Source: Spirochaetota bacterium
GTDB lineage: Bacteria; Spirochaetota; Spirochaetia; Treponematales; UBA12059
Length of the DNA stretch: 64,000 nt
Direction of reading: 5' to 3'
Assembly (NCBI GenBank): GCA_022703505.1
Contig: JAKLDN010000005.1
Coordinates: 200,717 to 264,716, forward strand
Shown: one piece after another, positions 1 to 64,000 of the stretch
How the letters are laid out: every line of letters starts with the position of its first letter
How positions within the stretch are numbered: the first letter of the stretch is position 1
Program-made: the position numbers and the translations under genes
The notes under the pieces: generated by a model
Told to the model about the DNA's origin: nothing
The model's database searches: none
What the model saw: the letters and a program-made list of their open reading frames with translations, nothing else

Positions 1-1
1 C

Positions 2-244
2 GAGCCGACGGTGGGCATCGACATCGGGGCCAAGGAGGAGATCTACGACCACATCCGGGCCCTCTCGGCCCGGGGGGTGTCCGTGCTCCTGGTGTCCTCG
101 GACCTGCCCGAACTGACGCGGCTTTCGGACCGGGTGATCGTGCTCCGCCAGGGCCGATTCTTCCAAGAGTTCCGGGAGTGCGTCCTCACGGGCGAGAAGA
201 TCCTTCGCGCCGCGTCCGGCATCCGGGAGGGAGACGATGAATAA
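2..244 (+). CDS. Sugar ABC transporter ATP-binding protein, C-terminal fragment (begins before the window)
   Basis: Frame from base 2 reads EPTVGIDIGAKEEIY...VSSDLPEL...DRVIVLRQG, the D-loop/H-loop of the second NBD of RbsA/MglA-type ATPases. Confidence 0.9.
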   Translation, partial: EPTVGIDIGAKEEIYDHIRALSARGVSVLLVSSDLPELTRLSDRVIVLRQGRFFQEFRECVLTGEKILRAASGIREGDDE

Positions 245-1196
245 GAAACCGATCGCCACCGAGCTCCGCCTCGCCGTCGTCCTGGTACCCCTGATGGCGG
301 TATTGTCCGTCCTGTCCCCCCGGTTCCTGACCCTGGACAACCTGACCAACGTGGTCTGGTCGGTGTGCCTCATCGGCATCCTGTCCTCCGGGGCCATCTA
401 CCCGCGGATCACCGGGGGCATCGACCTGTCCCTGGGATCCACGGCGGCCCTCTCGGGAATCGTGGTGGACCTCTTCATGAACCGGATGGGAATCCCCTGG
501 ATACCCTCGATCCTGATGACCGTGGTCATCGGCGCCCTGGTGGGCCTGTTCAACGGCTTCATCGTGGCCAAGATCAAGATCCCGGCCTTCGTGGTCACCA
601 TGGCCGCCAAGACCTACCTCTACGGGATCGCCCTGGTGGTGTCCCAGGGGGCCATGCTGGCCATCCTGGAGCCCCGGCCCTTCATCCTGATCAGCACGGG
701 CCGCTTCCTGGGCCTGCCCAACCCCATCTACATCATGGTGGCCCTGGCGGTGACCAGCCAGTTCGTCCTGCGCAGGACGGCCTTCGGGCGGCAGGTCATG
801 GCCGTGGGTTCCAACGAGGTGGCCGCCCGGCTGTCCGGGGTGGATCCCGACCGGGTTCGGCTGATCTCGTACACGATCTCCGGCGGGACCTCCGCCGTGG
901 GCGGCGTGATCCTGGCCTCCCTGACCCAGCAGGTCTTCGCGGCCGCGGCCTCGGGGATCGAGCTGGACGTGATGACCGCCCTGGTGATCGGCGGCACCAG
1001 CGCCGTGGGCGGACGGGGTTCCGTGCTGGGCGCCCTGATCGGGGCCATCATGGTGGCCTTCATCATCAACGGCCTCAACCTCATGAACATCCCGGCGCCG
1101 TTCCACCCCATCGTGACCGGCTCGGTGATCATATTGGCCCTGCTCCTGAACGAGGGCTACCTGGTGCCCAAGCGGCGGACCCTCTCGAGGGCCTAG
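237..1196 (+). CDS. Monosaccharide ABC transporter permease (RbsC family)
   Basis: Hydrophobic 319 aa protein with ITGGIDLS, FGRQVMAVGSNEVAARLSG and IGGTSAVGGRGS motifs; overlaps the upstream ATPase. Confidence 0.92.
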   Translation: MNKKPIATELRLAVVLVPLMAVLSVLSPRFLTLDNLTNVVWSVCLIGILSSGAIYPRITGGIDLSLGSTAALSGIVVDLFMNRMGIPWIPSILMTVVIGALVGLFNGFIVAKIKIPAFVVTMAAKTYLYGIALVVSQGAMLAILEPRPFILISTGRFLGLPNPIYIMVALAVTSQFVLRRTAFGRQVMAVGSNEVAARLSGVDPDRVRLISYTISGGTSAVGGVILASLTQQVFAAAASGIELDVMTALVIGGTSAVGGRGSVLGALIGAIMVAFIINGLNLMNIPAPFHPIVTGSVIILALLLNEGYLVPKRRTLSRA

Positions 1197-1280
1197 CCGG
1201 GGGCCGGCGGATCGGTCCCGGGGCGCGGCGCCGTCCCGGGATCGGGATAGAACGACAGAACGAATCGCAGGAGGAACGTT

Positions 1281-2345
1281 TTGGCAAAGATAGACGGAAT
1301 CACCCGGGAATCCTGGATCCTGGGAACCTTCCCCGAGTGGGGGACCTGGCTCAACGAGGAGATCGAGGAGGAAAAGGTCGCACCCGGCACTTTCGCCATG
1401 TGGTGGCTGGGCTGTACGGGTATCTGGCTCAAGTCCCCCGGGGGGGCGAATCTCTGCACGGATTTCTGGGTCGGTACCGGAAAGAAGACCCACAAGAATC
1501 CCGTGATGGCCGCGGGGCACCAGATGCAGAGGATGACGGGGGCCAAGAAGCTCCAGCTCAACCTCCGGAACTCGATCTTCCCCCTGGATCCCTTCGCCAT
1601 CCGGAACGTGGACGCGATCCTGGCCACCCACGACCACAACGACCACATCGACGTGAACGTGGCCGCCGCGGTCCTCAAGAACTGCGATCCGGCCGTGCCC
1701 TTCGTCGGGCCGGCTGCCTGCGTGAAGCTCTGGACCTCCTGGGGAGTGCCGGAAACGCGCTGCGTGACCGTAAAGCCCGGGGACACGGTGAAGGTGAAGG
1801 ACGTGGAGATCCTGGCCCTGGAGTCCTTCGACCGGACCGCCCTGATCACCGCCCCCGCGGACCAGGGCCTTTCCGGTAGGATGCCCCAGGACATGGACGA
1901 GCGGGCGGTGAACTACCTCTTCAAGACCCCCGGCGGCTCCCTCTACCACTCCGGGGACTCCCACTATTCGAACCACTACGCAAAGCACGGCAACGAGCAC
2001 CGGATCGACGTGGCCCTGGGCTCCTTCGGGGAGAACCCCCGAGGCGTGACGGACAAGATGACCAGCGTGGATATCCTGCGCATGGCCGAGTGCCTGAACG
2101 CCAAGACGGTCATCCCCTTCCACCACGACATCTGGACCAACTTCCAGGCGGATCCCATGGAAGTGGTGGCCCTGTGGAGGATGCGGAAGGACCGTCTGGG
2201 CTACGGCTTCACCCCCTTCGTCTGGCAGGTGGGGGGCAAGTTCACCTGGCCCGCCGACCGGGACCGGATCGAGTACCACTATCCCCGGGGCTTCGAGGAC
2301 GTCTTCGAGGGCCCGACGGACCTGCCGTACCCCTCGTTCCTGTAG
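1281..2345 (+). CDS. ulaG: L-ascorbate 6-phosphate lactonase (UlaG, metallo-beta-lactamase fold)
   Basis: N-terminal [15 protein letters not shown] and [10 protein letters not shown], metal motif [15 protein letters not shown] and IPFHHDIW are typical of UlaG. TTG start follows aggagg. Confidence 0.9.
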
Positions 2346-2362
2346 CGCCCGGACGCGGGCGG

Positions 2363-2400
2363 CCGACCTCGCCGAAACCATCCGGTTTCGGCGAGGTCGG
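2363..2400. repeat. Perfect 17-bp inverted repeat downstream of ulaG
   Basis: ccgacctcgccgaaacc (2363-2379), loop atcc, ggtttcggcgaggtcgg (2384-2400). Confidence 0.85.
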
Positions 2401-2423
2401 CGGATCGTCTATCCGCAGTATGC

Positions 2424-2455
2424 AAAAAGGCCCCCGGGAAACCGGGGGCCTTTTT
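2424..2455. terminator. Bidirectional intrinsic terminator
   Basis: aaaaaggcccccgg-gaaa-ccgggggccttttt: GC stem with A5/T5 tails, between convergent ulaG and satP. Confidence 0.85.
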
Positions 2456-2523
2456 GGGCCGCATCGGAAGCGCGGGCGGCTTCGGGCCCGAACGGCCGGC
2501 CGTGCGTTCCGCGGAGCTACCGG

Positions 2524-3150
2524 TCAGCCGCGGCGGATGCCGAAGGCCTTTCCGAGGGGCAGGACCGTCCGGCCGAACTGGGCGTTCAGGATGGCCGCCG
2601 CGGAGGCGTAGAAGGACGCCAGGGCGATGGCCAGTTCCGCCCAGCCCGCCAGGGCATGGAAGAACTCCCGGGCTATCCCGAGCACGGACAGGGACAGGCC
2701 CAGGAAGAGCAGGTCGATCAGCACGAAGATCCCGAACAGGACCTTGGTCGTGGCCAGGGCCCCCAGGGTCATGTAGAGGCTGAAGATCAGGTACCCCAAA
2801 AAGGCGACGCCCAACTGGCGGACATCCGCCCGGGCCGCGACCTCGGCCCCGAACCAGCCGCCCTGGATCATCCAGGTCATCCCGACGGCGAACCAGAAGA
2901 AGGCGTAGCCTCCGAAGGCCGTGGCGCCGAAGGCGTTGTTCAGCTTGGCGTCCAGGATGGACGCGTAGAGCTGGAGGGACGCGCCCAGGAAGAGGGCCCA
3001 GGGCAACTCGAAGGCGGTGCCCGAGGTCCAGCCGAGTTTCTGGGTGGAGGCGACCAGGGTCACCATGGCCAGTCCGAAGAGGCCCATGGCCGAGGGGTTG
3101 GCCACGACGATGCTGGTCTTGCTGTGGGGTTGGTTGAGGGGGTCCGACAT
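2524..3150 (-). CDS. satP: Acetate/succinate uptake transporter, SatP (YaaH/GPR1/FUN34) family
   Basis: ANPSAMGLFGLAMVTL signature, NAFGATAFGGYAFFW, six hydrophobic segments. Start placed at ATG 3150. Confidence 0.85.
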   Translation of the reverse strand: MSDPLNQPHSKTSIVVANPSAMGLFGLAMVTLVASTQKLGWTSGTAFELPWALFLGASLQLYASILDAKLNNAFGATAFGGYAFFWFAVGMTWMIQGGWFGAEVAARADVRQLGVAFLGYLIFSLYMTLGALATTKVLFGIFVLIDLLFLGLSLSVLGIAREFFHALAGWAELAIALASFYASAAAILNAQFGRTVLPLGKAFGIRRG

Positions 3151-3157
3151 GGCCGGG

Positions 3158-3186
3158 ATACTATCTATATAAAAGGACTTAATCAA
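3158..3186 (-). promoter_or_regulatory. Sigma70-like promoter for satP (probably leaderless)
   Basis: Minus strand TTGATT-17 nt-TAGTAT, then 7 nt to the ATG, with no SD sequence. Confidence 0.55.
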
Positions 3187-3269
3187 GGGATCGGGAAGGA
3201 ATCATTCTCTTTATTGGCGGCCAGGGCATAGGCCGAGATCCGCCGGGCGGATACCGGCCGCCCTTCCGC

Positions 3270-3965
3270 TTATTTCTGCCCGTAGTACGCGCCGGCCCCG
3301 TGCTTCCGCAGGTAGTGCCGATCCAGCAGCTCCTTGGGCATGGGCCCGGGATCGCCGAAAGACCGGGACAGGATGGACATGCGGGCCACCTCCTCCAGGA
3401 CCACGGCGTTCATGGCCGCGTCCCCGGGGCTCTTCCCCCAGGCGAAGGGCCCGTGGCTGCGCACCAGGACCGCGGGGACCCGGGCGGGGTCGATCCCCCG
3501 GGTCCGGAAGGTCTCCACGATGACGTTCCCGGTCTCGGCCTCGTACTCCCCCTCGATCTCCGCCCGGGTCATGGCCCGGGTGCAGGGCACGGGACCGTAG
3601 AAGTGGTCCGCGTGGGTGGTACCCTCGGCGGCCAGGTCGGCCCCGGCCTGGGCCAGGGCGGTGGCGTGGACCGAGTGGGTGTGCACCACGCCCCCCAGGG
3701 AGGGGAAGGCCCGGTACAGGACCAGGTGGGTGGCCAGGTCCGAGGAGGGGCGGAGCTTGCCTTCCAGGACCTTGCCGTCGAGATCCACCAGGACCATGTC
3801 CGCCGCTTTCATGACGTCGTAGGGCACCCCCGAGGGCTTGATGGCAACGATCCCGCGCTCCCGGTCGATGCCGGAGGCGTTGCCCCAGGTCAGGATGGCC
3901 AGGCCCCGGTCCCGGAGCTCCAGGTTGGCCCGGAACACGGCTTCCTTCAGTTCCTCGACGGTCAT
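3270..3965 (-). CDS. ulaF: L-ribulose-5-phosphate 4-epimerase (AraD/UlaF/SgbE)
   Basis: [37 protein letters not shown] and [14 protein letters not shown] motifs. True start at 3965 (MTVEELKE). Confidence 0.92.
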
Positions 3966-4834
3966 GCGACGCCTCCTTCCCGCATCCGGCCCAGGATCCA
4001 CTCCCGGGCGGCCCGGATCTCCGCGGCCGGGTCCGGGGACTGATGGGTCCACATCTCGATCAGGTAGGAGCCACGATACCCTATCGACCGCAGGGCGCGG
4101 AAGGCCCCGGGGAAGTCCACGCACCCGGTCCCGAAGGGCACCTCCCGGAACCGACCCGGGAAGCCCGGCCGGGGTTTCAGGGTGTCCTTGAGGTGGACCG
4201 CGGCGATGCGTCCCTTGGCCTTCGCAAGCTCCCCGGGCACGTCCTCGGCCCAAGCCGAGAGGTTCCCGATGTCCGGGTAGACCTGGAACCAGGCGGAAGG
4301 CAGTTTCTCCGCGAACTCGAGCCACCGGGAGACGGTCCCCATGAAGGGGGTGTCCATGATCTCCATGGCGACGCAGACCTGGGCCCGTTCCGCCAGCTCC
4401 ACCGCCTCGGCCAGGCCCTCCCGGTACCTCTCCCGGGACTCGGGGGTGGAAGGCTCGTAGTAGACGTCGTAGCCCGCCAGCTGGATGGTCCGGATACCGA
4501 CGTCCGCCGCGAGGTCCAGGGCCCGGACCATGATGTCCCGGGAGCGCTCCCGCACCGCCGGATCCGCGCTTCCGAAGGGATACAGGCGGTGCCCGGACAG
4601 GCACATCGAGGGCACCCGGAGCCCGGAGTCCGCCACGGCCTCGCGGAAGGCGGCCCGCTCCCCGGCGCTCCACTCCAGGCGGGCCAGCCGGGCGTCCGTC
4701 TCGTCCACGGACATCTCGACGTAGTCGTAGCCCGCCTCCCGGGCCGCCCGGAGCATCCCGGGCCAGTCGAGTCCCGCGGGCAGGGCCTTCTCGTAGATGC
4801 CGATCCGGGGAGGCAGGGGCAGCCGCTCGTCCAC
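3962..4834 (-). CDS. ulaE: L-xylulose/L-ribulose-5-phosphate 3-epimerase (UlaE/SgbU)
   Basis: [38 protein letters not shown] and HLKDT motifs. GTG start just after the ulaD stop. Confidence 0.92.
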
Positions 4835-4836
4835 GA

Positions 4837-5514
4837 CTAACCCCAGAGCTCGGCGATCCGGGCCTTGAAGGACCGGGCCGCGGCGGCGGGATCCGCGGCG
4901 TCCCGGATGGAGCGCCCGGAGATGAAGACCTTCACGGGGATGCCCTTGAACAGGGGGAGGTCCTCCTCCACGAGGCCGCCGGTGATGGACAGGTCGAAGC
5001 CCATGTCCGCCAGGCGGCGGATCTTGGCCAGGTCCTCCTCGCCCCAGGACTGGCCGGCGGCCTGGGCATCCCGCCCTCGATGGTATACGACCTGCTTGAC
5101 CCCTGCGGCCCGCCACGCGGCGGCCTCCTCCCAGGTCCAGGATCCCGTCAGCTCGACCTGGACGTCCCGAGGCACGCCGCCGGTCTTTCCCGCTTCGTTG
5201 CGGGCCTTGGCGGCCGCCAGGGCGGTCTCGACCGTGGCGATGGGGGCGCAGCAGATGACCGTCATCCAGTCCGCCCCGGCGTCGTAGACCATGTTGGCCA
5301 GGATGGTGCCCGCGTCCGCAGCCTTTATGTCCGCCAGGACGATGCGATTCGGGTACAGGGCCTTGAGGCAGCGCACCGCCTGCATCCCCTCGGAACAGCA
5401 GAGGATGGTTCCGGCTTCCAGGACGTCGACTTCCGAAGCCAGGAGCCGGGTGGAGACCAGGGCGTCGGGAAGGGTCTTGTTGTCCAGGGCCAGTTGGAGA
5501 AGGGGTAGGGCCAT
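4837..5514 (-). CDS. ulaD: 3-keto-L-gulonate-6-phosphate decarboxylase (UlaD/SgbH)
   Basis: [38 protein letters not shown] and GRSIRDA motifs; aaggag SD upstream. Confidence 0.92.
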
Positions 5515-5566
5515 TGGATACTCCTTTTGAGCGTTATTTGAGCGTGTCGAGCTATTTTCTGTTCAT

Positions 5567-5595
5567 ATTGTAGATCGATACTTGGAATAATGCAA
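5567..5595 (-). promoter_or_regulatory. Sigma70-like promoter for ulaD-ulaE-ulaF
   Basis: Minus strand TTGCAT-17 nt-TACAAT in an AT-rich intergenic region. Confidence 0.55.
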
Positions 5596-5728
5596 GTTAA
5601 TTGTTCTTTTCTTTATCTTTCGATCATTTTTCAACAGGAGTGGATCCTCCACCCTGTATTCGCAGCACGAGGCGATCTCGAGTGCGGCCGTCCCGTATTC
5701 CTCCCCGGGAAGAAGAAGGGAAAGTACC

Positions 5729-5763
5729 TTGACATCTGTGAATGAATGAATTATACATTCATT
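5729..5763 (+). promoter_or_regulatory. Promoter with overlapping inverted-repeat operator upstream of TetR gene
   Basis: TTGACA (5729-5734)-17 nt-TATACA (5752-5757). Inverted repeat aatgaatg-N7-cattcatt (5741-5763) covers the -10. Confidence 0.6.
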
Positions 5764-5782
5764 TATACTGATGGGAGTCTTC

Positions 5783-6391
5783 ATGAAACCCTTTTTGGAA
5801 GAAGAGCGAAGCAGGATCCGGAACGCGCTTCGGGAAACCGCCGCGGTGGAGTTCGGCCGGCGGGGGATCCGGGGAACGGGTATCCAGGAACTCTGCGGCC
5901 GGGCCGGCATCGCCTCGGGCAGTTTCTACGCGTTCTACGATTCCAAGGAACGCCTGTATGCCGAGTTGCTCAGAGAGCGCTACGCGGCGAACGCGGAGGC
6001 CTTCCGAAGGGTCTCCGCAATGACCTCGCGACCGGCGGAAACCCTGGAAGCCCTCATGAAGGGGGCCCTCGAAGCGTTCCGGTCCGACCCCCTGCTCCGG
6101 CGGATGACGGATCCCGAAGACCGGGCCCTCCTGAGACGCAAGCTTCCGGAGGAGGTTTGGAAAGCCTTGGACGAAGCCTCCCTGGGGGCCATGGTGACCT
6201 TCGTCCGGGACTGGCAGGCCCGGGGACTCCTCGTCGAGGGAGACCCGCGGACCCTGGCCCTGCTTCTGACCTCCCACTTCTTCCTATACCTTCACGCCGA
6301 CCAGATCGGCGAAGACCGGTTTGACGCGGTGATCGCCCTGTTCGCCCGGTGCACGGCGCGGGGCCTGACCGATGTAAGGAGAGTCCCATGA
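5783..6391 (+). CDS. TetR/AcrR family transcriptional regulator
   Basis: N-terminal HTH: FGRRGIRGTGIQELCGRAGIASGSFYAFYDSKERL. ggag SD before ATG 5783 (alternative start 5771). Confidence 0.85.
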   Translation: MKPFLEEERSRIRNALRETAAVEFGRRGIRGTGIQELCGRAGIASGSFYAFYDSKERLYAELLRERYAANAEAFRRVSAMTSRPAETLEALMKGALEAFRSDPLLRRMTDPEDRALLRRKLPEEVWKALDEASLGAMVTFVRDWQARGLLVEGDPRTLALLLTSHFFLYLHADQIGEDRFDAVIALFARCTARGLTDVRRVP

Positions 6392-7326
6392 CAAGAGACC
6401 GTGCATTCCTGAAGGGCTTGAGGAACACCGGCGGGTTCCTGGCCACCCTCCTGTTGGCGGGGGCCGCCTTCATCGCCGCGAGCCTGGCCGTCCCGGTCCC
6501 GGGGGCGATCCGGGCCGCTGTCCCTGCCTCCGGATTCCTCCCGGCCCCCCTGGATTTCCTCTCCTTCCTGGGCTCCCTGGCCCTACTGGCGTACTGGACG
6601 GCCCGCAGGTCCGCGGTGCCCGGGTGGAAGCGGGTAGGCCAGGTAGCCGTCCTGGTAATCGGGGCCCAGACTTTCATGACCCAGATCGAGACGGCCTATT
6701 TTCTGGAGGCGTTTCCCCTGCTACAGGGATCCTTCGAAACCTACAGGATGGTCCTGCGGGGAGCGCTCTGGGGTTTCGCCGCCGCGGCGGCGGCAACTCT
6801 TCTGACCGGAGGGTTCCGGAAGACCGCCGAGCTCCGGGAGCCCCGGTTCACCGTGGATCCGGTCCGCGCCCTGGCCCGGACGGCGATCCTCGGGGCCGCG
6901 TACCTGGTCCTGTACATGCTCTTCGGGTACTACGTCGCCTGGCAGTCCGAGGCGGTCCGCCTCTTCTACTCCGGGAACGCGGACAAGCTCGGATTCTTCG
7001 CCCAATGGGGACGATCCTTCATGGAAAAACCCGAGATCCCGGTCTTCCAGTGGTTCCGGGGCTGCCTCTGGGTCCTGTGCCTGGTGCCCCTGTTCCGGGG
7101 ATTCACGGGCGGCCGCGTGGAACTGACCATCCTTTCCGGGCTCGCCCTCGGAATCCTGCCCACGGCCCAGTTGGCCTTCCCGAATCCCTTGATGCCCCCC
7201 GCGGTTAGCCTGGCCCATTTCTGGGAAGTGTCCGTATCCACGGGCCTTCTGGGCGCCCTGGCGGCGCTTTGGGTGCCGGAAACCGCGAACCCCGCAGGAA
7301 AGCCCGAAGTTCGTATTGACAGATGA
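6388..7326 (+). CDS. Hypothetical multi-pass membrane protein, coupled to the TetR gene
   Basis: ATGA overlap with the TetR stop; several hydrophobic helices; no family motif recognised. Confidence 0.7.
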   Translation: MTRDRAFLKGLRNTGGFLATLLLAGAAFIAASLAVPVPGAIRAAVPASGFLPAPLDFLSFLGSLALLAYWTARRSAVPGWKRVGQVAVLVIGAQTFMTQIETAYFLEAFPLLQGSFETYRMVLRGALWGFAAAAAATLLTGGFRKTAELREPRFTVDPVRALARTAILGAAYLVLYMLFGYYVAWQSEAVRLFYSGNADKLGFFAQWGRSFMEKPEIPVFQWFRGCLWVLCLVPLFRGFTGGRVELTILSGLALGILPTAQLAFPNPLMPPAVSLAHFWEVSVSTGLLGALAALWVPETANPAGKPEVRIDR

Positions 7327-7532
7327 AACGGCACGGGGATACAACGTAATCATTACGCGCGGGAGCCCCTGAAGACGCTCCCGCGCACGGCCGGTGCCAC
7401 GACAACCAGGATGCACGGAATCCCGACCGGGGAGGTTTCCTCGGTGTCCGAAGGATCCTCGGTTCTTCCCTCCGAACCCTCCTCCATTCCCACCCTCTCA
7501 TCCCGTTCTTTCCGTCGAAAGGAGGATCCTCC

Positions 7533-7994
7533 ATGACGACGAGCCAGATCATCCGGTCCCTGGAACCGACCCAGGACAACCTCCTGGCGATCCTGCACCG
7601 GGTACAGGACGCGAATCCCGCGAACTTCCTGGACCAGCCGGAACTCCGCGAGGTCGCCGATTATCTGGAGCTTCCGTACAGCTTCGTCTACGGAGTGGCG
7701 ACATTCTACTCGATGTTTTCCGTGAAGCCCCGGGGCCGCCATGTCGTCCGGGTCTGCGCCTCGCCGCCCTGCCACCTCATGGGCGGGCGGACCATCCGGG
7801 ACGAACTCCGCGAGTATCTGGGGGTGGAGTTCGGCGACACGACCGAGGACGGCCTGTTCACCCTGGAGCTCTCCAGCTGTCTGGGAACCTGCGGCATCGC
7901 CCCGGCCATGATGATCGACGGGGAGATCTTCGGGAACCTCGACGGGGTCCGGCTCCGGGAGATCCTCGATCGGAAGCGAAGGGAGGAGCCATGA
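7533..7994 (+). CDS. hydC: [FeFe]-hydrogenase gamma subunit (NuoE-like, [2Fe-2S])
   Basis: GVATFYSMF, VCASPPCH and SSCLGTC give four Cys ligands; aggagg SD. Confidence 0.88.
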   Translation: MTTSQIIRSLEPTQDNLLAILHRVQDANPANFLDQPELREVADYLELPYSFVYGVATFYSMFSVKPRGRHVVRVCASPPCHLMGGRTIRDELREYLGVEFGDTTEDGLFTLELSSCLGTCGIAPAMMIDGEIFGNLDGVRLREILDRKRREEP

Positions 7995-9658
7995 TCCCCC
8001 TGATGCACGTCATCCTCGACGTGGGCGCGGAGGCGGAGCAGGCCGGCGCCCGGAAATTCCGGGAGGTCCTGGAAGCCAAGCTGCGGAAGGAGTTCCTGTC
8101 GGAGGACGTCCGGATCGTGGAATCCGCCAACCTCGGCGTCAGCGGCCAGGGCGTCTGCATGCTCGTCTACCCCGACGAAGTGTACTACGGGAACCTGAAA
8201 CTCTCCGACGCGGACCGCATCGTCGACCAGCACTTCATCAACGGCAAGCCCGTGGAGGAGCTCTTCCTGGACTCGCCGGAGATGCGGCGCCTCATGGCAT
8301 GGCGCCGGCGGGAAGGGATCATCAAGAAGGGCCGAGGCCGTGTGGTCCTGGACAACGTGGGGGCCGTCGACCCGGAAAACCTGGCCGAGTACAAGTCCCG
8401 GGACGGCTTCCGGGCCCTGGCGGAAGCGGTGCGGGGCGGCACCCCGGAGGGGGTCCTGGACACCGTCAAGCGATCCGGCCTGCGGGGCCGGGGAGGCGCG
8501 GGCTTCCCGACGGGGATGAAGTGGGAGGCCGTCCGGGAGGCCCCGGGGGACAGGAAGTACGTGATCTGCAACGCCGACGAGGGCGAGCCGGGCACCTTCA
8601 AGGATCGGATCATCCTGGAGGGGGATCCCTTCCGCGTGTTGGAGGCCATGGCCCTGGCGGGCTACGCGACCGGAGCGGAGGAGGGCTACGTCTATGTCCG
8701 GGGAGAGTACCGGACCTCGATCGACCGCCTGGAGAACGCCATCCGGAAGTCCCGGGAAGCGGGGTACCTGGGCCGGAATATCCTGGGCTCGCCCTTCTCC
8801 TTCGAGGTGAGGGTCAAGGAGGGCGCGGGGGCCTACATCTGCGGGGAGGAGACCGCCCTGATCGAGTCCCTGGAGGGGAAGCGCGGCACCCCCCGTCTGA
8901 AGCCTCCCTACCCGGTGACGGAGGGACTCTGGGGACGGCCCACGGTGGTGAACAACGTGGAGACCCTGGCCAACGTCCCGCCGATCCTGCGCAACGGGGC
9001 CGACTGGTTCCGGAAGTTCGGCACGGAGCGCTCCCCGGGCACCAAGATCTACCTGATCATCGGGCATGTCGTCAGCCCGGGCCTGGTCGAGGTGGAGACC
9101 ACGACGAGCCTGCGGGAGCTCATCTACGGCTACGGCGGGGGTATCCGGGGACGCAGGCGGCTCAAGGCGGTCCAGGTGGGCGGCTCCTCCGGGGGGATCT
9201 TCGACCCGAGCGTCCTGGACGAGGCCATGCACTTCGACGCCCTCAAGGAAAAGGGCGGCATCCTGGGTTCCGGGTCCATGCTGGTCATGGACGAGACCAC
9301 CTGCATCGTGGACATGGTCCACGGGATCCTCAATTTCTTCCTCCACGAGTCCTGCGGGGCCTGCTTCCCCTGCCGGATCGGCAACGAGCGGCTGGTCCGG
9401 ACGGTGAACGGTTTCCGCAGCGGATCCGCCCGCCCGTCCGACATCGACCTCCTGGAGGAGATCGCGTCGGCCATGAAGGTCGCCTCGTACTGCGCCCTGG
9501 GGCAGTCGCCGTTCCTGCCCCTGAGCACCGCGATCCGCTACTTCCGGGAGGAATTCGAGGAGCACGTGAACGGGAAATGCAGGGCGGGGGTGTGCCGCTT
9601 CAAGGTCCTGAAGGAACGACAGGAGGCCCGGCGATGGACGGTCGTGATGTCGCGGTGA
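7991..9658 (+). CDS. hydB: [FeFe]-hydrogenase beta subunit (NuoF-like NADH/FMN-binding)
   Basis: SGLRGRGGAGFPTG, NADEGEPGTFKDR, GAGAYICGEETALIESLEG and ESCGACFPCRIG...C. Start MIPLMH at 7991. Confidence 0.9.
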   Translation: MIPLMHVILDVGAEAEQAGARKFREVLEAKLRKEFLSEDVRIVESANLGVSGQGVCMLVYPDEVYYGNLKLSDADRIVDQHFINGKPVEELFLDSPEMRRLMAWRRREGIIKKGRGRVVLDNVGAVDPENLAEYKSRDGFRALAEAVRGGTPEGVLDTVKRSGLRGRGGAGFPTGMKWEAVREAPGDRKYVICNADEGEPGTFKDRIILEGDPFRVLEAMALAGYATGAEEGYVYVRGEYRTSIDRLENAIRKSREAGYLGRNILGSPFSFEVRVKEGAGAYICGEETALIESLEGKRGTPRLKPPYPVTEGLWGRPTVVNNVETLANVPPILRNGADWFRKFGTERSPGTKIYLIIGHVVSPGLVEVETTTSLRELIYGYGGGIRGRRRLKAVQVGGSSGGIFDPSVLDEAMHFDALKEKGGILGSGSMLVMDETTCIVDMVHGILNFFLHESCGACFPCRIGNERLVRTVNGFRSGSARPSDIDLLEEIASAMKVASYCALGQSPFLPLSTAIRYFREEFEEHVNGKCRAGVCRFKVLKERQEARRWTVVMSR

Positions 9659-11409
9659 CCATAAACGGGGTCCGGGTTCGAGTCCCCGAGGGGACGATGA
9701 TCCTGCAGGCTGCCCGGACGGCCGGATACGAGATCCCCAGCCTGTGCTTCCATCCCGACCTCCGGCCCAACGGCACCTGCGGGATGTGCGTGGTGGAGAT
9801 CGAGGGCGTGGGAGTGCGTCGGTCCTGCTGCACCCCCGCCGGGGATGGCATGGACATCCGGACCAACACGCCCCGGGTGATGGACACCCGCCGGACCCTG
9901 ATCGAACTGATCCTGGCGGACCACGCGGCGGACTGCCCCATCTGCGACAAGCACGGCAAGTGCGACCTGCAGAGGATCGGCCAGGACCTCGGCATCCGGG
10001 AGATTCGCATGGCCCCCAAGGAGGTCTTCTCCCGGCGCAGCGACGGCGGCATCGTCCTTCGGGACCCCAACAAGTGCATCCTGTGCAATCGCTGCGTCAC
10101 CGTCTGCACGGAAGTGCAGGGGGTGGCCAACCTCACCCGGATCGGCCGCGGCTATACTTCTAAGATCGGAACCGCCTTCGACCTTCCGATCGAGGACAGC
10201 GTCTGCGTGAACTGCGGCCAGTGCGTGGTCTACTGCCCCGTCGGGGCCCTGTCCTCCCGGGACGACACGAGGGAGGTCCGCCGCAGCCTCGCCGATCCGG
10301 GGAAGCACGTGGTCGTACAGGAGGCGCCCGCCATCCGGGCGGCCCTGGGCGAGGAGTTCGGCCTATCCCCGGGAGCGGTGGTTTCCGGAAAGATGCACGC
10401 CGCCCTGCGGAAACTTGGGTTCGACCGGGTTTTCGACACCAACTTCGCCGCGGACGTCTGCATCCTGGAGGAGGGGACCGAGGTCGTCCGGCGCATCCTG
10501 TCGGGGAGCCCGGACCTGCCGGTCATCACATCCTGCTCCCCGGGCTGGATCAAGTTCATGGAGACCTTCTATCCCGGGCTCCGGAGCCTAGTCTCCTCCG
10601 CGAAGAGTCCCCAGCAGATGTTCGGAGCCCTGGCCAAGACCTACTACCCCCGGGAGGCGGGGCTCAAACCCGAGGACATCGTCTCGGTCTCGGTCATGCC
10701 CTGCACGGCCAAGAAGTTCGAGGCGGACCGCCCGGAGATGCGGTCCAGCGGCTTCAAGGACGTGGACTACGTGCTGACCACCCGGGAACTCGCCCGGATG
10801 ATCAAGGAGTCCGGCCTGCGATTCGAGGATCTCGCCGACGCCCCCGCGGACGAGCTGATGGGCTCGTACACCGGCGCGGCCACCATCTTCGGGGCCACCG
10901 GAGGGGTCATGGAGGCGGCCCTGCGCACGGCCTACCACCTGGTTACGGGGCGGGAGCTGGAAAACGTGGACATCCTGCCCGTGCGGGGCATGGAGGGCGT
11001 CAAGGAAGCCGTCGTGCCCCTCCCTCTGCCGGACGGCGGGACCCTGGACTTGAAGGTCGCGGTGGCCCACGGCCTCGGGAACGCCCGCAGGATCCTGGAC
11101 GTGATCCGGAACCAGCTTGAGACGACGGGAAGGAGCGAGTATCACTTCGTGGAGATCATGGCCTGCCCCGGGGGCTGCGTCGGAGGAGGGGGACAGCCCT
11201 TCGGCTCGACCCTGGGCACCCGGGCGGAGCGGGGAAGCGGCCTGTACGAGGAGGACCGGACCCTTCCGAGCCGCAAGTCCCACGAGAATCCCGCGGTCCA
11301 GCGGCTGTACGAGACCTTCCTCGGCTCACCCTGCTCGGAGAAGGCCCACCACCTGCTCCACACCGCCTACGTCGAACGGGAGAGGGTGCACGGCAGGGCG
11401 GCCGGCTGA
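9634..11409 (+). CDS. hydA: [FeFe]-hydrogenase catalytic alpha subunit
   Basis: H-cluster motifs TSCSPGW, MPCTAKKFE and EIMACPGGCVGGGGQP. N-terminal [2Fe-2S], His-ligated [4Fe-4S] and 2x[4Fe-4S] motifs. aggagg SD before ATG 9634. Confidence 0.93.
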   Translation: MDGRDVAVTINGVRVRVPEGTMILQAARTAGYEIPSLCFHPDLRPNGTCGMCVVEIEGVGVRRSCCTPAGDGMDIRTNTPRVMDTRRTLIELILADHAADCPICDKHGKCDLQRIGQDLGIREIRMAPKEVFSRRSDGGIVLRDPNKCILCNRCVTVCTEVQGVANLTRIGRGYTSKIGTAFDLPIEDSVCVNCGQCVVYCPVGALSSRDDTREVRRSLADPGKHVVVQEAPAIRAALGEEFGLSPGAVVSGKMHAALRKLGFDRVFDTNFAADVCILEEGTEVVRRILSGSPDLPVITSCSPGWIKFMETFYPGLRSLVSSAKSPQQMFGALAKTYYPREAGLKPEDIVSVSVMPCTAKKFEADRPEMRSSGFKDVDYVLTTRELARMIKESGLRFEDLADAPADELMGSYTGAATIFGATGGVMEAALRTAYHLVTGRELENVDILPVRGMEGVKEAVVPLPLPDGGTLDLKVAVAHGLGNARRILDVIRNQLETTGRSEYHFVEIMACPGGCVGGGGQPFGSTLGTRAERGSGLYEEDRTLPSRKSHENPAVQRLYETFLGSPCSEKAHHLLHTAYVERERVHGRAAG

Positions 11410-11472
11410 GACGGCGGAATTCGGGACAGGTCCGCCGGGGCCCGGCCGTCCCGTGCCGAACCCGTGCGCTAT

Positions 11473-11626
11473 GAGTTTGTCGGGCTTGCCCACCAAAATA
11501 AAGGGGGTGTCCAATAAGTAACCGACTTATTGGACACCCCGACCTTGCAAACTCCAAAGGAGCCGGATAATCGTGGATTTTTAGCGCCTATCGGCGCTAA
11601 AAATCCACAAGTCCACAGGCTCCTAG
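11473..11626. mobile_element. Putative decayed MITE-like insertion with two internal 16-bp hairpins
   Basis: AT-richer island with degenerate terminal repeats gagtttgtcgggcttg / caagtccacaggctc, flanked by ctat and ctag. Perfect inverted repeats at 11504-11540 and 11573-11608. Confidence 0.5.
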
Positions 11627-12384
11627 GCCATGTAGACCCCGCCGTTGATGTCCAGGGTGGCGCCCGTGATGAACCCGTCGTATTCGCCGGCCAGGAAGGC
11701 CACGGCCCGGGCGACGTCCTCGCAGGTGCCGGCGCGGCGGAGCGGGATGTCCCGGATGGTCGCCTGCTTGGATTCCTCCGTGGTGTGGATCCGATGGAAG
11801 GCGGATCCCAGGATGAGCCCGGGGGCCACCGCGTTGGCCCGGATGCCGTCCGGGGCCAGTTCTGTGGAAAGCGAGCGCGTGAAGGACAGGATCGCTCCCT
11901 TGGCGGTGGAATAGACCAGGGAGCCGCCGTGGCCCCCCTTCCGGCCGGCCAGGGAGGACAGGTTGACGATGGACGCGGCCCCGGGCTTCCGGAGCAGGGG
12001 GATCAGGGCCCGGGTCACGAACACCAGGGAGTCCAGGTTCACAGCCATCACGGAGCGGTAGAATGCCAAGTCCGCTTCCTCGAGCCTCCGGCGGCCCACG
12101 AGATCCCCGGTATTGTTCACCAGGACGTCCAGGCTGCCCCAGCGCCGCTCCACGAACCCGGCCAGGGACCGGGCACCGTCCTCGGCGGAGAGGTCGGCCT
12201 GGACGGCCTCGGCTGCGCCGCCGTTCGCCCGGATCGTGTCCACCAGGGCCCGGGCGGAGTCCCCGCTCTTGAAGTAGTGGATCAGGACCTCCGCACCCCG
12301 GTCCGCCAGTTCCCGCACGATAGCGTTCCCGATCCCCGATCCGCCGCCGGTCACCAAGGCCTTTTTCCCCCGGAGTCGATCCAT
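11623..12384 (-). CDS. Short-chain dehydrogenase/reductase (SDR)
   Basis: TGGGSGIG, LVNNTG, YSTAKG (YxxxK) and NAVAPG motifs; aaggagg SD. Confidence 0.9.
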   Translation of the reverse strand: MDRLRGKKALVTGGGSGIGNAIVRELADRGAEVLIHYFKSGDSARALVDTIRANGGAAEAVQADLSAEDGARSLAGFVERRWGSLDVLVNNTGDLVGRRRLEEADLAFYRSVMAVNLDSLVFVTRALIPLLRKPGAASIVNLSSLAGRKGGHGGSLVYSTAKGAILSFTRSLSTELAPDGIRANAVAPGLILGSAFHRIHTTEESKQATIRDIPLRRAGTCEDVARAVAFLAGEYDGFITGATLDINGGVYMA

Positions 12385-12510
12385 CCCGTACCTCCTTGCC
12401 GATCCCAGTCTAATCCCCCCCGGGGACGGCGGCAAGCGCGGCGGCGTCCGGGAAGCTTCCGAATATCGCTTGCGCATTTAAAGAAACGGTCGTACACTTT
12501 TCTTGATCGT

Positions 12511-12534
12511 GAAACGTTATTCCACAATACGGAA
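12511..12534. promoter_or_regulatory. Candidate operator in the SDR/dctP divergent region
   Basis: TTCC-N7-GGAA dyad (ttccacaatacggaa, 12520-12534), a shape often used by IclR-family regulators; preceded by gaaacgtt. Confidence 0.3.
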
Positions 12535-12559
12535 CAACGGATCGACCAAGGAGGCCATC

Positions 12560-13531
12560 ATGAAACGTATCCTGGCATGCGTTCTTCTCACGGCGCTCGC
12601 CCTGACCCTGGCTACGGCGGCTCCCAAGTACAACTGGAAACTCGCGTCCGTCTTGCCGGACACCCATCCCGTCCACCAGGCCCTCGTCTTCTTCGCCGAT
12701 GAGCTCGCCCGGAAGAGTGGAGGCGACATCAAGCTGACCCTCTTCCCCGCCGGACAGCTCGGCCAGGAAAAGGACTACATCGAGTCCATCAAGATCGGGT
12801 CCCTGGAATTCGCGAAGGTGTCCTCCGGGCCGGTGGGACAGTACGCCCCGACCTTCCAGGTCATCTCCCTGCCCCTGATCTGGCGGAACCTGGATCACCA
12901 GCACAAGGTCCTGCAGGGGCCCATCGGCAAGCGACTGATGGCCGACCTGGACAAGGCCGGATACAAGGGCTTGGCTTTCATGGACGCCGGATTCCGGTCC
13001 ATCACGACCTCCAAGGGCCCGATCAATACCCCCGCGGACCTCAAGGGGCTCAAGATCCGGGTCATGCAGAGCAAGCCCCTCATCGACACGGTGAACGCCC
13101 TGGGCGGCAACGCGGTCCCCATGGGCCAGTCCGAGGTGTACAGCGCCCTCCAGACCAAGGTGATCGACGGGTGGGAGAACAACGAACCCACCGTCCTGTC
13201 CTTCAACATGCAGGAGGTGGCCAAGTACTACAGCTACACCCGCCACTCCTCCATCCCCGACTTCCTCATGATGAACAAGAAGCTCTTCGACGGCCTTCCG
13301 AAGAACCTGCAGACCATGATCGAGCAGACCGCCCTGGAGGCCATGGAGAAGCACAACAAGCTCTGGGGCGAGATGATCGACAAGACCGTCGCGGACCTCA
13401 AGGCCAAGGGGATGATCTTCAACGAGGTGAAGGACATCTCCGAGTTCCAGAAGGCCGTCGGGGGCGTCTGGAAAGAGTTCGAACCGATCGTCGGCAAGGA
13501 CTTGATCGACGCGATCGTGACCGCGAAATAG
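12560..13531 (+). CDS. dctP: TRAP transporter substrate-binding protein
   Basis: Signal peptide; FPAGQLG, DLKGLKIRVM, EVYSALQTKVIDGWEN; aggagg SD. Confidence 0.92.
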   Translation: MKRILACVLLTALALTLATAAPKYNWKLASVLPDTHPVHQALVFFADELARKSGGDIKLTLFPAGQLGQEKDYIESIKIGSLEFAKVSSGPVGQYAPTFQVISLPLIWRNLDHQHKVLQGPIGKRLMADLDKAGYKGLAFMDAGFRSITTSKGPINTPADLKGLKIRVMQSKPLIDTVNALGGNAVPMGQSEVYSALQTKVIDGWENNEPTVLSFNMQEVAKYYSYTRHSSIPDFLMMNKKLFDGLPKNLQTMIEQTALEAMEKHNKLWGEMIDKTVADLKAKGMIFNEVKDISEFQKAVGGVWKEFEPIVGKDLIDAIVTAK

Positions 13532-13564
13532 ACCGGACCGTTCGGACTGGATCCGAATCCGCGG

Positions 13565-13608
13565 CTCCCGGGAATCCTGTGCGGGGTACGCACGGGATGA
13601 CCCGGGAG
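13565..13608 (+). other. Intercistronic RNA stem-loop between dctP and dctQ
   Basis: ctcccggg/cccgggag outer stem plus atcctgtgcg/cgcacgggat inner stem, with a G-U pair on the transcribed strand. Confidence 0.55.
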
Positions 13609-13648
13609 TCGTATAATCATGGCGACACAGCTTCCACGGGGGAACCCA

Positions 13649-14167
13649 ATGCCCGACCTTTTTTCCAGGATCCTCGACCGGCTTGAGCGCGTCCTGACCG
13701 GTATCGCGGCGGCGATCATGGGCGTTCTGGCCCTGATCGTCTGCTGGCAGGTTTTCGCGCGGTACGTCCTGCAGAAGAGTCCCGTCTGGGTGGAGGAATT
13801 CTCCGTGACCGCGATCATGTGGATCGGCCTGCTGGGCGCGGCGGCCGCCGTATGGACCGGCGACCACATGCGCCTGGAATGGGTCACGAAGAGACTGCCC
13901 AAACGCTACGGCCTAGCCCTGGAGATCCTGATCGACGCGGCGATCGTATATTTCGCCGCGTTCCTGCTCTCGAACGGCCGGCTGCTCACGGAAGCCACCT
14001 GGACCAGCCGGATGTCCACGATTCCCCTGCCCCTGGGCTTGACGTACCTGGTCCTCCCGATCGCGGCGGCCTTCATGATCGCCTTCGCGGCGCTCCGGAT
14101 ACTCCGCAAGGCGGCGGAGGCCCTGGAGAGCCGTTCCCCCCGGAAGGAAGGCGACCATGCCCGTTGA
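13649..14167 (+). CDS. dctQ: TRAP transporter small permease
   Basis: Four TM segments, QVFARY, WVEE and HMRLE motifs; lies between dctP and dctM. Confidence 0.88.
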   Translation: MPDLFSRILDRLERVLTGIAAAIMGVLALIVCWQVFARYVLQKSPVWVEEFSVTAIMWIGLLGAAAAVWTGDHMRLEWVTKRLPKRYGLALEILIDAAIVYFAAFLLSNGRLLTEATWTSRMSTIPLPLGLTYLVLPIAAAFMIAFAALRILRKAAEALESRSPRKEGDHAR

Positions 14168-15440
14168 AGTCATCCTCCTGGGGTCCTTCGCCCTGCTGAT
14201 ACTCCTGGGGATTCCCATTTCCTTCAGCCTGGGCATCTCCTCCCTCCTGGCCGCCACGGCGGTGGGGATGGGCCCCGCCGTCATCGCCCAACGGGTGGCC
14301 GCGAGCATGCAGTCCTTCCCCCTCCTGGCCATCCCCCTGTTCATCCTGGCGGGCTCCATCATGGCCCGGGGCGGAGTGGCCAAGCGCATGGTCGATTTCG
14401 CCTATATCCTGGTGGGACCCCTGCCCGGAGGCCTGGCCATCGTGAACTGCATCGAGTCCATGTTCTTCGGCGGGGTTTCGGGCTCCGCCGTCGCGGACGT
14501 CTCCTCCACCGGAAGCATCATGATCCCGATGATGGTGGAGAAGGGGTACGACCGGGATTTCTCCGTGGCCGTCACCGTCGCCTCCGCGAGCCAGGGGATC
14601 ATCATCCCCCCGTCCCACAACATGGTCATCTACGCCATGGTGGCGGGCGGAGTATCGGTGGGAAGATTGTTCCTAGCGGGATACATACCGGGAATCCTGC
14701 TGGGACTGGCCCTTTCCGCGGCCTGCTTCATCATCGCCCTGAAGAGGAAGTACCCCTGCGAAGGGCGGCCTCCCCTGAAGAGAAGCCTCCGCATCGCGGC
14801 GGACGGGATCCTGGCCCTCCTGGCCGCCCTGATCATCGTGGTCGGCATCGCGGCCGGTATCTTCACCGCCACCGAGGCTTCCGCCGTGTCCGTGGTCTAC
14901 GCGGGCTTCCTGGGGTTCGTGGTGTACCGGGAGTTGAGGATCCGCGACCTGTGGCCCATCCTGATGGAATCCGTGAAGACCACGGCCATCGTTCTTTTCC
15001 TGATCGGCTGCGCCTCGGCCTTCGGATGGATGATGACCTACCTGCAGATCCCCGCCGCCGTCATGAACGCCTTCCTCAGCTTAACCAAGAATCCCTTCCT
15101 GATCCTGCTCCTGGTGAACATCCTGATCCTCCTGCTCGGGATGGTGATGGACGTGGCCCCCCTGATCGTGATCGTGACGCCGGTCCTGCTTCCCGTAGTG
15201 AAGGCCGCCAGGATGAGCGAGGTCACCTTCGGGATCCTGCTCATGCTGAACCTCGGCATCGGCCTGACCACGCCTCCCGTAGGGGCGAGCCTTTTCGTGG
15301 GATGCATCGTGGGCAAGACGACCATCGAAAGGACGAGCAGGGCCTTACTTCCCCTCTGGCCGGCCATGATCGTGGTCTTGCTCCTGATCACCTATGTTCC
15401 CTGGTTCACCGAGTTCCTGCCGGGGTTGTTCATGAAATAG
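14157..15440 (+). CDS. dctM: TRAP transporter large permease
   Basis: LLAIPLFILAG, FFGGVSGSAVAD, IIIPPSH and GLTTPPVG motifs. Confidence 0.93.
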   Translation: MPVEVILLGSFALLILLGIPISFSLGISSLLAATAVGMGPAVIAQRVAASMQSFPLLAIPLFILAGSIMARGGVAKRMVDFAYILVGPLPGGLAIVNCIESMFFGGVSGSAVADVSSTGSIMIPMMVEKGYDRDFSVAVTVASASQGIIIPPSHNMVIYAMVAGGVSVGRLFLAGYIPGILLGLALSAACFIIALKRKYPCEGRPPLKRSLRIAADGILALLAALIIVVGIAAGIFTATEASAVSVVYAGFLGFVVYRELRIRDLWPILMESVKTTAIVLFLIGCASAFGWMMTYLQIPAAVMNAFLSLTKNPFLILLLVNILILLLGMVMDVAPLIVIVTPVLLPVVKAARMSEVTFGILLMLNLGIGLTTPPVGASLFVGCIVGKTTIERTSRALLPLWPAMIVVLLLITYVPWFTEFLPGLFMK

Positions 15441-15480
15441 CGAGGTGTTCCCAATACGTTGGAAACGTATTGGGAACACC
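15438..15480. repeat. Perfect 17-bp hairpin starting 3 nt after the dctM TAG stop
   Basis: TAG-cga-ggtgttcccaatacgtt-gga-aacgtattgggaacacc, with no U-tract. Confidence 0.8.
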
Positions 15481-15536
15481 GGGCGCCGAAGCCTACGGCC
15501 TCGGCGGTTCACAGCATAATTCCATGGAATAAAGCG

Positions 15537-15914
15537 CTACTCTCCCCGGACGGTCCCGAAGGGCCAGGACCCGATCCCTCCCATGTCGTGCACGTTCCGG
15601 TACCCCAGGGAGGCCAGGGTCGAGGCGGCCACGGCGCTCCGGCGGCCGGTCCGGCAGTACACCACCACCGTCCGGTCCTTGGGGCCCACGACCCGGGCCG
15701 CGCTGGCCGCGTCGATGGCGTCGAAGGGCAGGAGCACGGATCCGGGTATCCGGACCTCGAGGAACTCCTCCCGGGTCCGGACGTCCAGCAGGAGGGCGTT
15801 CTTGTCGGCGGACAGAAGATCCCGGGCGGCCCGGGGGGAGATCGGCTTGGGCTGGGCCTGGACGGCCGCGGCGGCCGACGCCAGGGCGATGAACAGCAAT
15901 ATGGACCTTCTCAT
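15537..15914 (-). CDS. Exported rhodanese-like domain protein
   Basis: Signal peptide MRRSILLFIALASAAAAVQA; LLDVRTREEF and active-site loop YCRTGRRS; aaggag SD. Confidence 0.85.
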   Translation of the reverse strand: MRRSILLFIALASAAAAVQAQPKPISPRAARDLLSADKNALLLDVRTREEFLEVRIPGSVLLPFDAIDAASAARVVGPKDRTVVVYCRTGRRSAVAASTLASLGYRNVHDMGGIGSWPFGTVRGE

Positions 15915-16124
15915 AAGTATCTCCTTGCTGAGAGAAATGATAATAAAAAGGCTCCGCCGGGACAATCCTCAGGCGGGCTCTCCTCCGGACGTGCCGTCGG
16001 ACGGGACATCCTCCGGCCGCGGGTTCCGGATCCCGGGACTTGCGGCCGGCCGGAATCCGTCCTAGGATCGCGAATGGGGAGGCGGCCGTGATGCCGTCGA
16101 CACCGAGCACGCAAGGAGCCGGAT

Positions 16125-16436
16125 ATGAAAAAGTATGCCCTGCTGACCCTCGCCCTGGGGGTCCTGTTGACCGGGTGCGCGACGGTCTGGAAGACCCTCG
16201 GGGTCGCGACGGTCCAGTCCGTGGAGGAGAACAACGCCCAGATCGCCCGGCGTATCGACGAACTGGCGGTCCGGGCGGCATCCGGGGACGCGGCCCTGGC
16301 CAAGGCCGTCGAATTGGAAAAACTGGTCAAGGAACTGCAGGGCCGGATGGACGGCTTGCCGGCGGACACGTTGGCCAGGCTTGCGGACCTCCTGGCCAAG
16401 GCCGCGGAAGAGGCCCGGAAGGCTGCGGGCAAGTGA
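16125..16436 (+). CDS. Small coiled-coil lipoprotein, hypothetical
   Basis: MKKYALLTLALGVLLTGC lipobox followed by a heptad-rich helical region; aaggag SD. Confidence 0.75.
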   Translation: MKKYALLTLALGVLLTGCATVWKTLGVATVQSVEENNAQIARRIDELAVRAASGDAALAKAVELEKLVKELQGRMDGLPADTLARLADLLAKAAEEARKAAGK

Positions 16437-16467
16437 ACCGCCGGTTCCGGGCGGAGGCTCGGACCGT

Positions 16468-18279
16468 CTAGTAGAACATCCGGATGTCCTCGGTGCGGGA
16501 CTTGTGGCGCATCTTGAAGTACACGACGTTGGAGGCGCGCCGATACAGGTAGCCCGAGGCGTTGTAGTTCTCGAAGGCCGGGTCCATGGGGTAGTCCAGA
16601 CCGTATAGCTGCATCTTGGCGAAGGGCTTGACCCCGTAGGCCGCGATGTAGTGGACTCCCTGCTCGGGGAATTCCAGGGTCCAGACCATCCTCTCCGGTG
16701 TGGCGGAGATCGAGACGGCGGGCGAGCAGGTCCACATCCAGGCCCCGGGTCCGACCTCCTTGAAGAAGGACACCTCCCGGGGATAGTACAAATTCCCCGA
16801 CAGCAGGGGGTAGGCTTCCTCGGGGGAGAGGATTTCCAGTCTGTCCGCCACGGCCCCGTTGCGGACAACGACGGTCCGGGGAAGGAAGCCCAGGGGATCC
16901 GCCAGGCGAAGGGCGCCCAGCACCAGGCTCTGGCCGATGCCCGTGAACATGGGCTTGGCCGTGGACTCGCCCAGGCGGATCAGGGACAGTCCCGCACGGA
17001 TCGAGGTCTCCAGGTGCGAGGATCCGTCGGGGCCGGTGCTCAGGAAGTACCCGTCCCCCGCGCGGACCACGGCGGGAAGGATCTGACGCTCCGGGATGCC
17101 CGCGAACCGGGCGAAGGGGTTCTCCCCGGCCGGGAACAGGTCCTCCGACTCCGCCCAGGCGGCCAGGCCCCCGGCGGCCTGGGCCACGGTGAGGGATCCC
17201 AGGTCCAGGGCCCCGGCCATCTGGAAGGCGTCCCGGGCCAGGGCGTAGGGCGCCCGGTCCAGGAGGAATCGCACGAGCCCCGGCTTTTCCAGCAGGGACG
17301 GGTTCTTCGCCTGGACCAGGCGCTCGATCCGCTTGACCTCCAGGAGGTCCGCCTCCTCGAAGGCGCGCATCCGGTCCGTCGTGCGGCCCAGGAAGGGAAC
17401 GGAGAGGTGGGTCAGGGACGAGGCGTGCAGGGTGTTGGCCGCCTGGACCCGCTCGAAGGCGGAGGGGCCCTGGCCCCGGGACCAGGCTTCCGCCAGGTAC
17501 GCCGTCAGGGCGGGCTCCGAGAAGGCCGCCTTTCCCGCCGCGTCCCTCCATTCCACGGTCCCCGGCAGGAAGCGGTCGGAGGACAGCCCCTTCCAGACCT
17601 TGTCCCGGTACGCGGAGATCTCCCGCTGGAAGACTTCGGGATCCAGGGCGGCCTGCTCCAGGAAGCGCGGCGAGGCCGTCTGGGCCTCGTCCGGGGCCTT
17701 GGAGAGGGCTACGGGGGCCACCCGACCCCGGGTGAAGGGCAGGGAAAGGCTCTTCCGGTCCGGGGAGACCGTGCCCTCCGGGACTTCCAGGACGTACCGG
17801 CCGGCGCTTCCGGAAACCAGGTAGGTCCTGGAGTCCTGGACGAGGCGGAAGCGGCGGGCGGCGGCCACGGAGACGGTCACGTCCTTCAGGGGACCCGTCC
17901 GGCGGGAGAACTCGAAGCTTGCCCGGGAACCCGGCTCGCCCGAGGAGCGGGCCCGGAGCTCCAGGCCGTCCGTGAACTGGATCAGGAACCCGTCCTTGGT
18001 TTCCTGGAAGGACTTCGGCAGGGCCGAACGCGAGCCCCCGTCCTGGGCGGTCCAGGCCAGGGGCTTGGCGGGGGAAAAGACAAGGACCAGGCCCCCGAAG
18101 CTGAGGGTTCCGGAGACCAGGGATCCTTCCTGCTCGCCCGCCCGGCCCTTCAGGGTGATCCCCGAAGACACCCGGGTGAAGTCCCCGCCTTCCCGGAATT
18201 GGAGCAGGACCAGGCCGAGGAGAATGCCGATATAGAGAACGGCGAGGGCCAAGCCTCGTCCGAACGCGCCTAGTTTCAT
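16468..18279 (-). CDS. Hypothetical membrane-anchored exported protein
   Basis: N-terminal TM segment (ALAVLYIGILLGLVLLQF) followed by about 580 aa soluble; GC3-consistent frame; no motif recognised. Confidence 0.7.
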   Translation of the reverse strand: MKLGAFGRGLALAVLYIGILLGLVLLQFREGGDFTRVSSGITLKGRAGEQEGSLVSGTLSFGGLVLVFSPAKPLAWTAQDGGSRSALPKSFQETKDGFLIQFTDGLELRARSSGEPGSRASFEFSRRTGPLKDVTVSVAAARRFRLVQDSRTYLVSGSAGRYVLEVPEGTVSPDRKSLSLPFTRGRVAPVALSKAPDEAQTASPRFLEQAALDPEVFQREISAYRDKVWKGLSSDRFLPGTVEWRDAAGKAAFSEPALTAYLAEAWSRGQGPSAFERVQAANTLHASSLTHLSVPFLGRTTDRMRAFEEADLLEVKRIERLVQAKNPSLLEKPGLVRFLLDRAPYALARDAFQMAGALDLGSLTVAQAAGGLAAWAESEDLFPAGENPFARFAGIPERQILPAVVRAGDGYFLSTGPDGSSHLETSIRAGLSLIRLGESTAKPMFTGIGQSLVLGALRLADPLGFLPRTVVVRNGAVADRLEILSPEEAYPLLSGNLYYPREVSFFKEVGPGAWMWTCSPAVSISATPERMVWTLEFPEQGVHYIAAYGVKPFAKMQLYGLDYPMDPAFENYNASGYLYRRASNVVYFKMRHKSRTEDIRMFY

Positions 18280-18439
18280 GGTATGGGCGGACTCTAGCAG
18301 GTTTTCCCCCCGATTGCAACCTGGAGGGCGAGCTTGCGCGGAACCCGGGAAACCCGTACCATGGGCGCTCCCCGGCAGTTTGCGGAAATACTCGATGCAT
18401 TTCGACAACCTGCCGGAACTCGAGCGAACGGAGAATCAG

Positions 18440-19870
18440 ATGCGAGGAAACCGAATCTTCCCCGCGGCCTTCCGGACCGCGATCCTCCTGGCCGCGATCC
18501 TCCTGGCCGCCTCCTGCGTCGGCGGGCCGGAACGCGCCCCCGTTCCCGAGAAGGTCCCGGATTCGGCCCTGAGCCCCCGGGAGCGGGAAATCCGGAGCAT
18601 GGAGTCCCTGTCCGACCTGCTGTCCAAGGGGGACTTCACGGCGGCGGAATCCCGCCTGCGCGCCCTGATCGCGGAGGACCCCGGGAAGAACGAGTACCGG
18701 ATCCTCCTTTCCTCCGTCCTGGTCTCCGCGGGCAAGGTACCCGAAGCCCGGGCCGCGGCCGCCGAGGCGGTCTCCGCTGCGCCCGCGGATCCCGGTGCCC
18801 TGATGGCGGTGGTCCAGGTGGAACGCTACTCCGGGGACGACAAGGCCCTCCGGGCCGCGCTGGACAAGGTCCTGGCGGTCGATCCGGCCAACGCGGAGGC
18901 CTTGGCGGCCTACGGGGACTCCTGGTACGCCGGCAAGAACTACACCAAGGCGGAGGAGCTCTATCGGAAGAGCGTCGCCTCGGATCCGCAGAACCTCTCC
19001 GGCCTCCTGGGCCTGGGAAGGACCCTCCTGCGCCGGGACAAGCCCGCGGACGCCGAACTGGTCCTCAACCAGGCGGTCCAGTCCCACCCCGCCTCCTCCC
19101 AGGCCCGGGCGGACCGGAGCCGGGTGCTCTACCGCAGGGGCAAGTACGCGGAGAGCCTTTCGGACCTGGACGAGGCCGTCCGGCTGGACCCGGCGGTGGC
19201 CTGGTACCGCATCGAGCGGGGGCGCTTCCGGATGGACATGGGCCGCCTGGACGAGGCCCGGGCGGACTTCGACGAGGCCATCCGCCTGGACCCGGACTAC
19301 TTCCTCCCCTACGTGTACCGGGCGGGGATGCTGGAGCAGGCGGGGCGGGACGAGGAGTCCCGGGCGGACTACCGGAGGATCACGGCCCTCTATCCGGACT
19401 ACTGGTACGCCTTCGAGTCCATCGGCGTCACCTCCTTCCGTCTCGGGGATTTCCCGGCGGCCCGGGAGGGGTTCGAAAAGGCCCTCTCCTATTCCCCCGG
19501 CAGGATGGAGTACGGCATCCTGGCGGTCATCTCCGCCTACCGGGCCGGCCAGGACGCGGAGGGCAAGGCCCTGGCCGCCCGCTACCTGGCCCGGGTGAGC
19601 CGGGAGACCCAGAACCTCCACTGGCTCATCCTCCGGCTCCTTCAGGACCGTAACGACGCGGTCTCGGAGCTGGAAACCAAGATACCCGCGGAGAGGAGCC
19701 TCGACACGCGGGCCGAAATGCTGTTCTATCTGGGGCAGTACTGGATGATCCAAGGCAAGGCTTCCCTGGGAGCCCGCTACCTCCTCCTGGCCAAGGACAT
19801 GGGCCGGGAGGGCATCCTGGAACACCGGCTGGCGGAAAAGGAGCTGGAGCGCATAAGCCCCAATCCCTGA
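18440..19870 (+). CDS. Tetratricopeptide-repeat lipoprotein
   Basis: Lipobox LLAASC; repeated TPR-like units (AEALAAYG...Y..A...Y; A...L..A...DP). Confidence 0.8.
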   Translation: MRGNRIFPAAFRTAILLAAILLAASCVGGPERAPVPEKVPDSALSPREREIRSMESLSDLLSKGDFTAAESRLRALIAEDPGKNEYRILLSSVLVSAGKVPEARAAAAEAVSAAPADPGALMAVVQVERYSGDDKALRAALDKVLAVDPANAEALAAYGDSWYAGKNYTKAEELYRKSVASDPQNLSGLLGLGRTLLRRDKPADAELVLNQAVQSHPASSQARADRSRVLYRRGKYAESLSDLDEAVRLDPAVAWYRIERGRFRMDMGRLDEARADFDEAIRLDPDYFLPYVYRAGMLEQAGRDEESRADYRRITALYPDYWYAFESIGVTSFRLGDFPAAREGFEKALSYSPGRMEYGILAVISAYRAGQDAEGKALAARYLARVSRETQNLHWLILRLLQDRNDAVSELETKIPAERSLDTRAEMLFYLGQYWMIQGKASLGARYLLLAKDMGREGILEHRLAEKELERISPNP

Positions 19871-19949
19871 TTCCGGCCGCCGGGGCCGCGGGACGAACGC
19901 CGGCCCCGTAGATCGCGACGATCCTTATACTTCGATTCTGGAGCGTGAG

Positions 19950-21119
19950 ATGCAGAACGTTCGCCGTTTGGAGCTCGGAGGCAGGACCTTCGTCCTGGTG
20001 GGGACGGCCCACGTCTCCCGGGAGAGCATCGACGAGGCCGCCGCCATCATCGAGTCCGAGAAGCCCGGGCGCGTCTGCGTCGAGCTGGACGAGGGGCGGT
20101 ACCGGTCCATGACCAAGGCCGCCTCCTGGGAGAGCCTGGACATCGGCAAGGTGCTCCGGGAGGGCAAGGGGTTCCTGCTCCTGGCCAACCTGGCCCTGGC
20201 CTCCTTCCAGCGCCGCCTGGGGGGAGACATCGGCGTGAAGCCCGGGGCGGAGATGCTGGCCGCCGTGGAGACCGCCGACCGCCTGGGCATACCCTGGAGC
20301 CTCTGCGACCGGGAAGTGCAGACCACCCTGCGTCGGGCCTGGGGCCGATCCGGCCTCTGGGGCAAGTCCAAGCTCCTGGCCAGTCTCCTGTCCGGGGTCT
20401 TCACGAACGAAAAGCTCTCCTCCGAGGAGGTGGAGAAGCTCAAGGAGCGTGACGAGCTGGACGGGATGATGCGGGAGCTAGCGGACTACATGCCCTCGGT
20501 CAAGGAGGTCCTCATCGACGAGCGGGACCGTTACCTGGCGGCCCGGATCTTCGCCCAGCCCGAATCCTCCCTGGTGGCGGTGGTAGGGGCCGGCCACCTG
20601 GACGGACTGGAGGCCTGGCTGCGGAAGTTCACCGAAGGCCGTTCCGGAGTCGACGTCTCGGACCTCGAGGTCGTGCCCCCTCCCTCCCCCCTCGCCCGGG
20701 CCCTGGGATGGATCATACCCCTGGCCCTGGTCGGCCTCATCGCCGCGGGCTTCTTCCGCTCCGGCGCGGCGGTGAGCCTGCGCATGCTGCTCCAATGGGT
20801 GCTCTGGAACGGATCCCTGGCGGCCCTGGGTTCGGCCCTCTGCATGGCCCACCCACTGACCATCCTGGCCTCCTTCCTGAGCGCCCCCGCGGCCACCCTT
20901 AACCCCCTGATCGGGGTCGGGATGTTCGCGGGCCTCGTGGAGGCCTTCCTCCGCAAGCCCTCGGTCCGGGATTTCGAGACCCTGAACGAGGACATCTCCA
21001 CCCTGAAGGGTTTCTACCGCAACCGGGTGACCCACATCCTGCTCATTTTCTTCCTCTCCAGCCTGGGGGGCGCCTTGGGCAACTTCATCAGCATCCCCGT
21101 CCTGGCCGGGGGGCTCTAG
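19950..21119 (+). CDS. TraB/PrgY (TIKI/GumN superfamily) protein with C-terminal TM domain
   Basis: LVGTAHVS, VCVELD, KPGAEM, LIDERDRY and AVVGAGH motifs, then hydrophobic helices. Confidence 0.88.
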   Translation: MQNVRRLELGGRTFVLVGTAHVSRESIDEAAAIIESEKPGRVCVELDEGRYRSMTKAASWESLDIGKVLREGKGFLLLANLALASFQRRLGGDIGVKPGAEMLAAVETADRLGIPWSLCDREVQTTLRRAWGRSGLWGKSKLLASLLSGVFTNEKLSSEEVEKLKERDELDGMMRELADYMPSVKEVLIDERDRYLAARIFAQPESSLVAVVGAGHLDGLEAWLRKFTEGRSGVDVSDLEVVPPPSPLARALGWIIPLALVGLIAAGFFRSGAAVSLRMLLQWVLWNGSLAALGSALCMAHPLTILASFLSAPAATLNPLIGVGMFAGLVEAFLRKPSVRDFETLNEDISTLKGFYRNRVTHILLIFFLSSLGGALGNFISIPVLAGGL

Positions 21120-21155
21120 CGGGTTGCTGGAATACTCGAAGGTTTTCAACAACCC
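21116..21155 (+). repeat. CTAG-anchored palindromic element, copy A
   Basis: ctagcgggttgctggaatactcgaaggttttcaacaaccc; its TAG is the stop of the TraB-family gene; 31/36 identical to the reverse complement of 46121-46156. Confidence 0.75.
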
Positions 21156-21278
21156 GTACGCCCCGGCCGGACAGGTGGGACCGCGCATATTCTTGTTGTG
21201 CACGCCATTATCTGAACTTCGCATAATTCGCGGCCCAGTCTGATTAAACGAAACGGCAATATGTGAACACCCCCGTCC

Positions 21279-21324
21279 TTGACAACCTAAACCATCCGCG
21301 ATATATATGAATATATGTTCATAT
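21279..21324 (+). promoter_or_regulatory. Promoter with ArsR/SmtB/CadC-type operator
   Basis: TTGACA (21279-21284)-17 nt-TATATA (21302-21307), overlapped by ATATGAA-N6-TTCATAT (21305-21324). Confidence 0.75.
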
Positions 21325-21370
21325 GTTCATTTGTTTATACGGCCTCGGAGTCGGACCGGGAGGGGCGAAG

Positions 21371-21757
21371 GTGAGCGATTCGGACAGGGCCGCGGTCTGC
21401 GGATGCCGTACGGTCCACGAGGACCGCGTCGAGCGGGCCCGGGAGGCCCAGATCCCGGTGGCGCGCCTGCTCCGCATGGGAGAGCTCTTCAAGGTCTTCG
21501 CGGACCCCTCACGGCTGCGCATCCTGGGCGCCCTGGCCTCGGAGGAGCTCTGCGTCTGCGACCTGGCCTCGGCCCTGGATATGTCCCAGTCCGCCGTGAG
21601 CCACCAGCTGGCGGTCCTCAAGCGGTCCCGGTTGGTGCGGTACCGGAGGGACGGGAAGACGGTCTTCTACTCCCTGGACGACGACCACGTACGCCAGATC
21701 CTGGCGGTGGCTTCCGGGCACCTGGCGGAAGAGGATGGAATCCATGGAATCCGATAG
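21371..21757 (+). CDS. Metal-sensing ArsR/SmtB (CadC-like) repressor
   Basis: FKVFADPSRLRIL, LCVCDLA, SQSAVSHQL and YSLDDDHV motifs; N-terminal CGC; GTG start. Confidence 0.88.
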   Translation: MSDSDRAAVCGCRTVHEDRVERAREAQIPVARLLRMGELFKVFADPSRLRILGALASEELCVCDLASALDMSQSAVSHQLAVLKRSRLVRYRRDGKTVFYSLDDDHVRQILAVASGHLAEEDGIHGIR

Positions 21758-23741
21758 CGGCCGAGAATGCTCCTGCGCGACCTGCTCCCGGGCGGCTGAG
21801 GCCGAAAGCGGGGCCCGAAGCCGCGCCGGGGACCCCGGCCGCGCCGTCGATCCCGCCCTGACCCGGGAGGGCCTCTTCCTGGGCGCCGCCGCCCTGGTGG
21901 CCGGCGCGGGGTTCCTGCTGGAGTCCGGCCTGACCGGCGGACCGGACGCGAAGCCCCTCGTCCTCGCCCTTTTCGTCGCGGCCTATCTCCTGGCCGGTTG
22001 GAACGTGATCGCCGGAGCGGTCCGGAACCTCCTGGCCGGCCGCCCCTTCGACGAGCTCTTCCTCATGACCGTGTCGACCATCGGGGCCTTCCTGATCGGC
22101 CATCCCGAGGAGGCCGTGGGGGTGATGGTCTTCTACAAGATCGGGGAGCTCCTCCAGGAGTCCGCGGCCCTGCGGAGCCGGAGGTCCATCCGGGCGGTCC
22201 TGGCCCTGAGGCCGGATTCCGCCCGGGTCCTACGGGACGGCCGTCCGGTCGTCGTCCGGCCCGAGGAAGTCCGGGTCGGCGAGCCGGTCCGGGTGCGCCC
22301 GGGAGAGCGGGTGCCCCTGGACGGCGTGGTCGAGCACGGCGAGGGCTGGGTGGACTCCAGCGCCCTGACCGGGGAGTCCGTACCCCGGCGCGCCCTCCCG
22401 GGCGTCGAGATCCTGGCCGGCTCCATAGCCCGGGAGGGGGAGCTCACGGTCCGCGTGATCCGGCCCGCCTCGGAATCCTACGCGGCCCGGATCGCGGACC
22501 TGGTGGAGAACGCCTCCCACGCCAAGGCCCGGCCGGAGCGCTTCATCACCCGCTTCGCCCGGTGGTACACCCCCGCCGTGGTCGCGGCAGCTGCGGGACT
22601 GGCCTTCCTCCCGCCGCTTCTCGTGCCGGGACAGTCGCTCTCGGACTGGGTCTACCGGGCCCTGGTGATGCTCGTCATCTCCTGCCCCTGCGCCCTGGTC
22701 CTGAGCGTGCCCCTGGGGTACTTCGCGGGCCTGGGGGGCGCCGCGAGGCGAGGCATCCTGGTCAAGGGTTCCCAGGCCTTCGAGGCCCTGGCGGAGGCCC
22801 GGACCGTGGTCTTCGACAAGACCGGCACCCTGACCCGGGGCGAGTTCGAGGTGCGCGCCGTGATCCCCCGGGACGGCCGCTCGGAACGGGAGGTCCTGGA
22901 AGGCGCGGTCCGGGCGGAGTCGGGGTCCAACCACCCGATCGCCGCGGCCCTGCGCCGGGAAGCCGGGCGCCGGGGCCTTCCGCCCGCTCCGGAAGCGGGC
23001 GCCCCGGTCTACCGCCGGGAGACGGCGGGCAGGGGCGTCTCGGCGCGGGACGGGGAATCCCACGTGCTCGCGGGGTCCGCGGCCTTCCTTGCCGAGGAGG
23101 GGATCGCCCTGCCGGAGGCCCCCCCGGAGCCCGAGCTGGGCGCCGGAACCGAGGTCCTGGTCGCGGCGGACGGCTCCTACCTGGGCCGCATCCTCCTGGG
23201 GGACTCCGTGAAGCCCGACGCTCGGGAGGCTCTGGACCGTCTCCGGTCCCAGGGGATCCGGCGCTTCGTCCTCCTGACCGGGGACGCCCGGGGTCCGGCC
23301 CACGAGGCGGCCTCGGAGCTCGGCATCGGGGAGGTCCACTTCGGCCTTTTACCCCACGAGAAGCTCGAGCGGATGGAGACCCTCCTGGCCAAGCGGAACG
23401 GAGAGCCGGGAGGGATCCTCTTCGTCGGGGACGGGATCAACGACGCCCCGGTCCTGGCCCGGGCGGACGTGGGGGTGGCCGTAGGCACCGGGGCTGACGC
23501 GGCCCTGGAGACCGCGGACGCGGTCCTCATGTCCGACCGCTTGTCCGCCCTTCCGGAGGCGGTTTTTCGGGCCCGGAAGACCCGGGGCATCGTCCGGCAG
23601 AACATCGTCTTCGCCCTGGGCTTCAAGCTGGTCTTCCTGGCCCTGGGAGCCGCGGGGTTCGCCGACATGTGGCTGGCCGTGGTGGCCGACGTCGGGGTGG
23701 CCCTGACGGCGGTGCTGAACTCGGTCCGGGCGCTCAAGTAG
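21744..23741 (+). CDS. cadA: Heavy-metal P1B-type ATPase (Zn/Cd/Pb, CadA/ZntA-like)
   Basis: LTGES, SCPCAL, DKTGTLT, HP and GDGINDAP motifs; Lys in TM7 and DVG in TM8; N-terminal CSCATC. Alternative start 21735. Confidence 0.88.
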   Translation: MESDSGRECSCATCSRAAEAESGARSRAGDPGRAVDPALTREGLFLGAAALVAGAGFLLESGLTGGPDAKPLVLALFVAAYLLAGWNVIAGAVRNLLAGRPFDELFLMTVSTIGAFLIGHPEEAVGVMVFYKIGELLQESAALRSRRSIRAVLALRPDSARVLRDGRPVVVRPEEVRVGEPVRVRPGERVPLDGVVEHGEGWVDSSALTGESVPRRALPGVEILAGSIAREGELTVRVIRPASESYAARIADLVENASHAKARPERFITRFARWYTPAVVAAAAGLAFLPPLLVPGQSLSDWVYRALVMLVISCPCALVLSVPLGYFAGLGGAARRGILVKGSQAFEALAEARTVVFDKTGTLTRGEFEVRAVIPRDGRSEREVLEGAVRAESGSNHPIAAALRREAGRRGLPPAPEAGAPVYRRETAGRGVSARDGESHVLAGSAAFLAEEGIALPEAPPEPELGAGTEVLVAADGSYLGRILLGDSVKPDAREALDRLRSQGIRRFVLLTGDARGPAHEAASELGIGEVHFGLLPHEKLERMETLLAKRNGEPGGILFVGDGINDAPVLARADVGVAVGTGADAALETADAVLMSDRLSALPEAVFRARKTRGIVRQNIVFALGFKLVFLALGAAGFADMWLAVVADVGVALTAVLNSVRALK

Positions 23742-23819
23742 GGGCCGGGGCCGGGCCGCCTTGCGGATCCGGGGCCCCGGGGGCTAGACTTGGGTCAGCC
23801 CATCCCACGGAGGCCGTCC

Positions 23820-24725
23820 ATGGACGAGATCCTGGCCTGGGGCCTGGAGGTCGTACGGTCCGTGCAGACCGCCGCCTCCCCGGGTCTCACGGCGTCGTTC
23901 CGTTTCCTGAGCCTGCTCGGGACGGAGTACTTCTTCCTCTTCGCCCTGCCCGTGGTCTACTGGTGCGTGGATCACCGGAAGGGAATCCGCCTGGGGCTCC
24001 TGGTCCTGGTTTCCGCGGTCCTGAATTCCTGGCTCAAGGTGGTCTTCCGGCAGCCCCGGCCCTACGACCTGGACCCCTCGGTCGGAATGGCCCGGGAGAC
24101 GAGCTACGGCCTGCCCTCGGGCCACTCCCAGAGCTCGGCCACCTTCTGGGGAGTCGTCGCCCCCTGGATCCGCGCACCCTGGGGCCTCGTGCTGGCCCTG
24201 GCCCTGCCCTTCCTGATCGGACTTTCCCGGGTCTACCTGGGGGTGCACTTCCCCACGGACGTCTTCCTGGGCTGGGCCCTGGGAGCCCTCTTCGCGGCGT
24301 CCCACGCCGTCTGGGGGGATACCCTGGAGGCCCTGGTCGGGCGCCTACCGGGACGGCTGTGGATCGCGGCGGCCGCCGCGGCGGCCCTGGGCATGAACGC
24401 CCTGAACCCGGAGGAGACGGGACTGCCGGGCGCCCTTTTCGGCATGGTGGTCGGGGCCGTCCTGGCCGCATCCCGGGCCCGGTTCGACGCCGCCTCGGGC
24501 GGCCTCGCCCGGAAAGCCCTGCGGCTGGCCGCGGGGACGGCGGGAGCCGCGGTCCTCTATTTCGGCCTCAAGGCCGTCCTTCCGGGTGAAGGTTCCGCGA
24601 ACTACGCCCTCTTCCGCTTCCTGAGGTACGGAGTCCTGGGCGCCTGGGTCTCCCTGGGGGCTCCCTGGGTCTTCCTTCGCCTGGGTCTCGCGGAGGAACG
24701 GCCCGCGGCTACTCCGCGAACGTGA
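23820..24725 (+). CDS. PAP2-family membrane phosphatase
   Basis: KVVFRQPRP, PSGH and SRVYLGVHFPTDV catalytic motifs; ggagg SD. Confidence 0.88.
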   Translation: MDEILAWGLEVVRSVQTAASPGLTASFRFLSLLGTEYFFLFALPVVYWCVDHRKGIRLGLLVLVSAVLNSWLKVVFRQPRPYDLDPSVGMARETSYGLPSGHSQSSATFWGVVAPWIRAPWGLVLALALPFLIGLSRVYLGVHFPTDVFLGWALGALFAASHAVWGDTLEALVGRLPGRLWIAAAAAAALGMNALNPEETGLPGALFGMVVGAVLAASRARFDAASGGLARKALRLAAGTAGAAVLYFGLKAVLPGEGSANYALFRFLRYGVLGAWVSLGAPWVFLRLGLAEERPAATPRT

Positions 24726-25731
24726 AGGTCTTGTCCGTCAGGTTGAAGGCCTTGGAAGCCCCCGGAGACAGGTAGAGCCTCCGCTGGTCGTCCACGTAGA
24801 TCGCCTCGACCCCGGGCAGGGTCCGGACCAGGGCCAGGCCCCGTTCCCGCCCCAGGGCGAAGAGGGTCGTGGACAGTCCGTCCGCGTCGATGGAGGAGGG
24901 GGCGATGACCGTCACGGAGACGATCTCGGACTCCACGGGACTTCCCGTCCGGGTGTCCAGGATGTGGTGGTAACGCTTCCCGTCCTGCTCGAAGAACCTC
25001 TCGTACACCCCGCTGGTCACGACGGTGCCGGCGCCCATGCTGACGATCCCCAGGTAGCTGCCCCGGTCATTGAAGGGATTCTGCACCCCCACCCGCCAGA
25101 GGGACCCGTCGGCCTTCTTCCCGTACACCAGGACGTTTCCCCCCAGGTCCACGACCGCGGCCCGGACCCGGCGTTCCCCCAGGATGCGGGCGGTCTCGTC
25201 CGCGGCGTAGCCCTTGGCGATGGCCCCCAGGTCCAGGCGCATGCCGGACCGGGGCAGGAAGACCGTCGAGGCCCGTTCGTCCAGGACCACGGACTTCCAG
25301 CTCACCAGGGGCAGGGCCTCCCGGATCTCCCGGTCCGAGGGAACCCTCTGTCCGTCCAGTCCGATGTTCCAGAGCTTGACCACGGGCCCGATGGTCGGAT
25401 CGAAGGCCCCGTTCGAGAGCCGGGCGTATTCCAGGGCCTTCTTGACCACGAAGAGGGTGTCCGGGGACACCCGGACGGGGGAGCGGCCCGCGGCCTCGTT
25501 GACCGCGGCGATCTCGGTGCCCTCCCGGTTGGCGCTCATCCGGGCCTCGATCTCCCGGAGCCGGGCGAAAACCGCCTGGAGGACCGCCTCGGATCCCCCG
25601 TCCTGGAGGGAGACCGTACAGATGGTGCCCAGGACGTACTCGGATCCCCGCAGGGGCTCCCGGGTGCCCGTCCGGGCGCAGGCGGATAGGGAAAGGGAAA
25701 GGCACAGGAGTGCCGGAACGATACGGCGCAT
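24709..25731 (-). CDS. apbE: FAD:protein FMN transferase (ApbE) lipoprotein
   Basis: Lipobox LSAC; GAFDPTIGP, LDLGAIAKGY, VTSGVYER, HHILDTRTG and ADGLST motifs. Confidence 0.93.
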   Translation of the reverse strand: MRRIVPALLCLSLSLSACARTGTREPLRGSEYVLGTICTVSLQDGGSEAVLQAVFARLREIEARMSANREGTEIAAVNEAAGRSPVRVSPDTLFVVKKALEYARLSNGAFDPTIGPVVKLWNIGLDGQRVPSDREIREALPLVSWKSVVLDERASTVFLPRSGMRLDLGAIAKGYAADETARILGERRVRAAVVDLGGNVLVYGKKADGSLWRVGVQNPFNDRGSYLGIVSMGAGTVVTSGVYERFFEQDGKRYHHILDTRTGSPVESEIVSVTVIAPSSIDADGLSTTLFALGRERGLALVRTLPGVEAIYVDDQRRLYLSPGASKAFNLTDKTFTFAE

Positions 25732-25801
25732 GGAGGGAAGTATTCCGATAATCCCCGGTTTGTTCAATCCGCGGGCCGGGATACGGCGGGGTCGCGCCCT
25801 C

Positions 25802-26437
25802 TCACAGGAAGTACGGCCGTTCCGCGGCGACGGTGGTCGTCTCCCCGTGGCCCGGGAAGATCGTCGTGTCCGGGGGCAGGACCAGGATGCGCCGCCGGAT
25901 GCTGTCCAGGATGGCCTCCTCGGAGGAATCGAAGTTGTCCGTCCTTCCCAGGCCGCCCCGGAAGAGGGTGTCCCCGGCCAGGAGGGCGGAATCCCCCTCG
26001 ATATAGAAGCAGCAGCTGCCCGAGGTGTGTCCCGGGGTGTGCAGGACACGGATGGAGGTGCCCGGAAGGGAATCCCCGTCCGAAAGGAGTACGTCCGCCT
26101 CGGGCAGGGGAGACCAGAAGCGGGTGAAGAAGCTGCGGGCGCCGATATCCGTGAAGGTCCGCAGGTTGGTCTCCTCCCCGAGGGCCCCCAGGTAGCGGGC
26201 GTCCGCGGCGTGGATCGCCACGGGCACGGGCCCCAGGAGGGCGAGGAGGCCCGGAAGGCCGGCGGTATGGTCCAGATGTCCGTGGGTGAGGGCGACGCAG
26301 ACGGGCTTCCGGCCTTCCAAGGCGGCGGCGATCCGCTCGGGCTCCGCCCCGGGATCCACGACGATCGCCCGGCCCCCGCCCAGGTCCACGATATGGACGT
26401 TCACTCCGATAGGCCCTACACTCAAGGTCGTGATCAT
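25802..26437 (-). CDS. Metallo-beta-lactamase-fold hydrolase (glyoxalase II/YcbL-like)
   Basis: VDPG, THGHLDH, HTPGHT, GDTLF and PGHG motifs. Confidence 0.88.
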   Translation of the reverse strand: MITTLSVGPIGVNVHIVDLGGGRAIVVDPGAEPERIAAALEGRKPVCVALTHGHLDHTAGLPGLLALLGPVPVAIHAADARYLGALGEETNLRTFTDIGARSFFTRFWSPLPEADVLLSDGDSLPGTSIRVLHTPGHTSGSCCFYIEGDSALLAGDTLFRGGLGRTDNFDSSEEAILDSIRRRILVLPPDTTIFPGHGETTTVAAERPYFL

Positions 26438-26482
26438 AGGAATGGTATCCTATCGAAGCCCCGGGGGAGGGGCAATACCGGC

Positions 26483-27445
26483 ATGCTCCGGTCCCTGACC
26501 CTGGCGGTCCTGGCGGCCCTGCTCTTCTACGGGGTCCTGCCCGTCGCCGGGGCCTTCTCGGCCCGGGCCGGGTGGAGGACCTTCCGGAGACGGTTCCTGG
26601 CCTCCCTCGGTTACGCGCCCCTCGCCCTGGGGGACGGACTGCGGTCCCCGGAGGGAGAGGTCCTGGTACGGCGGCATTCCGGCTCCGCGGAGGTCCTCCA
26701 GGGGGAGGACCGGCTCTGGGTCCGCGGCGATGGAACGACCGCGGCGGTCCTACTCAAGGACGCCCGCATCTACCTGCTCCCGTCGGCACGGACCCCGGAG
26801 GGCCCCTATGATCTCGAAGCCGCGGACGAATCCCTGCAGCCCGCGGCCTGGAACCGGCTGTCCGGCCTCTCGGAGGGGGCCCGGGTCTACGCGGCCGGAA
26901 ACCTCAGGATCGAGGGCGGTCTTCCCGTCTTCTTCGGTTCCCCCGCCGAGCCCCTGTTGATCCTGATCCACGACGGCCGGGACGGGGATCTTGCCCGGCG
27001 CGCGGTCTGGGCGGGCCGGCACCGGAACGAGTACTGGAATCCCGTCACCCTGGTGTCCCTGACCGCGGGCTTCCTCTCCACGGGAGCGGCCCTCTACGAC
27101 CTGCTGCGGCCGCCCCTGCTGTCCCTACCCGCGGCCCTGGCGGCCGCCCTGACCGTCTCCCCGGTCCTCCCCTTCCTGCCGCCCGGGCTGGCCTTCCTTT
27201 CGATATACCGCAGACTCTGGGCCCGGGCGCGGTATCTCCGGGCGCATAGGGACCTGTTGAGATCCGGACTGGAGGACCCGGGCGGGAAGTACGGCCCCGG
27301 GGACGCGGAGGACCCGGAGGACGCGGCCGAGGCCCGCGTGCGCAGGGCCCGCAAGGATGAAGTCCTGGCCGGGCTGGCCTTCGCGGCCGCCCTGTCGTCG
27401 AATTTCCTGCTGGCCGTGCTCGCGGTCCGCGGGATCATTCGTTGA
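26483..27445 (+). CDS. Hypothetical membrane protein
   Basis: N-terminal TM, soluble middle region and C-terminal hydrophobic helices; GC3-consistent frame. Confidence 0.65.
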   Translation: MLRSLTLAVLAALLFYGVLPVAGAFSARAGWRTFRRRFLASLGYAPLALGDGLRSPEGEVLVRRHSGSAEVLQGEDRLWVRGDGTTAAVLLKDARIYLLPSARTPEGPYDLEAADESLQPAAWNRLSGLSEGARVYAAGNLRIEGGLPVFFGSPAEPLLILIHDGRDGDLARRAVWAGRHRNEYWNPVTLVSLTAGFLSTGAALYDLLRPPLLSLPAALAAALTVSPVLPFLPPGLAFLSIYRRLWARARYLRAHRDLLRSGLEDPGGKYGPGDAEDPEDAAEARVRRARKDEVLAGLAFAAALSSNFLLAVLAVRGIIR

Positions 27446-28157
27446 CGGGGTCGTCTCCCTCGGTTTCTTCCTCCCCTTCGGGGCGGTCCTCGGGCCTCCC
27501 GGGCCGGGACTCTTCCTTCCGCGGGCGGGCCCGGTTGACCGCGAGCTTCCGCCCCTTGAAGGACGTGCCGTCCGCGTCCTGGATGATGAGGTCCGCGGCT
27601 GCGGGATGCACGTTGACGAAAGTGTAGTTGTCGAAGGTCCGGATGGATCCGATGTCCGATTCCTCGAGGCCGGAGATCCCGGAGAGCACCCGCAGGACGT
27701 TCTGGGCGGTGAAGCGTTGGCGGCGGCCCATGCTGAAGAAGAGGGTCGTGCCCTCCCCGGAGTAGGAGCCTTTCCGGATCCGGAGGTCCGCCGATTCGAG
27801 GGCATTCTCGGTCCCGGCCTTGCCCGACGGAGCGCCGGGCTTACCGGGCGCCGATCCGGGAGATCGCTTTTCGCCCTTCGGCCCCACGACCCGGTTCGGT
27901 CCCGGGGCGGGGACGGGGACCGAGCGGCGGGGACCGGCGGAAGCGCCCAAGGCACGAAGGACCAGGGCCGCCGCGACGTAGGACCGGAGATGGAAGGGGA
28001 CCCGGGAGCGGAAGAGGGACCGGCAGGCGTTCAGGATGGCCGGGTCGCGGATGGAGCGCACGTCTTCCAGGATCTTCCCGATGAGAGCCTCGGCTTCCGC
28101 GGCGGGAAAGCCGTGTTGCGTATCTTCCGTTGACACATCAAACTCCTTGGTTTCCAT
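27435..28157 (-). CDS. Protein with a DbpA-type RNA-binding domain and no helicase core
   Basis: C-terminal TTLFFSMGRRQRF...DIGSIRTFDNYTFVNV...KGRKLAVNRA resembles the DbpA RRM-like domain. Alternative start 28184. Confidence 0.7.
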   Translation of the reverse strand: METKEFDVSTEDTQHGFPAAEAEALIGKILEDVRSIRDPAILNACRSLFRSRVPFHLRSYVAAALVLRALGASAGPRRSVPVPAPGPNRVVGPKGEKRSPGSAPGKPGAPSGKAGTENALESADLRIRKGSYSGEGTTLFFSMGRRQRFTAQNVLRVLSGISGLEESDIGSIRTFDNYTFVNVHPAAADLIIQDADGTSFKGRKLAVNRARPRKEESRPGRPEDRPEGEEETEGDDPVNE

Positions 28158-28339
28158 ATTGGCGGATACCGGGTGGAATCGCAAGGGCCCGGGCTCGCGG
28201 CGCCTCCGGAATCCGGCCCGATTAAATATATTATTATATCTATATTATCTATTCCATACTTGACCGAACGGCAAAATCCGGGCAAGATTATGGAGATTTC
28301 GGGGCGAACCAAATCATGAATCCTACGCAAGGAGCGTAT

Positions 28340-30340
28340 ATGGCGGACAAGAAGCGCATCCTGATCCTGGGCGGCGGCTACGCGGGCGTCTGGGCCGGGA
28401 AGATCCTAGAAAAGAAGTACCGGAAGCGGGACGACGTGGAAATCACCCTGGTGGACAAGAAGCCCTTCCACACCCTGATGACCGAGCTGCACGAGGTGGC
28501 CGGCTGGCGGGTGGAGCCCGAATCGGTCCAGGTCCCCTTCCGCAAGATCTTCGGCGCCCGGAAGATCGACATCCGGGTCGACACCATCACCGGGGTCGAC
28601 TTCCACGCCAAGGTCGCCAAGAGCTCCAGCGCGGAGTACCCCTTCGACTACATCGTCATCGGGGTCGGGGCGGAGCCCGAGTACTTCGGCATTCCCGGGG
28701 TCCAGGAGAACTCCTTCCCCCTGTGGTCCTTCGACGACGCGATACGCCTGCGGCACCACGTGGAGCACATGTTCGCCAAGGCCGCCTGCGAGACCGACCC
28801 CGCCAAGCGCCGGCGCATGCTCACTTTCGTGGTGGCCGGCGCGGGCTTCACGGGGATCGAGATGATCGGCGAGCTCCTGGAGTACCGCCAGGACATGTGC
28901 CGCAAGCACCACCTGGATCCCAAGGAGACCCGGGTCGTCAACATCGAAGCCCTGCCCTCCATTCTCCCGATCCTGGAGGAGCCCCTCCGGGTCCGGGCCG
29001 AGAACTACATGAAAAAGATGGGCTGCGAGATCTTCCTGAACTCCGCCATCACCGGCGCGGAGCCCGGAAAGGTCCTGCTGAAGGACGGCACCGTCGTGGA
29101 GACGGACACCTTCATCTGGACCTGCGGGGTCAAGGGCTCGTCCTTCACCTCCGTCCTGGACGTCCCCAAGGCCGAGCGGGGCCGGGGCCGCATGCAGGCC
29201 AACGACTTCATGCAGTCCACCGCCTACCCCTACGTCTACCTGGCCGGGGACTCCGCCTTCATCCTGGAGCCCAACGGCAAACCCATGCCCCAGATCGTGG
29301 AGGCCTCCCATTGCTCCGCGGAGACGGTGGCCCACAACATCATGGCGGACATCGACGGCGGGGAGCACCACAAGTTCAAGCCGAACTACCACGGCTTCAT
29401 GGTGTCCATCGGCGGGAAGTACGGCGTGGCCAACGCGGGCGGCATGAAGACCCGGGGCTTCATGGCCATGGCCATGAAGCACATGATCAACTGCTGGTAC
29501 CTGCTGAACATCGCGGGGATCAACCAGGTCTGGGAATACCTCAAGCACGAATTCCTGGACATGACCACGGGCCGCACCTTCATCGGCGGCTTCGTGTCCC
29601 ACCGGGTCCGGGCCTACTGGCCGCTCCTCCTGCGCATGTGGCTGGGCCTCATGTGGGTGATGGAGGGCGTGAACAAGATCGGCGAGGGCTGGCTCAAGTT
29701 CGATCTGGGCAGCAAGAGCGGGTGGATGTTCTCCTCCGGGGTGGTCCAGAAGGGCGTGGCCGACGCGGCCAGCGCGGCCAGCGGCGAGTGGGCCGCGGAC
29801 GCCACCGCCGCCGCCTCCGGGGCCGTGGAGGCCGCCGCCGAGGCGGTGACCGCCGCCTCCGGCGAATGGGCCGCGGACGCCACGGCGGCCGCCTCGGGCG
29901 CCGCGGAAGCCGTAGCCGAGGGAGCCGGGAAGGCCCTGGGCAAGGTCTGGGACCTGGCCAAGCCGATCTTCGACTTCAACGGCCCGGTCTCCACCTGGTT
30001 CCGGACCACCTTCATGGACGGGATGTTCGCGCACCTGCACTTCGCCGCCTTCCAGGGCATGATCGTCGTCATGGAGATCCTGATCGGACTCGCCCTCTTC
30101 GGCGGCTGCTTCACCTGGCTGGCCGCGGTGGCCAGCATCGGGATGTGCGTGGTCTTCACCCTCTCGGGCATGTTCGCCTGGGACCAGCTCTGGTTCGTCT
30201 TCGCCGCCATCCTCTGCATGGGCGGGGTCGGACGCGCCTTCGGCATGGACTACTGGGTGGTCCCCTTCTTCAAGCGCTGGTGGAACGGCACCAAGTTCGC
30301 CCGCAAGAACTACTTCTACGCGGACGACCCGACCAAGTGA
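28340..30340 (+). CDS. Type II NADH dehydrogenase-like flavoprotein fused to a DoxX-like membrane domain
   Basis: Two Rossmann motifs (ILGGGYAG, VAGAGFTGIE), IWTCGV and YLAGD; C-terminal LRMWLGLMW...MEILIGLALFGG...AFGMDYW membrane domain. Confidence 0.85.
   Translation: MADKKRILILGGGYAGVWAGKILEKKYRKRDDVEITLVDKKPFHTLMTELHEVAGWRVEPESVQVPFRKIFGARKIDIRVDTITGVDFHAKVAKSSSAEYPFDYIVIGVGAEPEYFGIPGVQENSFPLWSFDDAIRLRHHVEHMFAKAACETDPAKRRRMLTFVVAGAGFTGIEMIGELLEYRQDMCRKHHLDPKETRVVNIEALPSILPILEEPLRVRAENYMKKMGCEIFLNSAITGAEPGKVLLKDGTVVETDTFIWTCGVKGSSFTSVLDVPKAERGRGRMQANDFMQSTAYPYVYLAGDSAFILEPNGKPMPQIVEASHCSAETVAHNIMADIDGGEHHKFKPNYHGFMVSIGGKYGVANAGGMKTRGFMAMAMKHMINCWYLLNIAGINQVWEYLKHEFLDMTTGRTFIGGFVSHRVRAYWPLLLRMWLGLMWVMEGVNKIGEGWLKFDLGSKSGWMFSSGVVQKGVADAASAASGEWAADATAAASGAVEAAAEAVTAASGEWAADATAAASGAAEAVAEGAGKALGKVWDLAKPIFDFNGPVSTWFRTTFMDGMFAHLHFAAFQGMIVVMEILIGLALFGGCFTWLAAVASIGMCVVFTLSGMFAWDQLWFVFAAILCMGGVGRAFGMDYWVVPFFKRWWNGTKFARKNYFYADDPTK
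29783..29938 (+). repeat. Intragenic 78-bp (26-aa) tandem duplication
   Basis: Units starting at 29783 (ggcgagtgggccgcggacgcc) and 29861 (ggcgaatgggccgcggacgcc) encode GEWAADATAAASGA twice. Confidence 0.85.
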
Positions 30341-30354
30341 TTCGAATGATCTCC

Positions 30355-30491
30355 GGAAGGACGGCGCACCCGGGGCGGTGTGCCGTCCTTCCCCTCCGAA
30401 GACGTGCCGCCCTGCCTTCAGAAACACGATCCGGAGAACTCGACGAAGCCCGAAGGGCTTCGTCGCCTTCGGGTCGCGAAGCGACCCGAAG
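30355..30491 (+). repeat. Cluster of three hairpins between the NDH-2 fusion and polyprenyl synthase genes
   Basis: 16-bp stem at 30355-30392 (one G-U); cgacgaagccc-GAA-gggcttcgtcg at 30441-30465; cttcgggtcgc-GAA-gcgacccgaag at 30467-30491. Confidence 0.8.
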
Positions 30492-30493
30492 CG

Positions 30494-31462
30494 ATGACTG
30501 ACTTCTGGAACGATTTCCCCACCGTCAAGAAGCGCCTCGAGGCCGTCTCCGCCGAGATGGCCTCGACTGTCCGCTCCGCGGGTTTCCCCCTGGCCGCGGA
30601 ACTGGCCCGGGTAGTGGAGTCGGACGGCAAGATGCTCCGCCCCGGCTTCCTCCTCCTGGCCGCCGAGTTCGGCAAGCCCGGCCGGGCGGCCGACCTGGCG
30701 CCCCTGGCCGCCTCCATCGAACTGCTGCACATAGCCACCCTGATCCACGACGACATCCTGGACGAGGCGCCCCTCCGCAGGGGGGAGCCCGCCTTCCACG
30801 TGCGGAACGGGGTCAAGGAGGCGGTGCTGACCGGGGACTGGCTCTTCGCCCAGTGTTTCCGCCTGGCCTCGGCCTTCTCCACCCCCGAGAACGCCCGGCG
30901 CTTCGCCCTGGTCATCGGCATCGTCTGCTCCTCGGAGATCCGCCAGGACCTGGACAAGTTCCGGTACTCCAAGAGTGTCCGCGAGTACCTGCGCAAGATC
31001 GCCGGAAAGACCGCGGCCCTCTTCTCCCTGGCCTTCACCCTGGGGGCCGTGGAGGGGGGCTGCGACCCCGGGACGGTAGGCCGTCTGCGGAGAACCGGGT
31101 ACGACATCGGCATGGCCTTCCAGGTGATCGACGACATCCTGGACTACGAGAGCACCGAGGGGATCTTCCGCAAGCCCGTGGGCAAGGACATCTCCGAGGG
31201 CCTGTGCACCCTGCCCCTCATCCACGCCCTGGAGCGGGACGACGGCCGCCTGGCCGCCCTGCTGGAGAATCCCCCCTTCGACCGCCCCGCGGTCGACCGC
31301 ATCGTCCGGCTCATCCGGGAGTCGGGAGCCCTGGAGGCCTCCCGGGGGATCGCGCGGAGGTACACGGAGCGGGCCCTCCGGGAGATCGAGGGCCTGCCCG
31401 ACAAGCCCGTACGGCTGACCCTGAGGCGCGTGACCGAGCGCCTCCTGGTGCGGGCCTACTGA
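30494..31462 (+). CDS. Long-chain polyprenyl diphosphate synthase (HepT/IspB-like)
   Basis: GKMLRP, first and second aspartate-rich motifs (HDDILD..LRRG, FQVIDDILD), GKTA and GKDISEG. Confidence 0.9.
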   Translation: MTDFWNDFPTVKKRLEAVSAEMASTVRSAGFPLAAELARVVESDGKMLRPGFLLLAAEFGKPGRAADLAPLAASIELLHIATLIHDDILDEAPLRRGEPAFHVRNGVKEAVLTGDWLFAQCFRLASAFSTPENARRFALVIGIVCSSEIRQDLDKFRYSKSVREYLRKIAGKTAALFSLAFTLGAVEGGCDPGTVGRLRRTGYDIGMAFQVIDDILDYESTEGIFRKPVGKDISEGLCTLPLIHALERDDGRLAALLENPPFDRPAVDRIVRLIRESGALEASRGIARRYTERALREIEGLPDKPVRLTLRRVTERLLVRAY

Positions 31463-31485
31463 CGGACGCGGGAACGGAGCCGTCC

Positions 31486-32079
31486 ATGAAGAACGAACTG
31501 GCCACCTACATCCTGGTCGCCCTGGGCCTTTCCATGGACGCCTTCGCGGTGTCCGTCTCCAGCGGGATCTGCATCCCCAGGCTCGAGTTCCGGCACGGGC
31601 TCCGTGCAGCCGCCTTCTTCGGCCTTTTCCAGTTCCTGATGCCCCTGGCCGGGTACTTCGTCGGCGCCGCCTTCCGGGGCCCGATCCGGGGCTACGACCA
31701 CTGGATCGCCTTCGGCCTGTTGGCCTTCGTGGGGGCCAAGATGATCAAGGAGGGCTTCGAGGTCCGCACGGACGCGGCCTGCGACGAGGAGGAGCTCCGC
31801 AAACGGAACATCCTGGACCTGGGAACCCTGGTCCTGCTGTCCGTGGCCACCAGCATCGACGCCTTGGCGGTGGGGCTTTCCTACAGCCTCCTGGACCAGC
31901 CCATCCTCCCCCCCGCCTCCATCATCGGCGTCCTGACCTTCCTGGTATGCCTGGCGGGCTGCGAGTTCGGCAAGCGCCTGGGCGCCGTCTTCGAGCGCTG
32001 GGCCGAGGTGGCCGGGGGAGCCGTCCTCGTGGGCATCGGGATCAAGATCCTGGCGGAGCACCTCTCGAACGGGCTGTAG
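31486..32079 (+). CDS. mntP: Manganese efflux pump MntP family
   Basis: LGLSMDAFAVS, FGLFQFLMP and ATSIDALAVG motifs. Confidence 0.88.
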   Translation: MKNELATYILVALGLSMDAFAVSVSSGICIPRLEFRHGLRAAAFFGLFQFLMPLAGYFVGAAFRGPIRGYDHWIAFGLLAFVGAKMIKEGFEVRTDAACDEEELRKRNILDLGTLVLLSVATSIDALAVGLSYSLLDQPILPPASIIGVLTFLVCLAGCEFGKRLGAVFERWAEVAGGAVLVGIGIKILAEHLSNGL

Positions 32080-32130
32080 CCTCCTCGCCGCTCCACAAGG
32101 AAGCCCCGCGGAGGGTATACTGTCGATCCG

Positions 32131-32655
32131 ATGAAGAATCGAATCCCCGCGGCGATCCTCCTGTCCCTCCTGGTCTCGGCGGCCGCCCAGGTTCCGGCAC
32201 CGCGGCCGGACGCGCCCGCCCTCCCGGTGCCTCCCGCAGGGACTGCGGACCGGCGGGCCCGCGTGCTCCTTCCCGACGATCCCGCCCCCCTCCTGGACCT
32301 GTCCCTGGAGGAGGCCTGGAACCGGCTGGGGCCGCCCCGGAGTATCCTGGCGGTCCGGGGGAACGAGCCCTGGCAGGACGACGTCGCCTTCGAGTACGGG
32401 GACGGGCTTTCGGTGTACTGGTACCGGGACCGCCTGTGGCAGGTGCGTCTCTCCGCGGGGTACGCGGGTTCCTGTTTCGGGTTCTTCCTGGGCGATCCCG
32501 CGGACAAGGCCCTGTCCCTCCTGGGCACCCCGGACCGTGGGGAGTCCGGCATCCTGGAGTGGCGGCTGCCCTGGCGGGGTTACCCGGCCAAGCTTCGCGT
32601 GGTGACCCGGGACGGCGCGATCGCGGAGGTGTATGTCTACCGCTCGGACTTCTAG
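32131..32655 (+). CDS. Hypothetical exported protein
   Basis: Signal peptide, Pro-rich linker and small beta-rich domain; TATACT 9 nt upstream of the ATG. Confidence 0.7.
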   Translation: MKNRIPAAILLSLLVSAAAQVPAPRPDAPALPVPPAGTADRRARVLLPDDPAPLLDLSLEEAWNRLGPPRSILAVRGNEPWQDDVAFEYGDGLSVYWYRDRLWQVRLSAGYAGSCFGFFLGDPADKALSLLGTPDRGESGILEWRLPWRGYPAKLRVVTRDGAIAEVYVYRSDF

Positions 32656-32658
32656 GAG

Positions 32659-34170
32659 GTGCCCGTGGCCCAGCTCTGCCTCTGCCTGACCGGAAGCACC
32701 CTGGCGGAAAACCTCCGGGCCCTGGACATGTACCGGGGCCGGATCGACCTGGCCGAACTCCGGGCGGACTGCCTGGATCCCAACGAGGTCTTCCATATCC
32801 GTTCGTTCCCGGAGCTGGCGGGAATCCCGACCATCCTCTCGGTCCGGCGCCGCGCGGACGGAGGCTACTTCGACGACGGGGAAGGCGCCCGGCTCGTGGT
32901 CTTCGCCAAGGGCCTGGCCTTCGCCAGCCGGGACCGGAGACTGAACTTCGCCTACGTGGACATCGAGCAGGACTTCCGGATCCCGGCCCTGGAGGAGGCG
33001 GCGCGCACCTTCGGTACCCGGATCATCCGGTCCCGGTACTGCCCCGCCGGACTGCCGGAGGACCTGGACGAGATTTGGACGGACCTCTCACGGGATCCCT
33101 ACGAGATCCCCAAGCTGGCGGCCGTCCTGCGGGGCATCGGGGAGACCCGCCGGCTCTTCGAGTTCGCGGACCGTCTGCCCGACACGGAGCACATCGTCTC
33201 CGGGATGGGGGAGTACGGATTCTGCTTCCGCATCCTGACCTCCCGCACGGGAAGCCTGATCAACTACGCCAGTCCCTCCCTGGCGGGCCTTCCCTCCGCC
33301 GCCCCCGGACAGGCCACCGCGGAGGAGTACGAGAACGTCTACCGCTGGCGGAAGATCCGGAAGGACTACTCGGTCTTCGGAATCCTGGGAGGCCCCTCGG
33401 TCCTGGGCTCCCTCTCCCCCTCCCTGCACAACGCGGGATACGCGGAACTGGGGATGCCCGCGGTCTACCTACCCTTCCCCTCGGATTCCCTGGAGCAGTT
33501 CCTGGCCCTGGCGGAGGAACTGGGGGTTCGTGGTTTCTCCGTCACCGTTCCCTTCAAGGAAAAAATCCTGCCCTACCTTACGGAACGCGCTCCGGAGGTC
33601 TCCGCCATCGGTGCCTGCAACACCGTGGTCCGGACCCCCTCGGGCTGGTACGGCACGAACACCGACGCCGCGGGCTTCGAGCGCTCCGTCCTGGACTTCC
33701 TCAAGCGCCCCGACTTGAAGGGCGTCCGGACCGCCATCATCGGGGCCGGAGGCTCCGCCCGGGCGGTGGCCTACGCCCTGCAGAAGCTGGGGGCCTCGGC
33801 CTGCGTGGTCAACCGGGGCATGAACAAGGCCAAGCAGCTGGCCGAGCGCCACGGCTTCGAGTGGGCGGGGATGAACGAACGGGCGGTGGAGCTCCTGGGC
33901 CGATACAACGATCTCATCGTACAGACCACCTCGGTGGGCATGGAGGGGGGAGTTCCGGGGGATCCCCTGGAATGGTACGAGTTCACGGGCTCGGAAGCCC
34001 TGGTGGACATCATCTACAACCCCAAGGAGACCCCCGTGATGCGCCGGGCCCGGGAGGCGGGCTGCGCCGTGGCCAACGGCCTGGGGATGCTACGCGCCCA
34101 GGGGGAGGTCCAGTTCGAACTGTTCACCGGCAAAAAGTACCCCGGCCTGCCCTTCGGGGACGTAGTCTAG
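32659..34170 (+). CDS. aroE: Bifunctional type I 3-dehydroquinate dehydratase / shikimate dehydrogenase (AroD-AroE fusion)
   Basis: N-terminal ELRAD, IPKLA, MGEYG and APGQ; C-terminal SLSP, TVPFK, NTV, NTD, GAGGSARA and QG. Confidence 0.85.
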   Translation: MPVAQLCLCLTGSTLAENLRALDMYRGRIDLAELRADCLDPNEVFHIRSFPELAGIPTILSVRRRADGGYFDDGEGARLVVFAKGLAFASRDRRLNFAYVDIEQDFRIPALEEAARTFGTRIIRSRYCPAGLPEDLDEIWTDLSRDPYEIPKLAAVLRGIGETRRLFEFADRLPDTEHIVSGMGEYGFCFRILTSRTGSLINYASPSLAGLPSAAPGQATAEEYENVYRWRKIRKDYSVFGILGGPSVLGSLSPSLHNAGYAELGMPAVYLPFPSDSLEQFLALAEELGVRGFSVTVPFKEKILPYLTERAPEVSAIGACNTVVRTPSGWYGTNTDAAGFERSVLDFLKRPDLKGVRTAIIGAGGSARAVAYALQKLGASACVVNRGMNKAKQLAERHGFEWAGMNERAVELLGRYNDLIVQTTSVGMEGGVPGDPLEWYEFTGSEALVDIIYNPKETPVMRRAREAGCAVANGLGMLRAQGEVQFELFTGKKYPGLPFGDVV

Positions 34171-34206
34171 CAGGGTGCTGACACGCTCGAAGCTTGTCAG
34201 CACCCC
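34167..34206 (+). repeat. CTAG-anchored palindromic element, copy B
   Basis: ctagca-gggtgctgaca-cgctcgaagct-tgtcagcaccc; perfect 11-bp stem; same CTCGAAG core as the other copies; its TAG is the aroDE stop. Confidence 0.75.
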
Positions 34207-34266
34207 GCTCTGCAATTGCTCGAAAAGCCCGCGCTTTTCCGCGCGATTGTTAAACAAAGGAGACCT

Positions 34267-35145
34267 ATGCAGAGCAAGAGCGCCTTCGTGGCCGTGGTCG
34301 GCCGACCTTCCAGCGGAAAATCCACCCTGATGAACGCCCTGTGCGGCCAGAAGGTGTCCATCGTCTCCCCGGTCCCCCAGACCACCAAGAACACCATCCG
34401 GGGCATCGTGAACCGCCCGGAGGGCCAGCTGGTCTTCCTGGACACCCCGGGGATCCACGACTCGGGCCAGCGCCTGAACCAGCGCCTCCGGGACCTGGCA
34501 CGGGAAGCCCTGGGGGAGGCGGACCTCGTCCTTTACGTCCTGGACTCCACCCGTGCCCCGGGCCGGGAGGAGCAGGCCATAGCCGCCCTCCTGGCTCCCT
34601 ACGCGGCCAAGGCCGTGGCCGCAGTTAACAAGACGGACGCCGAAAGCGCCGACCCCGGGAGGGCCCGCGCCTTCCTGACGGAATCCCTGCCCGGCCTGGA
34701 AGCCCTGGATATCTCCGCCCTGACCGGGACGGGCACTCCGGAGCTCCTGGCCCGGCTCTACGAGCGGGCCCCGGAAGGCCCGGCCTGGTATCCCGAGGAG
34801 TACTACACGGACCAGGAACCCGTGTTCCGGATCGCGGAGATGGTGCGGGAGAAGGTCCTGCTCCATACCCGGGAGGAACTGCCCCACGCGGTCTACGTGG
34901 ACTACCGGGACTCGGGCCGCCGGGAGGACGGGGCCCTGGTCTACGAGGCGGACCTGGTGGTGGAGCGGGAAAGCCAGAAGGGCATCCTGATCGGGGCCAA
35001 GGGCTCCACGATCCGGCGCATCCGGGAGGAGGCCGAGCGGGACCTGGCGGACATCTTCCCGTACGCGGTGGTCCTATCCTTGCGGGTTCGGGTCCAGCCG
35101 GATTGGAAGAAGGACGAAAAGCTCATCCGGAAGCTGTATTACTGA
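34267..35145 (+). CDS. era: GTPase Era
   Basis: GRPSSGKST, QTT, DTPG and NKTD motifs, plus C-terminal KH domain (SQKGILIGAKG). Confidence 0.93.
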   Translation: MQSKSAFVAVVGRPSSGKSTLMNALCGQKVSIVSPVPQTTKNTIRGIVNRPEGQLVFLDTPGIHDSGQRLNQRLRDLAREALGEADLVLYVLDSTRAPGREEQAIAALLAPYAAKAVAAVNKTDAESADPGRARAFLTESLPGLEALDISALTGTGTPELLARLYERAPEGPAWYPEEYYTDQEPVFRIAEMVREKVLLHTREELPHAVYVDYRDSGRREDGALVYEADLVVERESQKGILIGAKGSTIRRIREEAERDLADIFPYAVVLSLRVRVQPDWKKDEKLIRKLYY

Positions 35146-35164
35146 GCTTGCCAGAATGGATCCC

Positions 35165-35257
35165 AACAGGATGAACAGGATAGGAGATGGATGGACAGGA
35201 TACGGGAGGAAGAGATTCGGAGATATCCGGTTCTCTCATCATCCGATCCTGCCCATC
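35165..35257. repeat. ACAGGAT direct repeats with a downstream inverted copy
   Basis: aacaggatg aacaggata ... gatggacaggata (35165-35202); atcctgcccatc (35246-35257) pairs with gatggacaggat (35190-35201). Confidence 0.6.
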
Positions 35258-35381
35258 GTCGATACATCTCAAGAAAGTCAAGGAAGCGACGAAGAATCCC
35301 GCCTGGTGGACAGGCCCATGTTCCTCGGTGGCATTCAAAGGACCCCGGGCTTGCATCACGACCGTGAACTTCAAAAAAGCA

Positions 35382-35426
35382 TTGACAGTTGTAAAGGATT
35401 CCTGTAGATTAGTGATTGATAACTAA
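35382..35426 (+). promoter_or_regulatory. Promoter and TetR-type operator upstream of the tetR gene
   Basis: TTGACA (35382-35387)-17 nt-TAGATT; dyad ttagtgat-tg-ataactaa (35409-35426). Confidence 0.65.
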
Positions 35427-35447
35427 CCCCCAAGAAAGGAGGCCTTT

Positions 35448-36029
35448 TTGTCGCTCAGCGAACGTCAACGGGAGATCCTGGACGCCGCTCTGGAACGGAT
35501 CGATGAATTGGGCATCCAGGAGCTGACGATGAAGCGGATCGCGGCTACCGTGGGGATCAGCGAACCGGCCCTGTATCGCCACTTCACTTCCAAGTCGGAG
35601 ATCCTTTCGGCCGTCGTGGGCGAGATGGAGACCGTCAGCGCCCAGTCCCTCGAATCCGCCCGGCGGACGGGACGGGGATCCGCCGAAGTCCTCGCGTCCT
35701 TCCTCGAGTCCCATTCCCGCCGCTTCGCAGAGCATCCCGCCCTGACGGCGGTCCTGTTTTCCGAAGACCTGTTCCGGAACGACCCGACCCTGCACTCCCG
35801 GGTGGGAGCCATCGTCTCGAACACCCAGGAACTCCTGCGGAGTGAAATCGAGAAGGGCCGGGCCTCCGGGGATTTCCGCCGCGACCTCGAACCGGAAGCC
35901 GCCGCCTTGATGCTGGCGGGGGGATTCCGGCTTCTCGTCTCCCTCTGGAATCTGAGGGGCCACAATTTCGACCTGATCGCGCGAACGAGATCCTACCTAG
36001 AATCGGCGATAAAGGTCTTGAAAGGCTGA
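35448..36029 (+). CDS. TetR/AcrR family regulator
   Basis: LSERQREILDAA...LTMKRIAATVGISEPALYRHFTSKSEIL HTH; TTG start after aggagg. Confidence 0.9.
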   Translation: MSLSERQREILDAALERIDELGIQELTMKRIAATVGISEPALYRHFTSKSEILSAVVGEMETVSAQSLESARRTGRGSAEVLASFLESHSRRFAEHPALTAVLFSEDLFRNDPTLHSRVGAIVSNTQELLRSEIEKGRASGDFRRDLEPEAAALMLAGGFRLLVSLWNLRGHNFDLIARTRSYLESAIKVLKG

Positions 36030-36080
36030 CGCCGGGAATCGCCGAGGGCGGCGACATGGCGGGACTTGTTTACCCAAATA

Positions 36081-36100
36081 GCGAGTTATCGATAACTCGC
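36081..36100. promoter_or_regulatory. Perfect 20-bp palindrome, probable second TetR operator
   Basis: gcgagttatc|gataactcgc; shares the core AGT(T/G)AT(C/T)GATAACT with the dyad at 35409-35426. Confidence 0.65.
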
Positions 36101-36119
36101 ACTACAATAAGGAGCACAG

Positions 36120-38420
36120 ATGAAACCGTTCTACAAATGGGCTTCCCGGCGTCCCGTCGCGGTCTTCCTGGTGGTGCTGGCCCTGGTCGCCGCATCGGGC
36201 ATCCTGATCCGCTCCCGGATGCGCATGGAGACGGATCTGGACGAATACATGCCCCGGGACCACCCGGCCTTCGTGTTCAGCGACGAGGCGGAGGAGCGGT
36301 TCCTGATCCGGGACGCGATCCTGGTGGCGGTTGAACACCCGGAGTCGATCTTCAATCCCGACACCCTGGAAAAACTCATACTCATCGAGGAAGCCCTGGC
36401 CGGGTTTGACGAGATCGAGGAGTCGGACATCCGTTCCCTCCACACGGCGGAGAACATCCTGGGAACCGAGGACGGCCTGGACGTCCGGGATTTCTATACT
36501 GACGCACCGGAAGACCAGGCCGCCTGCGACCGGATCCGGGACGACGTACGCGCCAACGAGATGGTCCGGGGCCGCCTGGTATCCTCCGACGAGCGCGCGG
36601 CTCTCGTCCTGGTGGACCTGGCGGACGGGGAATTCTCGCGGGACCTCTACGACAAGATCCTGGCCCTGGCGGAACAGTTCGAGGGACCGGAGACCATCCA
36701 CGTCGCGGGGCGCCCCATCGTGGAGGGGACCATGGCCATCCTGGGTCCCAAGGACATGGCCCGTATGGGTCCCCTGGTGATCCTGGTGATCGCCGCGACC
36801 CTGTTTGTCGTGCTCCGAAGCCTGCTCCGGACTCTCATCTCCCTGTCCGTCGTCCTGGTCAGCACGGTTTGGACCTTCGGCCTCATGGTTCTCCTGGGCA
36901 TCCCCGTGTACACGGTCACTATCATGATTCCCGTGATGCTGATCGCCATCGGGGTCGCCTACGCCATCCATATCTACAACCAGATCGATTACTTCACCCG
37001 GGAGCATCCCGGCTCGACCCGGGAGGAAATCGCCGAGAACGCGATCGACGTCATCTGGAATCCTGTCCTCTTCGCGGGACTCACCACGATGGCAGGCTTC
37101 GTCTCCCTGACCACCTCCCAGGTGTATCCGGTCAAGTATTTCGGCCTGTTCGCCGCCTTCGGCGTGCTCGCGGCCCTGCTCCTATCCATGCTCCTGGTTC
37201 CGGCGGGCATCGTCCTGTTCGGAGCGGGAACGCCCCGGGCAAAGCCGACCCAGAGCGGGTCGGCGGCCGCGGGCTCCGGCGGGTTCGGCGCCCGGTTCGC
37301 GGACGCCATCCTTAAGCGGCCGAAGGCCGTGCTCGGAATCAGCCTTCTCGTGATCGTCCTCGCGATCTTCGGCATTACCCGGGTATGGATCAACACCAGT
37401 TTCCTGGACAATTTCGAGCGGGACAGCGACATCGTACGGACCGACGCCTTCATGAACGCCCGGTTCGGCGGAACCTCCACGCTAAACGTCATCCTGGAAG
37501 CCCGGGACGCCGACGCCTTCAAGGATCCCGCCCTCCTCCGGCTCATGCTGGAAATCCAGAAGAGCGTCAAAACCCGGGACAAGGTCGGCGACTCGGTATC
37601 CATCGCGGATTACCTGGCGCGCATGAACAAGGTGATGCACGAGGATCGGGAAGAATTCGACACCGTGCCGGAGAGCCGCGAGATGACGGCCCAGTACCTG
37701 CTTCTCTACGAAATGTCCGGGGATCCGGAAAATCTCTGGAAGGTGGTGGACAACGAGTACAGATCCGCCAACATGATCGTACAGCTGAAGAGCGACGACT
37801 CCCGGACCACAACGAACGTCGTTTCCTTCCTCGACGGGTACGCGGACCGTCTCGCCGAGTACGGCGTCACGGCGCGGTACGCCGGATCGGGCTACAAAAG
37901 CCTCGTGTTTTCCGGCCTCATCCTCCAGGGGCAGATCAGCAGCCTGGGGCTCTCGGTCCTCATCGTCTTCCTGCTCGTGAGCCTCATGTTCCACAGCCTG
38001 CTGCTCGGCCTTGTCGGCACGATACCGGTGGTGATTTCCATAGCCGTCAATTTCGGGAGCATGGGACTGTTGAACCTGCCCCTCACGACCTCGACGGCCC
38101 TCATCTCCAGCATCGCCGTCGGCATCGGGGTGGATTACGCCATCCACTTCATCGAACGCTACCGGGAACGGATGAAGGAGGGCCATGCCGCCCCGGAGGC
38201 CGGCCGCTTCGCGATGGGCCTCACCGGTAGAGCCGTGTTCCTCAACGCGGCGATCGTCATCGCGGGGTTCCTGGTGCTCCTGTTCTCGGTCTTCCCGCCG
38301 AACCGGCAGGTCGGCGCCCTGGTTTCGCTCAACATGGTCACGGCCTTCGCGGGAACCGTGACGATCATGTTCCTCGTGCTGAGGAACTTCCATACCTCGA
38401 TCAAGGAGAAGAACAAATGA
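36120..38420 (+). CDS. MMPL/RND-family transporter
   Basis: Two TM bundles with large extracytoplasmic loops; AIGVAYAIH and GIGVDYAIH motifs. Confidence 0.9.
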   Translation: MKPFYKWASRRPVAVFLVVLALVAASGILIRSRMRMETDLDEYMPRDHPAFVFSDEAEERFLIRDAILVAVEHPESIFNPDTLEKLILIEEALAGFDEIEESDIRSLHTAENILGTEDGLDVRDFYTDAPEDQAACDRIRDDVRANEMVRGRLVSSDERAALVLVDLADGEFSRDLYDKILALAEQFEGPETIHVAGRPIVEGTMAILGPKDMARMGPLVILVIAATLFVVLRSLLRTLISLSVVLVSTVWTFGLMVLLGIPVYTVTIMIPVMLIAIGVAYAIHIYNQIDYFTREHPGSTREEIAENAIDVIWNPVLFAGLTTMAGFVSLTTSQVYPVKYFGLFAAFGVLAALLLSMLLVPAGIVLFGAGTPRAKPTQSGSAAAGSGGFGARFADAILKRPKAVLGISLLVIVLAIFGITRVWINTSFLDNFERDSDIVRTDAFMNARFGGTSTLNVILEARDADAFKDPALLRLMLEIQKSVKTRDKVGDSVSIADYLARMNKVMHEDREEFDTVPESREMTAQYLLLYEMSGDPENLWKVVDNEYRSANMIVQLKSDDSRTTTNVVSFLDGYADRLAEYGVTARYAGSGYKSLVFSGLILQGQISSLGLSVLIVFLLVSLMFHSLLLGLVGTIPVVISIAVNFGSMGLLNLPLTTSTALISSIAVGIGVDYAIHFIERYRERMKEGHAAPEAGRFAMGLTGRAVFLNAAIVIAGFLVLLFSVFPPNRQVGALVSLNMVTAFAGTVTIMFLVLRNFHTSIKEKNK

Positions 38421-39199
38421 ACGCCCACGCAAACCGTGTCCTGATCCTGACCGCGACCCTCTTCGCCGCCGTTGCCCTGCACGCCGCCGAACCCTCGGGA
38501 ACGGAGATCATGCAGGCCGTCTACGACCGTCCCCAAGGAAAGGATGTCCAGGGAACCCTCACGATGACCCTCGTGGATTCCAAGGGAAAGGAGCGGGTCC
38601 GCTCCCTCCGGCAGGTCACGGGCACCTTCGCCTCCGGGGAAAAGAAGCTCATGGTCTTCCTGGGCCCCGCGGACGTCCGGGGGACGTCCTTCATGAACTG
38701 GAGCTACGAAGAGGCCGGCCGGAGCGACGACCAGTGGATCTACCTGCCCGCCCTCAAACGGGTCAAACGGATCTCCTCCGAGGGACGGGGGGATTCCTTC
38801 ATGGGCTCCGACTTCACCTACGACGATCTGGGCGACCGGCATCCCTCCGAGGACGAACACCGGGTGACCGGAAGCGAATCGATCGCGGGAGAGGACTGCT
38901 GGATCGTGGAAAGCGTCCCCCGGGACCCTAAGGACCTGTACTCCCGCACCGTGACCTGGGTGTCCAAGAAGACCATGGTCGGAGTGAAACGGGAGTATTA
39001 CGACCACCGCGGCGCCCTTCTCAAGACGCTGACGATCTCCAAGCTGGAATCCATTTCCGGCGTCTGGGTGATCCTGAAGACGGAAATGCGGAACGTCCAG
39101 AAGAACACGAGCACCCGGATCGAATTCTCGGAGGTCAAGGTGAACTCCGGGATCCCGGAGGACGAGTTCACCGAGCGGGCCATGACCCGGGGGCTATGA
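38417..39199 (+). CDS. Outer membrane lipoprotein-sorting (LolA-like) protein
   Basis: Signal peptide; DDQWIYLPALKRVKRI and FMGSDFTYDDL motifs. Confidence 0.85.
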   Translation: MNAHANRVLILTATLFAAVALHAAEPSGTEIMQAVYDRPQGKDVQGTLTMTLVDSKGKERVRSLRQVTGTFASGEKKLMVFLGPADVRGTSFMNWSYEEAGRSDDQWIYLPALKRVKRISSEGRGDSFMGSDFTYDDLGDRHPSEDEHRVTGSESIAGEDCWIVESVPRDPKDLYSRTVTWVSKKTMVGVKREYYDHRGALLKTLTISKLESISGVWVILKTEMRNVQKNTSTRIEFSEVKVNSGIPEDEFTERAMTRGL

Positions 39200-40431
39200 T
39201 GAAAAGCCGTGTACTATGGACCCTTGCAGCCGTCTTCCTCGCGGCGGCGAACCTTGCGGGACAGGAGGGCGCCGCGGTAAACGGATACGCGCGGACCAAG
39301 GCGGGTGCCCTCCTGGAGGACGCCTCCCTCTTCCTCTCGGAGACGACCCTGGACCTCCGCCTGTCCTACCGGAGCGGGGACGCCGGATTCTTCGCGAACC
39401 CCGTGCTGTACGAACGGGAGGGCCAGACGGAAGAGCCGGTCCTTCGGGAAGCCTACATGGATTTCCGGGGGGAGTCCTTCGACCTCCGTCTGGGCAAACA
39501 GCAGATCATCTGGGGCAAGGGGGACGGAGTGTTCATAACCGACATCGTGTCTCCCAAGGACCTGTCCCGGTTCCTGGTCCCCGATTTCGAGGAGATCCGG
39601 GGCGCCGTGACGGGGGCGTGCCTGGACCTCTACCTCGGGTCTCATGCCCTGGAACTCGTATGGCTGCCCGCTTTCACCCCGGGGACCGCTCCCGCCGCCG
39701 GATCCCTCTGGGCCCCTGCCCTGCCCTTCCCCGTGACGCCGACCTTCGAATCCGTAGTTTCGCCCGGATTCTCCCTGGACAACGGGGAATACTTCGCCCG
39801 GTATTCCTTCCTGGGCGAATCCTTCGACCTTGCGTTGATGGGGGGATGGTTCTGGAACGATACCCCGGGCTACACGGTGACCGACAAGACCTTCGTACCG
39901 GGTGTCGGCATTACCGCCTTGACCGTGCGGCCCGAGTACTATCGTACCGCCGCCGCGGGATACGCCGCGTCGGGCGCCATGGGACCCGTGATCCTGAAAT
40001 CCGAAGGCGCCTTCTACGGGCTCCGGCGGTATCAGGGAAACCCCATGATCTACCCGGACGGTTACGCTGAAAAGTATTCCCTTCAGTACATGGCCGGAGC
40101 GGACGCCTCCGCGGCCGGATTTACCTTCGGAATCCAGTTCATACAGGATCTGATCCTGGACCACGATCCGGACCTGGTCGATCCGGAGCTCAAGACCACG
40201 ATGACCTTCGTTGCGACCCGGACCTTCCTGCGGGATACCCTGACCGCGGAGGTGTTCACCTACATGGGTCTCGATCCCCTGAACGCACTAGTTAAGCCGA
40301 AGGTTACCTGGGACGCGACGGACGCCCTGGAATTCTTCCTGGGGGCCTACCTCTTCCTGGGGGACGAGGGGGATTTCGGCCGGTACGACTCGAACGACGG
40401 GGTCTACCTGGGGGCCAAGTTCAGCTTCTGA
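39196..40431 (+). CDS. Probable outer-membrane beta-barrel (DUF1302-like)
   Basis: Signal peptide; LREAYMD, LRLGKQQIIWG and C-terminal aromatic KFSF; usual partner of MMPL/LolA-like genes. Confidence 0.7.
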   Translation: MMKSRVLWTLAAVFLAAANLAGQEGAAVNGYARTKAGALLEDASLFLSETTLDLRLSYRSGDAGFFANPVLYEREGQTEEPVLREAYMDFRGESFDLRLGKQQIIWGKGDGVFITDIVSPKDLSRFLVPDFEEIRGAVTGACLDLYLGSHALELVWLPAFTPGTAPAAGSLWAPALPFPVTPTFESVVSPGFSLDNGEYFARYSFLGESFDLALMGGWFWNDTPGYTVTDKTFVPGVGITALTVRPEYYRTAAAGYAASGAMGPVILKSEGAFYGLRRYQGNPMIYPDGYAEKYSLQYMAGADASAAGFTFGIQFIQDLILDHDPDLVDPELKTTMTFVATRTFLRDTLTAEVFTYMGLDPLNALVKPKVTWDATDALEFFLGAYLFLGDEGDFGRYDSNDGVYLGAKFSF

Positions 40432-40525
40432 CCCGGAAACCGCAGGGCCCGCCGACCGCCCGGTTCCCGCTTGCTACTTCCCGGTCCGGACTGCGATACT
40501 CTCCTGAGATTGCGAGGAGGCGCTC

Positions 40526-40909
40526 ATGGAATCGGACATCCGGCTCGAACCGAGCATAGAGGAGTGGCGGGAACAGCGCGGCAGGCTCAACGAGACGGTG
40601 ATGGCCATGGCCGGACTCGAGATCAAGCGCTTTTTCAGCCTGGACGGGCAGACCTATCGGCCGGGGGCCCTGGACGCCAAGACCAAGGAATTCCTGGGCC
40701 TCGTCGCCTCCCTGGTGCTCCGCTGCGACGACTGCATCCTCTACCACACGATCCGCTGCAAGGAGGAAGGCGCGACCACGGAGGAGTTCCAAGAAGCTTG
40801 CACGGTCGGCCTGTTCGTGGGAGGCTCGATCGTGAACCCCCGCCTAGGGCGTTACCGTGAAGACCAGCTCCCCGATTCGCTTCCAGGACGCCTCGTCCCA
40901 GGAGGGTGA
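40526..40909 (+). CDS. Carboxymuconolactone decarboxylase/AhpD-like protein
   Basis: GALDAKTKEFLGLVASLVLRCDDCILYH (CxxC) and EEFQEA...GGSIV; C-terminus atypical. Confidence 0.8.
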   Translation: MESDIRLEPSIEEWREQRGRLNETVMAMAGLEIKRFFSLDGQTYRPGALDAKTKEFLGLVASLVLRCDDCILYHTIRCKEEGATTEEFQEACTVGLFVGGSIVNPRLGRYREDQLPDSLPGRLVPGG

Positions 40910-41797
40910 ATCCCGATCCCGGATATACAGGGTCACGCGATACGGGCCCGGGGAACGCGGATCCAGGGGGAACACCGTGTCGCCGGGATTGTTCACATAC
41001 TTGTTGTTCCGGCCCGCGGCGGCCTCCCCGGTCCCGCTGCCGTCGGGATTCCGCAGTGCATACCCGAAGACGTACAGAGGCATTCCGCCCGAGTTCAGGA
41101 AGGCGGATTGGGGCGGGCCGGCCAGGCGGGCCCCGAAGATCTCCCCCCGGGCGTAGCCCTCCCGGATCTCGGCCAGACTGAAGGAGGCCCGGACCGCGAC
41201 CGGACGGGTCTCCACGTCGTAGGTCCCCGGGCCCGAGGGCGACTGCCGGAAAAGTCCGATGCCCCAGTCCCGCAGGGTCCAGGATCCGTGGGTGAACGGC
41301 GGGACGGAGAAGGGGGAGCCCGCCCCGGATCCCCCGGGGACGGCCGCCTTCGATCCGTCCGAGAAGTTTAGGACGTACTCCCGGGAGGCCCGCTCGACCT
41401 TGGCTGCGTTGTCGAACAGGACGGTCCGGATTTTCCAGGCCCCGAAGGACGGAGCGGCCTTGTTCGGGCTCAGGTCGAAGAAGAGGCCGGGCAGGACGAA
41501 GCTCGTGTCCGCGTACCCCTGAAGGTCGAAACCGTATTGGGTGTCCCAGGCGATGCTTCCGTCGGGCCTCAGGACCTGGACACGGAGATAATAGTCGAAA
41601 TTGCCGTAGGCGTTCAGGAAGCCTTCCCGTCGGGTCCGCATCCAGAACCGGACGTTCCTCTGCTCCCCTCCGCCCCGGGTGAAGGCCCACTCCCGGACGG
41701 CCGGATCCATCCCGGCCTCCAGGATGGGAGGATCCACCGCGAACGCGGGCGCGAAGGACAACCCCAGGATCAGCGGAAGGACGGTGAACATCCTCAT
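40844..41797 (-). CDS. Hypothetical secreted protein, two predicted beta-rich domains
   Basis: Signal peptide ending AFA; Gly/Ser/Pro linker (GGSGAGSPFSVPP); ggagg SD. Confidence 0.7.
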   Translation of the reverse strand: MRMFTVLPLILGLSFAPAFAVDPPILEAGMDPAVREWAFTRGGGEQRNVRFWMRTRREGFLNAYGNFDYYLRVQVLRPDGSIAWDTQYGFDLQGYADTSFVLPGLFFDLSPNKAAPSFGAWKIRTVLFDNAAKVERASREYVLNFSDGSKAAVPGGSGAGSPFSVPPFTHGSWTLRDWGIGLFRQSPSGPGTYDVETRPVAVRASFSLAEIREGYARGEIFGARLAGPPQSAFLNSGGMPLYVFGYALRNPDGSGTGEAAAGRNNKYVNNPGDTVFPLDPRSPGPYRVTLYIRDRDSPSWDEASWKRIGELVFTVTP

Positions 41798-41869
41798 AGT
41801 AAGCCTCCGTGCCTCCATTCTATCACGGGAACGGGGATCGGCCGGATACGGCGAGGCCGAGCGGGCGCC

Positions 41870-42442
41870 CTATATCGCCTTGACCTTCCGGCACTCCTCC
41901 TCCAGGGCCTCGAAACCCTCGGAGAGGACACGTTCCAGGATGCGGACCGAGACGGGGTAGACGGCGGTCTCCAGGAGTTCCCGCTCGGTCTTGGAGAAGT
42001 CCGAGAGGACATAGCCCGCGACGTCGTCATGGTCGGGCCGCCCGATCCCGATACGGAATCGGAGGAAGTCCGGGGTCGAGAGGCGGTCCCGGATGGACCG
42101 CAGGCCGTTGTGACCGCCCAGGCCCCCGGCGCGCTTCAGGCCCACCGTACCCAAGGGCAGTTCCAACTCGTCGTGGACCACCAGGAGCTCCCCGGGCTCG
42201 ACGCGGTGGAACCGCATGAGCTCCGCGACGCTGTCCCCGGAGAGGTTCATGAAGGTCTCGGGGGTCAAGAGGAACACGCGGCCGGAGGGGGTATCCAGGG
42301 ACGCCCAGCGGCCCTTGTACCCCCGCTCCCAGCGTAGGGAGGGATGGGCCGGAAGGCGCTCCAGGACCTGCCAGGCGACGTTGTGACGGTTGTTCCGGTA
42401 CTGCCGTCCGTGATTGCCCAGGAAGGCGTAGAGTCGGACCAT
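41870..42442 (-). CDS. pth: Peptidyl-tRNA hydrolase
   Basis: LGNHG...NRHNVAW, PETFMNLSG, VVHDELELP, GGHNGLRSI and RFRIGIGRP motifs. Confidence 0.93.
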   Translation of the reverse strand: MVRLYAFLGNHGRQYRNNRHNVAWQVLERLPAHPSLRWERGYKGRWASLDTPSGRVFLLTPETFMNLSGDSVAELMRFHRVEPGELLVVHDELELPLGTVGLKRAGGLGGHNGLRSIRDRLSTPDFLRFRIGIGRPDHDDVAGYVLSDFSKTERELLETAVYPVSVRILERVLSEGFEALEEECRKVKAI

Positions 42443-42582
42443 CCGGAAGCTCCTTCGGATCGGGGGATCGGTTGCGGCCGCAGCGGAAGTCGCGCCGGCC
42501 CGCGCGGCCCGGCCCCGGATTGGACATCCGGGACCGGGGGATAGTACAATGCGGAACCGTCCCTGGACAAGCGAGGAGCCCC

Positions 42583-44463
42583 ATGACCCCCACCCGTTTC
42601 GTGAGAACCCTCCGGTCCGAACGCTTCGCGGACCTCGACTGCGCCGTCCTCGAATACCGCTCCCGGGATGGTTCCACGGACGTCGAGCCGCGGATGACCC
42701 TCCTAGAGGAGCTTCCCCTGATCGAACTCGTCCGCCTGGCTGACGGACCCGCAGGAGGGCGGCCGACGGCCGGTCCCGGCAATCCGGCTGGTGACGCGGC
42801 CTTCGACCTGCGCGGCGCCTTCGTCTTCGCCAACGGCTGGCAGTCCTGGTCCCCGGGCTGGGAGCTCGCCCCGGGGGAGCGGATGGAACGGGCCCGCTTC
42901 GTCGGACGGCTCAACGTCTTTACGGACCACCCGGGCCTCGTGCCCCGGCGCGGGGAGGTCCTGGCGAGTTTCCTGGGCTACCTCCGGTCCGGGGGCGAGT
43001 ACCTGGCCCTGGCTTCCCTCCCGGAGGGCGGTCCGCCTTTGTCCTTCCTCTTCCGGCGGCGGGAAGGAACGGTCTCTCTCCTGGCCTATGCCGAGGGCCA
43101 CCGCTTCCGGGCCGGGGACCTGGCGGCCCGGATCCTGGTCGTCCGCGCCCGCTCCTGGTTCGCCCTCAAGGACGTCCTGCGGGAGGCCTACGCGCCCTAC
43201 GACCTATTCTCCCGCCTCGCCTTCCTGGGAGCCCCCGGGGAGCCCCTGGTGCCCGGGGGCTACGAGTCCTGGTACAACCACTACGCGGACATCGACGAGG
43301 GCCTCATCCTGGCGGACCTGCGGAACCTGGCGGGGAACGGCAACCTCATCGACCGGCTCTACATCCGACCGGGCAAGCCCACGGTCTTCCAGGTAGACGA
43401 CGGCTGGGAGCGGACCGTGGGGGACTGGAGGGTGAACGAAGCCCGCTTCCCCCGGGGCATGAAGGACCTGGCCGGACGGATCGAGGAGGCGGGCTTCATC
43501 CCGGGGCTCTGGCTGGCTCCCTTCCTGGTGACCCGCTTCGCACCCCTGTACCGGGAAAAGCCCGAGTGGCTCCTCCGGGACGAGCGCGGCCGCCCCGTGG
43601 CGGCCGGCTGGATCCCCGCCTGGGGGCACGATTTCTACTGTCTGGATCTCTCGATCCCGGAGGTCCTGGACTATCTTACGGGTATCTTCGACCGGGCGGT
43701 GAACGAATGGGGCTACCGCTACCTGAAACTGGATTTCCTGTACGCGGGCATGCTCCGGGGAAGTCGCCGGAACGGAGACCCCGCCTGGATCCACTACCGG
43801 AAGGCCCTGGAACGTCTCACCTCGATCCGGAACCGGAGGAACGGCAAGCCCGTGGCCTACCTGGGCTGCGGCGCCCCCTTCGAAGCCTCCTTCGAGTTCC
43901 TGCCCCTGATGCGGATCGGGGCGGACACCCGGGAGGATTGGGACTGGGCCCAGGCCCGGTTCCTCCGCCACCCCGGACGGCCCTCCGCCTGGATCTCGAT
44001 GAAGGACACCATCGGACGGGCCCTCTGGGACGGGACGGTCTTCCTGAACGATCCCGACGTGGTCTTCTGCCGTACCCGCCGCATGCGCCTTTCCGAAACC
44101 GAAAAAGAGCTCGTGGCCCTGACGGCCCGGATCTTCGCCTCCCAGGTGATGTTCTCCGACGACACCGCGGACTTCGAGCCCGCGACCGAGGGGGCCTTCA
44201 CGGAGCGGATCGCGGAGCTGTACGGACGTATATCCGGCCGGGAGTTCCGCCCCGAACGCGTCCCGGGCTTCCGGGACGTCTACACCGCCCGTAGCCGGGA
44301 CGGCCGGTCCGCGGCGGTCCTCAACCTCTCCGACTCGGACGCCGTGGTTCCGGGCTCCTGGCCCGCGGACAAGGCGGTCCTGGCCCGGTTCCGGAGCGAA
44401 GGCGGCCGGACGGTGTTCGCCCCCCGTTCCATCAGCCTCTTCGACGGACTGGAGGAAGCATGA
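42583..44463 (+). CDS. Glycoside hydrolase family 36 (alpha-galactosidase-like)
   Basis: ESWYNHY, FQVDDGW, FPRGMKDL, GLWLAPF, YLKLDF, MRIGAD and NDPDV motifs; gaggag SD. Confidence 0.8.
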   Translation: MTPTRFVRTLRSERFADLDCAVLEYRSRDGSTDVEPRMTLLEELPLIELVRLADGPAGGRPTAGPGNPAGDAAFDLRGAFVFANGWQSWSPGWELAPGERMERARFVGRLNVFTDHPGLVPRRGEVLASFLGYLRSGGEYLALASLPEGGPPLSFLFRRREGTVSLLAYAEGHRFRAGDLAARILVVRARSWFALKDVLREAYAPYDLFSRLAFLGAPGEPLVPGGYESWYNHYADIDEGLILADLRNLAGNGNLIDRLYIRPGKPTVFQVDDGWERTVGDWRVNEARFPRGMKDLAGRIEEAGFIPGLWLAPFLVTRFAPLYREKPEWLLRDERGRPVAAGWIPAWGHDFYCLDLSIPEVLDYLTGIFDRAVNEWGYRYLKLDFLYAGMLRGSRRNGDPAWIHYRKALERLTSIRNRRNGKPVAYLGCGAPFEASFEFLPLMRIGADTREDWDWAQARFLRHPGRPSAWISMKDTIGRALWDGTVFLNDPDVVFCRTRRMRLSETEKELVALTARIFASQVMFSDDTADFEPATEGAFTERIAELYGRISGREFRPERVPGFRDVYTARSRDGRSAAVLNLSDSDAVVPGSWPADKAVLARFRSEGGRTVFAPRSISLFDGLEEA

Positions 44464-46115
44464 AGCGCACGGTCTACGTGATCGGCCACAAGAACCCGGA
44501 CACCGATTCCGTCGTCTCCGCCCTGGGCTACGCCCGTCTCAAGCGGGAGCTCGGGATGGCCGAGGCGACGGCAGCCCGGGCCGGGATGATCAACCCCCAG
44601 ACGGAATACGTGCTGTCGCGCTTCAAGGTCGAAGTCCCCGCCTTCGTCCCCGACCTGGTCCCCAAGGCGGAGTACTACCTGGACGACGCCGCGGTGACCG
44701 TCCCGGCGGGCACCCCCCTCTGGGACGCCCTGGCCCTGATGGAGGAGCACGGCCGGACCGCCCTGCCCATCGTGGACGGCCAGGGGCGCTACCGGGCCAC
44801 CCTCCACTACTCCGCCTTCGCCCGCAACATCCTCAAGAAGATCAATCCCCGGAAGAAGGCCGTGATCCCCACCAGCGTGGGGAGGATGGCCGCCACCATC
44901 AAGGCCCAGGTGGTGACCTCCTTCGATCCCGAGACGGAGTTCAAGGCCCGGATCCTGGTGGCCGCCCTGGAGACCGAATCCTTCAAGCGCCACCTGGACG
45001 GGGAGGCCCGGGAGAACTGCATCGTCATCGTGGGAGACCGGGCGGACGTCCAGCGCTACGTCCTGGAGTCGAAGGCCCGGGTCCTGATCGTCACGAACGG
45101 CGCCGTCCTGGACCGGTCCCTCAAGGAGATCGCGGAGCGCAACCGGGTGTCCGTCCTGCTCTCGCCCTACGACACCAGCTCCACGGCCCTCCTGGTCATC
45201 TACTCGACCCCCGTGGAGACCATGGGGGACGAGGGCCTGAAGCCTGTGCGCCTGGATTCCCCCCTGCGGAACCTGCGGAGCCCCCTGGCGGAGAGCCCCA
45301 GTCGTTCGGTCCCCGTCACGGACGAGGAGGGCCGGGTGGCCGGCATGTTCACCGAGGGGGACCTCCTCCGGGACCCGAAGGTGGAGCTGATCCTGGTGGA
45401 CCACAACGAGCTGGGCCAGGCCGTGGAGGGGGCGGAGAACTACCGGATCCTGGAAGTGATCGACCACCACCGCATCGGCTCCTTCTCGACCCGGTTCCCG
45501 ATCACCTTCATCAACCGGGTGGTGGGCTCCACCAGCACCATCGTGGCGGGGATGTACCGGGAGCACCGGATACCCCTGCCCAAGCCGATCGCCTCCATCC
45601 TCCTGTGCGGCATCCTCTCGGACACCCTGGTCCTGCGATCCGTGACCACCACGGAGACGGACCGGGAGACCGCCGAGTACCTGGCCGCCATCGCGGACCT
45701 GGACATCCCGGCCCTGGGCGCGGACATCCTGGCCGCCTCCAGCGCGGTAAGCTCCAAGCCCGCCCGGGACCTGGTGCGCCTGGACATGAAGACCTACACC
45801 GTGACGGACCGGACCTTTTCGGTCTCCCAGGTGGAAGTGGACTCCCCCGAGGACCTCCTGGCCCGCCGGGAGGAGGTGCTCCGGGAGCTGGCCGCCCTCC
45901 GGTCCGAGGGAGGCCGATACCTGTCGGCCCTGATGGTCACGGACATCACGGAGCTCTCCTCCTACCTCTTCTTGTCGGCGGACAAGGAGTTCGAGAGCCT
46001 GGTGAAGTACCCCGAGGAGGAGGACCACGTCTACCGCCTCAAGGACATCCTCTCCCGGAAGAAGCAGCTGGTCCCGGTGCTCCTGGAGCTGGCGGAAAAG
46101 GCCCTGGGGGCCTAA
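44460..46115 (+). CDS. ppaC: Family II Mn-dependent inorganic pyrophosphatase with CBS-DRTGG-CBS insert
   Basis: GHKNPDTDS, LVDHNE, IDHH, ILSDTL and SRKKQLVP motifs; CBS/DRTGG-like insert (IVGDRADVQ). Confidence 0.88.
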   Translation: MKRTVYVIGHKNPDTDSVVSALGYARLKRELGMAEATAARAGMINPQTEYVLSRFKVEVPAFVPDLVPKAEYYLDDAAVTVPAGTPLWDALALMEEHGRTALPIVDGQGRYRATLHYSAFARNILKKINPRKKAVIPTSVGRMAATIKAQVVTSFDPETEFKARILVAALETESFKRHLDGEARENCIVIVGDRADVQRYVLESKARVLIVTNGAVLDRSLKEIAERNRVSVLLSPYDTSSTALLVIYSTPVETMGDEGLKPVRLDSPLRNLRSPLAESPSRSVPVTDEEGRVAGMFTEGDLLRDPKVELILVDHNELGQAVEGAENYRILEVIDHHRIGSFSTRFPITFINRVVGSTSTIVAGMYREHRIPLPKPIASILLCGILSDTLVLRSVTTTETDRETAEYLAAIADLDIPALGADILAASSAVSSKPARDLVRLDMKTYTVTDRTFSVSQVEVDSPEDLLARREEVLRELAALRSEGGRYLSALMVTDITELSSYLFLSADKEFESLVKYPEEEDHVYRLKDILSRKKQLVPVLLELAEKALGA

Positions 46116-46117
46116 CC

Positions 46118-46156
46118 GAGTGTTGAAATGCTTCGAGTATTTCAACAACCTGCTAG
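46118..46156 (-). repeat. CTAG-anchored palindromic element, copy C (inverted)
   Basis: Reverse complement reads ctagcaggttgttgaaatactcgaagcatttcaaca; lies just after the ppaC stop. Confidence 0.75.
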
Positions 46157-46190
46157 ACCCGCGTCGAAGGAACCCGGCCGGAATCTTTTC

Positions 46191-46218
46191 TTGACGGACC
46201 CGGGACCCCGGGTATACT
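46191..46218 (+). promoter_or_regulatory. Sigma70-like promoter for the PII/EIIA/Mrp operon
   Basis: TTGACG-16 nt-TATACT, then 10 nt to the ATG with no SD. Confidence 0.55.
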
Positions 46219-46228
46219 GGTACTTCCC

Positions 46229-46594
46229 ATGAAGCTGCTGGTATTCGTCTTGAACAAGGAAGAGCTCCTCGACCGGGTCCTGGAAGCCTACATGGAGGCC
46301 GGGATCACCGGCGCCACGATCCTGGATTCCGAGGGAATGGGGCACTTCCTGGTCTACGAGGTCCCCCTCTTCGCGGACTTCAAGGACTTCCTGAAGGGGC
46401 ACAAGCCCTACAACAAGACCATCCTCTCCGTGGTCCCCGACGAGAGCGCCATCCCCCGGGTGGTGCGCCTGATCGACAAGGTCTGCGGCGGCTTCCGGAA
46501 TTCCAACACGGGCATCCTGTTCACGGTGCCCGTGGATTTCGCCGTGGGCCTGCTGGAACAGAATCCCCCGGGACCCGAGGAGACGCCGTCATGA
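46229..46594 (+). CDS. PII-like signal transduction protein
   Basis: MKLLVFVLNKEE...GITGATILDSEGMG...NKTILSVV...GILFTVPVD matches the PII-like fold; GlnB T-loop motifs not recognised. Confidence 0.75.
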   Translation: MKLLVFVLNKEELLDRVLEAYMEAGITGATILDSEGMGHFLVYEVPLFADFKDFLKGHKPYNKTILSVVPDESAIPRVVRLIDKVCGGFRNSNTGILFTVPVDFAVGLLEQNPPGPEETPS

Positions 46595-47049
46595 CGGACC
46601 TCAGCCCCTTCTTCACCCCCCAGACCGTGGTCCTGGATTTTTCCGCCCGCAAGAAGGGGGACGTACTCCGGAAGGTTTCCCAGATGCTCGCCGGGCCGGG
46701 CACGGGGAAGGCCGATTCCCTGGAGGACGCCCTCCAGCGTCGGGAGATCCTGTGTTCCACGGGCCTCGGCGAAGGAGTCGCGGCCCCCCACGTCCTCCTG
46801 CCGGGCCTCGAAAAGACCTCCCTGGCCTTCCTCCGGCTCCGGGACCCGGTGGATTGGAGAAGCCCCGACGGAATCCCCGTCCGGCTGGTCTTCGCCCTGG
46901 CCGGTCCCGCTGAGGACCCTGCCGCCCACCTCCAGATCCTGTCCCGGCTGACCCGGCTCCTCCGGGAACCGGACTTCCGCGAAACCGTGGCCGCCGCCGC
47001 ATCCGGCGAGGAGGTCGCATCCGCCTTCCGGCGGACCGAGGAGGAATAG
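46591..47049 (+). CDS. PTS EIIA-like (Ntr/Fru type) protein
   Basis: QRREILCSTGLGEGVAAPH (phospho-His motif), DWRSPDGIPV and HLQILSRL. Confidence 0.85.
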   Translation: MTDLSPFFTPQTVVLDFSARKKGDVLRKVSQMLAGPGTGKADSLEDALQRREILCSTGLGEGVAAPHVLLPGLEKTSLAFLRLRDPVDWRSPDGIPVRLVFALAGPAEDPAAHLQILSRLTRLLREPDFRETVAAAASGEEVASAFRRTEEE

Positions 47050-47052
47050 GGC

Positions 47053-47565
47053 ATGACACCCCGGACCAAATGGGACCTCGTGCGCTTCGTCTCCACCTTC
47101 TCGGTCCTCCTGGCCTCCTGGCTGCTCTTCGCGGGCCCCCCGGACGCCTACTCCATCGCCGCCGGGACCCTCTCCGCGGCGGTCCTGGCGGCCCTGACCT
47201 ACCGGTTCTTCCTGGACGACCACGAGGCCGGGGCCCGCCACCTGATACCGAACCCCCTGCTCCTGCTCCTGTACCTGCCGTACATACTGTTCCGGATCTA
47301 CGCGGCCAGCTTCATCCTCGTCTACGACATGATAGCGGGAAGGATGAACCCCCGGATCGTCCACTTCCGGACCCGCCTGCGCTCGGACCTGGCCCGGGTC
47401 GTCCTGTGCTCCTCCGTCACCCTGACCCCCGGCACCATCGCCGTCCTGATCGACGAGGACCACCTGCTGGTGCACTGGTTCAACGCCGAGTCCGGCCACT
47501 CCGGACGGGCCCGGCGGGAGATCGCGGAGTCCATGGAGCGGTTCCTGGGAAGGATCTGGTCGTGA
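47053..47565 (+). CDS. mnhE: Mrp/Mnh antiporter subunit E
   Basis: NPRIVHFRTRL and SSVTLTPGTIAV...LLVH motifs. Confidence 0.85.
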   Translation: MTPRTKWDLVRFVSTFSVLLASWLLFAGPPDAYSIAAGTLSAAVLAALTYRFFLDDHEAGARHLIPNPLLLLLYLPYILFRIYAASFILVYDMIAGRMNPRIVHFRTRLRSDLARVVLCSSVTLTPGTIAVLIDEDHLLVHWFNAESGHSGRARREIAESMERFLGRIWS

Positions 47566-47822
47566 TGCCCTGGGATTTCGTCCTCTGGTTCTTCCTGGGT
47601 TCCCTGGTCCTGGGCCTGGTGCGCCTGGTCATCGGCCCTTCCACGGCGGACCGCCTGGTGGGCCTGAACCTGGTGGCCGGGCAGGTCCTGGCCCTGCTCG
47701 TGCTCCTGGCGGTCAAGGAGGACGTGGCCCTGTACCTCGACGTGGCCCTGGCCTACGACATATTCGGATTCCTGGGCATCCTGGCCATCGTGAAGTACTT
47801 CACGAAACGGAGGGCGTCATGA
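47565..47822 (+). CDS. mnhF: Mrp/Mnh antiporter subunit F
   Basis: GPSTADRLVGL and YLDVALAY..FGFLG motifs. Confidence 0.85.
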   Translation: MPWDFVLWFFLGSLVLGLVRLVIGPSTADRLVGLNLVAGQVLALLVLLAVKEDVALYLDVALAYDIFGFLGILAIVKYFTKRRAS

Positions 47823-48151
47823 ACCCGGCCTACTGGATGGAATTGATCCTGATCTTCCTGGGGATGGGCTTCGCCCTGATCGGGAACCTCGGGGTCTTCC
47901 TCATGCCCGATCCCTACACCCGGCTCCAGGCTTCCGCGACCTGTTCCACCACCAGCGTGATCTCCGTCATCCTGGCGGCGATGGTCTCCTCGGGGTTCTC
48001 CCCCACCACGGGCAAGCTGGCCATCATCCTCCTCTATTTCCTGGTTTCCAGCCCCGTGGCCACGACCATCATCGCCCGGTATGCCTGGGAGTCCGGGATC
48101 GTCCCCTGGCGCAGGCCCAAGAGAAGGCTTGGAAAAGGAGGATCCCCATGA
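47819..48151 (+). CDS. mnhG: Mrp/Mnh antiporter subunit G
   Basis: MPDPYTRLQASA and LVSSPVAT..IAR motifs. Confidence 0.85.
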   Translation: MNPAYWMELILIFLGMGFALIGNLGVFLMPDPYTRLQASATCSTTSVISVILAAMVSSGFSPTTGKLAIILLYFLVSSPVATTIIARYAWESGIVPWRRPKRRLGKGGSP

Positions 48152-48381
48152 TCGAGGCCTCCCTCGTCCTGATGCTCCTGGTCGCGATCCTCTCCCTGGC
48201 GGCCCGGGACCTCCTAGCCACGATCGTGCTCCTGGCGGTATTCAGCCTCCTGTGCGCCGTGGTTTTCTACTACCTGCACGCCCCGGACGTGGCCATCACC
48301 GAGGCCGCCGTGGGCGCCGGGGTCTCCACCCTGATCCTGGTCTGGGCGGTCCGCCGCACCGCCCGCGGGGAGGAAGGATGA
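48148..48381 (+). CDS. Mrp subunit, stand-alone DUF4040 (MrpA-derived) domain
   Basis: APDVAITEAAVGAGVST signature. Confidence 0.85.
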   Translation: MIEASLVLMLLVAILSLAARDLLATIVLLAVFSLLCAVVFYYLHAPDVAITEAAVGAGVSTLILVWAVRRTARGEEG

Positions 48382-48638
48382 GGACCCTGCGGCGCGTCCT
48401 GGAACTCCTTCCCTTCCTGGCCCTGGCCGTGGCGGTCATCCTTCCCCTGGCCGTGATGCCCCCGGCCCCGACGGCCTTGCGGGACTACTGCGTGGAACGG
48501 GGGATCGCCGAGACCGGGGCACCCAATCTGGTCAGCGCCATCTACCTGGGCTGGCGCGCCTACGACACCCTGGGGGAAACCATCGTCCTCCTGCTGGCCG
48601 TGACGGGCGCCCTCTACCTACTGGGAGGCCGGGAATGA
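48378..48638 (+). CDS. Mrp subunit, MnhB-associated small membrane protein (MrpA-derived)
   Basis: NLVSAIYLGWRAYDTLGET signature. Confidence 0.85.
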   Translation: MRTLRRVLELLPFLALAVAVILPLAVMPPAPTALRDYCVERGIAETGAPNLVSAIYLGWRAYDTLGETIVLLLAVTGALYLLGGRE

Positions 48639-49051
48639 GGAAAACCGACGCCCTCTCCGTGATAACCGGCAAGCTGGGTCCCTTGGTCCTGGTGTTCGGG
48701 GCCTACCTGATAGCCTTCGGCCACGTCTCCCCGGGGGGCGGGTTCCAGGGAGGGGTCGTCCTGGCCAGCGGGGTCCTCCTCCTGGCCATCGGCCGCGGCA
48801 CGGACACCGTGCTCGCCCTCCTGACCCCCCGGCTCCTGGCCCGGATCGAGGCCTCCGCCTTCGCCCTGCTCCTGGTGACCGGACTTGCGGGCATGCTGGC
48901 GGGCAAGGGATTCTTCGGGAACTTCCTGACCGCCGGCGGCCCGGCGGGCCCGGTCGGATTCATCATCGCCCTGAACGTGCTGATCGGGGTGAAGGTCGGG
49001 GCCGGGGTGGCCTACCTCTGCCTGATCCTGCTGAAGGACTCGGACCGATGA
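48635..49051 (+). CDS. mnhB: Mrp/Mnh antiporter subunit B
   Basis: GHVSPGGGFQGG and IGVKVG motifs. Confidence 0.88.
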   Translation: MRKTDALSVITGKLGPLVLVFGAYLIAFGHVSPGGGFQGGVVLASGVLLLAIGRGTDTVLALLTPRLLARIEASAFALLLVTGLAGMLAGKGFFGNFLTAGGPAGPVGFIIALNVLIGVKVGAGVAYLCLILLKDSDR

Positions 49052-49389
49052 TCCCCCGTCTGCTGTGCGGAGCCATCCTCCTGACCGGGCTCGCGGGGCT
49101 CGTCTGGAACCGCAACCTGATCAAGAAGGTGGCGGCCCTCTCGGTCATGAACAGCGCGGTCATCCTGCTCTTCGTCCTGGGCGGGTCCGAGACGGGGATA
49201 CGGTCTCCCATCCTGACGGGGACCGACCTGCCCGTCGTGGATCCCCTGCCCCAGGCCCTCATGCTCACGGCCATCGTCGTGGGCGTCGCGGTCACCGCCC
49301 TGGCCCTGGTGCTGGCGGTCCGCCTGCACGAGCGCTTCGGCACCCTGGATTCCCGGGAGATCGAGGAGAGGATACGGGATGAGCCCTGA
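49048..49389 (+). CDS. mnhC: Mrp/Mnh antiporter subunit C
   Basis: NLIKKV and DPLPQALMLTAIVVG motifs. Confidence 0.88.
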   Translation: MIPRLLCGAILLTGLAGLVWNRNLIKKVAALSVMNSAVILLFVLGGSETGIRSPILTGTDLPVVDPLPQALMLTAIVVGVAVTALALVLAVRLHERFGTLDSREIEERIRDEP

Positions 49390-51070
49390 GCGGCTGGCCC
49401 TGTGGATCGCCCTCCTGCCCCTCCTGGCCGCCGCCCTGCCCCTCCTGGAGAAGGCCTTCGGGCGGCCCCGGACCGAAGCCGGTCCGGCGAGCGACCTGGG
49501 CGCCCTCCTCGGCCTGGCCGGACCGCTGGCCGTCCTGGCCCTGCTCTACCCCGCCGTGACGGACGGGGGGATCGTCCACCTGACCCTGGGCGAGTGGTCC
49601 CCGTCGATCGGCATCCGGTATCGCCTGGACGGCCCGGCCTGGTTCGCCTCTGCCTTCACGGCGGTCGTGTCCCTGTGCGCGGGGCTCTACGCCCGGGCCC
49701 GGGGAGGGTATTCCCCCACCTTCTGGTTCCTCTTCCTCCTGTGCCACTGGTCCCTGCAGTCCGCCCTGCTGGCCGCGGACTTCTTCCACCTCTTCGTCTG
49801 CCTGGAGCTCATGGCCCTGACCTCCTACGTCCTGATCGCCTACAAGAAGGAGAGCGCGGCCCTCTTCGCGAGCTTCAACTACTTGATGGTGTCCACCGCC
49901 GCCATCGTCTTCTATCTCTTCGGGCTGTACCTGCTGTACGGAGCCTCGGGCACCCTGTCCATCGAGGAGGCCGGCCGCGTCCTGGCCTCGGCGAGACCTC
50001 GGGAGCGGGGCCTCGCGGCCCTGGGCCTGGCCTTCCTGGCCGGGGGCCTGGGGGTGCGGACCGCCTTCCTGCCCTTCCACGGCTGGCTACCGGACGCCCA
50101 CGCCAGCGCCCCGCATCCCGTATCCGCCCTCCTGTCGGGGGCCATGATCAAGGTGAGCTTCTTCGCCCAGTGGCGCATCCTTTCCCTGGCGGAGTTCCCG
50201 ATGCTGCGGGAGAGCTTCCTCTGGCTGGGGGCGGCCGGGGCGTGCGCGGGCGTGGTATTGGCCCTCTGCCAGTCCGACGCCAAGCGCCTCCTGGCCTGGC
50301 ATTCGGTCAGCCAGGTGGGCTACGTCCTGGCCGCCTTCGGGGCCGGGAGCCCCGCGGGCCTCCTGGCGGCGGGCCTGCACGCCGCGGCCCACGGCCTGTT
50401 CAAGAGCCTTCTGTTCCTCTCCGTGGGGAGCGCGGCGGACGCCGCGGGATCCCGGAACGCGTACCGCATGGCGGGGGCTTTCCGGGGCCTGCCGGAGGCG
50501 GCTGCGGGATTCGTCTTCGGCGCCTTGTCCATCGCGGCCCTGCCCCCCTTCATCGGGGCGGTGAGCAAGGACCTCGTGGCCTACGCCGCGGGAGGCGGCC
50601 TGCCGGGAGCCCTCCTCCTGGCGGCCTCCGTGGGCACCGCGGCCTCCTTCTCCAAGCTGGGCATCCTCTTCTTCTCGGCGCCGGAACCGGGATCCCGGAC
50701 CCCGGCCCTTTCCGCCGTAGAACTGGGAAGGCTCCGGGCGGCCCTCCGCCGGGGAGCCCTGCCCCTGGCGGCCCTCTGCCTGGGCACGGGCCTCGCCGCT
50801 CCGGCCCTGGTGCCCGCCGCGGCCGGGCTCCTGGCGCCGGGATATACCGCGGCCTTCGCCTTTTCCCTTTCCGGGGCCGCGAAGAGCCTGGGGATCGCGG
50901 CGGCCGGCTTCGCCGCGGCCCGGGCGGTCCTCTCCCCCCGGGGCCGGGCCCTGGCCCACCGGTTCGAGCGCCTGGGTACCGGATCCGAAACCACCCTGAC
51001 CCTGACCCTCCTGGGCCTTGCCCTCCTGGCGGCCCTGGGCGGCTGGGCGGGGCGGGGAATCCCGGGGTAG
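49379..51070 (+). CDS. mnhD: Mrp/Mnh antiporter subunit D-like (NuoN/NuoM-like), copy 1
   Basis: DFFHLFVCLE, PFHGWLPDAH, ALLSG, KRLLAWHS, HGLFKSLLF and LPPFIG..SK motifs. Confidence 0.85.
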   Translation: MSPERLALWIALLPLLAAALPLLEKAFGRPRTEAGPASDLGALLGLAGPLAVLALLYPAVTDGGIVHLTLGEWSPSIGIRYRLDGPAWFASAFTAVVSLCAGLYARARGGYSPTFWFLFLLCHWSLQSALLAADFFHLFVCLELMALTSYVLIAYKKESAALFASFNYLMVSTAAIVFYLFGLYLLYGASGTLSIEEAGRVLASARPRERGLAALGLAFLAGGLGVRTAFLPFHGWLPDAHASAPHPVSALLSGAMIKVSFFAQWRILSLAEFPMLRESFLWLGAAGACAGVVLALCQSDAKRLLAWHSVSQVGYVLAAFGAGSPAGLLAAGLHAAAHGLFKSLLFLSVGSAADAAGSRNAYRMAGAFRGLPEAAAGFVFGALSIAALPPFIGAVSKDLVAYAAGGGLPGALLLAASVGTAASFSKLGILFFSAPEPGSRTPALSAVELGRLRAALRRGALPLAALCLGTGLAAPALVPAAAGLLAPGYTAAFAFSLSGAAKSLGIAAAGFAAARAVLSPRGRALAHRFERLGTGSETTLTLTLLGLALLAALGGWAGRGIPG

Positions 51071-51076
51071 CCCACG

Positions 51077-52762
51077 ATGACCGCACCGGGTCCCGAGGTG
51101 ACGGCCGTTCTGGTCGTGTTCCTGGCCCCCCTCGCGGCCAGTCTGGGTCCCCTGGTTTCCAAGGCCTTCCTGGACCCCGGTCTCCGAGGCGGCTGGGCGG
51201 CTCGAGCCATCCCGGCGGTCTGCCTCGTTCTGGGTCTCCTGGCGTCCCCGGCGGCCCTGATCCGCCTCCATGCCGCGGTGACCGGCGGCGGAACCGTGGC
51301 CTTCGCCCTGGGTCTGCCCTCTCCCCTGGCCATCCGGTACCTCCTGGACGGCCCCGCCTGGCTGGCCTGCGCCCTGATCGCGGCGATCGGGCTGTGCGCG
51401 GGCCTGTACGGCCTGGTCTCGGGGGGATATTCCCCGGCGTTCTGGTTCTTTTTCCTCGTGGCCCTCTCGGCCCTCTACGCCTGCGTCCTGACCGCGGACC
51501 TCTTCAACCTCTTCGTGAGCCTGGAACTCCTGGCCCTCTGCTCCTACGTTCTCATCGCCTACAAAAGGACACCCGCGTCCCTCTGGGCGTCCTATTCCTA
51601 CCTGGTGACCTCCACGGTGGCCGTGGTGTTCTACCTGCTGGGACTCTACTTCCTGTACGGGTACGCCGGAACCCTGTCCATCCCGGAGGCGGCCGCGTCC
51701 ATCCAGTCGCTGGGTCCGGTCCCTCCCCGGGATCTCCGGATGGCCCTCGGGTTCCTGACCGTGGCCCTGGGGGTACGGAGCGCCTACGCTCCCTTCCACG
51801 CCTGGCTTCCCGAGGCCCACGCCTCGGCCCCCCACCCCGTCTCGGCCCTCCTGTCCGGGGCCACCCTGGCGGCGGGGTATTTCGCCCTGGGCCGGATCCT
51901 GTCGCTCCTGGACGTCCCCGCCCTGCGGGAGGGTCTGCTCTGGGCCGGTGCCCTGACGGCCCTGACGGGAGGCCTGTTCGCGGTCGCCCAGCGGGATGCC
52001 AAACGCCTCCTGGCCTGGTCCAGCGTGGGACAGGCCGGGCTCTGCCTGGCGGCCTTGGCCTCGGGCTCCTTCGCGGCCGGGGCCCTGCACGCCCTGGCCC
52101 ACGGGGCGGCCAAGGCCCTGCTCTTCCTGTCGGTGGGCCGGGCGGCGGACGAGGCGGGGAGTCGGGACCTCGGCATCCTCCAGGGACGGGCCGGCCTCGG
52201 CCCCTCCCTGGGTATCCTGATCGGGGCAGCCTCCCTGGCGGGCCTGCCGCCCCTGGCCGGCTGGGCCTCCAAATCCCTGGCGGGCTACGCGGCGGGCGGC
52301 GGCGCGGCCGGGATGATCCTTGCCGCCGCCTCCGTCCTTTCCGCGGCCGCGGCCTTCCGGGTCCTCCCGCTCCTCGTAATCTTCCGCCTCTCCGGAGGTC
52401 CGCGGGAAGGGTCCCCCGCGCCGTCGGGTCCCGGAGACATCCGGAACCTCGCCGTCGTTCTGACGGGGCTCCTGCCCCTGGCCGTCCTGTGCGTCGCCGG
52501 GGGTCTGCCCGGCATTCCGGCGGCCGCGGCGTCCCTGGCCGATTCGGGGGCCGGCCCCCTCGGCATCCCGGCGTTCGGATGGCCCGCCCTGGCCAAGGCT
52601 CTGCCGACTCTGGGCGCGGCCGCGGTTATAGCGGCGGCCGCCGGAACGCGGCCCGCGAGGAGGATCCTGGATCTTTGGGAACGGAGGGGCACCGGCGCGG
52701 ACGCCGCCCTCAGCCTGCTCCTGGCGGGGGCGGCCGCGGCCGCGCTTTCCGGACTGCTCTAA
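51077..52762 (+). CDS. mnhD: Mrp/Mnh antiporter subunit D-like, copy 2
   Basis: DLFNLFVSLE, PFHAWLPEAH, KRLLAWSS and LPPLAGWASK; paralog of the preceding gene. Confidence 0.8.
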   Translation: MTAPGPEVTAVLVVFLAPLAASLGPLVSKAFLDPGLRGGWAARAIPAVCLVLGLLASPAALIRLHAAVTGGGTVAFALGLPSPLAIRYLLDGPAWLACALIAAIGLCAGLYGLVSGGYSPAFWFFFLVALSALYACVLTADLFNLFVSLELLALCSYVLIAYKRTPASLWASYSYLVTSTVAVVFYLLGLYFLYGYAGTLSIPEAAASIQSLGPVPPRDLRMALGFLTVALGVRSAYAPFHAWLPEAHASAPHPVSALLSGATLAAGYFALGRILSLLDVPALREGLLWAGALTALTGGLFAVAQRDAKRLLAWSSVGQAGLCLAALASGSFAAGALHALAHGAAKALLFLSVGRAADEAGSRDLGILQGRAGLGPSLGILIGAASLAGLPPLAGWASKSLAGYAAGGGAAGMILAAASVLSAAAAFRVLPLLVIFRLSGGPREGSPAPSGPGDIRNLAVVLTGLLPLAVLCVAGGLPGIPAAAASLADSGAGPLGIPAFGWPALAKALPTLGAAAVIAAAAGTRPARRILDLWERRGTGADAALSLLLAGAAAAALSGLL

Positions 52763-53946
52763 CTTTTTGCCTTCCGGGTCTGCACGTCGAAGATGACGGC
52801 CGCCACGAGGACGGCGCCCCGGATGATGTACTGCAGGGAGATGTCCGTGCCCAGGAGGTTCATCCCGCTGGTCAGGGACATGTAGACGATGGCTCCCACG
52901 ATGGAACCCGTCACCTTGCCCACCCCGCCCGCGGCGGAAACGCCGCCGATGTAGGCCGCCGCGATGGCGTCCAGCTCGAAGAGGGTGCCCGCGGTGGTGG
53001 TGGCCGACTGCAGACGGGACGCGAAGAGGACCCCCGAAAGCCCACAGAGCATCCCCATGGACCCGAAGACGGTCAGGGTGATCTTCTTGACGCTGACCCC
53101 CGAGAGCTCCGCGGCCTCCGGGTTGCCGCCCACCGCGTAGATGTGCCGTCCCAGGACCGTTCGGGTGGTCACGAAGTTGTAGATGAGGGCCACGACGATG
53201 ACGATGGCCAGGGTCCAGGACATCCCGTTGTACCCCGCCACGACCCAGGTGATCAGGGACAGGACTACGGAGAGGAAGAGCTGCTTCAGGGCGAACATGT
53301 CCCCGGGCAGGACTTCGAGCCCGTACTTCTGGCGGCTGGCGCGCTCCTGGAAAGCCCGGACATTGAGCCACACGATGGCCAGGATGCCCAGGAGGAGGGT
53401 CAGCTTGTGGAGCTCGGGCAGGAAGGCCGTGTCCGCGGGCAGGATGTCCGGGATGTAGCCGTTGCCGATGGCGTTGAAGTCCTCGTTGGGGATGATGATC
53501 GTGCCGGTCTTGAGGGTGACCGTGAGGAGGGCCCCCCGGTAGATCAGCCAGCCCGCCAGGGAGGCCACGAAGGCGGGGATCCCCACCCCCGCCACCAGGT
53601 ATCCGGTCAACAGCCCCGCCAGGGTCCCCAAAACCAGGACGATCAGGATGGCGATCCAGGTGGAGACTCCCCAGGCGGTCATCGCGATGGCCGCCACGGC
53701 TCCCAGGAAGCCCGAGAGGAAGCCGATGGACAGGTCGATGTGCCGGATCACGATGACCAGGGTGATCCCGATGGCCAGGATCGCGATGTACCCCGTCTGG
53801 TTCAGCAGGTTTGCGATGTTCCGGGAGGAGATGAAGATTCCCTGGGTGGCGATCGTGAAGATCCCCATGATCACCACGAGGGCGATGTACATGCCGTATT
53901 CGCGAATGTTGCTCCGCAGGGCGGAGCGCAAGTCCTTGAGTATCAC
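52759..53946 (-). CDS. gguB: Multiple-sugar ABC transporter permease (GguB/MmsB-like)
   Basis: IRHIDLSIG, GRHIYAVGGNPEAAELSG and ELDAIAAAYIGG motifs. Confidence 0.85.
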   Translation of the reverse strand: MILKDLRSALRSNIREYGMYIALVVIMGIFTIATQGIFISSRNIANLLNQTGYIAILAIGITLVIVIRHIDLSIGFLSGFLGAVAAIAMTAWGVSTWIAILIVLVLGTLAGLLTGYLVAGVGIPAFVASLAGWLIYRGALLTVTLKTGTIIIPNEDFNAIGNGYIPDILPADTAFLPELHKLTLLLGILAIVWLNVRAFQERASRQKYGLEVLPGDMFALKQLFLSVVLSLITWVVAGYNGMSWTLAIVIVVALIYNFVTTRTVLGRHIYAVGGNPEAAELSGVSVKKITLTVFGSMGMLCGLSGVLFASRLQSATTTAGTLFELDAIAAAYIGGVSAAGGVGKVTGSIVGAIVYMSLTSGMNLLGTDISLQYIIRGAVLVAAVIFDVQTRKAKS

Positions 53947-53956
53947 CGTTCCCTCC

Positions 53957-55477
53957 TCAGCTCGTCGCCAGCCGCATGATCTTCTCCTGGTCCGCTTCCT
54001 CCACCGGAAGCTCTCCGGTGATCCGGCCCGTGGAGACGATGTAGACGCGGTCGCTCATGCCCAGCACCTCGGGCAGCTCCGATGAAATCATGACGATGCT
54101 CATGCCCTCGGCCACCAGCTTGTTCATCAGGGTGTAGATCTCGTACTTGGCCCCCACGTCGATGCCCCGGGTGGGCTCGTCCAGGATCAGGACCTTGGGC
54201 CGTACGAAGAGCCACTTGGCTACCGAGACCTTCTGCTGGTTCCCCCCGGAGAGGTTCAGGACCTTCTGGTCGATGCTGGGGGTCTTGATGGACAGGGCGG
54301 AACGGTAATCCTCCGCCACCTTGGTCTCGGCGTTGCCGTCCACCACCCCCCGGGCCGCCAGGGCCCGTAGATTGGCCAGGGTGATGTTCTGCTTGACGTC
54401 CTGGATCAGGATGAGCCCGTTCCGCTTGCGGTCCTCGCTGGCGTAGGCGACCCCCGCGTCGATGGCCGCCCGGGGATCCCCGAAGCGGACGGGCCTGCCC
54501 TCCACCAGGAGCTCGCCCTCCACCCGGTACCCGTCGGGGTTGCCGAAGACGCTCCGGGCCAGCTCCGTGCGGCCGGAACCCATGAGTCCCGCGAAGCCCA
54601 CGATCTCCCCGCGGCGGACCGTGAAGTTCACGTCCTTCAGGACCGTGCGCCCCAGGCCGTGGGAATAGACCGTCCAGTTCCGGGCCTCCAGGACCACGTC
54701 CCCGAATTTCTTCGAGGTGCGCTTGGGATAGACGTCGTCGATCTCCCGGCCGACCATGTGCTGGATGAGGATCCCTTCGGACACCTCCCCCTTGCCGGCG
54801 TCCAGGGTGCGGACCGTGCGACCGTCCCGAAGGACGGTGACCGTGTCCGCGATGCGGATGACCTCCTTGAGCTTGTGGGAGATCATGATGCAGGTGACCC
54901 CGTCCCGCCTGAGGCCCCGCAGGATGTCCAGGAGGTTGTCGCAGTCGTCCTCGTTGAGCGCCGCGGTGGGCTCGTCCAGGATCAGGAGCTTCACGTCCCG
55001 GCTCAGGGCCTTGGCGATCTCCACGAGTTGCTGCTTCCCGACTCCCAGGTCCCTCACCTTCGTGGAGGGATCCAGCTGGAGCCGGACCTTGGCCAGCATC
55101 TCCGTGGCCTTCTTGATGGTTCCGTTCAAGTCCACGGTCACCCCGGACCGCAGTTCGTGGCCCAGAAGGATATTGTCGTATACCGTCATGTCCGGGACCA
55201 GGGCCAGTTCCTGGTAGATGATGCCGATCCCGGCCCGCTCGCTGTCCGCGATGCCCCGGAACCGCTGGGGCGATCCGGAAAGGAGGATCTCCCCCTCGTA
55301 GGATCCGTGGGGATAGACTCCCGAGAGGACCTTCATCAGGGTGGACTTGCCCGCCCCGTTCTCCCCCACCAGGCAGTGGATCTCCCCCCGGGCCACCCGG
55401 AAGCTCACGTCGCTCAGGGCCCGCACCCCGGGAAAGGTCTTGGTGATGTTCCTCATCTCGAGGATGGGTTCGCTCAT
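53957..55477 (-). CDS. gguA: Multiple-sugar ABC transporter ATP-binding protein (GguA/MmsA-like)
   Basis: GENGAGKSTL, YPHGSYEGEI, LSGGNQQK and DEPTRGIDVGAKYEIY; start MSEPILEM at 55477. Confidence 0.88.
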   Translation of the reverse strand: MSEPILEMRNITKTFPGVRALSDVSFRVARGEIHCLVGENGAGKSTLMKVLSGVYPHGSYEGEILLSGSPQRFRGIADSERAGIGIIYQELALVPDMTVYDNILLGHELRSGVTVDLNGTIKKATEMLAKVRLQLDPSTKVRDLGVGKQQLVEIAKALSRDVKLLILDEPTAALNEDDCDNLLDILRGLRRDGVTCIMISHKLKEVIRIADTVTVLRDGRTVRTLDAGKGEVSEGILIQHMVGREIDDVYPKRTSKKFGDVVLEARNWTVYSHGLGRTVLKDVNFTVRRGEIVGFAGLMGSGRTELARSVFGNPDGYRVEGELLVEGRPVRFGDPRAAIDAGVAYASEDRKRNGLILIQDVKQNITLANLRALAARGVVDGNAETKVAEDYRSALSIKTPSIDQKVLNLSGGNQQKVSVAKWLFVRPKVLILDEPTRGIDVGAKYEIYTLMNKLVAEGMSIVMISSELPEVLGMSDRVYIVSTGRITGELPVEEADQEKIMRLATS

Positions 55478-55517
55478 CTTCCGGCCTCCGTTCGGGATCC
55501 GCACTCCGTCCGCGGAA

Positions 55518-55550
55518 GAGGGCGCCGACGGCCGGGCCGCCGACGCCCTC
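55518..55550 (-). other. Intercistronic RNA hairpin between chvE and gguA
   Basis: On the minus strand gagggcgtcggcggc-ccg-gccgtcggcgccctc forms 15 bp including two G-U pairs; the plus strand has mismatches there. Confidence 0.6.
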
Positions 55551-55574
55551 CGGGCGTTTCATGCTAGGTTCTTA

Positions 55575-56669
55575 TTATAGTCCCTTGAAGTCGGAAGCGG
55601 GATAGTAGCCGGAGTCGACGATGGCGGCCTTCACGTTCGCCTTGGTGACCGTGGTCGTGGCCGACGGCTTGGCGGGGATTTCCGCCCGGCCGTTGTTGTA
55701 GGACTTGGTCTTCGCGGGAGTCCCGCCCTTGAGGTAGGCGACGGCCGCGGCGATCGCGTCGGCGGCCAGGACCCGGACGTCCTTGAGGACCGTCATGGAC
55801 TGCTTGCCGTCGATGATGTACTGCACGGAGGCCTTTTCCGCGTCCTGGCCGGTGATCCAGTACTTGGTCACGGCCCGGTCCACGGCGAAGGCGTCCGCGA
55901 TGGCGCGGGCGGTGCCGTCGTTCGGGGCGCAGATGAAGACCTCGCCCTTCATGGCTCCGGTGGCCCGGGTCAGGTCGGCCTCGGCCTTGCTCTTGGCGGT
56001 GTTGAAGTCCCAGTTGGTCGTGACCTGGCCGATGATCTTGCCCATCTCCTCACGGGAGAGCTTGGCCTTCTTGCTCTGGGCCACGGCCTCGGTGGAGTTG
56101 CGGACCACGAAGGTTCCGTCCGCGATCTTGGGCTGGAGCTTGTTCCAGGCGCCCTCGAAGAAGAGGAAGGCGTTGTTGTCCGAGGCCGCGCCGGCGTACA
56201 GGTAGAGGTTGAGTCCCTTGCGGGTCCCCGCCTGGCTGACCAGGAAGTCGCCCCAGGCCTCGCCCACGGCCACGGAGTCGAAGGTTACGTAGTAGTCCAC
56301 GCTGGCGGTTCCGGTGATCAGGCGGTCGTAGGAGATGACCTTCACACCCGCTTTCCGGGCGGCGTCCGCGGCGGCGGCCGCGGCGGCGGAATCCTGCGGG
56401 CAGATGATCAGGACCTTGATCCCCTTGGTGATCAGGGACTCGACGTTGGCCTTCTCCTTGGCGGAGTCCCCCTGGGAGAAGAGGATCTCCACGTTGTACC
56501 CGGCCTTGGCCAGGGCGTCCTTGAACCGGGCCTCGTCCTGGAGCCAGCGCGGCTCGTCCTTGGTCGGAAGTACGATGCCCACGGGCAGGCTCCCCGCCTG
56601 GGCCACCGCGGAGACGACGATGCCCGCCAGGAACAGGACGGCGGACAGGATGGCGACGATACGCTTCAT
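55575..56669 (-). CDS. chvE: Sugar ABC transporter substrate-binding protein (ChvE/SbpA-like)
   Basis: Signal peptide; LPTKDEPRW, ISYDRLI, DNNAFLFFEG, PNDGTA and ITGQDAE motifs. Confidence 0.8.
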   Translation of the reverse strand: MKRIVAILSAVLFLAGIVVSAVAQAGSLPVGIVLPTKDEPRWLQDEARFKDALAKAGYNVEILFSQGDSAKEKANVESLITKGIKVLIICPQDSAAAAAAADAARKAGVKVISYDRLITGTASVDYYVTFDSVAVGEAWGDFLVSQAGTRKGLNLYLYAGAASDNNAFLFFEGAWNKLQPKIADGTFVVRNSTEAVAQSKKAKLSREEMGKIIGQVTTNWDFNTAKSKAEADLTRATGAMKGEVFICAPNDGTARAIADAFAVDRAVTKYWITGQDAEKASVQYIIDGKQSMTVLKDVRVLAADAIAAAVAYLKGGTPAKTKSYNNGRAEIPAKPSATTTVTKANVKAAIVDSGYYPASDFKGL

Positions 56670-56872
56670 ACAAACCCCCTTACTGCGACTCGCGGCCGAC
56701 GGGCCGCTGGCCTACAGTATCCGGGGCTTTTTACGATCGGTCTTCAGGAATGTTCCGGCGAAATTCCGCCCTGCCGGGATTTCTTGGATTCCCGGAGCCC
56801 TGCTAGCACTCGGGCTCGGCGAATGGTGGAAAAATCCAGATCGGGCCGGCCCCCGCCCCCCGCGCGGACAGC

Positions 56873-57922
56873 CTACCTCCGGACCTTCCTGTACACGTCT
56901 GCGGAGGAGTGGAACCCGTCCTTGATCACCGTCGCGTCCAGGAGATCCCGGGTGACCAGGATGGGCTCCAGCCGGACGTAGGGCACCTCGTACTTCCCGT
57001 CGTTGATCACGGCGTCCGTCCGGATCTCCTCGCCCCGGGCCAGCATGACCGCGTAGCCCGCGGCCTTGAGGGCCAGGCGGTCGATGGGCTTGTAGACCGT
57101 GGCGAACTGGACCCCCTCGGCGATGCGCTGGCAGGCCGCCAGCTCCGCGTCCTGGCCGGCGATTTTCACGTTCCCCATGAGCCGGTTTTCCGAGAGGACC
57201 GAGATGGCCGCCTCGGCCAGCATGTCGTTCCCCGCCACCACCGCGTCGATGCCCCGGTCGTGCTGGACGATCTTTTCCAGGGCCGACTTGACCTCCTCGC
57301 TGTCCCAGGTCCCGGGCCAGATCTCCCCCACGATGCGCACCGCCCCGGAGGCTTCCAGGGGATCCAGGACCCCCCGGATCCCGGCGTTCAGCATCAGGGC
57401 GTTGTTGTCCGACCGGGCCCCGTTGATGATCACGAACCCTCCCCGGGGCACGGCCCGGGACACGGACTCCGCCATCAGGCGGCCCACCATCACATTGTCG
57501 AAAGAGACGTAGAGGTCCACGTTCGCGTTCCGCACCAGCCGGTCGTAGCTCAGGACCCGGATGCCCCGGGCCCGGATCTCGGAGATCACCGAGGATAGCC
57601 GGTCCGCGTCGTTGGGCACCACCACCAGGACGTGGATGCCCGCGTCCGCGAGGTCCCGGATCTGCCGTTCCTGCACCGCGTGGTCCTGGTCCGCCACGCG
57701 GAGCAGGACGTCCGCGCCGAGCTCCCGGGCGGAGCGGATGAAGATCTCCGCGTCCCGTTTCCACCGCTCCACGACCAGGGAATCCAGGGAAAAGCCGATC
57801 AAGGGCGCCTGCCCCGGTTCCGCCCTCCGCGGAGCGGGCCTGCAGGACACCAGCGGAAGCGTGGCGGACAGGAGGGCGGCCGCGAGGACAAGGGCGCGCC
57901 GGGATCGGTCAGGGTTCCGCAT
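56873..57922 (-). CDS. D-xylose-binding (XylF-like) lipoprotein
   Basis: Lipobox LVSC; ERWKRD, LSYDRLV, YVSFDN..VG, DNNA, NDMLA, GQDAE and TVYKPI motifs. Confidence 0.82.
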   Translation of the reverse strand: MRNPDRSRRALVLAAALLSATLPLVSCRPAPRRAEPGQAPLIGFSLDSLVVERWKRDAEIFIRSARELGADVLLRVADQDHAVQERQIRDLADAGIHVLVVVPNDADRLSSVISEIRARGIRVLSYDRLVRNANVDLYVSFDNVMVGRLMAESVSRAVPRGGFVIINGARSDNNALMLNAGIRGVLDPLEASGAVRIVGEIWPGTWDSEEVKSALEKIVQHDRGIDAVVAGNDMLAEAAISVLSENRLMGNVKIAGQDAELAACQRIAEGVQFATVYKPIDRLALKAAGYAVMLARGEEIRTDAVINDGKYEVPYVRLEPILVTRDLLDATVIKDGFHSSADVYRKVRR

Positions 57923-59489
57923 CGGGTTCCTCCCTGGGGTCGGACGCGAAGGCCGAGGGGGTGTACCCCGTGACCTTCTTGAAGAGCCGGGCGAAGTAGT
58001 TGGGGTCCGGATAGCCGCAGACCGCGCTCACGAGCTTAACGGAGGCTCCGGGCTGGATGAGGAGTTCCTTGGCCCGTTCGATCCGGACCTCCGTCAGGAA
58101 ATCCGAGAAGCCGCGGCCCGTCTCCTCCACGAAGAGCCGGGAAAGGCGGCCCGGGGACAGGAGTACTTCCGCGGCCGCGGACTCCAGGGATATCTGCCGG
58201 GCATAGTTCTCGCGGATGTACGCCGCGGCACGGGCCACCGGGACGGACCACCGGGGCGCCTTTTCAGCGGCCGCGGCAAGGGCGGGCATCCGGGCGCGGG
58301 CCGCCTCGGCCAGTCCCTCCGCCCCCGGAGCCGCGCGCAGATCCTCCAGGTCCTGAAGGCGGGCCGCCTCCGCGGAACCGAGGAACCCGCGCCGTTCGAA
58401 GTCCCGGTAGGCTTCGGAGAAGAGCCCGATCAGTCGGTACCGCTGCCCCGGGGACGGCTCCGCGCGGCCCCGGAAACCTTCCAGGATGCGGTCCAGGGCC
58501 TGACGGGCCCGGTCGGGATCCCCGGAAGCGAGGGTTTCCAGGAATGTCCGCTCGTCCTCCGCCCGCGCCTCGGCCGGCATGTCGGGGGCTTCGGGACCGG
58601 GTTCTCCGCCCGGGGAGCCCAGGCCCAGGGACTCCCGGTAGGCCCGGACCCAGGCCGACGGAGCCTCGGCCAGGGGGGCGGGGCCCGCGAACCCGAGACG
58701 GAGCGATCCCCGACCCGGCTCGATCCCCGGGGACTGCCCGAGGGTCTCCCGGAACGCGGCGGCCTCCTTGGCCTCCTGATCCGGGTCTTCGATCGGCAGC
58801 AGGACGATCGACAGTCCCCCCCGAAGGGGGCCCGCCAAAGCCCGGGTCTTGTAGCGGATCGCCTGGCGGAAGGACTCGTAGAGCCCGCGGATGTCGGACC
58901 GGCGGTCCGGGGAACCCGGGGGCGGCAGGAAGGCCGCCGCCGCGACCTCGGCTCGGGTTCCCCGTATCCCGAGGGTGGCCCGGTAGGGCTCCGGGTCGAA
59001 CTCCGCGCCGTCCCCGGACCGGATCGCGTCCAGGAAGGCCTCCTCCACGAAGGACCGCAGGCGCTCCTCCCGCTCCCGGTGCTCCATCTCCCTCCGCTCC
59101 AGCTCGAACCTGCGGTCCGCGAAGGCCGAGGCCGCCCGGAGGGCCGCGGCCAGCTTGTCCCGGGACACGGGCTTGAGGAGGTAGTCCAGGACCCCCAGCT
59201 CCATGGCTTCCCGGGCTATGTCGAATCGCTCGTAGGCGGTGACCAGGATGAAGACGCAGGGGAGGCCCCGGGCCCGGATCTCCCGGACCGCGTCCAGGCC
59301 CGAGATCCCGGGCATCCAGACGTCCATGAGGACGATGTCCGGGGCCAGGGCCGCGGCCTTCTCCACGGCGTCCCGGCCGGAGGAGGCGTTTCCGACCACG
59401 CTGAACTCGGCGGACAGGTCCCTTCGGACCATGAGCTCGATGGTCTCCACCACCGGGCGCTCGTCGTCCACCACCAGCACGCGCTTCAC
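57909..59489 (-). CDS. Response regulator with C-terminal AraC HTH (YesN-like)
   Basis: VLVVDDE, VLMDV, TAY and LLKP receiver motifs; C-terminal LSRLF...RIERAKELL...GYPDPNYFARLFKK. Confidence 0.9.
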   Translation of the reverse strand: MKRVLVVDDERPVVETIELMVRRDLSAEFSVVGNASSGRDAVEKAAALAPDIVLMDVWMPGISGLDAVREIRARGLPCVFILVTAYERFDIAREAMELGVLDYLLKPVSRDKLAAALRAASAFADRRFELERREMEHREREERLRSFVEEAFLDAIRSGDGAEFDPEPYRATLGIRGTRAEVAAAAFLPPPGSPDRRSDIRGLYESFRQAIRYKTRALAGPLRGGLSIVLLPIEDPDQEAKEAAAFRETLGQSPGIEPGRGSLRLGFAGPAPLAEAPSAWVRAYRESLGLGSPGGEPGPEAPDMPAEARAEDERTFLETLASGDPDRARQALDRILEGFRGRAEPSPGQRYRLIGLFSEAYRDFERRGFLGSAEAARLQDLEDLRAAPGAEGLAEAARARMPALAAAAEKAPRWSVPVARAAAYIRENYARQISLESAAAEVLLSPGRLSRLFVEETGRGFSDFLTEVRIERAKELLIQPGASVKLVSAVCGYPDPNYFARLFKKVTGYTPSAFASDPREEPDAEP

Positions 59490-60955
59490 GGGACCACCCC
59501 CTCCAGGGGCAGTCGGATCCGGACCGCCGTCCCGGCCCCCTCCGAGGACTCCACGTCCACCCGGCCCCTTCCCTCGGTGGCCAGGGTGACCCGGCGGATG
59601 ACGTTCCGAAGCCCGATCCCGGCCCGGGGATCCCCCTCCCCGGCCGGTTCGCCCAGGATCCGCTCCCTCTCGGCGGGACTCATCCCTCCGCCGGAGTCCT
59701 CAACCGAAAGGACGGCTTCCCGGCCTTCCACCCGGGCGGAGACCCGGACGGTTCCGCCCTCCTCCCGGTCCCGAAGCCCGTGCCCCACGGCGTTTTCCAC
59801 CAGGGGCTGGAGGACCAGGGCGGGGGTCTCGACACTCAGGGCCCGGTCGTCCGCCTCCACCTCGAACCGGTACCGTTCCCCGAAGCGGAGGCGCAGGAGC
59901 CAGATGTACAGGCGCACGCACTCGAGCTCGTCCGAGACCCGGACGGACCGGGAGGGGGGCTTCAGGGCGTATCGGATGAAGGCCGCGAGGTTCTCCATGA
60001 AGTCCCCGGTCCGGTCCGCCCCCTCCGAGAGGGCCAGCTGCTGACCCGCCGCCAGGGTGTTGAAGAGGAAGTGGGGGTTGATCTGGGTCTGGAGGGCCAG
60101 GAGCTCCGCGTCCTTGAGCTTGTGGTCCATGTCCAGGAGCCGGACCCGCTCCTCCATGAGGCTCCGCTCCAGCTCCGCCTTGGCCCTCTGCTCCTCGAAG
60201 GCGCGGCGCACGGACTCGCGCATGCTGGCGAAGGAGGCGGCCATGACCCCGATCTCGTCCGGCCGGCCCGGGGGCGGAAGGTCGTGGTCGTAGTCGCCCC
60301 GGCCCAGGGCCTCGGCGGCCCGGGCCAGCTCGGCCAGGGGTTCGGTCAGCCGGAAGGAAAAGCTCACCAGGATGGCCATGCCCATCAGGGTTGCGAAGAC
60401 CACCAGGACCGCGTTGGATACCAGGACCGAGGTGACCCGGGAGTTGAAGCCCGAGAAGGCCGCCAGGGAGTCGGAGATGAAGACCCCCTCGATCCGGTCG
60501 ATCAGGAACATGACCAGGTCCAGGGTACGCTCGGCGCTCTCGAAACGCTCCGTGTAGGCCGCCACGTCCCGGCCCCGCTTGGACGCCACGGAGGCCTCCG
60601 CGTCGGCCAGGAAGGAATCCAGAAGGCCCGCCAGGTCCCGCTCCAGGAGGAGGACCTCGTCCGCCCGGATCTCCCGGTTGAGGCGGCGGGCGTCCTCGGA
60701 GAGCCGGGTGGAGTACTTGATGTAGTCCTTGAGGGCATCGGAGCTCTTCGTGGACAAGTACACCGTCAGGCTCGCCTCGGTGCGCCCCAGGGAGTCCCGG
60801 ATGTCCTCCATGAGGCGGTTGTTCCGGAAGAGGATCTCCACGCTCCGGGCCAGCCCCACCGAGGCCAGGCCCGCGTAGAGGACCGCGGAGGCCACGATCA
60901 GGAGGACCAGGGCCGAATTGAGGATGATCTTGCCCCGGACGCCGGCCCGTCTCAC
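59486..60955 (-). CDS. Sensor histidine kinase (LytS/YesM-like)
   Basis: Two TMs, HAMP domain, QINPHFLFNTL, LQPLVENAV.HG, DSGGG and GIGLRNV; GTG start overlapping the upstream stop. Confidence 0.9.
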   Translation of the reverse strand: MRRAGVRGKIILNSALVLLIVASAVLYAGLASVGLARSVEILFRNNRLMEDIRDSLGRTEASLTVYLSTKSSDALKDYIKYSTRLSEDARRLNREIRADEVLLLERDLAGLLDSFLADAEASVASKRGRDVAAYTERFESAERTLDLVMFLIDRIEGVFISDSLAAFSGFNSRVTSVLVSNAVLVVFATLMGMAILVSFSFRLTEPLAELARAAEALGRGDYDHDLPPPGRPDEIGVMAASFASMRESVRRAFEEQRAKAELERSLMEERVRLLDMDHKLKDAELLALQTQINPHFLFNTLAAGQQLALSEGADRTGDFMENLAAFIRYALKPPSRSVRVSDELECVRLYIWLLRLRFGERYRFEVEADDRALSVETPALVLQPLVENAVGHGLRDREEGGTVRVSARVEGREAVLSVEDSGGGMSPAERERILGEPAGEGDPRAGIGLRNVIRRVTLATEGRGRVDVESSEGAGTAVRIRLPLEGVVP

Positions 60956-61938
60956 GGGGACCTCCCCTCGGCGGTACGCACGTAGAACCCCGCCTCCACG
61001 GGTCCCGCGGGGGCGCCCCCGTCCTTGATGCGGGCGAAGGCGAGCACCGCCTCCCTGCCGATCCACTTGGAGTCCCGGACGATGGAGGCCGTCACCACCC
61101 CCTTCTCGATGTACCGGAGGATCTCGGGAGTCTCGTCCGCCCCGACCACCAGGATGCTTCCCACCCGGTTGAGGTCGACGATCACCTGGGCCACGCCCAT
61201 GGTGTCCCGGGAGTTGGCGCAGAAGATCGCGTTGATCGAGGGGTCCGCCCCCAGCATGGCCGAGGCCGCCTCCTCCCCCGCCAGGGTGCCCGGCCGGGCA
61301 CGGGTCAGGGCGGACACCCGGGCCCCCGGAAAGGCCTGTATGGAGGCGGACACGCCCCGGAAGAGGGGTTCCTCCTCCTCGGGGCCCGCGCCGCCGGCGG
61401 GGAGGATGACCCCGATCCGGGCGGAAGCCCCCAGGGCCGCGCAGATGCGGCGCCCCCCCTCGAAGCCCTGGAGCAGGGAGGCGGAGCCGATGAAGCCCGG
61501 GGGCTCTCCCTCCGGAACATCCGTGCCCACGGGCACGAACACGACCCCCCTCCGTAAGGCCGCCTCGGCGCGGCGCAAGACCGGCTCGCCCCGGGGGGAG
61601 TACATGATGAGCCCGTCCACGCCGGCGCCCAGGGCGATCTCGAAGAACCGTTCCGAATCCGCGGGGGAGGAGGCCGCATACCGGAAAACCTGTACCGCCG
61701 AATCCGTTTCCTGGGCCCCCGAGCGGACCCCCTCGGCGAGGCCCGAGAAGAAGGAATCGTCGTCGTCCGGAATGACCAGGACCAGGTGGTACCGGGCCTT
61801 GGGGATCCTGGAGGTCTCCCGGAAGACGCCCCCGGCGAAGGCCCTCCGGCTCTGGTCCACCAGGCGCGCGTTCATGAGGATGGCTCCCAGGAAGGCGGCC
61901 CCGAAGAGGGCGGCCAGGATCCACGCGGCGCGTTTCAT
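60952..61938 (-). CDS. Membrane-anchored sugar-binding sensor protein (periplasmic binding protein type I fold)
   Basis: N-terminal TM helix; DDDSFFSGLAEG, INAIFCAN, VVGADET and IEKGVVTASI; TATACT 7 nt upstream of the ATG. Confidence 0.78.
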   Translation of the reverse strand: MKRAAWILAALFGAAFLGAILMNARLVDQSRRAFAGGVFRETSRIPKARYHLVLVIPDDDDSFFSGLAEGVRSGAQETDSAVQVFRYAASSPADSERFFEIALGAGVDGLIMYSPRGEPVLRRAEAALRRGVVFVPVGTDVPEGEPPGFIGSASLLQGFEGGRRICAALGASARIGVILPAGGAGPEEEEPLFRGVSASIQAFPGARVSALTRARPGTLAGEEAASAMLGADPSINAIFCANSRDTMGVAQVIVDLNRVGSILVVGADETPEILRYIEKGVVTASIVRDSKWIGREAVLAFARIKDGGAPAGPVEAGFYVRTAEGRSP

Positions 61939-62005
61939 CGGGGACAGTATACAGGACACGGACGACGGGAGCCAGGACGCGGGCACCCGGTCCCCCGGGA
62001 CCCGA

Positions 62006-63787
62006 TCACTTGTTCACCTCCCGGAACACGAACTCCGCCACCTCGTACGCCCCGTAGCCCGCGGCCCCGAAGGACACGGATCCCCTGCGCAGGACGGCTC
62101 CCGAAGCGCGCTGTTCCAAGGAGAACTCCGCGCCGGATCCGGAGAGGCGCAGGCGGAGCTCGAAGATCCGGTCTCCGGCCCCGGGTTCCGTCTCAAGGCC
62201 GAGCTTTGCCAGGCGCCGGAGCAGGGAACGGACGGTCCGGCCGTCCGCGTCCGGGGATGCTTCCAGGACCAGGACCGCGGGCAGGGAGAAGCCCCGCCGG
62301 GGTAGGGCGCCGGGGTTCAGGATCCAGAGGCGCTCGAGGACGGACCGGAGCTCGGCCTTCCGGCCCCTGCGGGCCAGGATCTCCGCCAGGCCTCCCAGGC
62401 CTTCCTCCGTCAGGTCCCGCTCCCACGCGGGATCCAGGGTCGCCAGGGCCGCCTCGACGGCCCGGGGATTCCGCGCCAGCAGGGCCGCTTCCAGGTCGTT
62501 GGAAGGCCGGGCTTCCGGCACCCAGGCTTCCTCCAGGGCCCGGGCCCTGCCCAGGTACCGGGCGGCCCGGCGCGGGTATCCCCGGAAGGCGAGGTAGGCG
62601 TGGACCGCGGCGGGAAGCTCCGCCCCCTCCCGGGCGTAGGCCTCCGCCACTGCCCGGGCGTACTTCCGGAAGAGGCCCTCGTGCCAGGCCGCGCGAAGGG
62701 ATTCGACGGCGCGGCTCGCCCAGGATGCGGCCCCGTCCCGGAGATCCCGCTTCGGCCGCGCCTTCTCGACCCGGGCCCGGCCCCGGTGGATCTCCGACAG
62801 CAGTTCGTGGAGGTCCATGGCGAAGCTGTCGGGATCCGTACCGAAGCTGGCCATCCAGGGGTGGTCCTCCAGGTCCGCGACCTCCCGGACCCAGGCCAGG
62901 GCCTCGTCCAGCCGGCCCGCCGCAAGGGCCGACTCCGCCAGGCCGAGACGTGCCAGGGGGGTCGTGTCCACTCCGAAGGCGCTGGCGAAGTCCGCCTGGG
63001 CCGCGTCCAGTTCCATCCGCCGGAGCCGGAGCTCCCCCCGGGCCAGATAGCCGGAAGACCGCGACTCCGCCAGCAGCGACCGGTCCGCCGCCTCCAGGGC
63101 CCGGGCCCAAAGCCGGAATCGGGACTCCAGGAGGGACAGGTTGTACAGGGCCACCGCCGTGAACCTCGAGTAGCCCTCCGCCCGGGCCCCCGCGATGGCT
63201 TCCTCGTACCGCCTTCGGGACTCTTCGTATTCGAAGAGCTCAGCCCGGAGAGTCCCCAGGGTCATGGAAAATCCGATGTCCGGTCCCAGGCGCCGCTCGG
63301 CGTCCTCCAGGAGGGCGATCCCCTCATTCAGGCGGTGGGTCTTGAAGAGCATCCACCCGAGATCCCCGACGGCCCGGGTGCTTCCGGGATCCAGGTCCAG
63401 GAGCCTCCGCAGGTAGCGGATGGAATCCTCCTCCCGGTTCAGGTACCCGTAGGAATCCGCGATCCGCTGGAGGGTGCCCGTGTCGGCCGGGTCCAGGCTC
63501 TCCGCGGCCAGGTACTCGTCCAGGGCCAGGGCGTGGAGGGACCGGTCCGTGTAGAGGTCCCCCAGGAGGACCGCCGGGCGGGGATCCCCGGGAAAGAGCG
63601 AGCGGGCCCGGCGCAGTATCGCCGCGGCTCCGCCGTAGTCCCCCGCCTCCGCGGCTGCGGCGGCTTCGGCCTCCAGGGCTTGCAGGTCCGGCGCCTGGGC
63701 GGAGGCCGCGGCGGCGAAGGACGCCGCCAGGAAGACCGCCAGGACCCGCGCCGGGATGCCGGGTTTCCGCCTCCTCCTCTCCGTCAT
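62006..63787 (-). CDS. Exported TPR-containing protein
   Basis: Signal/TM segment followed by several TPR-like helical repeats (e.g. LGDLYTDRSLHALALDEY..A). Confidence 0.75.
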   Translation of the reverse strand: MTERRRRKPGIPARVLAVFLAASFAAAASAQAPDLQALEAEAAAAAEAGDYGGAAAILRRARSLFPGDPRPAVLLGDLYTDRSLHALALDEYLAAESLDPADTGTLQRIADSYGYLNREEDSIRYLRRLLDLDPGSTRAVGDLGWMLFKTHRLNEGIALLEDAERRLGPDIGFSMTLGTLRAELFEYEESRRRYEEAIAGARAEGYSRFTAVALYNLSLLESRFRLWARALEAADRSLLAESRSSGYLARGELRLRRMELDAAQADFASAFGVDTTPLARLGLAESALAAGRLDEALAWVREVADLEDHPWMASFGTDPDSFAMDLHELLSEIHRGRARVEKARPKRDLRDGAASWASRAVESLRAAWHEGLFRKYARAVAEAYAREGAELPAAVHAYLAFRGYPRRAARYLGRARALEEAWVPEARPSNDLEAALLARNPRAVEAALATLDPAWERDLTEEGLGGLAEILARRGRKAELRSVLERLWILNPGALPRRGFSLPAVLVLEASPDADGRTVRSLLRRLAKLGLETEPGAGDRIFELRLRLSGSGAEFSLEQRASGAVLRRGSVSFGAAGYGAYEVAEFVFREVNK

Positions 63788-63999
63788 CTCCGCCCTCCCC
63801 GCCGGCCCGGACCCCCCGGCAGGGGCCGCAGGCCACGGCGCAGGTCCAGGAAGGCCAATACCCGTCGCGGCGCGGGGATCCCCGACCGGACTCGGCCGCG
63901 GAAGCCCCGGATCCGGGCCTCCAGGTCCCGGACCTCCTCGGAGTTCGGGGCGGGATCGTGGACCGCCCTCTCCCAGTCCCGGGCGAGCCCTTCCAGGTC
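63784..63999 (-). CDS. C-terminal fragment of a gene that starts beyond the window end
   Basis: Minus-strand frame reads DLEGLARDWERAVHDPAP...RRVLAFLDLRR...RR*, with TGA overlapping the ATG of the TPR gene. Confidence 0.65.
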   Translation of the reverse strand, partial: DLEGLARDWERAVHDPAPNSEEVRDLEARIRGFRGRVRSGIPAPRRVLAFLDLRRGLRPLPGGPGRRGGRR

Positions 64000-64000
64000 T

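Follow-up and report, generated by a model that had tools for sequence, protein, structure and literature searches.

A conserved ndh2/doxX-pps gene pair as the probable core of a Listeria-type FLEET system in a fermentative spirochaete

Background

Flavin-based extracellular electron transfer (FLEET) takes NADH electrons by way of a membrane quinone to extracytoplasmic flavins. In Listeria monocytogenes, Lactiplantibacillus and Enterococcus, its locus contains ndh2/ndh3, dmkA, dmkB, fmnB, pplA, eetA, eetB and fmnA (Light et al. 2018). The subunit for FAD export, EetB (PF07456), is required for the flavinylation of PplA (PMC9973259). In the census of Meheust et al. (2021), the Ndh2 of Lactiplantibacillus (L. 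pentosus) is a 637-aa protein with Pyr_redox_2 and DoxD domains.

The preliminary description of the locus studied here had implied that it was novel, but a spirochaete cluster for extracellular electron transfer (EET) is already listed in Supplementary file 1 of that census (eLife 10:e66878). In this cluster, from Sediminispirochaeta bajacaliforniensis, a 695-aa Ndh (Pyr_redox_2, VKG_Carbox and DoxD domains, 3 TM) is directly followed by polyprenyl_synt, a lipoprotein ApbE is divergent from Ndh, and EetB (PF07456) and a 206-aa 4-TM protein adjoin ApbE. Treponema pallidum resembles the spirochaete analysed here in having a periplasmic lipoprotein of the ApbE family, Ftp (TP0796; PMC4436053), together with Rnf and periplasmic targets of flavinylation; its flavinylated lipoprotein TP0171 is named among the proteins with ApbE motifs (PMC12052999).

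Results and Discussion

Genes of the window

The window, a 64,000-nucleotide stretch of a Spirochaetota genome, encodes an ApbE, an NDH-2/DoxX fusion and a polyprenyl diphosphate synthase (Table 1). All three were confirmed by Pfam matches where the preliminary description had placed them, and the same gene set was found by independent gene calls on metagenome contigs with an identical protein. The hydrogenase that it had noted at 7.5-11.4 kb is likewise real; it is an [FeFe] enzyme of the HydC/HydB/HydA type (~7533-11409).

Table 1. Features of the ndh2/doxX region, in window coordinates
Feature	Position	Strand	Match or content
apbE/fmnB-type FAD:protein FMN transferase, 340 aa	24709-25731	-	PF02424, 313.8 bits
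MBL-fold hydrolase, between apbE and ndh2/doxX	25802-26437	-	
320-aa protein, between apbE and ndh2/doxX	26483-27445	+	no family match
DbpA-RNA-binding-domain protein, between apbE and ndh2/doxX	27435-28184	-	
ndh2/doxX fusion, 666 aa	28340-30340	+	Pyr_redox_2, 110 bits; DoxX, 22.8 bits (Pfam cut-off 23.6)
Ala-rich outward-facing loop of the DoxX-like domain	29762-29896	+	four tandem 7-mers
HepT/DmkB-like long-chain trans-polyprenyl diphosphate synthase (pps), 322 aa	30494-31462	+	PF00348, 190 bits
mntP (Mn2+ efflux family), third gene after ndh2-pps	31486-32079	+	PF02659

Residues 1 to ~400 of the fusion form a type II NADH dehydrogenase and residues ~426-650 a four-helix DoxX/DoxD-like membrane domain, whose DoxX score falls slightly below the Pfam cut-off. 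Residues 4-397 matched solved NDH-2 structures in the PDB (E = 1.6e-71), and the AF2 model superposed on 4NWZ and 5NA1 with a target-normalised TM of 0.95 and an rmsd of 1.6-1.9 A. Canonical NDH-2 enzymes (Caldalkalibacillus thermarum 4NWZ, S. aureus 5NA1, B. subtilis YjlD) share this fold and both dinucleotide-binding motifs, here GGGYAG (residue 11) and GAGFTG (residue 167), with 28-33% identity across ~400 residues. However, they are monotopic proteins anchored by amphipathic helices and have no counterpart of the DoxX-like domain, an integral membrane part of 270 residues, or of its outward loop. The NDH-2 of Leptospira-like spirochaetes is a plain enzyme of ~430 aa.

The Pyr_redox_2 plus DoxD layout is that of the Lactiplantibacillus FLEET Ndh2. 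Full-length identity was 44-45% (residues 1-662) to the Ndh2 of two Clostridial clusters with pplA, eetA, eetB and dmkB homologs, from Clostridiales bacterium oral taxon 876 F0540 (L100) and a Clostridiaceae MAG (L098). Their domain order is the same and pps lies downstream, but eetA and eetB are inserted between ndh2 and pps and the host is monoderm; the order in L100 is pplA-like / ndh2-NusG_II (EetA)-PF07456 (EetB)-polyprenyl synthase. In a tree, both sequences grouped with low-GC spirochaete sequences. These results bear out the kinship with the Listeria EET system proposed earlier, a kinship that, for the Ndh2 of Listeria, Enterococcus and L. plantarum, is drawn from the published domain table and the Clostridial loci.

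Conservation and linkage among relatives

There were 3735 relatives of ndh2/doxX, and those with names belong to Spirochaetota. Among the 76 loci with enough flank, 75 had pps immediately 3' of ndh2/doxX on the same strand. The two genes are a fixed pair whose adjacency is far beyond chance. The synthase has both DDILD motifs (residues 86 and 213), and its best NCBIfam model was HepT (213.6 bits, below the cut-off of 456). In ~20 loci a homolog of mntP lay 1.0-1.2 kb downstream, also on the same strand; no terminator-like sites were found between ndh2/doxX, pps and mntP, and mntP is probably co-transcribed with the pair.

The linkage of apbE to ndh2 is weaker. The gene lies 2.6 kb upstream, beyond three mixed-strand genes, and its product carries a lipoprotein signal (MRRIVPALLCLSLSLSAC, lipobox LSLSAC). 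It is the only copy in the genome (a single tblastn match), so the flavinylation of RnfG/RnfD and of the Nqr-like B and C subunits must depend on it too, and its place near ndh2 therefore says little alone. The gene was near ndh2 in five lineages among 86 loci (0.24 expected), namely this species, represented also by the near-identical contigs L024 and L082 (97% identity), and four others (adjacent in L015, L093 and L101, 6.5 kb off in L055). It was absent from that position in both same-family genomes sampled (L013 and L014, 72-74% identity), and with the single copy this justifies the earlier caution that the linkage could be chance.

All of the other FLEET families adjoin ndh2 in some spirochaete lineage. 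Calculated for an unlinked single-copy gene, the expectation was 0.16 loci for UbiA (13 observed) and for a two-domain FMN-binding protein (7 observed), and 0.22 for EetA (5 observed) and EetB (4 observed); p-values for these linkages are overstated because related loci were treated as independent. In L093 the order is eetA-eetB-x-ubiA-ABC-apbE / ndh2-pps. The same families followed the fusion across genomes: UbiA was present in 10 of 11 fusion-bearing genomes and the FMN-binding protein in 9 of 11, versus one of 10 in each case for fusion-free genomes of a sister family. That family (f2), taken as Treponema-like, lacked the fusion in all 10 genomes sampled, and 9 of the 10 lacked UbiA and the two-domain protein, which sets the present lineage apart from the T. 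pallidum type.

A dispersed set of FLEET homologs

The preliminary description had seen a compact, reduced variant without DmkA, PplA or EetAB. Homologs of all of these were found elsewhere in the genome, indicating that the window holds a fragment of a dispersed, apparently complete set. The search that it had suggested for UbiA/MenA and FMN_bind proteins recovered both on contig C9. At ~203 kb is the only UbiA/MenA-like prenyltransferase of the genome, for which the best models were MenA, with a score far below every MenA equivalog cut-off. At 218438-219232 is a secreted two-domain FMN-binding (PplA-like) protein with two copies of TDAISGVS, one domain of which matched PDB 2KZX, where the motif is TDAISGAT. 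An EetA/EetB pair (NusG_II and PF07456) lies at the start of contig C10 (~870-1768), 228 kb from the window genes on the same contig, and is followed by a 207-aa protein homologous to the 206-aa protein of S. bajacaliforniensis.

The components shared with the Listeria-type locus are the NDH-2-DoxD/DoxX protein, DmkB, the FmnB lipoprotein, a DmkA-like UbiA, a PplA-like two-domain protein and EetA/EetB. The Listeria-type genes form one locus, whereas those of this diderm host are scattered over two contigs, in three or more places. The PplA-like protein differs in that it is not a lipoprotein (SPase I signal, no lipobox), has G-V-S in place of G-A-T and matched FMN_bind at only 24 bits; FmnA (ECF-T) was not identified in the genome, and the Ndh2 loop is expanded to an array of four motifs. 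In S. bajacaliforniensis, ApbE is divergent from Ndh, whereas apbE of the window lies four genes from ndh2/doxX, and eetA/eetB are distant; the window lineage is also of a different family, with ~68% GC and matches named Treponemataceae/Rectinemataceae.

Proposed electron path and alternatives

The ndh2/doxX-pps pair is likely to be the conserved core of a Listeria-type FLEET system in this fermentative spirochaete. In the path that we infer, cytoplasmic NADH would reduce the FAD of the NDH-2 domain, and the electrons would be handed on to a quinone at or near the membrane domain, dedicated to this path, prenylated and probably demethylmenaquinone-like. The adjacent synthase would make the quinone tail, which the C9 prenyltransferase may join to an imported headgroup. 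Covalently bound FMN on the outward side of the membrane would re-oxidise the quinol. Its candidate carriers are the C9 two-domain protein and probably the Ndh2 loop, to which the lipoprotein ApbE would attach flavins derived from FAD supplied by the EetA/EetB-type exporter. The final acceptor would be periplasmic or extracellular; no carrier of electrons across the outer membrane was identified. If so, this fermenter would have a second NADH sink besides the bifurcating hydrogenase and Rnf. The NqrF-containing Nqr-like operon is a possible other user of the quinone.

It is unlikely that Ndh2 is simply the entry of a short menaquinone respiratory chain, with pps as a housekeeping tail gene and ApbE serving only Rnf/Nqr-like complexes and lying nearby by chance. 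The N-terminal 400 residues are indeed a standard NDH-2, as in the plain enzymes of Leptospira-like spirochaetes, the Rnf and NqrB/C/E/F-like operons of this genome require ApbE, and apbE is single-copy and away from ndh2 in same-family genomes. However, in this genome, which is 98.5% complete (~1.5% not assembled), MenD and MenG/UbiE gave no match above cut-off, MqnA and cytochrome bd were not found, and there was no fumarate/succinate reductase flavoprotein, the only Succ_DH_flav_C match being NadB beside nadC. These absences fit a FLEET-style NADH sink with a scavenged headgroup better than ordinary respiration; L. plantarum is likewise unable to make the naphthoquinone headgroup (PMC9888254). 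Moreover, the membrane domain with its fixed pps partner is the FLEET signature, and other lineages repeatedly have PplA-like, EetA/B and ApbE genes immediately next to ndh2.

Still less likely is a device for envelope redox stress or quinone detoxification, in which NDH-2 and the DoxX-like domain would keep an exogenous or membrane quinone reduced against oxidants, as proposed for other DoxX-family proteins, rather than export electrons for energy or redox balance. Manganese handling is tied to oxidative stress, and mntP is the third gene in the ~20 loci noted above; DoxX membership is borderline in a functionally diverse family, and this strictly fermentative organism has a bifurcating hydrogenase. 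This reading leaves unexplained why genes for secreted FMN-binding proteins, for the flavin exporter EetA/B and for ApbE recur next to ndh2, and why the outward loop has conserved flavinylation-like motifs, and the homologs in Firmicutes clusters are of the genetically proven EET dehydrogenase type. A question of boundaries alone, compatible with the FLEET explanation, is whether the unit is ndh2-pps(-mntP) only, with apbE nearby by coincidence, perhaps in the same pathway, and the neighbourhood not a real cluster. We give this somewhat less than an even chance: the intervening genes are unrelated and the position of apbE is common only to L024 and L082, but a single-copy gene would fall within 7 kb of ndh2 by chance in only ~0.4% of genomes, and apbE is near ndh2 in the five separate lineages and in the published Sediminispirochaeta cluster.

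Flavinylation-like motifs on the outward loop of Ndh2

The most interesting additional feature is the series of motifs on the loop that resemble ApbE flavinylation sites. Residues 476-535 are the sole long stretch of low confidence in the AF2 model, and the four 7-mers (DAASAAS, DATAAAS, EAVTAAS and DATAAAS) resemble the motif D-x-x-[S/T]-G-A-[S/T]. Substitution of this G by A left ~50% flavinylation in a tested substrate (PMC12052999). Judged from these motifs, the loop itself is probably a candidate carrier of covalent FMN. The relaxed motif was found in 48 of 56 homologous loops, versus 1.6 expected from shuffles, and eight of the 56 had canonical SGAT or SGAS forms. The loops of L100 and L098 are short (54-56 residues) with one motif or none, that of L100 being the canonical DATSSAS.

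Gene content of the window

The genome that holds the window, at C10:200717-264716, is 3.66 Mb in 14 contigs, with about 68% GC and an estimated completeness of 98.5%. Because GC is high, the window contains many shadow ORFs; large family-less ORFs at 25214-27445 (+), 31947-34181 (+) and 31456-32796 (-) overlap real genes and were rejected as such. The gene set was fixed by Pfam scans and by independent gene calls on metagenome contigs encoding an identical Ndh2 protein. By both methods the three genes named in the preliminary description, apbE, the ndh2/doxX fusion and a polyprenyl diphosphate synthase gene (pps), proved to be real and correctly placed. The hydrogenase it mentioned was also present; it is a HydABC-type [FeFe] enzyme, NADH- and ferredoxin-linked, whose operon confirms a fermentative, hydrogen-producing lifestyle.

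Features of the window and related genes on other parts of the genome (window positions unless a contig, C1, C9, C10 or C12, is named; the window lies on C10)
Feature	Location	Strand	Remarks
arsR			first in gene order
P-type ATPase			second in gene order
PAP2 phosphatase	23820-24725	+	follows the P-type ATPase
apbE	24709-25731	-	
MBL-fold hydrolase	25802-26437	-	
320-aa protein	26483-27445	+	no family match
DbpA-domain protein	27435-28184	-	249 aa
ndh2/doxX	28340-30340	+	666 aa
Polyprenyl diphosphate synthase (pps)	30494-31462	+	
mntP	31486-32079	+	Mn2+ efflux family
174-aa protein (no family match), aroD/aroE fusion, era, tetR, MMPL transporter			after mntP, in this order
DAASAAS	Ndh2 residues 475-481		loop
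DATAAAS (first copy)	Ndh2 residues 487-493		loop
EAVTAAS	Ndh2 residues 501-507		loop
DATAAAS (second copy)	Ndh2 residues 513-519		loop
HydC/HydB/HydA-type hydrogenase operon	7533-11409	+	
EetA (NusG_II, PF07009)	C10:~870-1254		75 bits
EetB (PF07456)	C10:1220-1768		110 bits
Membrane protein, 207 aa	C10:1761-2384		no Pfam match
NitT/TauT-type ABC transporter	C9:200344-203262		divergent from ubiA
UbiA-family gene (ubiA), the only one in the genome	C9:~203087-203941		best NCBIfam models MenA, at 108 bits (their cut-offs are 264 or higher)
Two-domain secreted protein, 265 aa	C9:218438-219232		signal peptide; two repeats, each with TDAISGVS
Rnf operon	C12:33107-38233		full
NqrB/C/E/F-like operon	C1:611855-615935		no NqrA gene upstream
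Decahaem cytochrome c and neighbours	C1:602332-606449		
Decahaem cytochrome c	C1:603278-604294		338-aa ORF, ten CXXCH

The three genes between apbE and ndh2 (MBL-fold hydrolase, 320-aa protein, DbpA-domain protein) were shared only by contigs of the same species, and their membership in a module is unsupported. The recognisable part of the DbpA-domain protein is its C-terminal RNA-binding domain alone, with no helicase core. The mntP gene is the third gene of the series begun by ndh2 and pps in about 20 related loci, across much of the Treponematales-like clade. A promoter and terminator scan gave nothing informative.

The Ndh2/DoxX protein and the ndh2-pps pair

Residues 4-397 of Ndh2 matched solved NDH-2 enzymes, including B. 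subtilis YjlD and C. thermarum 4NWZ (E = 1e-71 to 1e-69, the best 1.6e-71), and the protein scored 110 bits to Pyr_redox_2. An AlphaFold2 model made with 45 homologues (mean pLDDT 83.9) agreed with solved NDH-2 structures at a target-normalised TM of 0.95 and an rmsd of 1.6-1.9 A. Both Rossmann GxGxxG motifs are present (GGGYAG at residue 11, GAGFTG at residue 167), which together with the fold identify a type II NADH dehydrogenase. The C-terminal 240 residues contain four membrane helices (modelled at 426-448, 568-588, 592-608 and 614-650; hydrophobic segments at 563-636). The whole-model fold search returned NDH-2 matches only and is uninformative on this membrane domain. Its DoxX score was borderline (22.8 bits, where 23.6 is the cut-off); the precomputed annotation of many close homologues includes DoxX (PF07681). 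The protein thus has the composition of Ndh2/Ndh3 in FLEET, the Listeria-type flavin-based electron export system: NDH-2 followed by a membrane domain of the DoxD/DoxX clan. Between helices 1 and 2 of this domain is an Ala-rich loop of 120 residues, which includes the only long low-confidence stretch of the model (residues 476-535). In a group of distant homologues (L016-L022) the NDH-2 domain carries a Cys-containing insertion of roughly 30 residues, C-S-x5-GIHGMA-x-C (columns ~314-343 of alignment A1), which is missing from the clade of the window.

The polyprenyl synthase scored 190 bits to PF00348, and its best NCBIfam model was HepT, below the HepT cut-off. DDILD occurs at residues 86 and 213 as the FARM and SARM motifs, and the sequence before FARM, HIATLIHDDILD, has the small residues A at -5 and T at -4. 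Small residues at these two positions are a mark of long-chain polyprenyl synthases, and a long-chain trans-polyprenyl diphosphate is the product predicted from these motifs.

A search of 301 Spirochaetota genomes found the full-length Ndh2/DoxX fusion in 11. It was absent from all ten sampled genomes of the sister family, and the NDH-2 enzymes of Leptospira-like genomes were plain ones, about 430 aa long. For the study of gene order, 10 loci from fusion-bearing genomes were compared together with 80 named loci from GTDB species genomes, among them Breznakiella homolactica, Gracilinema caldarium, Oceanispirochaeta, Marispirochaeta, many termite-gut Treponema MAGs and two Clostridia. In 75 of the 76 loci with enough flank, pps was found within 1 kb downstream of ndh2 on the same strand (tblastn and custom HMM searches). 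Ndh2 identity in these loci fell to 42%, and GC ranged from 33% to 68%. Thus ndh2/doxX and pps are a fixed pair, and the HepT-like gene adjoining ndh2 is the counterpart of DmkB. In one MAG, ndh2 (L093:9760-11859) is read in two frames, at 9760-11511 and 11533-11859, owing perhaps to a frameshift or to faulty assembly.

A dispersed FLEET-type gene set

The preliminary description had taken the locus for a compact variant of the Listeria system, with no DmkA, PplA or EetAB homologue visible, and had suggested looking for UbiA/MenA and FMN_bind proteins elsewhere in the genome. A candidate for each was found on C9, and eetA and eetB lie together at the start of C10, outside the window, so that the reading as a reduced variant does not stand. 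The two-domain secreted protein, the candidate PplA-like member, scored 24 bits to FMN_bind (cut-off 22), and one of its repeats matched PDB 2KZX, which has the motif TDAISGAT; the protein of this genome has V for A in the motif and lacks a lipobox. The window carries the conserved core and the flavin transferase of a dispersed but apparently complete FLEET-type set.

In other spirochaetes the dispersed genes are found next to the core. A Pfam-confirmed UbiA gene was directly upstream of ndh2 or adjoined pps in 13-14 loci, and a two-domain FMN-binding lipoprotein was beside ndh2 in 7-8; in L018-L020 the lipoproteins adjoining ubiA/ndh2 are orthologues of the two-domain protein of this genome. 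EetA and/or EetB were beside ndh2 in L076, L093, L096 and L101, and the order in L093 was eetA-eetB-x-ubiA-ABC transporter-apbE / ndh2-pps. Counted by family, UbiA was near ndh2 in 13 loci, the two-domain FMN-binding protein in 7, ApbE in 5, EetA in 5 and EetB in 4, where 0.16-0.24 loci in the whole set would be expected for an unlinked single-copy gene; the p-values are overstated because related loci are not independent, yet the enrichment is still large. The phyletic pattern agrees with this linkage: UbiA was present in 10 of the 11 fusion-bearing genomes and the two-domain FMN-binding protein in 9, as against 1 of 10 genomes of the fusion-free sister family in each case. The spirochaete system is centred on the fixed ndh2/doxX-pps pair, and its accessory genes are mobile.

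The 207-aa membrane protein encoded after eetB has counterparts, likewise following eetB, at L093:4563-5231, L096:1004-1486 and L055:13133-13726, and a 206-aa protein with four transmembrane segments is at the same place in a published Sediminispirochaeta cluster. This protein could be the transporter partner so far missing for EetB.

Kinship with Clostridial and published systems

The kinship with Listeria-type electron transfer that had been suggested for these genes was borne out by Clostridial homologues, a published domain table and the recurrent linkage. Two Clostridial Ndh2 proteins had 44-45% identity to that of the window over residues 1-662. One of them, from Clostridiales oral taxon 876 (L100), is encoded in a cluster with a lipoprotein bearing two FMN_bind domains on the opposite strand, followed by ndh2, NusG_II, PF07456 and a polyprenyl synthase; this Ndh2 scored 23.6 bits to DoxX, with weaker DoxD and HTTM matches. 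PF07456 is EetB, an ECF-S subunit that exports FAD for flavinylation of PplA, and is co-localised with eetA in 3,328 genomes (PMC9973259). In a quick Ndh2 tree the Clostridial sequences clustered with those of low-GC spirochaetes; being unrooted, the tree does not tell which way any transfer went.

In the census of Meheust et al. 2021 (Supplementary file 1), the Lactiplantibacillus pentosus Ndh2 is a 637-aa Pyr_redox_2 and DoxD protein adjoining PplA and ApbE. The same file labels as EET a cluster of Sediminispirochaeta bajacaliforniensis that consists of a protein with four transmembrane segments, EetB, a 93-aa protein and a lipoprotein ApbE, and, on the other strand, a 695-aa Ndh (Pyr_redox_2, VKG_Carbox and DoxD) followed by polyprenyl_synt. 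Spirochaete examples of FLEET are therefore already in the published census, and the set described here is of a kind already catalogued in Spirochaetota. EET systems are defined there (Supplementary file 2) by a K03885-type Ndh with a transmembrane helix no more than five genes from an apbE or FMN-binding gene; the window falls under this definition, with apbE in fourth place ahead of ndh2, whose product has membrane helices. The Listeria-type system of flavin- and quinone-based export is not limited to monoderm Firmicutes and occurs widely among Spirochaetota, both free-living ones and those of digesters and termite guts.

ApbE and its possible substrates

ApbE matched PF02424 at 313.8 bits, with 265 of the 266 positions of the profile covered, and its N-terminus has a lipoprotein signal with the lipobox LSLSAC, so that it is predicted to act, like FmnB, outside the cytoplasm. 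It was the only copy found in the genome by tblastn. Since the genome also encodes a full Rnf operon and an Nqr-like operon (L007), this single ApbE must serve those complexes too. The Nqr-like operon encodes an NqrB/RnfD-like protein, an FMN_bind protein (motif DGVSGAS), an Rnf-Nqr membrane protein and an NqrF-like protein (Fer2, FAD_binding_6 and NAD_binding_1). It is possibly a second quinone reductase, or a partial NQR/RNF-like system.

It had been cautioned that the linkage of apbE to the other two genes could be chance, and for this locus the caution was justified: the placement of apbE as fourth gene from ndh2 was shared with contigs of the same species (L024 and L082, 97% identity), but apbE was not near ndh2 in two other genomes of the same family, L013 and L014. 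In other lineages apbE does lie beside ndh2: in L015, L093 and L101, at a distance of 6.5 kb in L055, and also in the Sediminispirochaeta cluster of the census. These independent adjacencies support a functional link between apbE and ndh2.

A direct reason for this recurring adjacency would be that Ndh2 is itself flavinylated. Window positions 29762-29896 (Ndh2 residues 475-519) encode four tandem 7-mers, within the disordered loop, that resemble the ApbE motif D-x-x-[S/T]-G-A-[S/T] (PMC12052999), with A in place of G and, in one, E in place of D. A relaxed motif, [DE]-x-x-[ST]-[GSA]-A-[ST], was found in 48 of 56 homologous loops, which are of low complexity and otherwise unalignable, as against 1.6 expected from composition-preserving shuffles. 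There were up to seven copies in one loop, as in some termite-gut relatives; fully canonical forms, such as DAVTGAT, DAASGAT, DGGSGAS and the DATSSAS of Clostridial L100, occurred in eight loops. In K. pneumoniae fumarate reductase, the substrate tested, G-to-A and A-to-V substitutions kept about 50% of flavinylation (PMC12052999), which makes both the Ndh2 loop variant and the SGVS of the two-domain protein plausible substrates. With a cytoplasmic NDH-2 domain followed by one helix, the loop should face outward.

We therefore suggest tentatively, and rate as somewhat less probable than its opposite, that FLEET-type Ndh2 proteins are ApbE substrates with one or several FMN groups bound covalently to the outward loop of their DoxX-like domain; flavinylation of Ndh2 is not described in the literature searched. 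If so, electrons from cytoplasmic NADH would reach flavins at the membrane's outer surface by way of FAD and a bound quinone, all within a single polypeptide. Enterococcus faecalis requires EetB and Ndh3 for the reduction of ferric iron but can dispense with PplA, and the direct electron donor there is still to be identified (PMC9864754); a flavinylated loop could explain this PplA-independent reduction. The loop motifs are a testable candidate for the step between reduced quinone and external acceptor.

Quinone supply and electron flow

In family searches of the genome, no MenD or MenG/UbiE scored above cut-off, and neither MqnA nor cytochrome bd was found. These searches describe a cell with a quinone reductase, a synthase for the tail and a prenyltransferase, and without a headgroup pathway, a methylase or a standard quinol oxidase, and they speak against ordinary respiration. 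Lactiplantibacillus plantarum, a quinone-auxotrophic user of FLEET, is similar in lacking a headgroup pathway, and needs exogenous DHNA (PMC9888254). A demethylmenaquinone-like product in the spirochaete would parallel Listeria.

From the gene identities, homology, linkage and missing pathways, which are established, we infer the following scheme. NADH would reduce the FAD of Ndh2, and Ndh2 would in turn reduce a prenyl-naphthoquinone built by UbiA and the polyprenyl synthase of the window from an imported headgroup. The quinol would pass electrons to covalently bound FMN outside the membrane, and this FMN to a periplasmic or external acceptor; the lipoprotein ApbE would attach the flavin, and EetAB would supply FAD. 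Since nothing identified crosses the outer membrane, "extracytoplasmic" is a safer term for this flow than "extracellular". Like L. plantarum, the organism would need precursors supplied by its community before this extra NADH sink could open, a dependence of importance for cross-feeding and redox balance in guts and anaerobic digesters.

A candidate importer of a headgroup that the cell cannot make is the NitT/TauT-type ABC transporter (NMT1-like binding protein, ATPase and permease) encoded divergently from ubiA. Transporters of this type adjoin ndh2, ubiA or apbE at L093:6172-8580, L055:6533-8906 and L083:16175-21950, and one recurs in a published EET cluster of Clostridial UBA701 (Meheust et al. 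2021, Supplementary file 1).

Two other candidates for a part in this flow were rejected. Fumarate reductase as a quinol sink had as its sole Succ_DH_flav_C match an L-aspartate oxidase (NadB) adjoining nadC. The decahaem cytochrome c is not a conserved partner of Ndh2, since it was present in 2 of the 11 fusion-bearing genomes, the other being the sampled genome G288. This cytochrome gene adjoins that of a secreted rhodanese-like protein and has divergent ResB/CcsA-type cytochrome c biogenesis genes as neighbours.

Follow-up and report, generated by a model that had tools for sequence, protein, structure and literature searches.

A spirochaete EET-type Ndh2 with tandem candidate flavinylation motifs in a predicted periplasmic loop

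Can a type II NADH dehydrogenase carry covalent FMN on a loop of its own membrane domain? This question is raised by an open reading frame at 28340-30340 on the forward strand of the 64,000-nucleotide stretch of spirochaete DNA that we analysed (hereafter the window). The ORF encodes 666 aa and was annotated by Pfam and BLASTP as an EET-type ndh2 homologue, with an NDH-2 domain and a DoxX/DoxD-like membrane domain. There is an alternative upstream ATG at 28316; the homologues start at MADKK or MTDKK, and 28340 is therefore the likely start.

A spirochaete member of the EET-type Ndh2 family

The first 405 residues (28340-29554, forward strand) form a predicted cytoplasmic type II NADH dehydrogenase domain, with a Pyr_redox_2 match at aa 14-322 (E 1.6e-31), a Pyr_redox match (E 1.7e-6) and AF2 pLDDT values of 83-97. 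Foldseek superposes this domain on the NDH-2 of Caldalkalibacillus thermarum with TM scores of 0.94-0.95 (0.95 at 32% identity for 4nwz); searched with the whole model, it returned NDH-2-type matches only and is uninformative on the membrane domain and the loop. In the C-terminal part, aa 560-616 match DoxX (E 1.5e-4) with 22.8-23.0 bits, just below the cut-off of 23.6 bits; diverse members of the family match DoxX in 15 of 20 cases (best 5e-8) and DoxD in 14 of 20 (best 7e-11). All Pfam matches in this protein, a weak one to NAD_binding_9 included, lie outside the motif array. An earlier note on this DNA, made from the sequence alone, had proposed an NDH-2/DoxX fusion, and the Pyr_redox_2 match and the sub-threshold DoxX match indeed fall in one ORF.

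AF2 predicts four helices in the membrane domain. The first, TM1 (aa 426-448, 29615-29683, forward strand), follows a net positive segment, and TM2-TM4 (aa 568-627, 30041-30220, forward strand; helices 568-588, 592-608 and 614-627) are followed by a K/R-rich tail that is predicted to be cytoplasmic (6 K/R versus 3 D/E). The domain shares its fold family with DoxD/DoxX, the small subunit family of thiosulfate:quinone oxidoreductase, from which it differs in being fused to NDH-2 and in having a loop of about 120 aa between TM1 and TM2 where DoxD/DoxX has a short turn. In our best explanation, which as a whole we hold at about even odds, this four-helix domain would be quinone-associated.

Its relatives are proteins of flavin-based extracellular electron transfer (FLEET). 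BLASTP against the FLEET Ndh2 of Lactiplantibacillus plantarum gives 38% identity over 666 aa (E 3e-139), the alignment extending to residue 658 of 666, and a search with the C-terminal domain only retrieved 164 representatives with FLEET-locus proteins among them. The L. plantarum ndh2 locus reads ApbE / FMN_bind / Ndh2 / NusG_II / Hpre_diP_synt_I / polyprenyl_synt, and the same type of locus surrounds distant metagenomic homologues. By homology, the protein is a spirochaete member of the EET-type (FLEET) Ndh2/Ndh3 family. It is collinear over its full length with the FLEET Ndh2 of Listeria monocytogenes and L. plantarum and with Ndh3 of Enterococcus faecalis, the NDH-2 domain preceding a DoxX-like four-helix domain, and it shares with FLEET Ndh2 the motif loop behind TM1, a dmkB-type synthase downstream and an ApbE/FmnB gene nearby. 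The fusion is not new: both the motif loop and the DoxX-like domain go back to the ancestor of the known EET-type Ndh2 family.

The neighbourhood is consistent with this identity, in a dispersed form. A polyprenyl diphosphate synthase gene in the dmkB position (30380-31462, forward strand; PF00348, E 5.4e-56; its true start may lie downstream) follows ndh2, as it does directly or after eetA/eetB in all eight related loci examined. Upstream by 2.6 kb is apbE (24709-25731, reverse strand; PF02424, E 1.3e-93), the sole ApbE gene in the genome, whose product is a flavin transferase and predicted lipoprotein with a lipobox in its N-terminus (MRRIVPALLCLSLSLSAC). As in FLEET hosts, EetA/EetB and UbiA homologues are present: eetA/eetB-like genes lie 200 kb away at contig C10:916-1714 and a UbiA prenyltransferase gene on contig C9. 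The role now assigned to EetA and EetB is to supply FmnB with FAD. Unlike FLEET loci, the spirochaete locus has no adjacent PplA, and in place of a single locus with fmnB, pplA, eetA, eetB and dmkA only apbE and the prenyl synthase gene are local. No FMN_bind gene was found within the window; the genome encodes three RnfD-like and three FMN_bind proteins.

The protein occurs in six of 201 sampled spirochaete genomes, all six with ApbE, but ApbE is found in 79% of the phylum, so this co-occurrence (p ~0.24) is not significant, and we dropped it as support. Adjacency was dropped as well: three spirochaete relatives have no ApbE within 8 kb of the ndh2-like gene, and in a genome of the same family (G110) the two are 76 kb apart. 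With RNF/NQR-type clients already sufficient to explain the enzyme and adjacency not conserved, the nearby ApbE is weak evidence.

A repeated, predicted periplasmic loop with four candidate sites

The loop between TM1 and TM2 (aa 449-567, 29684-30040, forward strand) is acidic, with 7 K/R versus 14 D/E, the segment before TM1 having 3 K/R versus 1 D/E. This charge distribution, together with the four helices that follow the cytoplasmic NADH domain, predicts that the loop faces outward, in agreement with the topology that the earlier note had assumed; it had likewise placed the loop correctly behind the first TM of the membrane domain. Since the host, unlike those of FLEET Ndh2, is a Gram-negative-type spirochaete, the loop would face the periplasm. 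The peptide that the note quoted is exact: the loop contains GVADAASAASGEWAADATAAASGAVEAAAEAVTAASGEWAADATAAASGAAEAVAEG and reads DAASAAS-GEWAA-DATAAAS-GAVEAAA-EAVTAAS-GEWAA-DATAAAS.

Much of this segment is a tandem duplication of 78 nt (29751-29906, forward strand), also proposed before and recovered here as a direct repeat of 29751-29828 in 29829-29906 at 79% identity, that is, two units of 26 aa with two motifs per unit. Repeats of 9, 12, 21 and 78 nt are found in the Ala-rich region, a homologue that is 94% identical (P0002) has a different repeat arrangement, and loop length ranges from 70 to 132 aa in close homologues. AF2 predicts aa 478-535 to be disordered (pLDDT 36-40, below 50 throughout), with weak helices at 473-481, 489-507 and 522-533 in the motif region. 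We considered whether the loop conceals a folded domain that binds FMN, and rejected this because pLDDT is below 50 and there is no Pfam match; around the sites neither Pfam nor AF2 gave a flavin-binding domain of the FMN_bind, NqrB/RnfD, DUF2271, DUF3570 or flavodoxin-like kinds.

By motif match, the loop contains four candidate sites on the forward strand, namely DAASAAS (aa 475-481, 29762-29782; putative target Ser481), DATAAAS (aa 487-493, 29798-29818; Ser493), EAVTAAS (aa 501-507, 29840-29860; Ser507) and a second DATAAAS (aa 513-519, 29876-29896; Ser519). Compared with the canonical heptad D-x-x-[S/T]-G-A-[S/T], Gly at -2 is missing from all four copies, and the two DATAAAS copies, which have Ala at -3, lack Ser/Thr there too. 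Ala at -3 also occurs in a Carnobacterium sp. as DATAGAS, the sole motif copy in that protein, and EAVTAAS is the commonest heptad among close homologues. In spirochaetes G/A-x-W frequently comes after the motif, a feature that the ApbE motif does not have.

Conservation of the motif across the family

Is this motif more than a by-product of an Ala-rich loop? We collected 3735 homologues and compiled motif statistics on 113 close homologues and on 53 representatives sharing less than 50% identity, with composition-preserving shuffles as controls. The loop cannot be aligned across the family except for a recurrent [D/E]-A-[V/T/I]-[S/T/A]-[G/A/S]-A-[S/T]. The loops of the close homologues have on average 1.74 copies of [DE]xx[ST][AG]A[ST], compared to 0.03 in the shuffles. 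In the representatives, [DE]xx[ST][GAS]A[ST] was counted 51 times versus 0.6 (85-fold), and the core [ST][GAS]A[ST] is denser in the loop (1.49 per 100 aa) than elsewhere (0.11). A conserved D/E-x-x-[S/T/A]-[G/A/S]-A-[S/T] core, which the earlier note had left to a check of homologues, is thus present across the family. The varying copy number that it anticipated is seen too, the strict [ST]AA[ST] form occurring 0-9 times per loop in close homologues and the distant P0127 having seven motif copies.

Furthermore, canonical [ST]GA[ST] is found in 77 of 79 named Lactobacillales loops, as ATSGAS, QVTTGAS or DATSGAS, at a density of 3.86 per 100 aa in the loop versus 0.008 in the remainder of the protein (~470x). 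With a mean of 32 aa, these loops are short, and they are not Ala-rich repeats. Several match all seven positions (DATSGAS, DVTSGAT). The named relatives come from a sample of 80 related loci, which did not include Listeria; the canonical motif was found in L. plantarum, Enterococcus, Vagococcus, Carnobacterium and relatives. The motif is missing from two of the 79 Lactobacillales loops and from some distant members, P0215 and P0256 among them. With the FLEET Ndh2 of L. plantarum (TSGAS) and the Ndh3-type proteins of Enterococcus carrying [S/T]GA[S/T] at the same place, the note's view of the spirochaete copies as G-to-A variants gains support. Read from the comparison of sequences, the family motif occurs in spirochaetes in its G-to-A form, amplified to a varying number: the FLEET loops have [S/T]GA[S/T], whereas the loop studied here has [S/T]AA[S/T] in four copies arisen by duplication. 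Conservation and fixed position demonstrate selection on the motif, not its chemistry.

Covalent flavin and rival readings of the loop

Taken together, the conserved motif, the predicted outward-facing disordered loop, the lipoprotein ApbE and the sites without Gly in RnfG and RnfD-like proteins make covalent FMN on the loop plausible, and we put its chances at about even. Seven residues are enough for flavinylation, Ser is accepted as target, and replacing Asp by Ala has a minor effect, while the Gly-to-Ala replacement keeps ~50% of flavinylation (PMC12052999), which makes the variant heptad plausible. The genome's own classical sites also deviate at -2 (RnfG VAITAST, RnfD DAYTTAT, RnfD-like EVLSAAT), and an FMN_bind protein of the genome has the canonical DTVSGAT. 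In the literature covered, we found no published report of Ndh2 flavinylation, and nothing that connects Ndh2/Ndh3 with it beyond incidental mentions, a remark in Light et al. 2018 being possible, and the comprehensive ApbE surveys (PMC8238504 and a 2024 bioRxiv paper) make no mention of it.

We hypothesize that the periplasmic lipoprotein ApbE, tolerating the Gly-to-Ala form in this organism, would move FMN from FAD onto the terminal Ser of each motif (Ser481, Ser493, Ser507 and Ser519). Quinol oxidised at the DoxX-like domain may then pass electrons to the tethered flavins and on to periplasmic acceptors, so that NADH, FAD, quinone and covalent FMN would be linked within a single polypeptide, and duplication of units such as the 78-nt repeat would alter the number of flavins. 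A point against such a flavin relay is that electrons from a naphthoquinol would have to go uphill to reach a free-like FMN, whose potential is about -200 mV.

The arrangement would be an unusual one for the enzyme. As in the classical ApbE/Ftp clients (NqrC, RnfG, NqrB, RnfD, PplA, NosR, PceC, DUF2271 and DUF3570), the heptad is predicted to be extracytoplasmic and ends in Ser/Thr, the residue modified in the clients, and the genome has a gene for an ApbE lipoprotein. In confirmed natural clients, however, the flavin is always bound in a folded domain, whereas here the heptads lie in a predicted disordered loop, with Ala for Gly and in tandem copies. Multi-FMN_bind proteins (PMC10339131; PMC12052999) similarly have several candidate covalent FMN sites per extracytoplasmic polypeptide and have been proposed to serve longer-range electron transfer (PMC10339131, reviewed in PMC12052999), but their repeat unit is a folded domain of 120-160 aa as opposed to an unstructured unit of 12-26 aa in a membrane enzyme. 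A further comparison is the engineered flavin-tag of Tong et al. 2021: in the account given by the review (PMC12052999), ApbE attaches FMN to the seven-residue motif alone, placed at a terminus or in a surface loop. The Ndh2 loop would be its natural counterpart.

Selection on the motif would equally be expected if the heptad worked in the Ndh2 membrane domain unflavinylated, either docking a partner (a PplA-type lipoprotein, EetA/EetB, or ApbE as a non-productive binder) or acting in small-residue helix packing or as a flexible hinge that gates the quinone site. The weak AF2 helices in the motif region and the frequent G/A-x-W, foreign to the ApbE motif, are in keeping with this. Against it, spirochaetes match the ApbE sequence at six of its seven positions and several Lactobacillales match it completely, and in Firmicutes loci the genes occur together with ApbE/FmnB. 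Moreover, ApbE modifies the seven-residue tag even when it is taken out of its native setting, and there is little reason why a motif for docking should copy that tag exactly. We regard this alternative as unlikely.

A neutral, fast-evolving low-complexity linker, its SAAS-type words produced by repeated GC-rich codons and by slippage during replication, would fit the genome GC of 63-73%, the 9-, 12-, 21- and 78-nt repeats, the variable loop length and the low pLDDT, but would not account for the same heptad in proteins of 30-40% identity from other lineages, including Lactobacillales with short loops that are not Ala-rich, nor for the 85-fold enrichment over composition-matched shuffles and the ~470x denser [ST]GA[ST] in the loop. 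The comparative data already disfavour it, and we consider it improbable. Lastly, the motif Ser/Thr could bear another modification such as O-glycosylation or phosphorylation. General bacterial O-glycosylation systems prefer Ser in Ala/Pro/Ser-rich disordered segments, and the loop is predicted to be both periplasmic and disordered. Nevertheless, Asp/Glu at -6, Gly/Ala/Ser at -2 and Ala at -1 are the ApbE signature and unlike known glycosylation sequons, the motif is retained in Lactobacillales with FmnB in the same locus, and no locus examined showed a glycosyltransferase linkage, leaving this reading very improbable.

If the loop is flavinylated, no natural ApbE client before it would have carried its flavin on an unstructured loop, and one polypeptide would reach from NADH to an extracytoplasmic flavin. 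The copy number of a redox cofactor would evolve through simple tandem duplication, and the flavin-based EET pathway would extend to diderm spirochaetes.

More generally, EET-type Ndh2/Ndh3 of Lactobacillales and Spirochaetota alike might be ApbE/FmnB substrates, with loop FMN as the carrier from quinone to the outside, a wider proposal that we hold tentatively, as somewhat short of an even chance. Under it, spirochaetes would have turned the one site into an array of several flavins, evolvable and borne on an unstructured tether, as a natural flavin-tag. In E. faecalis, ferric reduction requires Ndh3, demethylmenaquinone (DMK), EetA and EetB but not PplA, and the carriers of electrons from DMK to ferric iron were called unknown (PMC9864754, Hederstedt). 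FMN on the loop of Ndh2/Ndh3 would explain this pattern of requirements, and their loop, predicted to face outward and with its conserved site of the ApbE type, is a concrete candidate for the step from DMK to the outside in flavin-based EET.

Membership in the EET-type Ndh2/Ndh3 family

ORF analysis places ndh2 in a single open frame at window positions 28316/28340..30340 (+), and we took 28340 as its start (666 aa) because homologues start with MADKK/MTDKK. In Pfam the protein matches Pyr_redox_2 at aa 14-322 (E 1.6e-31) and DoxX at aa 560-616, the latter with 22.8 bits, slightly under the curated cut-off of 23.6. Across the family the membrane domain is, judged by sequence, DoxX/DoxD-like: of 20 diverse members, 15 match DoxX and 14 match DoxD.

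A word-index search recovered 3735 relatives, of which the top 120 are 523-718 aa long (at least 635 aa in all but one); the named relatives among these 120 are Spirochaetota. The C-terminal domain alone is rare, since a full HMMER scan of 1.84 billion proteins found only 164 representatives. Contigs of distant family members resemble the Listeria-type FLEET locus: one has UbiA, UbiA, ApbE and FMN_bind, then NDH-2, then NusG_II, Hpre_diP_synt_I and polyprenyl_synt, and two further loci are variants of this gene set. With the C-domain of this FLEET-locus member as query, we found 185 relatives in named genomes, the genera including Lacticaseibacillus, Latilactobacillus, Lactiplantibacillus (including L. 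plantarum EGD-AQ4), Enterococcus, Vagococcus, Carnobacterium and Loigolactobacillus. In L. plantarum the gene order is ApbE, FMN_bind, Ndh2, NusG_II (EetA), Hpre_diP_synt_I (EetB), polyprenyl_synt (DmkB), and the Ndh2 of this locus aligns with the window protein over the full length (38% identity, E 3e-139), which ruled out a novel fusion. Given this alignment and the FLEET loci of its relatives, we assign the window protein by homology to the EET-type Ndh2/Ndh3 family as a spirochaete member; both this family and its EET role are already known.

A motif array in the loop between TM1 and TM2

The translated loop (aa 449-567) contains exactly the peptide that the earlier note had quoted, DAASAAS-GEWAA-DATAAAS-GAVEAAA-EAVTAAS-GEWAA-DATAAAS, and the 78-nt duplication reported there was recovered in the coding DNA (29751-29828 vs 29829-29906, 79% identity), where a 26-aa unit is thereby present twice. 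The loops of 113 close homologues are 70 to 132 aa long and not alignable, and [ST]AA[ST] occurs 2.5 times per loop compared with 0.38 in shuffles, or 1.74 times compared with 0.03 when D/E stands three residues upstream. Counted back from the terminal Ser/Thr (position 0, the candidate FMN acceptor), these homologues prefer E, A or D at -6, A at -5, T or V at -4, S or T at -3, A at -2 and -1, and S or T at 0, often with G/A-x-W directly after the motif.

The copy number is variable, as had been proposed, with 0 to 9 strict [ST]AA[ST] per loop in close homologues, and the heptad is likewise conserved: in 53 representatives sharing <50% identity, [DE]xx[ST][GAS]A[ST] occurs 51 times in loops vs 0.6 shuffled. 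In the same set the [ST][GAS]A[ST] core reaches 1.49 per 100 aa in the loop and 0.11 elsewhere, and 9 of the 53 have the canonical Gly. The motif is absent from a few family members. The largest array seen is that of P0127, a distant member of 736 aa whose 187-aa loop has seven [ST]AA[ST]-type copies, six with the sequence [AT]VTAASGA.

Loops from named Lactobacillales genomes are short (mean 32 aa; that of L. plantarum Ndh2 is WLQAAATSGASEATKAAATSGASEAASS), and 77 of 79 loops carry a canonical [S/T]GA[S/T] directly after a conserved LPFxWLQ, for example ATSGAS, QVTTGAS, DATSGAS, DVTSGAT or EATTGAS; often there is a further copy, for instance DATSAAS. The canonical tetrad density is 3.86 per 100 aa in these loops vs 0.008 outside them in the same proteins (~470x). 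This canonical form at the equivalent site supports the earlier reading of the spirochaete motifs as G-to-A variants. Because the motif is common to close, <50%-identity and Lactobacillales homologues, the spirochaete [S/T]AA[S/T] array is an amplified Gly-to-Ala form of a family-ancestral site.

In an AlphaFold2 model of the window protein (85 input sequences, mean pLDDT 80.3), the NDH-2 part is confident (pLDDT 83-97) and aligns structurally with Caldalkalibacillus thermarum NDH-2 (TM 0.95, 32% identity). C-terminal helices are predicted at 426-448, 568-588, 592-608 and 614-627, and an amphipathic tail comes after the last of them. The charge distribution (K/R and D/E: 3 and 1 before TM1, 7 and 14 in the TM1-TM2 loop, 6 and 3 in the C-terminal tail) is compatible with a predicted N-in topology with the loop outside, where the earlier note had placed it; N-in agrees with the NADH-oxidising domain, which is necessarily cytoplasmic. 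The motif array (residues 478-535) has pLDDT 36-40, and no folded flavin-binding domain is predicted there. As the flavin of confirmed natural ApbE clients sits within a folded domain, this predicted disorder weakens the case for flavinylation.

ApbE and the candidate flavin relay

ApbE recognises D-x-x-[S/T]-G-A-[S/T], seven residues that are enough for flavinylation even in a foreign surface loop; changing Asp to Ala has minor effects only, Gly to Ala leaves ~50% flavinylation, and Ser is accepted with a yield below that of Thr (PMC12052999). The sole apbE of the genome (24709-25731, (-)) encodes the N-terminus MRRIVPALLCLSLSLSAC with a lipoprotein signal, so ApbE is expected in the compartment of the loop. 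Classical client sites of this same genome are non-canonical at position -2, namely VAITAST in RnfG (without Asp, Ala-Ser replacing Gly-Ala), DAYTTAT in RnfD, DGVSSVT in a second RnfD and EVLSAAT in an RnfD-like subunit; two FMN_bind proteins carry the canonical DGVSGAS and DTVSGAT. As these sites already depart at -2, the ApbE serving them likely tolerates Ala there. The non-canonical RnfG, RnfD and RnfD-like client genes lie at C12:34422-36166, C8:499360-500904 and C1:611813-613545.

The family relationship, motif conservation and predicted topology are established by this analysis; the modification and the electron path we infer. The mechanism that we consider most likely, with about as much doubt as confidence, is an Ndh2 with a loop-bound FMN relay from NADH to periplasmic acceptors. 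NADH would reduce FAD in the cytoplasmic domain, and FAD would reduce a prenylated naphthoquinone whose side chain comes from the downstream synthase. The quinol would be oxidised at the DoxX/DoxD-like domain close to the outer face, and FMN groups put by the lipoprotein ApbE on four serines of the flexible loop (Ser481, Ser493, Ser507 and Ser519) would pass its electrons to periplasmic acceptors. Tandem duplication of a 12-26-aa unit would alter the flavin number.

Further points weaken the case for the relay. The genome's ApbE is fully accounted for by RNF/NQR-type clients, and the window-protein family, found in 6 of 201 sampled Spirochaetota genomes, coincides with ApbE in 6/6 vs 79% of the sample (p ~0.24). 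Unshielded FMN, at ~-200 mV, is moreover an uphill electron acceptor for naphthoquinol, a problem that the accepted PplA model faces equally. Among the rivals, ordered by our confidence, a docking or hinge motif that is conserved but carries no modification comes first; we regard it as possible, at clearly lower confidence than the relay. The loop might instead be a neutral low-complexity linker, which we think unlikely, as conservation of the motif across phyla disfavours it, and another modification such as glycosylation seems more improbable still.

For a flavin relay in Ndh2/Ndh3, we found no mention of a flavinylation site in two genome-wide ApbE surveys (PMC8238504; 2024 bioRxiv), an ApbE review (PMC12052999), L. 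plantarum and E. faecalis studies or the Listeria ECF/FmnB study, and none in papers naming both Ndh2/Ndh3 and flavinylation, a scope outside which Light et al. 2018 falls. Hederstedt describes the carriers between reduced DMK and ferric iron as unknown and PplA as dispensable in E. faecalis (PMC9864754); a flavinylated Ndh3 loop, if true, would fit this gap.

Neighbouring and dispersed genes

FLEET components are present but dispersed in the source genome. EetA-like NusG_II (E 5.8e-21) and EetB-like Hpre_diP_synt_I (E 1.4e-31) genes are adjacent at C10:916-1714, on the same contig ~200 kb upstream of the window, and the one UbiA prenyltransferase is at C9:203183-203884. Proximity of apbE to ndh2 is not conserved and was rejected as evidence for flavinylation, with ApbE absent within 8 kb of ndh2 in three spirochaete relatives and 76 kb from the homologue in a same-family genome.

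A P-type ATPase (21735-23741) and a PAP2 phosphatase (23790-24725) are encoded in the same region as apbE. A predicted membrane protein of 321 aa without Pfam match (26483-27445, (+)) lies between apbE and a 249-aa ORF (27435-28184, (-)) that directly precedes ndh2 in opposite orientation; the sole domain of this ORF is a DbpA RNA-binding domain (aa 147-217, E 7e-17), the DEAD-box helicase core being absent. Further genes encode an MntP manganese exporter (within 30853-32079) and, at 32659-34170, a 3-dehydroquinase fused to a shikimate dehydrogenase. The locus of a Firmicutes-type homologue (L011) comprises UbiA, an unassigned gene, Ndh2 and polyprenyl synthase, with ApbE, PplA and EetA/EetB all absent within 10 kb; a minimal, spirochaete-like quinone-linked module therefore exists outside Spirochaetota too. 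At spirochaete ndh2 loci the downstream polyprenyl synthase is the conserved partner, sometimes together with MntP, which in the relative locus L010 likewise comes after ndh2 and the prenyl synthase.
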